Shown here one piece after another: positions 1 through 17,365 of a stretch of 17,365 nucleotides of DNA. The position numbers and the translations under genes were made by a program. This stretch comes from an uncultured Methanosarcinales archaeon. GTDB taxonomy: Archaea; Nanobdellota; Nanobdellia; Woesearchaeales; JAGVZT01. The stretch spans positions 1-17,365 of the forward strand of contig CAYQPU010000035.1 in assembly GCA_964419615.1 (NCBI GenBank), given 5' to 3'. Each line of letters opens with the position of its first letter. Position 1 is the first letter of the stretch. The notes beneath the pieces were generated by a model. The model made no database searches. It saw nothing but the letters and a program-made list of their open reading frames with translations, and was not told where the DNA came from.

Positions 1-1423
1 TTTTGTCCAGATTGGATTTTCTTTTTAGGATTAAGTAAGCATGGATTGTTTCTTTATTGGCTATTTGATGAGCACAAATGCAAGATTCTTTCACAAGCGG
101 ATGCAGATTAATTTCTTTTTCAATATCTTCAGCATAAATGTTTTCACCAGTTGACAGAACTATCTTAAAGGCATCTCTACCAGTGAAATATAAATTTCTT
201 TTTTTGTCAAATTTACCAACATCACCTGTTTTGTACCAACCATTAACAAAAGATTCGTCTGTTTTAATCTTATCTTTATAATATCCTTTAGTAACATTTG
301 GACCTTTAATATGAATTTCTCCATTAACAATCTTAACTTGAACATTCTTAACTGGTTTTCCTATTGAACCCAATACTCTTTTATTTATTGATTTGGGAGC
401 TGTTGCAACGGCTGTTACTTCAGTTGCACCATAGCCTTCAACAATTTTAATTCCAATAGATTCTAGTTTTTTTGCTGATTCTTTGTCTAGTGTTGCTCCT
501 CCAAGAATGAAAAATCCTAATGAATTTCCAAATTGAGAATGCACTTTGGAGAATATTTTTCTTCTAAGAAAGACAGGGAGTTTTTCTGAAATCTTAAGCA
601 TTTTTTGTAATGTTGCTAGCTTTCCTGCTTCACTTGCTTTTCTTTCAATTGAAGTCATAAAGTTTCTCATAACTTGGGGAACAATAACCAAGTGGGTACA
701 TTTATTATAATAAAGGGCTCTACTTATTGTTAAGCTGTTAATTTTTGGCAGGAAAATTATTTTGCCTCCAACTTTTGTCATTAGCATTAAATTTATCATT
801 TGCTCAAAAACATGACTTAAAGGAAGTATTGACAATGTCTCATAATATCTTAGTTTTGGAAGAATCGGAACAATTGAATCACAATTAGCTAGCACATTTT
901 CATGAGAGATCATTACACCTTTTGGCTCTGCAGTGGTTCCAGATGTAAATACAATCTCAAATAAATCATTTGGTTGCACCAAGCTAGAATCATATGTCTT
1001 TGGACATAATCTTGATAATTCCACAACATCTTCAATGTAGATTACATTTTTAAGCTCAAAATCCCTTATGAATTTAGATATAATAGCAAGTTTAGGTTTT
1101 GTTTTTTTAATGTATTTTTTTATAGTAGTTCTATTTGTTTTCATATCTGTTGGAATAACAATAACTCCAGTAAAAGCACATGCAATTAGAGATATAACAT
1201 ATCCTATTTGATTTGGCGCCTGGATTATTATTTTGTCTCCTTTCTTCAATCCTTTATTATCAAGATAATTAGCAAAACGTTTAGAAAAATCTACTAAGGC
1301 AGAATATGTTACATTTACATTCCTATGGTTTTCCTTGTATTGAAAAGCGATCTTTGAATCATGCTTTTTACATACATATTCGAAGTAATCTCCTATGGTT
1401 CTTGGTTTATTTGTTTTTTTCAT
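1..1423 (-). CDS. Long-chain fatty acyl-AMP/CoA (or acyl-ACP) ligase, AMP-binding/ANL superfamily; partial, C-terminus runs off the left edge
   Basis: Not in the ORF track because its stop lies outside the window. Manual translation from ATG at 1423 is open for 474 codons (MKKTNKPRTIGDYF...IHAYLILKRKSNLDK). ANL motifs: FTSGTTAEPKG P-loop, LPLSHVFE, GGA, EGYGATE, GEIHIKGPNVTKGYY, GWYKTGDVG, YFTGR, GENIYAEDIE. Confidence 0.92.
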   Translation of the reverse strand, partial: MKKTNKPRTIGDYFEYVCKKHDSKIAFQYKENHRNVNVTYSALVDFSKRFANYLDNKGLKKGDKIIIQAPNQIGYVISLIACAFTGVIVIPTDMKTNRTTIKKYIKKTKPKLAIISKFIRDFELKNVIYIEDVVELSRLCPKTYDSSLVQPNDLFEIVFTSGTTAEPKGVMISHENVLANCDSIVPILPKLRYYETLSILPLSHVFEQMINLMLMTKVGGKIIFLPKINSLTISRALYYNKCTHLVIVPQVMRNFMTSIERKASEAGKLATLQKMLKISEKLPVFLRRKIFSKVHSQFGNSLGFFILGGATLDKESAKKLESIGIKIVEGYGATEVTAVATAPKSINKRVLGSIGKPVKNVQVKIVNGEIHIKGPNVTKGYYKDKIKTDESFVNGWYKTGDVGKFDKKRNLYFTGRDAFKIVLSTGENIYAEDIEKEINLHPLVKESCICAHQIANKETIHAYLILKRKSNLDK

Positions 1424-1745
1424 CTGAACTTATGATAGCTATTGCAATTGCATATTCTTTTTCATGTGAAATACTTATTGATATTTGTTGATTAGTCTGA
1501 TTCATGAGACTTGCACAGGGTTCTCCATTTGTCAGATTTAGTATTTCAACATCTTTCCATGAATTTATAATTTTTGAATCTGCTTTTTTTATTGCTTCTT
1601 TACATGCAAATTTTCCTGCAAGTGATTGAATATTTGCACAAGTAATTTCTTTTTCTGTAAAGATTTGTTTTAGAAATTCTGGTTGCATTGCTTTTTTTTC
1701 AAATCTTTTTATATTCACTATGTCTATTCCTGTGCTGATTTTCAT
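1407..1745 (-). CDS. acpS: Holo-[acyl-carrier-protein] synthase (4'-phosphopantetheinyl transferase, AcpS type)
   Basis: 112 aa with GIDIV (GxD Mg-binding motif), LAGKFACKEAIKKA (F/WxxKEAxxKA) and C-terminal SISISHEKEYAIA. Overlaps the acyl ligase start by 17 bp. Confidence 0.93.
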   Translation of the reverse strand: MKISTGIDIVNIKRFEKKAMQPEFLKQIFTEKEITCANIQSLAGKFACKEAIKKADSKIINSWKDVEILNLTNGEPCASLMNQTNQQISISISHEKEYAIAIAIISSDEKNK

Positions 1746-2395
1746 ATGTATACCTTTGTATTATAAACTTTCATCTCTTGCTCAGATAATTTTTTCCTTT
1801 CCCCAGTACCTGGGAAAACTGTGAATTTATAATCACTAATTTTGGGTATTAAGTGTGGGAAAAAGCTTCTTATGTCATGAGGGTATATTGCCGAATATAG
1901 TTTGTTTTCTTGTTTTTTATCTAAATTTTCAACAATGCATCTAAACAAAAACTGGCTACAGTTGGTGGTTTCTGGTTTATAGAAAAGAGTTGGTTTATAT
2001 ATATCCTTAAACTGAGTTGTGGGTATTTTAGTTTTATCTCTTATTAATGTAAATATCACCAAGCCCAGAGTATTTTTTTTTCCATATCTTAGCTTTCTAG
2101 ATGAATACTTTATTAAAGTTTTAAGTAATTTTTTGCTTATATTTGGAAATAGCTGGTCCCTTAACCTATAAATGTGAAAATACTTTTTTCCGCCTGTATA
2201 GTTGTCTATTGAATCAATATTAACACCTTTTCGGTTGCTTGCCTCAATGATTTTATTTTTTCCAATGTATACTGCAGAAGTATTTAAGTAATTACCAGTA
2301 ATAAATCTTGATAGAGTGGACATATATCTTCTTTTTATTCTTGAAATGATAATGTCACTAGGTTTAATAATTAGTTTTTTTCTTAATTGGACCAT
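1742..2395 (-). CDS. Permuted papain-like NlpC/P60 (YiiX/YebB/LRAT-like) protein, expected catalytic His absent
   Basis: Motif order KPSDII...SAVYIG...IIEA...GV...IYR...RYG...TNCSQF...IYPHDI fits circularly permuted NlpC/P60 enzymes. Cys146 is present; Thr39 occupies the His position. ATGA overlap with acpS. Confidence 0.62.
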   Translation of the reverse strand: MVQLRKKLIIKPSDIIISRIKRRYMSTLSRFITGNYLNTSAVYIGKNKIIEASNRKGVNIDSIDNYTGGKKYFHIYRLRDQLFPNISKKLLKTLIKYSSRKLRYGKKNTLGLVIFTLIRDKTKIPTTQFKDIYKPTLFYKPETTNCSQFLFRCIVENLDKKQENKLYSAIYPHDIRSFFPHLIPKISDYKFTVFPGTGERKKLSEQEMKVYNTKVYI

Positions 2396-2419
2396 AGCTA
2401 TTACCAGTTAAGGCTATTG

Positions 2420-2638
2420 TTATTTATTCTTTAGGTCTAAATCAGCTTGGTCAACCAAAGCCTTAAACTCAGACCATTTCTCAACTGGAATTCTAACTCC
2501 TTGTTTTGTAAAGCCAGTGTATTTTTCAGTTGTAATGAATTTTCTTATTGTAAGTCCAGGTTTACCATCATATTCATCAATTCTGACTTTAATAGTGGTT
2601 GATTCTGTTAGTCCGATTTCTCCAATATCTTTTTCCAT
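2420..2638 (-). CDS. PC4/p15 (Sub1/YdbC-like) single-stranded DNA-binding protein
   Basis: 72 aa; IKVRIDEYDGKPGLTIRKF...FTKQGVRIPVEKWSEFK parallels the PC4 core (VsVreFkGk.lidIRey...p.kKGisL..eqW). A GGGGGGA tract precedes the ATG. Confidence 0.8.
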   Translation of the reverse strand: MEKDIGEIGLTESTTIKVRIDEYDGKPGLTIRKFITTEKYTGFTKQGVRIPVEKWSEFKALVDQADLDLKNK

Positions 2639-2697
2639 TTTCCCCCCAATACAATATATATAAATATATTATAAAATATTAAAAATTTAGGAAGTAT

Positions 2698-4443
2698 TTA
2701 TTTCTTTTGGGTTTTGTAAAGTTCTTGTACTTCTTTTATTGAAGTAATGTCTTGCAAGCCCCTGTCTTGTCTTAGTTTAGAAACACTTGGGAATCTTAGA
2801 GCATAGCCTGACTCATAGGTTGGAGATTTTTGAATTTCTTGGTAATCAATTTCGATTATTATTTCAGGCTTTACCTTTACAGTTCGACCAGTCTCACTTG
2901 TGACTAATGGTTTTATTAAATTAGTTATTTCTTGAAAGCTTAGGCCTTCTGATGCTTTTTCTTTTAATCCTGTTGAAGATTTACCAATTGTTAAAAGTTC
3001 ACCTTCATCATTAATGCAGGCAAGTGTGTAAGATGTTAACCATCCCGAGCGTTTTCCTTTACCCCATTCTGCAGCCACAATTACTAAATCCATGCTTTCC
3101 ATTGTGGGTTTTAGTTTTACCATGTAACCAACACGAGCTCCAGGTTTGTAAGGTGCATCAAGTTTCTTCATCATTACTCCTTCTTGTTCGTTTTCTAATG
3201 CTTCTTTGTAAAATTGTTCTACTTGTTTGGGATCAGATGTTACAATTTTCTTTGACAGAACTACCTTTTTGTTTATTTGCTTAGTAATTTCTTCTAAGAT
3301 CTTTCTTCGCTCTTTAAAAGGTGTGTCCAACATCTGTTTATTATTAAAGTATATTAAGTCAAATAGATTCAGTTCAACTGGAAGTTCTTTGGTCATCTGC
3401 TCTATATTGTATTTTCTTCTTATTCTTTGGGATACACTTTGAAATGGAAGATATTTCTTGGTTTCTGGGTTAAACCCTACTGCTTCTCCTTCAATTATAA
3501 AATTATTACCTTTTACATTTTCCTTTACATATTTTACAATGTTTGGGAACTGGTGTGTGACATTTTCCAATCTTCTGGTAAATATCTGGATTCTTTTGCT
3601 TTTGTGTATCTGCATTCTGAATCCATCATATTTGTATTCAACTTGACAGGGTTTACCAACTTTTTCAAAACCATCCTCAATGTTTTCTATTTTTAGAGAT
3701 AACATTACATTAATTGGATTACCAACCACAACTTCAACTTTGTCTAAATGTTTGATCCCTTGTTTTGCTTTTTTGATAACAATAGTTAGATCATTTGTGA
3801 GATCTAGTGCTTTTTGAGTTACATCACAATATTCATTGTATTTTTCTCTATCCTCTACCTTAATATCATTTGACTCGGGATCATAAGTGATGTTCAGTTC
3901 GTCTGCATAATATGCCCACACTATTGCATCTCTAAGCGAGCCTTTGCCCACACCAAATCTCATTTCTTCAAGTACTGTTCGAACAATATATTTTGCTTCA
4001 TTTGGCTTTGAGTTTGTTAACAGCTCAGCAATTAATGAAATTTTTCTGTCTATTGATCCAGATCCTTCTAATTTGGGAAGTTTTTTTAGATTGTTGAATA
4101 CTTTTTCTACTGAAAGATCAGAAGAAAATAGAGTTGATTGGCTTTTTGTTTTGATCATCTCAGATGCAACTAAACCAAGGTCTCCTTTTTGTTTCCATAA
4201 ATTTTCTATGTCACTTGCTGAGTTTCCAGATGCTTTTTGAATTGCTTTTACAACTATTTTTGAAGCTACACCTAGTTTGGAATTATCATACCCGGGAAAT
4301 ACTCTTCCATTTAATAGAAGCATGATTTTACCCAAATCTTTGTTTGTATGTTTTAAAAACTCAGAGATTATTGATGTTTTTTCTAGTCTTTTTGAGGTGT
4401 TTTCTAGCTTTTCATATACTTCAACAAGTTTTGAATATTTCAT
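2698..4443 (-). CDS. lig: ATP-dependent DNA ligase (archaeal type, DBD + NTase + OB)
   Basis: 581 aa; motif I EYKYDGFR (adenylated Lys), III IIEGE, IIIa LFDLIY, IV EGVMMK, V MVKLK, VI ALRFP; N-terminal DNA-binding domain. Confidence 0.97.
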   Translation of the reverse strand: MKYSKLVEVYEKLENTSKRLEKTSIISEFLKHTNKDLGKIMLLLNGRVFPGYDNSKLGVASKIVVKAIQKASGNSASDIENLWKQKGDLGLVASEMIKTKSQSTLFSSDLSVEKVFNNLKKLPKLEGSGSIDRKISLIAELLTNSKPNEAKYIVRTVLEEMRFGVGKGSLRDAIVWAYYADELNITYDPESNDIKVEDREKYNEYCDVTQKALDLTNDLTIVIKKAKQGIKHLDKVEVVVGNPINVMLSLKIENIEDGFEKVGKPCQVEYKYDGFRMQIHKSKRIQIFTRRLENVTHQFPNIVKYVKENVKGNNFIIEGEAVGFNPETKKYLPFQSVSQRIRRKYNIEQMTKELPVELNLFDLIYFNNKQMLDTPFKERRKILEEITKQINKKVVLSKKIVTSDPKQVEQFYKEALENEQEGVMMKKLDAPYKPGARVGYMVKLKPTMESMDLVIVAAEWGKGKRSGWLTSYTLACINDEGELLTIGKSSTGLKEKASEGLSFQEITNLIKPLVTSETGRTVKVKPEIIIEIDYQEIQKSPTYESGYALRFPSVSKLRQDRGLQDITSIKEVQELYKTQKK

Positions 4444-4465
4444 GATTTAGATGATTTTTTGGAGA

Positions 4466-4473
4466 TTTAAAAA
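4466..4473 (-). promoter_or_regulatory. Putative TATA box of lig (TTTTTAAA on minus strand)
   Basis: Lies at -30..-23 from the ATG at 4443, the same spacing as at several other genes in the window. Confidence 0.5.
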
Positions 4474-4495
4474 GGTTTTGAATTGAATAATAAAA

Positions 4496-4503
4496 TTTAT
4501 ATA
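4496..4503 (+). promoter_or_regulatory. Putative TATA box (TTTATATA) with purine-rich upstream BRE-like tract
   Basis: Consensus archaeal TATA box at -30..-23 from the ATG at 4526; divergent from the lig promoter. Confidence 0.6.
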
Positions 4504-4525
4504 CTCCGCAGTAATTACACTTTAT

Positions 4526-4903
4526 ATGAGTAAAAATCAAGATGCAGTGGAAGATTTTTTCACAACTGAAATGATTTATAGAGAAATACATGAGATAGAA
4601 GGCTTGAATCTCAACATACCTATTATAGTTGGTTTTATTTCAATTTCAGAGAAATGCCCAAGATTGGAATATAGAGCAATGATGTATTTTCCCAATTCAG
4701 GTGGATATAATCCAAAATTAGACATAATACCTAAAGTTGAAGCTGAAGGAAAAACAATTGATGATGCTTGCGTAGGTTTAATTGAAAAATTAGTTGAATA
4801 CCACTCATTTCTGGTTGAGGCTGAGAGTTTTGAAACTCAAAATCCAGATTACATAATGCACAAAAAATATCTTGATCTTATCATGGTTAAAGAACAAGAA
4901 TAA
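4526..4903 (+). CDS. Hypothetical protein, possible HicB-like fold
   Basis: 125 aa ORF with its own TATA box. AEGKTIDDACVGLIEKLVEY resembles the HicB/UPF0150 G.T.eEA...l.eai..y motif; the resemblance is weak. Confidence 0.55.
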   Translation: MSKNQDAVEDFFTTEMIYREIHEIEGLNLNIPIIVGFISISEKCPRLEYRAMMYFPNSGGYNPKLDIIPKVEAEGKTIDDACVGLIEKLVEYHSFLVEAESFETQNPDYIMHKKYLDLIMVKEQE

Positions 4904-5029
4904 CACTGGCTCTTATTCACTCCTAAAATATTAAGCTTACAATTTAACTCATTTTTTATTAAGTTAACACAAAGGGAATAAATATTAAAAAACCCAAAAA
5001 TATATATACACCTAGAATCTTGCATAGAT

Positions 5030-8000
5030 TTGAAAAAGAGTGTTAACATGACAAAGATTAACAAAATTGTGATGCATGGATTCAAATCTTTTGCCAAAAG
5101 AACTGAGCTTGTTTTTGGTGATCATTTTAATTCTGTTCTAGGTCCAAATGGATCAGGAAAATCAAATGTTCTTGATGCTATTTGTTTTGTTTTGGGAAGA
5201 TTGTCGTCTAAGAGTCTTAGGGCAGAAAAATCTGCAAATTTAATATATAATGGTGGGAAGAAAAAGAGCCCTTCAAAAAAAGCAGAAGTTTCTATTTATT
5301 TTGATAATTCGAATAAAACTTTTCCAAGTAATGAAAGTGAGATTAAGATTTCTAGGATTGTTAAAAAGACCGGACAATCTGTTTACAAGATTAATGATAA
5401 GACTTCAACAAGACAGCAGATTCTTGATTTAATGTCAGTTGCTAAGATAGATCCCGATGGATATAATATTATTTTGCAGGGAGATATTGTTAGGTTTGTT
5501 GAGATGTCAAGTGTTGAAAGAAGACAGGTATTAGAAGAGATATCAGGTATTTCTATTTATCAGGATAAGAAAAATAAAGCTATGAATGAGCTAGATAAGG
5601 TAGAAGATAGTTTAAAAGAAGCTGAGATTATTTTAACTGAAAGAGAGACTTATCTTAAAGAGCTTAGAAAGGAGAGAAACCAAGCTGCAAAATATAAAGA
5701 TATGAAAGATAAGATTGATAGCAGTAAAGCAACTGTGCTTCATAATCAAATTGAAGAGAAAAAAGAAGATAAAGAGAAGTTTGAGAATAGGAAAGAAAAA
5801 GATGAAGTCAAGCTTGAAAAGATTGGAAAGGAGATTGTTGATGTCAAAGATAAGATTCAAGGTGCAAGGAATGGTGTTTATGATCTGACTTCTGAGATTG
5901 AAAAAAAGGGTGAAAAAGAGCAAGTCCAGATTATGAAGAATCTTGAAGGTCTTAGAGTTGAGATAGCAACTAATAAAACTAAAATTGAGAATTTGCAGCA
6001 AGAGCTTGGAAAGATTGTTGTTAGAAGAGAACAATTAAAGACTGACAGCAAGGATATTTCTTCAAAAAATAGTGGTATTGAAAATAGGACTCAGGAACTT
6101 GAAAAGAAAAAAGTTCAAATTGACAGAGAATTAAATGATATTTTGAAAACTATTGATAATTTTAAGCAGAAGAGAAATTTGGGTGAGATTCCTCAAATTG
6201 AGGCTGAAGTTTCAGAGATTGACAATAATGTTGATGAATTACAAAAGAGTGTTCAAGAGCTTAGGGAAACTCAGCAGAATTTGCTTAGAGAAAAAGACAG
6301 AGTAGAGTACAAGATCTCAACTTTGGATGATCGTATTGATAAAGTTAAGGAAGTAGAAATTGAGCATAAAAAAGAGCTTGATGTTTTAAAGGATAAGAAA
6401 TCATCATTTAAGAAAATTACAGTGGAACTAAATAAGAACCTTGCAGATGATTCTAGTTTTGCAGCGCAAATTGGTAAGAAAAGACAAGACCTTGTGGATG
6501 TTGAACAAGAGTTGTCAAGACTTAAGACCAGATCAGTTGGTATTAGGGAAAGAATGTCTGCCAATATTGCTGTAAAAAAGATTATGGAGCAAAAGAAAAG
6601 CATTAAAGGTATTTATGGTACTGTTGGTGAGCTTGGAACTGTTGGTACAAAGTATTCTATGGCTTTGGAAATTGCAGCTGGAAGTAAAGTTAATAATGTT
6701 GTTGTTAAAGATGATAAGGTTGCAGCTAAGTGTATTGGCTACCTAAAAAAGAATAAACTTGGAAGAGCGACTTTTTTACCAATCAACAAAATCAGGAAAA
6801 TGAGCACTAATCCAGATGTTAAGAGATTAGCTAAATCAAGAGGTTGCAGTGGTATTGCGGTTGACCTTGTTGATTTTGATTCAAAGTTTAAAGTTATTTT
6901 TAATTATTTATTTTCAAATACTCTTGTAGTTGATGATATTAATGTTGCACGAAGGATTGGGATTGGCAGTGCAAGGATGGTCACATTAGAAGGTGATCTT
7001 GCTGAACGATCTGGTGCTATGACTGGTGGTTTTAGAAAAAGAAAATCAGGACTTGGTTTCCAGGAAAAAGAAACTTCTAAAGGTATTAATGAGCTTGAAT
7101 CTCAAGTTTTGGAATTACAAAATGTTGTAAGGGTCCTTTCTAAGAGAAGATTGGAGAATGAACAAGATATTATTGATCTTAGAAAGGAAAAAGCCAGCCT
7201 TGAAGGAGAAATTATTAAGATTGAAAAGAGTCTTCATCTTGAAAAAGGAGATGTAGGAGTTAATAAAAAGGAGAAGACTTTGCTAAGAGAAGAATTAAAA
7301 CAATTAACTAGAACTATTGAACAAAAGAATAAAGATATTCAAAAGTTTAATGGTGAATTTGCAAAGTTAAAAGCTAGTAAGCAAGTATTAAGAAGCAAGA
7401 TTGGAGATCTACAAAATCCGGAACTGCTTGCTGAGCTTAATACTTTTGAGGACAAGAAGAATGATCTTAAGGAAGAATTGCTTCAAACAGAGCACGAGAT
7501 TAAGTCAGCACATATGCAACTAAAGGAATTGCTTGGTCCTGAACTTGAAAAGATACAAAAGATCATTAAACAGCTTGATAAGGAAGAAGTTAGTTTTGAG
7601 AAAGATCTGAAAAAGACTAAGGAGTTTGTTAAAAAGCAAGAAGAGGAGCTAAAGCATAAAGAGAAGAAACAAAAGGCATTTTATTCTAAATTTAAGGAGC
7701 TGTTTAATGAGAGAGACAAGCTAAATAAGAAGCAAAGAGATCTTGAGGTAAAAAAGGCCAGGCTTGAGGATCAAAGCAGAGACATTGAGATGAGAATCAA
7801 TAATATTGCTTTGAAAAATGCTGCTGTGACTGCTGAGTTAAGTGGTCTTGAAAAAGAGTATGAACAATTCCATGGTGTGCCAATACTGCGACAAAGAAAT
7901 ATTTCAGCGATTAAGGCTGAGATCACTCGGTTTGAAAATTTGGTTTTAGCTATGGGTAATGTAAATCTTAAAGCTTTGGAGATTTATGATAGTGTTCATA

Positions 8001-8542
8001 AGGAGTATGAGCATTTGCTAAAGAAAAAAGATTTACTTGAAAAAGAAAAAGAAGATGTTATGAAATTAATGGATGAGATCGAAGGTAGAAAAGCTGAGTT
8101 ATTTATGAAGACTTTTGATAGTGTTAATGAACACTTTATGCAGATTTTTAATCAACTGACTGCTAAAGGTAGGGCTCATTTAGCATTAGACAATCCAAAG
8201 GATCCATTTGATGGCGGTGTTAGGATTAGAGTTAAGATTACTGGAAGAAGGTTTATGGATATCAGAAGCTTGTCTGGTGGTGAGAAGACTTTGACTGCTT
8301 TGGCTTTGATCTTCTCTGTTCAAGAACATGATCCTGCTTCATTTTATGTTTTAGATGAAGTTGATGCTGCACTTGATAAGCACAATTCTGAGAAGTTAGC
8401 TAAGCTTGTTAGAAAGTATTCTGATCATGCTCAATATATTATTGTGACCCATAATGATGCTATTATTTCTGAAGCAGATAATCTTTATGGTGTCTCAATG
8501 GATGAACATTCTATTAGTAAGGTTGTTAGTTTGAAGATTTAG
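5030..8542 (+). CDS. smc: Chromosome segregation protein SMC (start TTG 5030 or ATG 5048)
   Basis: Walker A GPNGSGKS, Q-loop IILQGD, two long coiled coils around a hinge (GIYG...GRATFLP...GDL...GAMTGG), signature LSGGEK, Walker B/D-loop YVLDEVDAALD, H-loop IVTH. Confidence 0.98.
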   Translation: MKKSVNMTKINKIVMHGFKSFAKRTELVFGDHFNSVLGPNGSGKSNVLDAICFVLGRLSSKSLRAEKSANLIYNGGKKKSPSKKAEVSIYFDNSNKTFPSNESEIKISRIVKKTGQSVYKINDKTSTRQQILDLMSVAKIDPDGYNIILQGDIVRFVEMSSVERRQVLEEISGISIYQDKKNKAMNELDKVEDSLKEAEIILTERETYLKELRKERNQAAKYKDMKDKIDSSKATVLHNQIEEKKEDKEKFENRKEKDEVKLEKIGKEIVDVKDKIQGARNGVYDLTSEIEKKGEKEQVQIMKNLEGLRVEIATNKTKIENLQQELGKIVVRREQLKTDSKDISSKNSGIENRTQELEKKKVQIDRELNDILKTIDNFKQKRNLGEIPQIEAEVSEIDNNVDELQKSVQELRETQQNLLREKDRVEYKISTLDDRIDKVKEVEIEHKKELDVLKDKKSSFKKITVELNKNLADDSSFAAQIGKKRQDLVDVEQELSRLKTRSVGIRERMSANIAVKKIMEQKKSIKGIYGTVGELGTVGTKYSMALEIAAGSKVNNVVVKDDKVAAKCIGYLKKNKLGRATFLPINKIRKMSTNPDVKRLAKSRGCSGIAVDLVDFDSKFKVIFNYLFSNTLVVDDINVARRIGIGSARMVTLEGDLAERSGAMTGGFRKRKSGLGFQEKETSKGINELESQVLELQNVVRVLSKRRLENEQDIIDLRKEKASLEGEIIKIEKSLHLEKGDVGVNKKEKTLLREELKQLTRTIEQKNKDIQKFNGEFAKLKASKQVLRSKIGDLQNPELLAELNTFEDKKNDLKEELLQTEHEIKSAHMQLKELLGPELEKIQKIIKQLDKEEVSFEKDLKKTKEFVKKQEEELKHKEKKQKAFYSKFKELFNERDKLNKKQRDLEVKKARLEDQSRDIEMRINNIALKNAAVTAELSGLEKEYEQFHGVPILRQRNISAIKAEITRFENLVLAMGNVNLKALEIYDSVHKEYEHLLKKKDLLEKEKEDVMKLMDEIEGRKAELFMKTFDSVNEHFMQIFNQLTAKGRAHLALDNPKDPFDGGVRIRVKITGRRFMDIRSLSGGEKTLTALALIFSVQEHDPASFYVLDEVDAALDKHNSEKLAKLVRKYSDHAQYIIVTHNDAIISEADNLYGVSMDEHSISKVVSLKI

Positions 8543-9109
8543 TTAACTAGAATCCAATTTAACAGGATTTTGATTATAGTATCCCAATGCAATTTTAACC
8601 TCTCCCAAAAAAGGATATGTTCTTACACCAATGTAAGTTCCATCTGGTGAGTTTTGAAAATCAAGAGATTCCCAGGAAAGGGTTGAACCATTTTTTGGGA
8701 TATAATCAATTACTGATTCTTGTAAGTTTTCTGGAGATATTACTACAAAGTTATGGCCATGTTGTGCTTTGCTAAAAGCTAAAGCTTTTGCTACCTGGTA
8801 TAAAAATTCAAGATTTGCACCTTCTCTTCTAAACATTAAATTAGTGCAATCCAAATACATTTCACCATGAATGGTTAAATGATCAAATGATCTTCCTGGA
8901 ACCCTCTCACAATGAAGATATGCAGAATCTTCAATTCTATCTTCAAGCTCATAATTAATCCCAGTTTGTTTTAGTATTTTCTCCGCTTTTCTAATTTCCT
9001 TACTAGTCATTTCTGTTAGTTTATATAAATGAGGCATTCTATCTTCTAGGTGGTCTGTCATAGGATTTTTTCCTATTAACAACACTGGTAGATCTTTTCC
9101 TTTGTTCAC
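8543..9109 (-). CDS. Hypothetical protein (ORFan); GTG start, alternative ATG at 9061
   Basis: 188-codon ORF filling the gap between smc and the GT4 gene; no recognisable motif. Confidence 0.6.
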   Translation of the reverse strand: MNKGKDLPVLLIGKNPMTDHLEDRMPHLYKLTEMTSKEIRKAEKILKQTGINYELEDRIEDSAYLHCERVPGRSFDHLTIHGEMYLDCTNLMFRREGANLEFLYQVAKALAFSKAQHGHNFVVISPENLQESVIDYIPKNGSTLSWESLDFQNSPDGTYIGVRTYPFLGEVKIALGYYNQNPVKLDSS

Positions 9110-9207
9110 GATAGTATTGTAAGAATTACTTCAATAATAAAAAGATTGCTACTTCAAATAGGAAATATTAAAAATAACTTTTTTATCAGACTGCTGTGAC
9201 AAAAACT

Positions 9208-10332
9208 TCACATTTTTTCTAGAATCTCAACTATCTGTTCTGAAGTTGTTTTCCAGTTGAAGTTTTCTTCTACTGTTTTTCTGCCATTTAGTGATAGAAG
9301 TTTTCTTAGTTTTTTACTTTTGATTAATTTTTCAAGATGTGTTGTTAGTCCTTCTACATCTTTTTTACTAAAGATTAATCCATTGTATCCATCACTGATT
9401 GCTGTTACTGCTAAACCTACTGGCGTTGTTATGACTGGTATTCCTGATGACATTGCTTCTAGTGTAGATAGGCCTGTTGTTTCTGTTAATGATGGCATTA
9501 CAAAGATGTCCATTGCACCATAATAGTCTGTTACGTTTTCTACAAAACCAGTTACCTTAATGTTATGTTTTCTTGAGTATTTTTTATAGTGTTCACCATC
9601 ACCGACTAAGACTAATAGTGCATTTTTGTCATTGAGATTTTGAAATGCATCAACCAATGTATGAATATCCTTTTCGTCACTTAGTCTACCGCAGTATCCT
9701 ATGACTGTTTTTTCTGGATCTATTCCAAGTTTCTTTTTTGCAATTCTTTTAGATCTTACTGGTTGGAATTTTTCCAGATCAACTCCCAGTTTTACTGTTT
9801 GTTTTTTTGCCTTTATTCCAGCCTTGTTTAATACATCTATTAATGAATCAGATGGAACCATGATTAAGTCACACATATTACATAAGAATCTCATTTGGAT
9901 TTTGACAAATTCGGATGTAAGCTTTTGAAACCATTTCGGTCCTCCTATGATTAAAGATAATTGTTCCCAACCGATTTGATGAAAGTACATAGCAACTGGT
10001 TTTCCGAGTAGTTTTGCGAGTATTATGGATGATGCTCCAAGATATGGCAAAGATTGTATAAAAACAAGGTCTGATTTCTTGACATCTTGCATTAAGTCGT
10101 GTGTTGGTATTGGTGGATGATAGTCACAGCCAGCATCAATTTTTAAGAATTTGACAATTGGGTAGAATTTAATTGAAGCTCCAAAAAAATGTATGAAGTG
10201 CCCACCATAGTTTGGAGCAAGGACTTTTACTTGGAACTTGCCAACTAAGTCTGGAACCATTTTTTCTGAGAATCTCATTACCCCATCTACTTTTGGGTAG
10301 AATGTGTCCAGTACATAAAGTATTTTTTTCAT
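9208..10332 (-). CDS. Glycosyltransferase family 4 (GT-B, retaining)
   Basis: N-terminal DTFYPKVDGV, GYCGRLSDEKD donor-binding motif, and PSLTETTGLSTLEAMSSGIPVI (EX7E). Confidence 0.93.
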   Translation of the reverse strand: MKKILYVLDTFYPKVDGVMRFSEKMVPDLVGKFQVKVLAPNYGGHFIHFFGASIKFYPIVKFLKIDAGCDYHPPIPTHDLMQDVKKSDLVFIQSLPYLGASSIILAKLLGKPVAMYFHQIGWEQLSLIIGGPKWFQKLTSEFVKIQMRFLCNMCDLIMVPSDSLIDVLNKAGIKAKKQTVKLGVDLEKFQPVRSKRIAKKKLGIDPEKTVIGYCGRLSDEKDIHTLVDAFQNLNDKNALLVLVGDGEHYKKYSRKHNIKVTGFVENVTDYYGAMDIFVMPSLTETTGLSTLEAMSSGIPVITTPVGLAVTAISDGYNGLIFSKKDVEGLTTHLEKLIKSKKLRKLLSLNGRKTVEENFNWKTTSEQIVEILEKM

Positions 10333-10976
10333 CGTATTTTAAAAAACCTCTCTGCAAACTTTACATGATGTGAATGCCCATGAACTGCAGCCTTTGCATA
10401 TATGTTTCCATACAAAATGATTAATGACGACCACTGGCTGGCAAAGCACTTTAAGGCATTTATTTTTTTTGCAAATGTACTTGATATATCAACATATAAT
10501 CTAGGGTATTCTATTCTGTGAAAATCAAGCAGGTTCCAAACATCAAACATATAGACTTCTGTTTTAAATTTGTTTTCATCAACAATGTCCAAAACAATTT
10601 TGGTTACTGCTTTGTGGTCTCGATGTGGATCAAGTAAATTATGAGTAAAGATTTTTGTTGGTTTTAATCTTTTAATTGTTGTTGCAAGTTTTTGTTTTAT
10701 CTTATTTTTTTCTGTCTCTTCTGCAAATTTTCCTTCTTCCAGTCCGTAATATAAAGATCGTTTATATCCCAATACTTCTCTTGCAGCTTCTGCTTCTTTT
10801 TTCCTCATCTTGGTTGATACATGTTTTTTTAGCCAATGATGACTTAATTCACCATATGAGAATCTAATAACAGATACATTCTTGCCTTCTTCTATGTATT
10901 TTGCTATTGTCCCACCCACTCCTAAAACAGCATCATCTGGATGCGCAGCAATAACAAGTATGTTTTCTTTAGGCAT
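10329..10976 (-). CDS. PIG-L/LmbE family N-acetylglucosaminyl deacetylase (MshB/BshB-like); likely start ATG 10976
   Basis: ILVIAAHPDDAVLGVGGTI (HxDD metal motif), RKKEAEAAREVLG, THNLLDPHRDH (HxDH), VDIS...KKINALKCFASQ, AERF. ATGA overlap with the GT4 gene. Confidence 0.92.
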   Translation of the reverse strand: MPKENILVIAAHPDDAVLGVGGTIAKYIEEGKNVSVIRFSYGELSHHWLKKHVSTKMRKKEAEAAREVLGYKRSLYYGLEEGKFAEETEKNKIKQKLATTIKRLKPTKIFTHNLLDPHRDHKAVTKIVLDIVDENKFKTEVYMFDVWNLLDFHRIEYPRLYVDISSTFAKKINALKCFASQWSSLIILYGNIYAKAAVHGHSHHVKFAERFFKIR

Positions 10977-11027
10977 ATTAAATATCAATCTAGAAATGGT
11001 TAATATATGTTTTGGTTAATAATAAAA

Positions 11028-11035
11028 TTATTAAA
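11028..11035 (+). promoter_or_regulatory. Putative TATA box (TTATTAAA) of the inositol monophosphatase gene
   Basis: At -30..-23 from the ATG at 11058. A divergent TATATTAA (11007..11000, minus strand) sits -31..-24 from the PIG-L ATG. Confidence 0.5.
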
Positions 11036-11057
11036 GAACAATACTATAATTTTTAAT

Positions 11058-11843
11058 ATGTACAAAAAAGAGCTTAAAACCGCAATAAAAGCTGCTAAAG
11101 AGGCAGGTAAATTTCTGTTAGAACATAGGAAAGATGTTGAATTACTTAAAACAAAGAGCACTTTTAAGGATATTGTGACTGATGCTGATCTTGGTTCTGA
11201 GGATATTATTGTTGATATGATTAAACAGGAGTTTCCTGATGATAATTTTTTGACTGAGGAAGCAGGGGGAGAGATTTCCAAAGAGAGGTTATGGATTATT
11301 GATCCATTGGATGGGACTAGAAATTATGCTAATGGATTGTTTTATTTTTCTGTTGTTGTGGCTTTTTATGATAATGGAACTAAAGTTGGAGTTGTTTATG
11401 CGCCTGTGCTTGGTGAGTTGTTTTATGCAACAGAAGGAAAAGGGGCTTTTTTGAATGATGAAAAGCTTGTTATGAAGAATCCAGATCAAGCTTTAGCTGA
11501 TTGTGTTATTAACACGGGTTTTTGGTATTATAAGGATGATGAGCTTGACAGTTTGTTAAAGATTTTCAAAAAAGTATTGAGCAAAGCTACAGATGTTGTT
11601 AGATATGGTTCAGCAGCTCTAGATTTGTGTAATGTTGCTGCAGGTAGATTAGGTGGTTTTTTTGAACCTGGACTTAAGCCTTGGGATGTTGCTGCTGGAT
11701 CTCTTATTATAACAGAAGCTGGAGGAGCGGTTTCTGGATATGCTAAAGAGCTTGAGGTTCTAGATCCAAGAGAAGGGATAATTGGATCCAAAAACAAACA
11801 GATTATGGACGAGTTAAAAATAATTATTAATTCTGGTTTATAA
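11058..11843 (+). CDS. suhB: Inositol monophosphatase family protein (SuhB-like); likely start ATG 11058, not 11007
   Basis: VTDAD, FLTEE, WIIDPLDGTRNY, GSAALDLC.VAAG and WDVAAG motifs are all intact. Confidence 0.93.
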   Translation: MYKKELKTAIKAAKEAGKFLLEHRKDVELLKTKSTFKDIVTDADLGSEDIIVDMIKQEFPDDNFLTEEAGGEISKERLWIIDPLDGTRNYANGLFYFSVVVAFYDNGTKVGVVYAPVLGELFYATEGKGAFLNDEKLVMKNPDQALADCVINTGFWYYKDDELDSLLKIFKKVLSKATDVVRYGSAALDLCNVAAGRLGGFFEPGLKPWDVAAGSLIITEAGGAVSGYAKELEVLDPREGIIGSKNKQIMDELKIIINSGL

Positions 11844-12010
11844 AGCATTCCCAAGTTATCTTTATAAAAACTAATTACGACTAGAATCAATTACATGAGT
11901 AAATGCATATTACTTATTATAAAAGAATTATTGAGAGTACTATAATTGCCATATAATTTAATTAAGCAATCATCTTTATTTAAGCTTTTTTTTCAGATTA
12001 TTTATAAAAG

Positions 12011-12017
12011 TAAAAAA
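12011..12017 (-). terminator. Possible oligo-T terminator downstream of tRNA-Phe
   Basis: The minus strand reads TTTTTT then ACTTTT immediately after the discriminator base; oligo-T tracts act as archaeal terminators. Confidence 0.35.
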
Positions 12018-12032
12018 GTGGGACTGCTGGGA

Positions 12033-12181
12033 CTTTCATAACCTTTTACACAATTGACCAAAGGCTGCACATTTATGTGCATGAGTGGTGATTATCTTGT
12101 GTTAAGATACATCACCATATGTGACTGAAAGTCACATTACTTTTGGTCAAGCTTTTGCGCGCAAAGCGCGGAAAAGATTGA
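12033..12181 (-). other. 149-nt tRNA intron at T-loop position 59/60
   Basis: BHB motif: exon UUCA (54-57) pairs with intron UGAA (12038-12035); 3-nt bulges AA^U and AG^U; flanked by the T-stem and an intron basal stem AAUCUUUU/AAAAGGUU (one C-A mismatch next to the bulge). Confidence 0.88.
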
Positions 12182-12203
12182 TTTGAACCCAGGACACCAC
12201 GGT

Positions 12204-12234
12204 TTCCTCGCTTCAAGCTTTTTTGCTTTAAGCT
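12204..12234 (-). other. 31-nt tRNA intron at canonical position 37/38, relaxed BHB
   Basis: AGCTTAAAGCAAAAAAGCTTGAAGCGAGGAA; removing it restores the 7-nt anticodon loop CUGAAGA. Confidence 0.88.
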
Positions 12235-12295
12235 CTTCAGCCGTGTGCTCTCCCAGTCTGAGCTACAGTCCCACAATGATACTGGATTAAAAAAC

Positions 12296-12303
12296 TATAT
12301 TTA
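12296..12303 (-). promoter_or_regulatory. Putative TATA box of the tRNA gene (TAAATATA)
   Basis: At -31..-24 from mature G1 (12272). Confidence 0.5.
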
Positions 12304-12314
12304 TTACTTTCGGT

Positions 12315-12773
12315 CTATTCAACAGTTTCTTCTTCAATTGCCAGATCTTCTTGTTCAACTCCAATATCTTCTACTGGAACTGGTTTTTCAGGATCTAGTT
12401 TTTTTTGTTCTGGCTCTGCTGGAGCTTCCTTTGGTTTTTCTTCTTCAGCCGGAGCTTCCTCGGCTGCTGGCTCTGGCGCTTCACCTGCACCAACAACATT
12501 AAGAGTACCATTTCTACCAGTTGAAACTTGCATTTCTCCTTGGTATTCTTTGGCCCAGCCTTCTTTTAGCTCAATTTTGTCTCCCATGTTTACTTTGTCA
12601 ACGTCTTCGTTCCAAAGGCTCATCTTAGCACTGCCTGTTTCATCTTTGACTGTGACTGTACAGACTCTGCCAGTTTTGCCGAATTTTGAGAATTCTCTTG
12701 TATCTCCTTTTTCAACAACATCTGCTACTAAGATGTCAACTGCTGTATTTGGTTTTAATTCTCCTATTTTCAT
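12315..12773 (-). CDS. ssb: Single-OB-fold ssDNA-binding protein (crenarchaeal SSB/RPA-like) with acidic Pro/Ala/Glu-rich tail
   Basis: KIGELKPN...DETG...LW...W..Y.G.MQV closely parallels Sulfolobus-type SSB. Stacking aromatics W54, W73, Y77; the last ~55 aa are acidic and low-complexity. Confidence 0.87.
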   Translation of the reverse strand: MKIGELKPNTAVDILVADVVEKGDTREFSKFGKTGRVCTVTVKDETGSAKMSLWNEDVDKVNMGDKIELKEGWAKEYQGEMQVSTGRNGTLNVVGAGEAPEPAAEEAPAEEEKPKEAPAEPEQKKLDPEKPVPVEDIGVEQEDLAIEEETVE

Positions 12774-14230
12774 TTTTTTACCTCCTTAAACATAATTTCT
12801 TTGTTTAATAATTTCTTAAGCGTTTTGTTAAGATCATCAATTTTGATTCTTGCTTGCTCTGTTGTGTCCCTATCCCTGATTGTGACTGAATTATCCTTTA
12901 GTGTGTCATAGTCAATTGTTACACAATAAGGTGTTCCAACTTCATCTTGTCTTGCATATCTTCTACCTATGCTTCCTCCTTTATCATAAAAACTGTTAAA
13001 ACAGGTTTTGATTGCACTATATACTTCTTTTGCTTTTTCTCCAACTCCGTCTTTGTTAACTAACGGAAAAACAGCAACTTTAGTTGGTGCAAGTTTTGGA
13101 TCAAGCTTTAATACAATATTTCCTCTTTCCTTGTCATCACAATAAGCATCACTTATGAAAACCAAAAATGCTCTGTCAACGCCTTGTGAAGGTTCTGCTA
13201 CAACATAAGGTACAACTTTGTTGTTATCTTCTTGTATGAATAATGAAAAATCTTTTTTTGAAAATTTCATGTGTTCTTTTAAGTCAAAGTCAGTTCGGTT
13301 CGCCATTCCTTGCAGCTCTTTCCATCCAAATGAGAAATTGTATTCAAGATCCCAAGTATCAAGTGCATAATGACTTTTTTCTGTCTGCACATGCTGCCGG
13401 ATTCTGAAGTTATCTGGTGCTGCGCCTAAACCTACAAACCATTTATGTTCAATTGCCAGCCAGTAGGCATGCCATTGGGTTTGAATTATTTTCTTGTCAA
13501 GAGCTTGTTTAATTGTCATTTTTTGCCCATCTTCTTTTTTGGATTGCATTTCATCTGACAAGATAATTATCTCATGATCCATTACTTCCTTTATAAACGG
13601 ACAGTTGTCAACATTTTTTGGATGGATAAAATATTCAATTTCCATTTGTTCAAATTCTCTGCATCTAAATAAGAAGTTTCTTGGTGAGATTTCGTTTCTA
13701 AATGCTTTTCCAATTTGAGCTATACCAAATGGAAGTTTTAATCTTGAGGTTTCAACTATCTGTTTAAAATCAACAAACATTATTTGAGCTGTTTCAGGTC
13801 TTAAGTAAGCGGTCATGGACTCTTCCTTTATTGGGCCAACCTGCGTTGTGAACATTGGGTTAAACTCCCCTTTGTCTTCATAATCTCCACCACATTTTTC
13901 ACACTTTGCTTTTCCTACTTCAAATTTGTCAAGCTTGTTTTTCAAGCCACATTTTTTGCATACTACTGCAACATCAATAAAGCTTCCTACATGTCCTGAT
14001 GCTTCCCACACTTTTGGATGAGTGATTATACTTCCATCTATCCCAACAATGTCATCTCTATCCTGAACATGAAATTTCCACCAAGAATCCTTAATATTTT
14101 TCTTAAGTTCTGTTCCAAGCGGCCCGTAATCAAAGAATCCGGCATATCCCCCATATATCTCAGAAGAAGGAAAGACTAGCCCTTTCTTTTTACAAAATGT
14201 TGCCAGATCCTCTATACTAATTGTTGACAT
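12770..14230 (-). CDS. glyS: Glycine--tRNA ligase, alpha2 (homodimeric) type
   Basis: YLRPETAQ, QIGKAFRNEISPRNFLFRCREFEQMEIEYF, SHYA, GWKELQGMANRTDFDL, EPSQGVDR, and the anticodon-binding domain IGRRYARQDEVGTPYCVTID. A CxxC...CxxC insertion is present. Confidence 0.97.
   Translation of the reverse strand: MSTISIEDLATFCKKKGLVFPSSEIYGGYAGFFDYGPLGTELKKNIKDSWWKFHVQDRDDIVGIDGSIITHPKVWEASGHVGSFIDVAVVCKKCGLKNKLDKFEVGKAKCEKCGGDYEDKGEFNPMFTTQVGPIKEESMTAYLRPETAQIMFVDFKQIVETSRLKLPFGIAQIGKAFRNEISPRNFLFRCREFEQMEIEYFIHPKNVDNCPFIKEVMDHEIIILSDEMQSKKEDGQKMTIKQALDKKIIQTQWHAYWLAIEHKWFVGLGAAPDNFRIRQHVQTEKSHYALDTWDLEYNFSFGWKELQGMANRTDFDLKEHMKFSKKDFSLFIQEDNNKVVPYVVAEPSQGVDRAFLVFISDAYCDDKERGNIVLKLDPKLAPTKVAVFPLVNKDGVGEKAKEVYSAIKTCFNSFYDKGGSIGRRYARQDEVGTPYCVTIDYDTLKDNSVTIRDRDTTEQARIKIDDLNKTLKKLLNKEIMFKEVKK
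12780..12785 (-). promoter_or_regulatory. Shine-Dalgarno GGAGGT for ssb, inside the glyS 3' end
   Basis: The minus strand reads AAGGAGGTAAAAAAATG; the ssb ATG overlaps the glyS TGA. Confidence 0.7.
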
Positions 14231-14262
14231 AGAACGGGTTTATATATAATTGTTTAAATAAT

Positions 14263-15117
14263 TTATTGTTTTTTACTGCCCAGATCAATTATTAAGTAAT
14301 CTAAAGAACTAGCATGTATTATGGGGATGATTTTTGAGTCTTCTTCTAAATGAAGACCTCCTACTGTTCCCATGCATATTCCCTCTACTTGTGATGTGCA
14401 ATCAACCATGGTTACTCCCATTGAGACTTCCCTATCAGCATTGTATTCATCAATCTGCTTTTTATTCTCTCGTATTCTTAATGCATATCCGTTTGCTTTA
14501 AGATATTTATCTGGAATTTCCTTTGACAATCCCTCAACCTGATCATATAGATGATAGCACGAGGGTGCAACATTGGTGCGCAGGAATAGATATAGATCAT
14601 TATCAATTTCTTGTAAAGCTTTGTATTGTTCAGTAGACATTTTTGATTGATCGTCAATTAGTGCGTCTTCAACAGAACACTTTATGTCAGCAACAATTTT
14701 ACTTAAATCTTTCATAATCTGGTTATTCACTTTTTCTCCGCCAATTAGATCTATACCTACAAAAGTTGTGCTTGGGCTCTTACTATACCAATCAATCATA
14801 GCACTTGCTACATATCCCATTCCAAGATCATATTTTGCACGTTGATAAAAAGTTTCAATGGAGATTTCACCTTCCTGAAAAGAAGTAATATCATCTGATG
14901 CATCAAGCTCTTGTGCTTTGGCATAATTAAGTGTTCTCCCAGATTCAATTCCTTCACAAAAGAAGTAAACTGGTTTTAATCCGGTGAAAAGCGATTCAGG
15001 AGAGGCTAATGTTCGTAAAAAATGTTCTTCTGCTGTAACTATTAGCTGAGGGTTTTCCCCTCTTTGAGCGATTATTCTGGCTCCCTTTGCCAACATCTCT
15101 TCAATTACGTCTTGCAT
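14263..15117 (-). CDS. Hypothetical protein, probable EreA/ChaN/TIKI-TraB-like superfamily hydrolase
   Basis: Motif order LIVTAEEH (GExH-like), FFCEG, FVGID and C-terminal GTVGGLHL (vGxxH) matches that superfamily. It has its own TATA box TTTTAAAT at 15147-15140. Confidence 0.5.
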   Translation of the reverse strand: MQDVIEEMLAKGARIIAQRGENPQLIVTAEEHFLRTLASPESLFTGLKPVYFFCEGIESGRTLNYAKAQELDASDDITSFQEGEISIETFYQRAKYDLGMGYVASAMIDWYSKSPSTTFVGIDLIGGEKVNNQIMKDLSKIVADIKCSVEDALIDDQSKMSTEQYKALQEIDNDLYLFLRTNVAPSCYHLYDQVEGLSKEIPDKYLKANGYALRIRENKKQIDEYNADREVSMGVTMVDCTSQVEGICMGTVGGLHLEEDSKIIPIIHASSLDYLIIDLGSKKQ

Positions 15118-15180
15118 AAGTAGAAGTGAAGAAGTTTGTATTTAAAACACTTTCTTATTTTCTTACTAAAAAGTAACATA

Positions 15181-16383
15181 TTATTGTTTTTTTAGCCAAG
15201 CTAGCTCATCTTTATCAAGTTTAAAGTATTCAGAAATTTCTTTAGCTATTTGCTTGTTTTGTTTGAGCATGAATGTGATATATGGATGTGTCTGTTGGAT
15301 AGTGGTTTTAGCCGATGTATGCATTTTTTGGCCAATTTTGTGGGCTATTGCCTTTCTTTTCTTTCTTGTCTGACTAATTCTCCAGAGCTTAAATATTCTA
15401 GAGCTAGGTTTGTACTGTATGAATTTCTTGTATTTTTCTTTTTTTGCTAGCGCAACACCTGCTGTCATTAGTGCTTTTTGATAGACTAAAAATCTCCAGT
15501 ATTGCCATCTTCGAATTCTCCGCTTGAATATGTCTGCTTTTGATAATGATTCATAGGCTTTACATAGTTCTTTAGGATTTGTGTATTCTTTTGGCAAATT
15601 TTCATCAATCCAAAGGAAACTTCGATCTAGATCTTCATCAACATTATCAAGTGCAGAGGAAGCAATTTCAATTTTTGTTGATTTGAATATTCGCAGTAAA
15701 GCATCCAACATACTTTCTGTTTTGTTTCGGTCATCAAGTTTTTCAACATCTTTACTTACTGATGTTAAAGCTATACTTTGAAAGTCATTGATTGATGCTC
15801 TAAAGTCTCCTCCTGCACGTCTTGCAATCTTAATAAGAGTTTTTTCATCCACTCCAAGTTTTTCCTGATCTGATATTTTCTGGAGTAGATTTTTTATTGA
15901 TAGATAGGATGGAGTTCTAAGTTGGATTATTTCACATTTTCTTCTAAGTGTGGAGAATTTTGAATCATAGATATCATTTGATGTTAGAACCAAAGGATGA
16001 CTTGTTTTTGCAATGACCTTGATTAATTCGGCTACACCTCCACGATCGTGCCTACCAGATAAACCATCAATTTCATCAACTAAAATTAATTTTCCCTTGT
16101 TAAATAAACTCATTTGTTGAGAGGCAGAACCTACAATTGAATTAATTCCAGCTTTGTTTCTAAAGTCAGATGCATTAACCTCTAATATTTCAAGGTTAAG
16201 ATCTCTTGCTAACGCATGTACAATACATGTTTTCCCAACTCCAGTCTGACCGTACAAAAGCAATGCTTTCTTTTTCTGCTTTTTGAAACTAAGAACATAA
16301 TTTTTTAGTTGTTCAACTGCCTTATTGTGCGCATGCACGTCTTTTAAAGTCTTTGGGCAGTATTTTATTGTCCACGGTAACAT
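15181..16383 (-). CDS. rfcL: Replication factor C large subunit
   Basis: PWTIKYCP (RFC box II), Walker A GQTGVGKT, EVNASDFR, Walker B LVDEIDG, GDFRASINDFQ, WIDENLP, and ADIF..RI.R.QYW.F. Confidence 0.95.
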   Translation of the reverse strand: MLPWTIKYCPKTLKDVHAHNKAVEQLKNYVLSFKKQKKKALLLYGQTGVGKTCIVHALARDLNLEILEVNASDFRNKAGINSIVGSASQQMSLFNKGKLILVDEIDGLSGRHDRGGVAELIKVIAKTSHPLVLTSNDIYDSKFSTLRRKCEIIQLRTPSYLSIKNLLQKISDQEKLGVDEKTLIKIARRAGGDFRASINDFQSIALTSVSKDVEKLDDRNKTESMLDALLRIFKSTKIEIASSALDNVDEDLDRSFLWIDENLPKEYTNPKELCKAYESLSKADIFKRRIRRWQYWRFLVYQKALMTAGVALAKKEKYKKFIQYKPSSRIFKLWRISQTRKKRKAIAHKIGQKMHTSAKTTIQQTHPYITFMLKQNKQIAKEISEYFKLDKDELAWLKKQ

Positions 16384-16440
16384 GGTTTTTTGTAATTAAT
16401 GTGTGTTTAATAATGTTTGCAAGCATATTTTATATTCTAT

Positions 16441-17220
16441 TTAAACTGGCTGAAACTCCTTGTCTCCATAAATATCCAAGTATCTTTTCCAGATTCCTAT
16501 ACAAACTTTGTTTTTTAAGCACACTTTACATCTATCCAGTTTAACACAAGATCTTTCTAAAGATCCGAACAAGTTGGTATTATTATCTGTTTTTTTATTT
16601 TGACCAACTTGTTTTACATAAGGAACTGTCTTAGAATATGCACATAAATAGTTTTTAAGAGTCTGATCTGATAAGTGTTGCTCTGGCCTCATGTAATTAA
16701 ACATAATACTCTTTAAGGGATATTTCCCAATTAATTTCACAAATGCTGGAATCTCTTTATAATTTAATTGATTTATTACAAAAGTAACAGTACAAAAAGC
16801 TCCAAGTTCACATGCATTGCTTATTCCCTGTAATGCTTGGTTAAAGGAGTCTTTTGTTTGAGTTAGTTTATCATGTGTTTTTGAATTTGATCCGTGTAAT
16901 GAGAATGAGATTTTATCAAGACCCGCTTTGATAATTTTTTCTGCAAATTTCTTATTTGAGAGCATTCTGCCATTTGTTTCTAATGATATTTTTTTATATC
17001 CTGCTTTTTTGGCAAGCGATATTAACTGTATAGCATCTTTCCTGATTGTAAATTCTCCACCAAGAAACTCGATTAAATCATAATCAGAAGCATTATTAAC
17101 TATTGCACTGGCTACTTCTTCTGTAGACCTGTTGTTTTTTGATTTGTTGAAACTATTAGCACTACAAAAAACACAGTTATTGTTACAACTAAAACCAACG
17201 AACATGAGTAATGTAGACAT
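16441..17220 (-). CDS. Radical SAM enzyme, HxsC-like, with C-terminal Cys cluster
   Basis: CNNNCVFC (CxxxCxxC), GGE motif (FLGGEFT), ETNGR, SLHGS...HD.LT, and C-terminal Cx5Cx2Cx5C (CVKLDRCKVCLKNKVC) followed by GIW..Y...YG..EF.PV. Confidence 0.88.
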   Translation of the reverse strand: MSTLLMFVGFSCNNNCVFCSANSFNKSKNNRSTEEVASAIVNNASDYDLIEFLGGEFTIRKDAIQLISLAKKAGYKKISLETNGRMLSNKKFAEKIIKAGLDKISFSLHGSNSKTHDKLTQTKDSFNQALQGISNACELGAFCTVTFVINQLNYKEIPAFVKLIGKYPLKSIMFNYMRPEQHLSDQTLKNYLCAYSKTVPYVKQVGQNKKTDNNTNLFGSLERSCVKLDRCKVCLKNKVCIGIWKRYLDIYGDKEFQPV

Positions 17221-17324
17221 GGAGCTTGTGAAGTGTTACAAGTTTATTAATTTTTAGTTGAAATTGTCCCACCAATCCGTTGTGAAAAATGTTTATATAG
17301 TTCAGTAATTCTTTAGATAATTGC

Positions 17325-17344
17325 ACTGATCACTTACTGATCAC
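17325..17344. repeat. 9-bp direct repeat ACTGATCAC x2 with 11-bp period; each copy contains the palindrome TGATCA
   Basis: Seen directly at 17325-17333 and 17336-17344. Confidence 0.6.
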
Positions 17345-17365
17345 ATTGTTGTAAAAAGAGCGGGT

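Follow-up and report, generated by a model that had tools for sequence, protein, structure and literature searches.

The window, a 17,365-nucleotide stretch of archaeal DNA, carries at its left end a gene for an AcpS-type 4′-phosphopantetheinyl transferase next to a gene for a tri-domain ANL-ACP-LPLAT fusion protein. Judging from their sequences, we consider it fairly likely that this locus specifies a self-contained, Aas-like module for fatty-acid salvage and lysolipid acylation, with a built-in ACP, in a lipid-auxotrophic DPANN archaeon.

Gene run and contig junction

The genes concerned, including the part of the fusion gene located on a second contig, C22, are as follows:

2..1423 (−): 5′ part (residues 1–474) of the 827-residue ANL-ACP-LPLAT fusion gene; PF00501 AMP-binding, 224 bits
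G000:C22:27853-28915 (−): remainder of the fusion gene, on the second contig
1407..1745 (−): AcpS-type 4′-phosphopantetheinyl transferase, 112 aa; PF01648 and TIGR00556
1742..2395 (−): C92-like permuted NlpC/P60 protein, 217 aa; Peptidase_C92 below cut-off, profile and fold matches
2420..2638 (−): gene for a PC4-like small ssDNA-binding protein; PF02229 PC4, 26.8 bits
2639..2697 (−): A/T-rich intergenic stretch with a TATA-like tract and a G-run ahead of the PC4-like ATG, from reading of the sequence

As the earlier note had described, the window contains three overlapping minus-strand genes (ORFs 2–1423, 1407–1745 and 1742–2395), and both overlaps, an ATGA at 1742–1745 and 17 bp at 1407–1423, are legible in the sequence. 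The PC4-like gene is separated from the ATG of the C92-like gene (2395) by a 24-bp gap in which no A/T-rich box could be read. It probably heads a transcript shared with the C92-like gene, AcpS and the fusion, and the stretch at 2639–2697 is a candidate promoter of this four-gene run. The PC4-like gene is not functionally tied to the acylation module. Glycosylation genes (GT4, PIG-L and IMPase) also occur near the module in the window.

Because position 1 is the end of its contig, C35, the ligase gene is incomplete within the window. The end of C22 and the start of C35 overlap by 7 bp, and their reading frames agree. Two independent database proteins from other assemblies, P0001 (734 aa) and P0137 (827 aa), span this junction, and the joined translation of C35 and C22 is identical to P0137 over 827 residues. 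An ACP with a serine motif and a PlsC/LPLAT acyltransferase had been anticipated to the left of position 1. Both are present, fused to the ligase itself; the carrier domain expected somewhere in the genome was thereby located within the fusion on C22.

Such a short overlap, together with a protein family that is mainly bacterial and a GC content (30.3%) near the bottom of the range for the genome, could indicate an artefact, that is, a bacterial contaminant, contigs joined as a chimera, or an inactive relic left by a transfer. However, the junction is spanned identically in two other assemblies, and all motifs are intact. Moreover, housekeeping genes lie on both contigs, archaeal-type ones for RFC, SMC and an ATP-dependent DNA ligase on C35 and those for PGK, GAPDH and a glycogen synthase on C22. 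C35 also encodes an SSB-like OB protein, and the genome possesses archaeal SSU and LSU rRNA. Tetranucleotide composition correlated with that of the genome with r = 0.964, exceeding the mean of random genome chunks, and relatives hold the AcpS–fusion pair within contigs of 220–356 kb. Contamination was rejected on the basis of the junction-spanning proteins, the housekeeping neighbours and the matching composition. A chimeric bacterial flank, which the earlier note had named as a reason to abandon its proposal, is likewise not what was found, the module being on archaeal contigs here and in relatives. Overall, an artefact of any of these kinds appears highly improbable.

The fusion protein and its predicted priming enzyme

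The 827-residue protein has the domain order ANL, ACP (Ser561) and PlsC-type LPLAT. These are its only three Pfam domains; NAD-binding/reductase, condensation and thioesterase domains are absent. In the ANL domain, the motifs TSGTTAEPKG, GYGATE, YKTGD and PRTRTLK start at residues 160, 330, 397 and 501, respectively, the A10 lysine being K507, the final residue of PRTRTLK. The portion encoded on C22 contains the ACP motif DLNIDSL with Ser561, NHVGLLD at 659–665 and PEG at 733. The LPLAT domain matched PF01553 with 38.4 bits and has intact HX4D and PEG motifs. Across 25 homologues, TSGTT..PKG, GYGATE, YKTGD, the A10 lysine, the carrier serine, NH....D and PEG were invariant.

AcpS (112 aa) scored 46 bits against PF01648 (cut-off 25) and 72.7 bits against TIGR00556 (cut-off 45.35), and was slightly under the cut-off of the acpS equivalog TIGR00516 (58.5 versus 59.8). 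Its G.D, KEA and S..H motifs are kept in 12 archaeal copies. It is the only PPTase detected in the genome, and a carrier-protein substrate with a DSL serine exists there as a single PP-binding domain, encoded by the gene adjoining AcpS. AcpS is predicted to prime Ser561 in the ACP domain of the fusion. The catalytic motifs of AcpS and the fusion are all intact.

According to profile comparisons, the LPLAT domain was matched best by the corresponding part of two Aas models, PRK06814 and PRK08633, with PlsC behind, and the ANL part also matched Aas models. The Aas equivalog scores of the fusion were nevertheless far too low (128.8 versus a cut-off of 1221 for PRK08633; 111.5 versus 1349 for PRK06814) and the domain order is unlike that of Aas, both of which would count against the Aas-like reading. 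The same may be said of the ANL matches, which point to no single substrate: the top NCBIfam matches (long-chain FA-CoA ligase, MenE, malonyl-CoA synthase and DltA) were all far under their cut-offs, and in the PDB the best matches were NRPS A-domains.

The structural matches, and the matches to DltA and amino-acid adenylation models, are what would be expected if the fusion were instead an NRPS-like loading and offloading enzyme. Such an enzyme would transfer an acid, not necessarily a fatty one, to a non-phospholipid acceptor (a glycolipid, lipid-linked glycan, surface polymer or small molecule), and the module would serve surface decoration, not membrane salvage. The nearby glycosylation genes (GT4, PIG-L and IMPase) would suit this role. 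PlsC-family domains also use lyso-ornithine lipids and other acceptors, a range that would accommodate it. By contrast, the top matches of the carrier domain were FAS-type ACP models, not PCP models, and the LPLAT domain is nearest to the LPLAT part of Aas. Homologues of the fusion carry the annotation long-chain acyl-CoA synthetase, and the condensation, thioesterase and reductase domains are all absent. Finally, relatives pair the module with an MFS transporter, which parallels Aas/LplT. We therefore regard an NRPS-like function as unlikely.

Genomic context, conservation and the C92-like neighbour

In this genome, which is 99.4% complete, the fusion is the only ANL protein and contains the sole carrier domain and the one clear LPLAT domain. 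Neither a ketoacyl synthase (PF00109) nor a free-standing ACP or PP-binding protein was found in it; an assignment to FAS-II (bacterial type II fatty-acid synthesis) was rejected on both counts. The genome also yielded no GGGPS above cut-off, no UbiA and no PlsY. The archaeon, a tiny, Woesearchaeota-like cell of the symbiont type, apparently makes neither fatty acids nor core lipids of its own. CarS is present (PF01864, 105.7 bits), and at its locus the bacterial CdsA model PF01148 matched a short stretch with 29 bits. There are three CDP-alcohol transferases, whose best matches include PgsA and ClsA-type models. The retention of CarS points to archaeal-type lipids and counts against the salvage reading.

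This inventory bears on another explanation, according to which the fusion is a de novo G3P/LPA acyltransferase (PlsB/PlsC-like) that makes bacterial-type diacyl phospholipids from scavenged fatty acids, giving a largely ester-lipid membrane. The PlsC-type domain with its HX4D and PEG motifs and the PgsA and ClsA-type matches are consistent with this scheme, as are reports of bacterial-type lipid genes from Woesearchaeota (PMC6431249, PMC10936187). However, the genome has a single clear LPLAT domain and PlsY was not found in it; two acylations by one domain would be without precedent here. In addition, the cytidylyltransferase match is to CarS, that to CdsA being merely the short one noted above, and the module is patchy in close kin. 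De novo synthesis by the fusion is thus distinctly improbable.

Among 401 sampled relatives, the fusion was found in 15, and AcpS was present in 15 of those 15 genomes. AcpS alone was more widespread, occurring in 33 of the 401 sampled genomes of the phylum, so the premise that archaea generally lack ACP/AcpS needs qualifying. We examined 14 archaeal loci, namely the neighbourhoods retrieved for full-length fusions and for the G222 variant. AcpS directly adjoins the fusion in 13 of them, and does so also in Woesearchaeota L068. In bacteria, most cases of adjacency came from lineages whose genomes are reduced (Saccharimonadales, Uhrbacteria and Dependentiae), with further instances in one Spirochaetia MAG and one genome labelled Acidimicrobiaceae; no Chloroflexota or Acidobacteriota locus had AcpS beside a fusion-family gene. 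The conserved unit is AcpS plus the fusion, not the gene trio.

A conserved MFS transporter gene lies in the same operon in five related archaeal loci. Its position is held by the C92-like gene in the present genome, in which a tblastn search found no MFS homologue. The MFS partner matches no LplT model in NCBIfam, and its identification as LplT was dropped for want of support from that comparison. That the partner is unlike LplT models and was not found in this genome would weigh against the salvage reading. So does the distribution of the module, which was not found in the four nearest sampled genomes, of the same genus and family, and is therefore dispensable for the lineage.

Most members of the fusion family are bacterial (Chloroflexota, Acidobacteriota, CPR and Dependentiae), and the nearest relative of the fusion is P0003, at ∼40–44% identity. 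Copies from archaea fall into more than one clade (AU test; LG+G4, 33 rows), and at least two transfers are therefore needed. The module is probably of bacterial origin.

The remaining gene of the trio encodes a protein that scored 24.3 bits against Pfam Peptidase_C92, under the cut-off of 27; P0132, aligned with it but more distantly related, clears it with 31.7 bits. The permuted NlpC/P60 fold assigned earlier was supported by a family-profile match to PDB 3kw0 (E = 7e-8), with which the AlphaFold model agrees. This model had a pLDDT of 86.8 when built from a 12-row alignment (31.8 for the single-sequence model). Its best Foldseek matches were 3kw0, YiiX (2if6) and PLAAT/HRASLS (PLAAT3), with TM values of 0.5–0.6 and a best E of ∼1e-3, a marginal value that just misses the 0.001 line. 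In common with YaeF/YiiX (Peptidase_C92) and LRAT/PLAAT, the protein has the permuted fold and a C-terminal nucleophilic cysteine (PMC3142127). This residue, Cys146 (TNCSQ), is near the C-terminus and invariant in the alignment. Unlike these relatives, the protein belongs to a rare offshoot family, scores below the cut-off and has a threonine (LNTSAVYIG) in place of the catalytic histidine, which is present in 11 of the 11 homologues covering the site. Only 14 matches to the family were found in 1.84 billion representatives, and metagenome scans yielded no genomic context for it.

The three genes might nevertheless form one functional trio in which the C92-like protein, as a phospholipase or acyltransferase, feeds a fatty acid or lysolipid to the ligase. 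The ATGA overlap with AcpS would favour this arrangement, as would the likeness of the fold to PLAAT phospholipases and to YiiX, which was crystallised with a fatty acid bound (PMC3142127). By contrast, a C92-like gene was not seen next to the AcpS–fusion pair in any of the 14 other archaeal loci, and in G367, the one genome with both families, they are on different contigs. The loss of the catalytic histidine also argues against it. A functional trio is accordingly rather unlikely; the C92-like protein may have a fatty-acid- or lipid-binding role or be unrelated to the module. Of the earlier note's interpretation, the parts that held are those concerning the ACP, the LPLAT and the non-chimeric flank, whereas the trio is not a conserved unit and its third member has threonine for the catalytic histidine.

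Proposed pathway and related systems

In the Aas-like salvage scheme that we favour, AcpS would move phosphopantetheine from CoA to Ser561. The ANL domain would then adenylate a scavenged (fatty) acid and load it as a thioester onto the protein's own ACP domain, from which the PlsC-type C-terminal domain (His660/Asp665) would pass the acyl group to a membrane lysolipid or glycerol-phosphate lipid, at a hydroxyl group. Foreign lipids could in this way be rebuilt or remodelled without free ACP, acyl-CoA or fatty-acid synthesis. We infer that the substrate is a fatty acid and that a lipid accepts the acyl group. In the five related archaea, the MFS transporter probably imports or flips the acceptor, by analogy with LplT for Aas. 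In a bolder variant, which we hold to be quite unlikely, the acceptors to which the LPLAT domain esterifies scavenged fatty acids would be archaeal-type or mixed, for example a lyso-archaeol-like (monoalkyl) glycerol phosphate. The membranes of this archaeon, which retains CarS and CDP-alcohol transferases but lacks core-lipid synthesis, would then be hybrid ether/ester or fully ester, drawn from the lipids of bacterial and archaeal neighbours, and AcpS plus the fusion would be a portable salvage cassette moving between CPR, Dependentiae and DPANN.

Among the closest known systems is Aas/LplT (PMC11416262). Aas of E. coli and other Gram-negatives (EC 2.3.1.40 and 6.2.1.20) also has ANL and PlsC-type LPLAT domains in one polypeptide, its NCBIfam models rank among the top matches to the ANL and LPLAT parts of the fusion alike, and it transfers the acyl group via ACP-bound phosphopantetheine, as proposed here. 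Its partner LplT is an MFS protein; the five related archaea likewise have an operonic MFS gene, albeit one that matches no LplT model. However, Aas has its LPLAT domain before the ANL domain, lacks an internal carrier and uses free ACP borrowed from fatty-acid synthesis, whereas the fusion has the order ANL-ACP-LPLAT with a built-in ACP, a dedicated AcpS and an archaeal host without fatty-acid synthesis. AasS and AasC of Vibrio and Chlamydia are also ANL enzymes that charge ACP with exogenous fatty acids for phospholipid synthesis (PMC12086093, PMC5693948). Unlike the fusion, they are stand-alone proteins that rely on free cellular ACP and on separate acyltransferases. ElbD of Myxococcus xanthus, which functions in ether-lipid synthesis and is likened here by description (PMC9131029), similarly has an N-terminal ligase, an internal ACP and a C-terminal AGPAT. 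Its order is ligase-ACP-reductase-AGPAT; the fusion has no reductase domain and is much shorter, and its predicted product is therefore an ester, not an ether precursor.

By architecture, length (∼815–860 residues) and invariant motifs, the fusion is a member of a bacterial family of 'AMP-binding proteins' (PF00501 + PF00550 + PF01553), with which it shares 27–44% identity. The family occurs in Chloroflexota, Acidobacteriota, Bacteroidota, Saccharibacteria, Uhrbacteria and Dependentiae. In contrast to the Chloroflexota and Acidobacteriota members, the present locus and those in CPR and Dependentiae genomes have AcpS alongside. The names of the tri-domain family in the Atlas are automatic only. 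In the literature searched, which had most subscription journals outside its coverage, we found no characterised ANL-ACP-LPLAT enzyme and no archaeal description of the module. A 2026 LPLAT survey reported no such enzyme from the archaeal genomes that it covered (PMC13500770). Membranes of CPR bacteria are lysolipid-rich, and ACP-using enzymes were not found in the CPR genomes screened (PMC7242380).

These findings address the question of how ultrasmall symbionts (DPANN and CPR) obtain and keep membranes without lipid synthesis. They define, in archaea without fatty-acid synthesis, a compact two-gene module that comprises a priming enzyme and an enzyme to activate, carry and transfer, and that recurs, with AcpS likewise linked, in Saccharimonadales, Uhrbacteria and Dependentiae. 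The module is predicted to acylate lysolipids from free fatty acids in an ATP-dependent and Ser561-dependent manner. If this prediction holds, it would provide a function for a large unnamed bacterial protein family and would place ester-lipid remodelling inside an archaeon, with a bearing on the 'lipid divide'. The module may thus represent a route by which DPANN cells reuse the lipids of other organisms.

Fusion gene and its neighbours in the window

The genome studied (G000; 1.48 Mb in 64 contigs, rated 99.4% complete) is archaeal, with SSU and LSU rRNA of archaeal type, and the window constitutes its entire contig C35. The earlier note described three overlapping minus-strand genes at the left end of the window. 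ORFs, overlaps and domain matches all confirmed this arrangement, the overlaps being visible in the sequence as an ATGA at 1742-1745 and 17 bp at 1407-1423.

Features of the window
2-1423, minus strand: ANL (AMP-binding) enzyme, cut ORF; 224 bits
1407-1745, minus strand: AcpS-type phosphopantetheinyl transferase; PF01648 46 bits, TIGR00556 72.7 bits, both above cut-offs
1742-2395, minus strand: Peptidase_C92-like; weak match, 24.3 bits vs a cut-off of 27
2420-2638: PC4-like (PF02229) ssDNA-binding protein, 72 residues; 24 bp upstream of the C92-like gene
9208-10332, minus strand: GT4 glycosyltransferase
10329-10988, minus strand: PIG-L family GlcNAc-PI-type de-N-acetylase; overlaps the GT4 gene
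11007-11843, plus strand: inositol monophosphatase, divergent

An A/T-rich candidate promoter, read from the sequence, precedes the PC4-like gene, which appears to share it with the module. The window also codes for an ATP-dependent DNA ligase, RFC, SMC, an SSB-like OB protein and a class II aaRS. Separately, the GT4, PIG-L and inositol monophosphatase set (9208-11843) resembles glucosaminyl-inositol (lipid) synthesis.

The ligase ORF is incomplete in the window because position 1 is the contig end. The only PP-binding domain of G000 was located on contig C22, at its right end; the 355-residue frame there is open at the 5' side and encodes the ANL C-terminal subdomain (PRTRTLK), then an ACP (DLNIDSL), then a PlsC-type acyltransferase (NHVGLLD, PEG). 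The last 7 bases of C22 are the first 7 of C35, and the reading frames agree. Moreover, P0001, a 734-aa database protein from another public assembly, is 100% identical and reads across the junction, and P0137 (827 aa; likewise from another public assembly) is identical to the joined translation over its whole length. As these two proteins span the junction, the gene encodes an 827-residue ANL-ACP-LPLAT protein. The ACP and LPLAT that the earlier note had predicted to the left of position 1 are both present, on C22 and fused to the ligase. No repeat was seen that would explain the assembly break inside an intact gene. The 25 homologues that we aligned show no variation in the ANL core motifs, the A10 lysine, the carrier serine (Ser561 in G000), the HX4D pair (His660/Asp665) or PEG.

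Lipid genes of the genome and conservation of the module

G000 has a single ANL enzyme, a single PPTase and a single carrier domain. With one PPTase and one carrier domain, the single visible client of AcpS is therefore the ACP of the gene that it overlaps. The genome contains one clear PF01553 domain plus one sub-threshold match on C11, in an ORF that had no NCBIfam match and may encode another acyltransferase of very divergent sequence. According to our searches of G000, ketoacyl synthase, UbiA-family prenyltransferase and PlsY had no match, and GGGPS (PcrB) had nothing above cut-off. CarS is present (105.7 bits), as are three CDP-alcohol phosphatidyltransferases, one of which adjoins CarS. 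This inventory, without acyl-chain or core-lipid synthesis yet with the ability to activate lipids and change head groups, fits lipid salvage.

Lipid-related sites elsewhere in G000
C11:20288-21313 (fetched locus L007:1084-2109): 341-residue ORF; PF01553 22.6 vs 23 bits, first 22 profile positions only
C53:189-2037, C11:29466-29969 and C49:4437-4724: CarS / CDP-alcohol phosphatidyltransferase sites

In tetranucleotide composition, the module and the remainder of the genome correlate at r=0.964, same-size random chunks averaging 0.956; GC content is 30.3% in the module vs a genome mean of 33.5%. Contamination is an unlikely source of the module.

To survey conservation, we used the ACP-LPLAT tail as a query against 401 genomes of the phylum; the matches listed were all from the same order, except a few AcpS and ACP matches that share only the class. 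The full-length fusion occurred in 15 of the 401 genomes, including G000 (14 without the unpublished G244) and one genome, G234, in which the copy is split over two contigs. There were three further weaker or variant matches to the tail. The fusion was found in none of the four same-genus or same-family genomes sampled. AcpS was present in all 15 fusion genomes and directly adjoined the fusion gene in 13 of 14 fetched loci, defined around the full-length fusion or the variant of G222. The two genes often overlap, and AcpS can sit on either side. The G104 contig breaks off shortly upstream of its fusion gene; the AcpS of this genome is on another contig.

At five loci (four without G244), the same gene run includes a conserved MFS transporter of ~400 residues, with 41-72% mutual identity. 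These transporters match no LplT model, and G000 has no homologue. Other neighbours vary across loci and include CorA, PRPP synthetase, JAB, a methyltransferase and LplA. One locus, L033 (G369:C53), has an AcpS-MFS-fusion-hydrolase run, seen once, in which an alpha/beta hydrolase (Hydrolase_4; 4467-5345) starts 9 bp past the fusion. The Hydrolase_4 family includes lysophospholipases and monoglyceride lipases. The C92-like gene was beside none of the AcpS-fusion loci examined in relatives. Therefore, what is conserved is the AcpS-fusion pair, to which an MFS gene may be added, rather than the gene trio proposed in the earlier note.

The C92-like family is itself rare, with 14 matches among 1.84 billion representatives. 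Its profile matched the B. cereus C92 peptidase 3kw0 with E=7e-8, and a model built from 12 sequences (pLDDT 86.8) had 3kw0, YiiX (2if6) and PLAAT/HRASLS as best fold matches. These Foldseek matches were of high probability, with TM of 0.5-0.6 and a best E of about 1e-3, just short of the 0.001 line. In the YiiX crystal structure, a fatty acid occupies the pocket (PMC3142127). Cys146, the nucleophile, does not vary; the catalytic His occurs in 11/11 homologues covering the site and is Thr in the G000 copy. This C92-like protein could be either an acyl-chain binder or an unrelated neighbour, and we consider it unlikely to belong to the system.

Origin of the fusion and other ACP modules in the order

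The fusion family is large and mainly bacterial, occurring in Chloroflexota, Acidobacteriota, Bacteroidota, Planctomycetia, Saccharibacteria, Uhrbacteria and Dependentiae, and its members carry only automatic names. AcpS is adjacent at bacterial loci from Saccharimonadales (two), Uhrbacteria, Dependentiae, one Spirochaetia MAG and one MAG labelled Acidimicrobiaceae; none was adjacent in the Chloroflexota or Acidobacteriota loci examined.

In trees calculated with LG+G4 (86 rows) and LG+C20 PMSF (52 rows), the archaeal copies split into at least three groups. The G000 copy pairs with P0003, a database protein without taxonomic label (SH-aLRT 96), far from the other archaeal copies. This pair is nested in a group with a Ktedonobacteria sequence (support 99), beside a Saccharibacteria clade (support 98). 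A Candidatus Woesearchaeota copy (L068) clusters with the fusion copies of relatives, in support of a Woesearchaeota-type DPANN assignment of G000. A single archaeal clade was rejected by the AU test (delta lnL 159.9, p about 1e-68; LG+G4, 33 rows). On these phylogenies, at least two transfers are needed. Many tree rows have skewed composition, which limits what the trees say about the exact donor.

ACP and AcpS have been described as rare in archaea and horizontally acquired (PMC3533463). Earlier work on DPANN, Woesearchaeota among them, recorded Fab genes and homologues of PlsC and PlsY (PMC6431249, PMC10936187). A lipid study of CPR reported lysolipids, yet the genomes that it screened yielded no ACP-using enzymes (PMC7242380), and a 2026 survey reported no LPLAT in the archaeal genomes examined (PMC13500770). 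In the literature that we searched, no paper dealt with either the tri-domain enzyme or the module.

AcpS occurred in 33 of the 401 sampled genomes and a carrier domain in 30. Eighteen genomes have AcpS without the tri-domain fusion (e.g. G243, G352, G135, G148, G101, G068 and G181; the unpublished G243, G322 and G360 are counted only here). In at least seven of the 18, a free-standing ACP of ~80-100 residues is encoded within a few kb of AcpS on the same contig, making this the second type of ACP module in the order. One of the 18, G222, has instead an ANL-ACP-HMG-CoA-reductase-like fusion inside a different ACP-dependent lipid cluster.

Lipid cluster of G222, locus L043 (G222:C8:2000-20000)
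about 2379-13174: fatty-acid desaturase, AcpS, GPAT-like acyltransferase (PF01553 + GPAT_C), LarA_N-like protein, HAD hydrolase, 1035-residue ANL + PP-binding + HMG-CoA-reductase-like fusion, DAG kinase and Zn-ADH

The product of this reductase fusion could be an alcohol, formed from an acyl thioester. Given the frequencies of AcpS and carrier domains and the several module types, ACP-dependent chemistry is a recurrent minority trait in this archaeal order.

Proposed activity and relation to Aas

The fusion has an ANL-ACP-LPLAT architecture with intact motifs and is paired exclusively with AcpS, in a genome with no other ACP-using or acyl-making enzyme. In the proposed mechanism, AcpS would prime Ser561, the ANL domain would adenylate a scavenged fatty acid and load it onto the built-in ACP, and the LPLAT domain would hand the acyl group to a lysolipid.

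Among known systems, the nearest is Aas of E. coli, an acyl-ACP synthetase-acyltransferase, together with its MFS lysolipid flippase LplT (PMC11416262). For both the ANL and the LPLAT parts of the fusion, the best NCBIfam matches include Aas models; the carrier domain matches FAS-type ACP models. The ANL domain is similarly close to MenE, malonyl-CoA synthase, DltA and NRPS A-domains. The fusion is not an Aas orthologue, as domain order, built-in ACP and scores all differ. The module is an Aas-like variant.

Overall, the earlier note is wrong about the gene trio, but its interpretation is right in its core: judged from its sequence, this is a bacterial-type module in a lipid-auxotrophic archaeon that would activate an acid, load it on a carrier and transfer it, the acid and the acceptor both being predicted.

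Follow-up and report, generated by a model that had tools for sequence, protein, structure and literature searches.

The 149-nt insert described here lies on the minus strand of a 17,365-nt stretch of DNA (the window), between positions 59 and 60 in the T-loop of a tRNA-Phe(GAA) gene, and is, as modelled, a protein-spliceable BHB intron. Its body is probably one of the many copies of a modular, structured element, which has colonised the RNA genes of a DPANN genome. The window comes from a 1.48-Mb assembly of 64 contigs (33.5% GC, 99% complete), here called G000; G001 is a sister species of the same genus, other G-numbers denote relatives and C-numbers denote contigs. The sister is a MAG labelled Candidatus Woesearchaeota archaeon SuakinDeep_MAG79_5, and the order that includes G000 holds more than 130 families with genomes of 0.6-2.7 Mb. 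This label and the order-level spread of the relatives place the window in the DPANN. An ammonia-oxidiser identity had been considered on the basis of GC and genome size; no AmoA was detected, but the control genomes likewise gave no hit, and the result carries no information.

The tRNA-Phe(GAA) gene spans 254 nt (12019..12272, minus strand), as delimited by in-silico splicing and comparison with orthologues, and consists of three exons and two introns. Exon 1 (12235..12272), which matches the intron-free orthologues of G002 and G005, provides the 5' strand of the acceptor stem, the D-arm, the 5' strand of the anticodon stem and the anticodon loop CU-GAA-G up to its last base, G37. It is followed by a 31-nt intron at the canonical 37/38 site (12204..12234, located by sequence and in-silico splicing with a 1-nt boundary ambiguity); the intron at this site in the sister species is also 31 nt long and has a different sequence. 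Exon 2 (12182..12203) contains the 3' strand of the anticodon stem, the variable loop, the 5' strand of the T-stem (CTGGG, 12192-12188) and the start of the T-loop, with TTCA at 12187-12184, and ends in ...CTGGG-TTCAAA. The second intron, the feature under study, occupies 12033..12181 and was delimited by its fold, by splicing and by its junction. Exon 3 (12019..12032), placed by in-silico splicing, adds T60, the T-stem strand CCCAG (12031-12027), the 3' strand of the acceptor stem and the discriminator A, reading T-CCCAG-CAGTCCC-A, and a T-run comes after it. Joining the exons (12272-12235 + 12203-12182 + 12032-12019) yields a 74-nt tRNA-Phe(GAA) that is accepted by ARAGORN, and the same exon pattern occurs uninterrupted in relatives, in agreement with the boundaries given in a preliminary description of the locus. 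Before removal of the inserts, the interrupted gene was called by neither ARAGORN nor Rfam. A pattern search of the whole genome returned a single match to the 5' half of tRNA-Phe, and reading of Phe codons therefore requires removal of both inserts. The locus is base-for-base identical in two further metagenome assemblies and is thus not an assembly artefact.

All helices put forward in the preliminary description were found. On the minus strand, the basal stem AATCTTTT/AAAAGGTT (12179-12172/12047-12040) is accompanied by a GC hairpin, H1 (12170-12158), and by the 9-bp repeat TTGACCAAA/TTTGGTCAA (12150-12142/12062-12054), which closes a four-way junction (12054..12150, seen also in aligned copies) with the hairpins H2 (12137-12119), H3 (12117-12086) and H4 (12081-12066). 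The hairpin loops measure 3-5 nt and the stems 6-13 bp. RNAfold gave -50.4 kcal/mol for the intron, shuffled sequences averaged -28.3 (sd 3.5; z = -6.33), and none of 200 shuffles equalled the value of the intron. The earlier statement that nearly every base is paired was too strong, as paired bases amount to 64% (claimed helices) to 71% (MFE). The proposed cloverleaf holds as far as a four-way junction on a stalk is concerned, without any tRNA-like features.

The splice junction can be written as CTGGG-TTCA-[AA|T]-..AATCTTTT paired with AAAAGGTT-A-TGAA-[AG|T]-CCCAG, in which a 4-bp helix lies between two 3-nt bulges, each bordered on its far side by a further helix. One strand of the central 4-bp helix is the T-loop TTCA of exon 2 (12187-12184); it pairs with the intron TGAA at 12038-12035, next to the 3' bulge A-G|T at 12034-12032. 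The 5' end module of the intron (12141..12181) consists of T|CAATCTTTT, the GC hairpin (12170-12158) and AAAAGCTTGACCAAAAG, and the 3' end module (12035..12047) includes AAAAGGTT, which pairs with AATCTTTT as the inner BHB helix h'. The T-stem and the TTCA/TGAA helix are already formed in the unconstrained MFE of the T-arm plus intron, as is a 3-nt bulge (AGU) with the 3' splice site in it. The full hBHBh' conformer was computed at -55.1 vs -58.8 kcal/mol for the MFE, i.e. 3.7 kcal/mol above it; in the conformer competing with the BHB, CTTTT pairs with a nearby AAAAG in a local hairpin.

The intron belongs to a large family in its own genome. The blastn search for dispersed copies that the preliminary description had proposed returned more than 12 homologues, all at the same T-loop site of other tRNA genes, and the copies on C10, C32, C7 and C21 are 77-88% identical to the Phe copy. 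A covariance model, R1, was built on the conserved 78-nt core of linker, H2 and H3 (12080..12157; 90.8 bits for the Phe copy) and detected 20 distinct copies in G000: 14 in T-loops, three in D-loops, two in or near anticodon loops (one of them the 37/38 intron of tRNA-Thr) and one at P3 of the RNase P RNA. All 20 fall within tRNA or RNase P genes; intergenic copies are absent from G000. In a set of 39 tRNA genes identified with a strict custom script (ARAGORN isotypes of multi-intron genes were mostly left unused as unreliable), 31 carry a 59/60 intron of 14-191 nt. Twenty of these 31 introns are at least 82 nt long; all 20 start with (T)CRAYCTTTT-hairpin-AAAAGYTYGAYCAAAA, sharing the 5' end module of the Phe intron, and 19 end in ...GAAAG. 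The genome also has 11 T-loop introns of 14-43 nt that lack the structure of the long copies and are apparently spliced. In-silico removal of T-loop introns raised the number of genes called by ARAGORN from 10 to 30 of the 39.

The copies are modular. Their ends are near-symmetric (hairpin + GAYCAAAA ... TTTTGRTC + hairpin), with mirrored modules each of which is itself a hairpin, the 3' hairpin being degenerate in the Phe copy. Nine of the 14 long copies in the alignment have the four-way junction, in which C-G pairs have changed to A-U in a compensatory manner. Since the 3' half of the junction stem is missing altogether, together with H4, from five copies (111-121 nt), the cloverleaf is not a family-wide feature. 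H1 and H4 are variable or missing among copies; H4 (TGCACA/TGTGCA, 12066..12081 in the Phe copy) is confined to the longer ones and is the least conserved helix, with 62.7% of cells paired. The copies are mosaics of one another, and in the Phe copy the closest paralogue varies by segment (C16, 83%; C43, 83%; C32, 82%; C10, 90-100%). The H3 of the Phe copy is of the GGTGAT type and places it in a subfamily (Phe, C32, C43, C21a and C10) that counts five copies in G000 vs one in the sister species.

The pairing is maintained while the sequence changes. Among 14 long copies, H2 has 100% of its cells paired, with five of its seven pairs doubly changed, and the junction-closing stem varies from TTGACC/GGTCAA to TCGAAC/GTTCGA with 93.8% of cells paired. 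The outer stem of H3 alternates between GGTGAT/ATCACC and GTGGCC/GGCCAC types. For the R1 core, nine of 14 pairs are doubly changed among 14 copies of G000. Double changes were seen in 21 pairs overall in the 14 long copies, a number reached by none of 500 shuffles, and slid controls paired in 34-47% of cells. Across the order, 63 R1 matches show 13 of 14 pairs doubly changed and 93% of cells paired (29-47% when slid), in an alignment that was fitted to the model, includes hits on both strands and is therefore biased toward structure. The ratio of G-U to A-C in the stems (32:15) weakly favours pairing of the sense strand at the RNA level; the imbalance is too small to tell an RNA structure from a DNA structure. 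Covariation of the hairpins is strong among copies. The tRNA-Phe 59/60 intron of the sister species is unrelated in sequence.

Comparison of orthologues indicates extensive turnover at the 59/60 site. The tRNA-Phe(GAA) gene is uninterrupted in G002 and G005, has the 37/38 intron only in G007, and in G004 has only a 59/60 intron of ~20 nt. The sister species has a 59/60 intron of ~70 nt that is unrelated to the one in the window except for the terminal TTGAAAG needed for the BHB. To judge from these sequences, the Phe intron element is not vertically inherited with its tRNA. All 12 orthologous tRNA pairs of the two sister species keep a 59/60 intron, with differing cargo and lengths (for example 129 vs 30, 168 vs 43, 88 vs 28 and 82 vs 140 nt in G000 and G001, respectively). 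Some cores are reciprocal best matches between the two genomes at 75-86%, an indication of vertical descent; other cores are not. In G001, a class-II tRNA with the acceptor GAGGGGA and a tRNA with the acceptor GGGCTCA share T-loop introns of ~190 nt that are ~95% identical, with the first ~100 nt fully so. The identity runs from GGGTTCAAA in the T-arm to TCCCT in the T-stem, and the remainders of the two genes are unrelated. Since the G000 orthologues of these introns are only 74-87% similar to them, the copying is younger than the species split. Similar introns are thus found across tRNA identities, and orthologous sites differ or lack the intron, as in the introns described as transposing in Thermoproteales.

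The copy in the RNase P gene occupies a site that is not an intron. The archaeal RNase P RNA of G000 (Rfam, 101 bits) was located at C3:47511-47823 on the minus strand, with its true 5' end ~110 nt further upstream. In relatives this RNA is 286-302 nt long, and a short P3, found in G001-G004 and G007 (for example CAAACAGTTAAATTGTTTG in G001 and CAAACCTTGTTTG in G003), directly precedes the universal TGAGGAAAGTCC. Outside the insert, the RNAs of G000 and G001 are ~90% identical. At P3, the G000 assembly, the one source of this insert, has ~130 extra nt that read CGACCTTTT-AAG-AAAAGGTCG-AACAAAAC, H2/H3/H4, GTTTTGAT-CAAACTTTT-CTT-AAAAGTTTG, so that two perfect 9-bp hairpins (CGACCTTTT/AAAAGGTCG and CAAACTTTT/AAAAGTTTG) are flanked by the mirrored AACAAAAC/GTTTTGAT. 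No proper BHB was found at this insert, where the 5' bulge is 1 nt and the outer helix is absent, and excision would remove the essential CR-I; for these reasons the insert would remain part of the RNA and enlarge P3. Native P3/CR-I (CAAAC...GTTTG-TGAGGAAAGTCC) resembles the intron ends next to exon 3 (CRAYC...GGTTA-TGAAAG|TCC), which suggests that this likeness may have guided ectopic recombination into the RNase P gene. A related module is found at the same place of the RNase P RNA in G099, a member of a different family. Over 151 genomes of the order, RNase P RNA matches ranged from 230 to 516 nt in length; this survey included the unpublished G118, G127 and G138, on which no claim rests.

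The element is patchily distributed: of the 151 genomes sampled from the order, 13 gave R1 matches. Within the family of the window, R1 counts are 20 in G000, nine in G001, three (weak) in G002, two (weak) in G007 and one (borderline) in G004, and no R1 copy was found in G003 and G005. One of the G002 copies lies upstream of a tRNA and another, a T-loop intron of 55 nt, contains no core hairpin but H2; one of the G007 copies lies downstream of a tRNA. In another family, G079 has ~8-10 intergenic copies of 150-160 nt that are ~90% identical and have no T-loop nearby, and copies in G064 are situated at contig ends. A scan of the whole collection with the junction pattern listed mostly chance bacterial matches; among the matches listed, MAGs labelled Woesearchaeota, Aenigmatarchaeota, Micrarchaeota and 'Methanosarcinales' have T-loop introns that combine the same 5' module with other cargo. 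Carriage by viruses was rejected after a pattern scan of IMG/VR, in which 38 loci reached only 22-27 bits with R1, taken as chance, and no convincing element copy was found.

The genome encodes the machinery expected for protein-spliced introns, with one EndA gene on C3 (219 aa, one alpha-type unit made up of an N and a C domain) and RtcB (538 bits). No RVT_1 reverse transcriptase was found in the 99%-complete genome, and retro-transposition of the excised intron is accordingly not supported. A single Y1 (IS200-type) transposase gene (C57:1018-1368, 115 bits) was identified; its flanking hairpins are unrelated to the end modules save for a short CAACC/GGTTG arm, and it was dismissed as a partner of the element. 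No TnpB scored above the cut-off in G000, and a link to TnpB/omega-RNA was dropped for this reason. An autonomous partner with the same ends was thus absent from the Y1 and TnpB families searched in G000. No direct repeat, as expected of a target-site duplication, was found beside the T-loop, D-loop or RNase P copies, the T-loop copies being flanked by the inverted TTCA/TGAA of the BHB, and the left junctions (TTCAAA|T, CTGG|C, TTCCG|C) share no common target motif. Rfam 15 gave no family at the gathering score in the window and nothing for the intron at permissive thresholds, and among related loci it matched RNase P and tRNA only. A box C/D guide RNA was rejected, the best Rfam hit scoring 21 bits vs a gathering value of 60 and lacking a D box; a C-box-like GTGATG occurs in one subfamily of copies only. 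A tRNA mimic was likewise rejected, as the Rfam tRNA model matches the exon side only (12169-12272, 16 bits).

The preliminary description had offered a MITE-like element in a site where splicing removes it, and alternatively a functional circular RNA or tRNA mimic. The former idea is supported by ~20 dispersed copies, symmetric ends, differences in occupancy between sister species and one copy outside any intron (RNase P). The element is nevertheless not a classical MITE, given that no target-site duplication was seen, no transposase with matching ends was found in the Y1 and TnpB families and no G000 copy lies outside structured RNA genes. As a mobile element in a safe site, it was substantially right. 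The latter idea found no support in Rfam families, conserved C/D boxes or tRNA-like matches, and the sister tRNA-Phe intron is unrelated. Transposase-driven MITE behaviour and a function of the excised circle may nevertheless be kept as candidate readings and are weighed below.

A model of the element can be outlined from these data. The two end modules, which are nearly symmetric (xxxCTTTT-loop-AAAAGxxx + GAYCAAAA and, at the 3' end, its mirror image), would zip into the stalk, the stalk would draw both splice sites together in a BHB that includes the TTCA conserved in all T-loops, and the covarying hairpin cargo (H2, H3, with or without H4) would top the stalk as a four-way junction. The element brings its own half of the splice signal (...TGAAAG) and so is predicted to be spliceable in any tRNA T-loop; pairing of this half with the TTCA of every T-loop would also explain the dominance of the 59/60 site. 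The element is likely to spread, and to be replaced, at the DNA level: RNA genes that carry introns would undergo ectopic recombination or gene conversion with one another, and the conserved T-arm and the end modules would provide the homology. A DNA-level route is favoured because no RVT_1 reverse transcriptase was found. After transcription, the alpha-type EndA would cut the BHB and RtcB would ligate the exons, and probably also circularise the intron. The extensive pairing would then be a conserved architecture proper to the element, under selection to keep a long insert compact and competent for splicing, and presumably not a function specific to tRNA-Phe. Several observations fit less easily with this route: exon homology on each side is only ~10 nt of T-arm, which speaks against recombination; exact replacement of whole introns at the splice junctions is not an obvious product of ordinary gene conversion; and the copies in D-loops, the anticodon loop and RNase P and those near or outside tRNAs (G002, G007 and G079) need another route of arrival. 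In addition, H2 and H3 covary strongly between distant families, and this could reflect an extra function, such as a protein-binding site.

On another reading, an enzyme recognises the hairpin ends and inserts copies, and only those insertions that fall in spliceable or tolerant sites survive; the element would then be a MITE or belong with the palindrome-associated elements (IS200/IS605 or REP type). This is unlikely, even though the symmetric end modules, notably those of the RNase P copy, are suggestive, R1 matches both strands of the G000 RNase P copy and of copies in other families, and the ~8-10 intergenic, ~90%-identical copies of G079, those of G064 at contig ends and the patchy occurrence in 13 of 151 genomes would follow naturally. 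G000 also has its one Y1 gene, but the hairpins flanking that gene share only the CAACC/GGTTG arm, and no TnpB exceeded the cut-off. Moreover, target-site duplications and a common left-junction motif are lacking, replacement of whole introns ending exactly at the splice sites is atypical of MITE insertion, and the location of all 20 G000 copies in tRNA or RNase P genes is unexpected for a non-specific transposon. At the other extreme are ordinary immobile introns whose likeness stems from an ancient common T-loop intron and whose structure serves the endonuclease alone. Stability of the 59/60 site in all 12 orthologous pairs is consistent with such descent, as is the presence of the CRAYCTTTT-hairpin-AAAAGCTYGA module in T-loop introns of Aenigmatarchaeota- and Micrarchaeota-labelled MAGs (among the matches listed). 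However, the sister tRNA-Phe intron is unrelated, and two unrelated G001 tRNAs hold introns ~95% identical to each other vs 74-87% for the G000 orthologues; these sequence comparisons already contradict the immobile-intron reading. The expansion of the GGTGAT-type H3 subfamily (five copies in G000 vs one in G001) and the insertion in RNase P RNA are equally at odds with it, and the endonuclease needs the BHB alone, 11 introns of 14-43 nt being apparently spliced without structure. It is therefore highly improbable.

A host-beneficial non-coding RNA is also conceivable and has a low probability. Here the excised, probably circular, intron or its precursor module would bind a protein or RNA (examples of partners would be an RNP chaperone, the RNase P protein via a P3-like hairpin, or a target as modification guide), and the many tRNA copies would serve dosage. 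RtcB circularises archaeal introns, and the enzyme is present. The pairing of H2 and H3 survives complete sequence turnover in distant families, H3 keeps a conserved AAGAU(A/G) stretch, the module is tolerated or retained at P3 of the G000 RNase P RNA with a related one in G099, and the end hairpin CAAAC...GTTTG + TGA(GG)AAAGTCC resembles the native RNase P P3/CR-I of the order. Against a function for the host, there is no Rfam family, the best C/D snoRNA hit reaches 21 bits vs the gathering value of 60 with the D box absent, and the C-box-like GTGATG is confined to one subfamily. Cargo is freely exchanged for unrelated sequence at sites shared by the sister species, two members of the same family (G003 and G005) are without any copy, and a copy number of 0-20 within one family fits a dispensable element. 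The multi-copy intron element outlined above remains our preferred reading. A bolder version, which we consider less likely than not, is a new class of self-propagating non-coding intron element that combines its own half-BHB signal with structured cargo and spreads by a dedicated mechanism among DPANN tRNA genes and, now and then, into RNase P RNA. Such a mechanism might make use of the splicing machinery, or of a so far unrecognised nuclease for which the symmetric end hairpins are the recognition site, and the likeness of the end hairpin + ...TGAAAGTCC to RNase P P3/CR-I might point to the origin of the element or to a shared protein partner.

The tRNA introns of Thermoproteales are short. 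For these archaea, transposing tRNA introns have been described, with recent gain at the DNA level inferred and the mechanism not known (Fujishima et al. 2010, Mol Biol Evol 27:2233, as cited in PMC4090602), and passages of the latter source present the BHB at the junction as thought to define permissible intron sites. Compared with what these passages describe, the introns reported here similarly combine a junction BHB with an inferred recent gain at the DNA level and differ in their DPANN host, their length of 80-190 nt, their symmetric end modules and covarying multi-hairpin cargo, the use of one site (59/60) by 31 of 39 genes, and the RNase P RNA copy. Among precedents, the intron transposition inferred in Thermoproteales is the closest and the one that is well known. 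DPANN with an alpha4-type EndA show marked disruption of tRNA genes and incomplete tRNA sets from standard predictors, according to passages of Kaneta et al. 2018 (PMC5829648). The single alpha-type EndA and the 10 tRNAs called by ARAGORN in G000 agree with that description, and the homologous families of long structured introns, their turnover and the RNase P insertion go beyond the content of those passages. The euryarchaeal pre-tRNA-Trp intron, which encodes a box C/D guide RNA (cited in PMC4090602), is likewise a long archaeal tRNA intron with conserved internal structure. Unlike that intron, as the cited passage presents it, the introns studied here have no conserved C, D, C' and D' boxes, reside at 59/60 and not at 37/38, and are multi-copy and interchangeable.

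The element also resembles MITEs, REP/PATE elements and IS200/IS605 derivatives in being small, non-coding and multi-copy, with hairpin or inverted ends, a patchy distribution and copies of high identity. It is unlike them in having neither a target-site duplication nor, among the Y1 and TnpB families, a transposase with matching ends, and in that the G000 copies are confined to RNA genes with boundaries that coincide with splice sites. With archaeal circular introns and metazoan tricRNAs (PMC4536317) it has an RtcB-type ligase in common, and its stable stalk, which closes the intron, would favour circularisation. A literature search, with many subscription papers outside its scope, found no account of the DPANN intron family or the RNase P insertion. 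A 2026 census of Asgard tRNAs found no general route by which introns arrive and regards their arrival as still open (bioRxiv 10.64898/2026.10.13.758758).

Standard tRNA finders recover only about a quarter of the tRNA genes identified in G000, and the introns show why. Together, G000 and its sister species constitute an unusually clean system for the study of how protein-spliced tRNA introns spread. They offer a dominant 59/60 site, long introns that can be traced, a copying event at ~95% identity with edges in the T-arm, replacement of cargo between congeneric species and an insertion into the gene of an essential ribozyme, and donor, recipient and tract boundaries are therefore directly measurable.

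The tRNA gene complement of G000, the genome that holds the window, is heavily interrupted by introns. ARAGORN reports only 10 tRNAs in this 99%-complete genome, and a search with a purpose-written script recovered 39 tRNA genes, 31 of which carry an intron at the T-loop site 59/60. The genes recovered reach 448 nt in length with up to three introns each, and a cluster of nine tRNA genes is found on contig C13 (17267-23684). A second cargo subfamily of T-loop introns, 82-92 nt long, has the same 5′ module as the element, while its interior holds a ATGGCGTCTTCGACTTTGTCGAATCCGC-like hairpin in place of the core hairpins H2 and H3 (members at C13:17281-17372, C2:50639-50727, C21:21365-21451, C32:19835-19921 and C13:23361-23442).

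The element is also present inside the RNase P RNA gene of G000 (C3, ~47511-47934), where a copy on the minus strand (C3:~47771-47904; 572-705 of extracted locus L040) enlarges helix P3 by ~130 nt directly 5′ of the universal GAGGAAAGUCC; this added sequence is a homolog of the tRNA introns of the family. P3 is short in the five relatives compared, including the same-genus genome. The insertion site does not form a proper bulge-helix-bulge splice motif, and the insert is therefore probably retained in the ribozyme.

Relatives of the element occur outside tRNA introns as well. G079, from a different family of the same order, harbors ~8-10 copies of 150-160 nt, roughly 90% identical, in intergenic regions of 450-790 nt (L201-L209, e.g., L201:272-433), with no T-loop motif near them. 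The flanks of these copies have short motifs in common, GCATC|AGCC on the left and, in four copies, ggCTGA ~30 nt away on the right. In G067, another genome of the order, a reverse-oriented relative (L059:1380-1662) lies directly upstream of an intact tRNA. Ahead of this relative, 15 nt from the 5′ end of that tRNA are duplicated (GCGCCTGTAGCCTAG), with the appearance of a scar left by integration or recombination. G000 has two tandem units (C40:9200-9480, L041), each with a hairpin like that of the element's 5′ module (CATCTTTTT..AAAAAGCTGGACCAAAAA and CAAACTTTTTT..AAAAAAGTTTGATCAAAAAA) followed by a second hairpin with a CTCACTT(T/C)..TTCG loop; no recognizable tRNA surrounds these units, and an Rfam search of the region gave no match.

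G000 has a single IS200/IS605-type Y1 transposase gene (C57:1018-1368, minus strand, 115 bits; fragment at C2:79974-80084). The hairpins on either side of this gene bear no relation to the intron element beyond the CAACC/GGTTG arm, which the right-end hairpin, CCCAACC-TTTA-GGTTGGG, has in common with it. In the window, the neighbors (2-17220) are ordinary archaeal housekeeping genes, encoding an ATP-dependent DNA ligase (2698-4443), SMC (5030-8542), a GT4 glycosyltransferase (9208-10332), an inositol monophosphatase (11007-11843), an OB-fold SSB-like protein (12315-12773), a class II aminoacyl-tRNA synthetase (12770-14230; in our reading, prolyl-tRNA synthetase), an RFC-like AAA+ ATPase (15181-16383) and a radical SAM protein (16441-17220).

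The antisense of H2, TGAAAGTCAC (window 12119-12137), closely resembles the 3′ splice junction TGAAAG|TCCCA (12028-12038); a repeat search of the window gave an 11-nt match with 91% complementarity, and in element copies with a GGGAC-TTTCA-GTCCC hairpin the resemblance to the junction becomes a perfect match.

In the same-genus sister species (G001), the T-loop introns of two unrelated tRNA genes (L230:366-551 and L231, the latter on the minus strand) share ~95% identity over ~190 nt, bounded by the T-arm; the pair is the product of a very recent intron copy event. The other intron of tRNA-Phe, a 31-nt intron at the canonical site 37/38 (window 12204-12234), is wholly different from the 31-nt intron at the same site in the sister species and is missing from the same-family relatives G002, G004 and G005, and thus both tRNA-Phe introns turn over.
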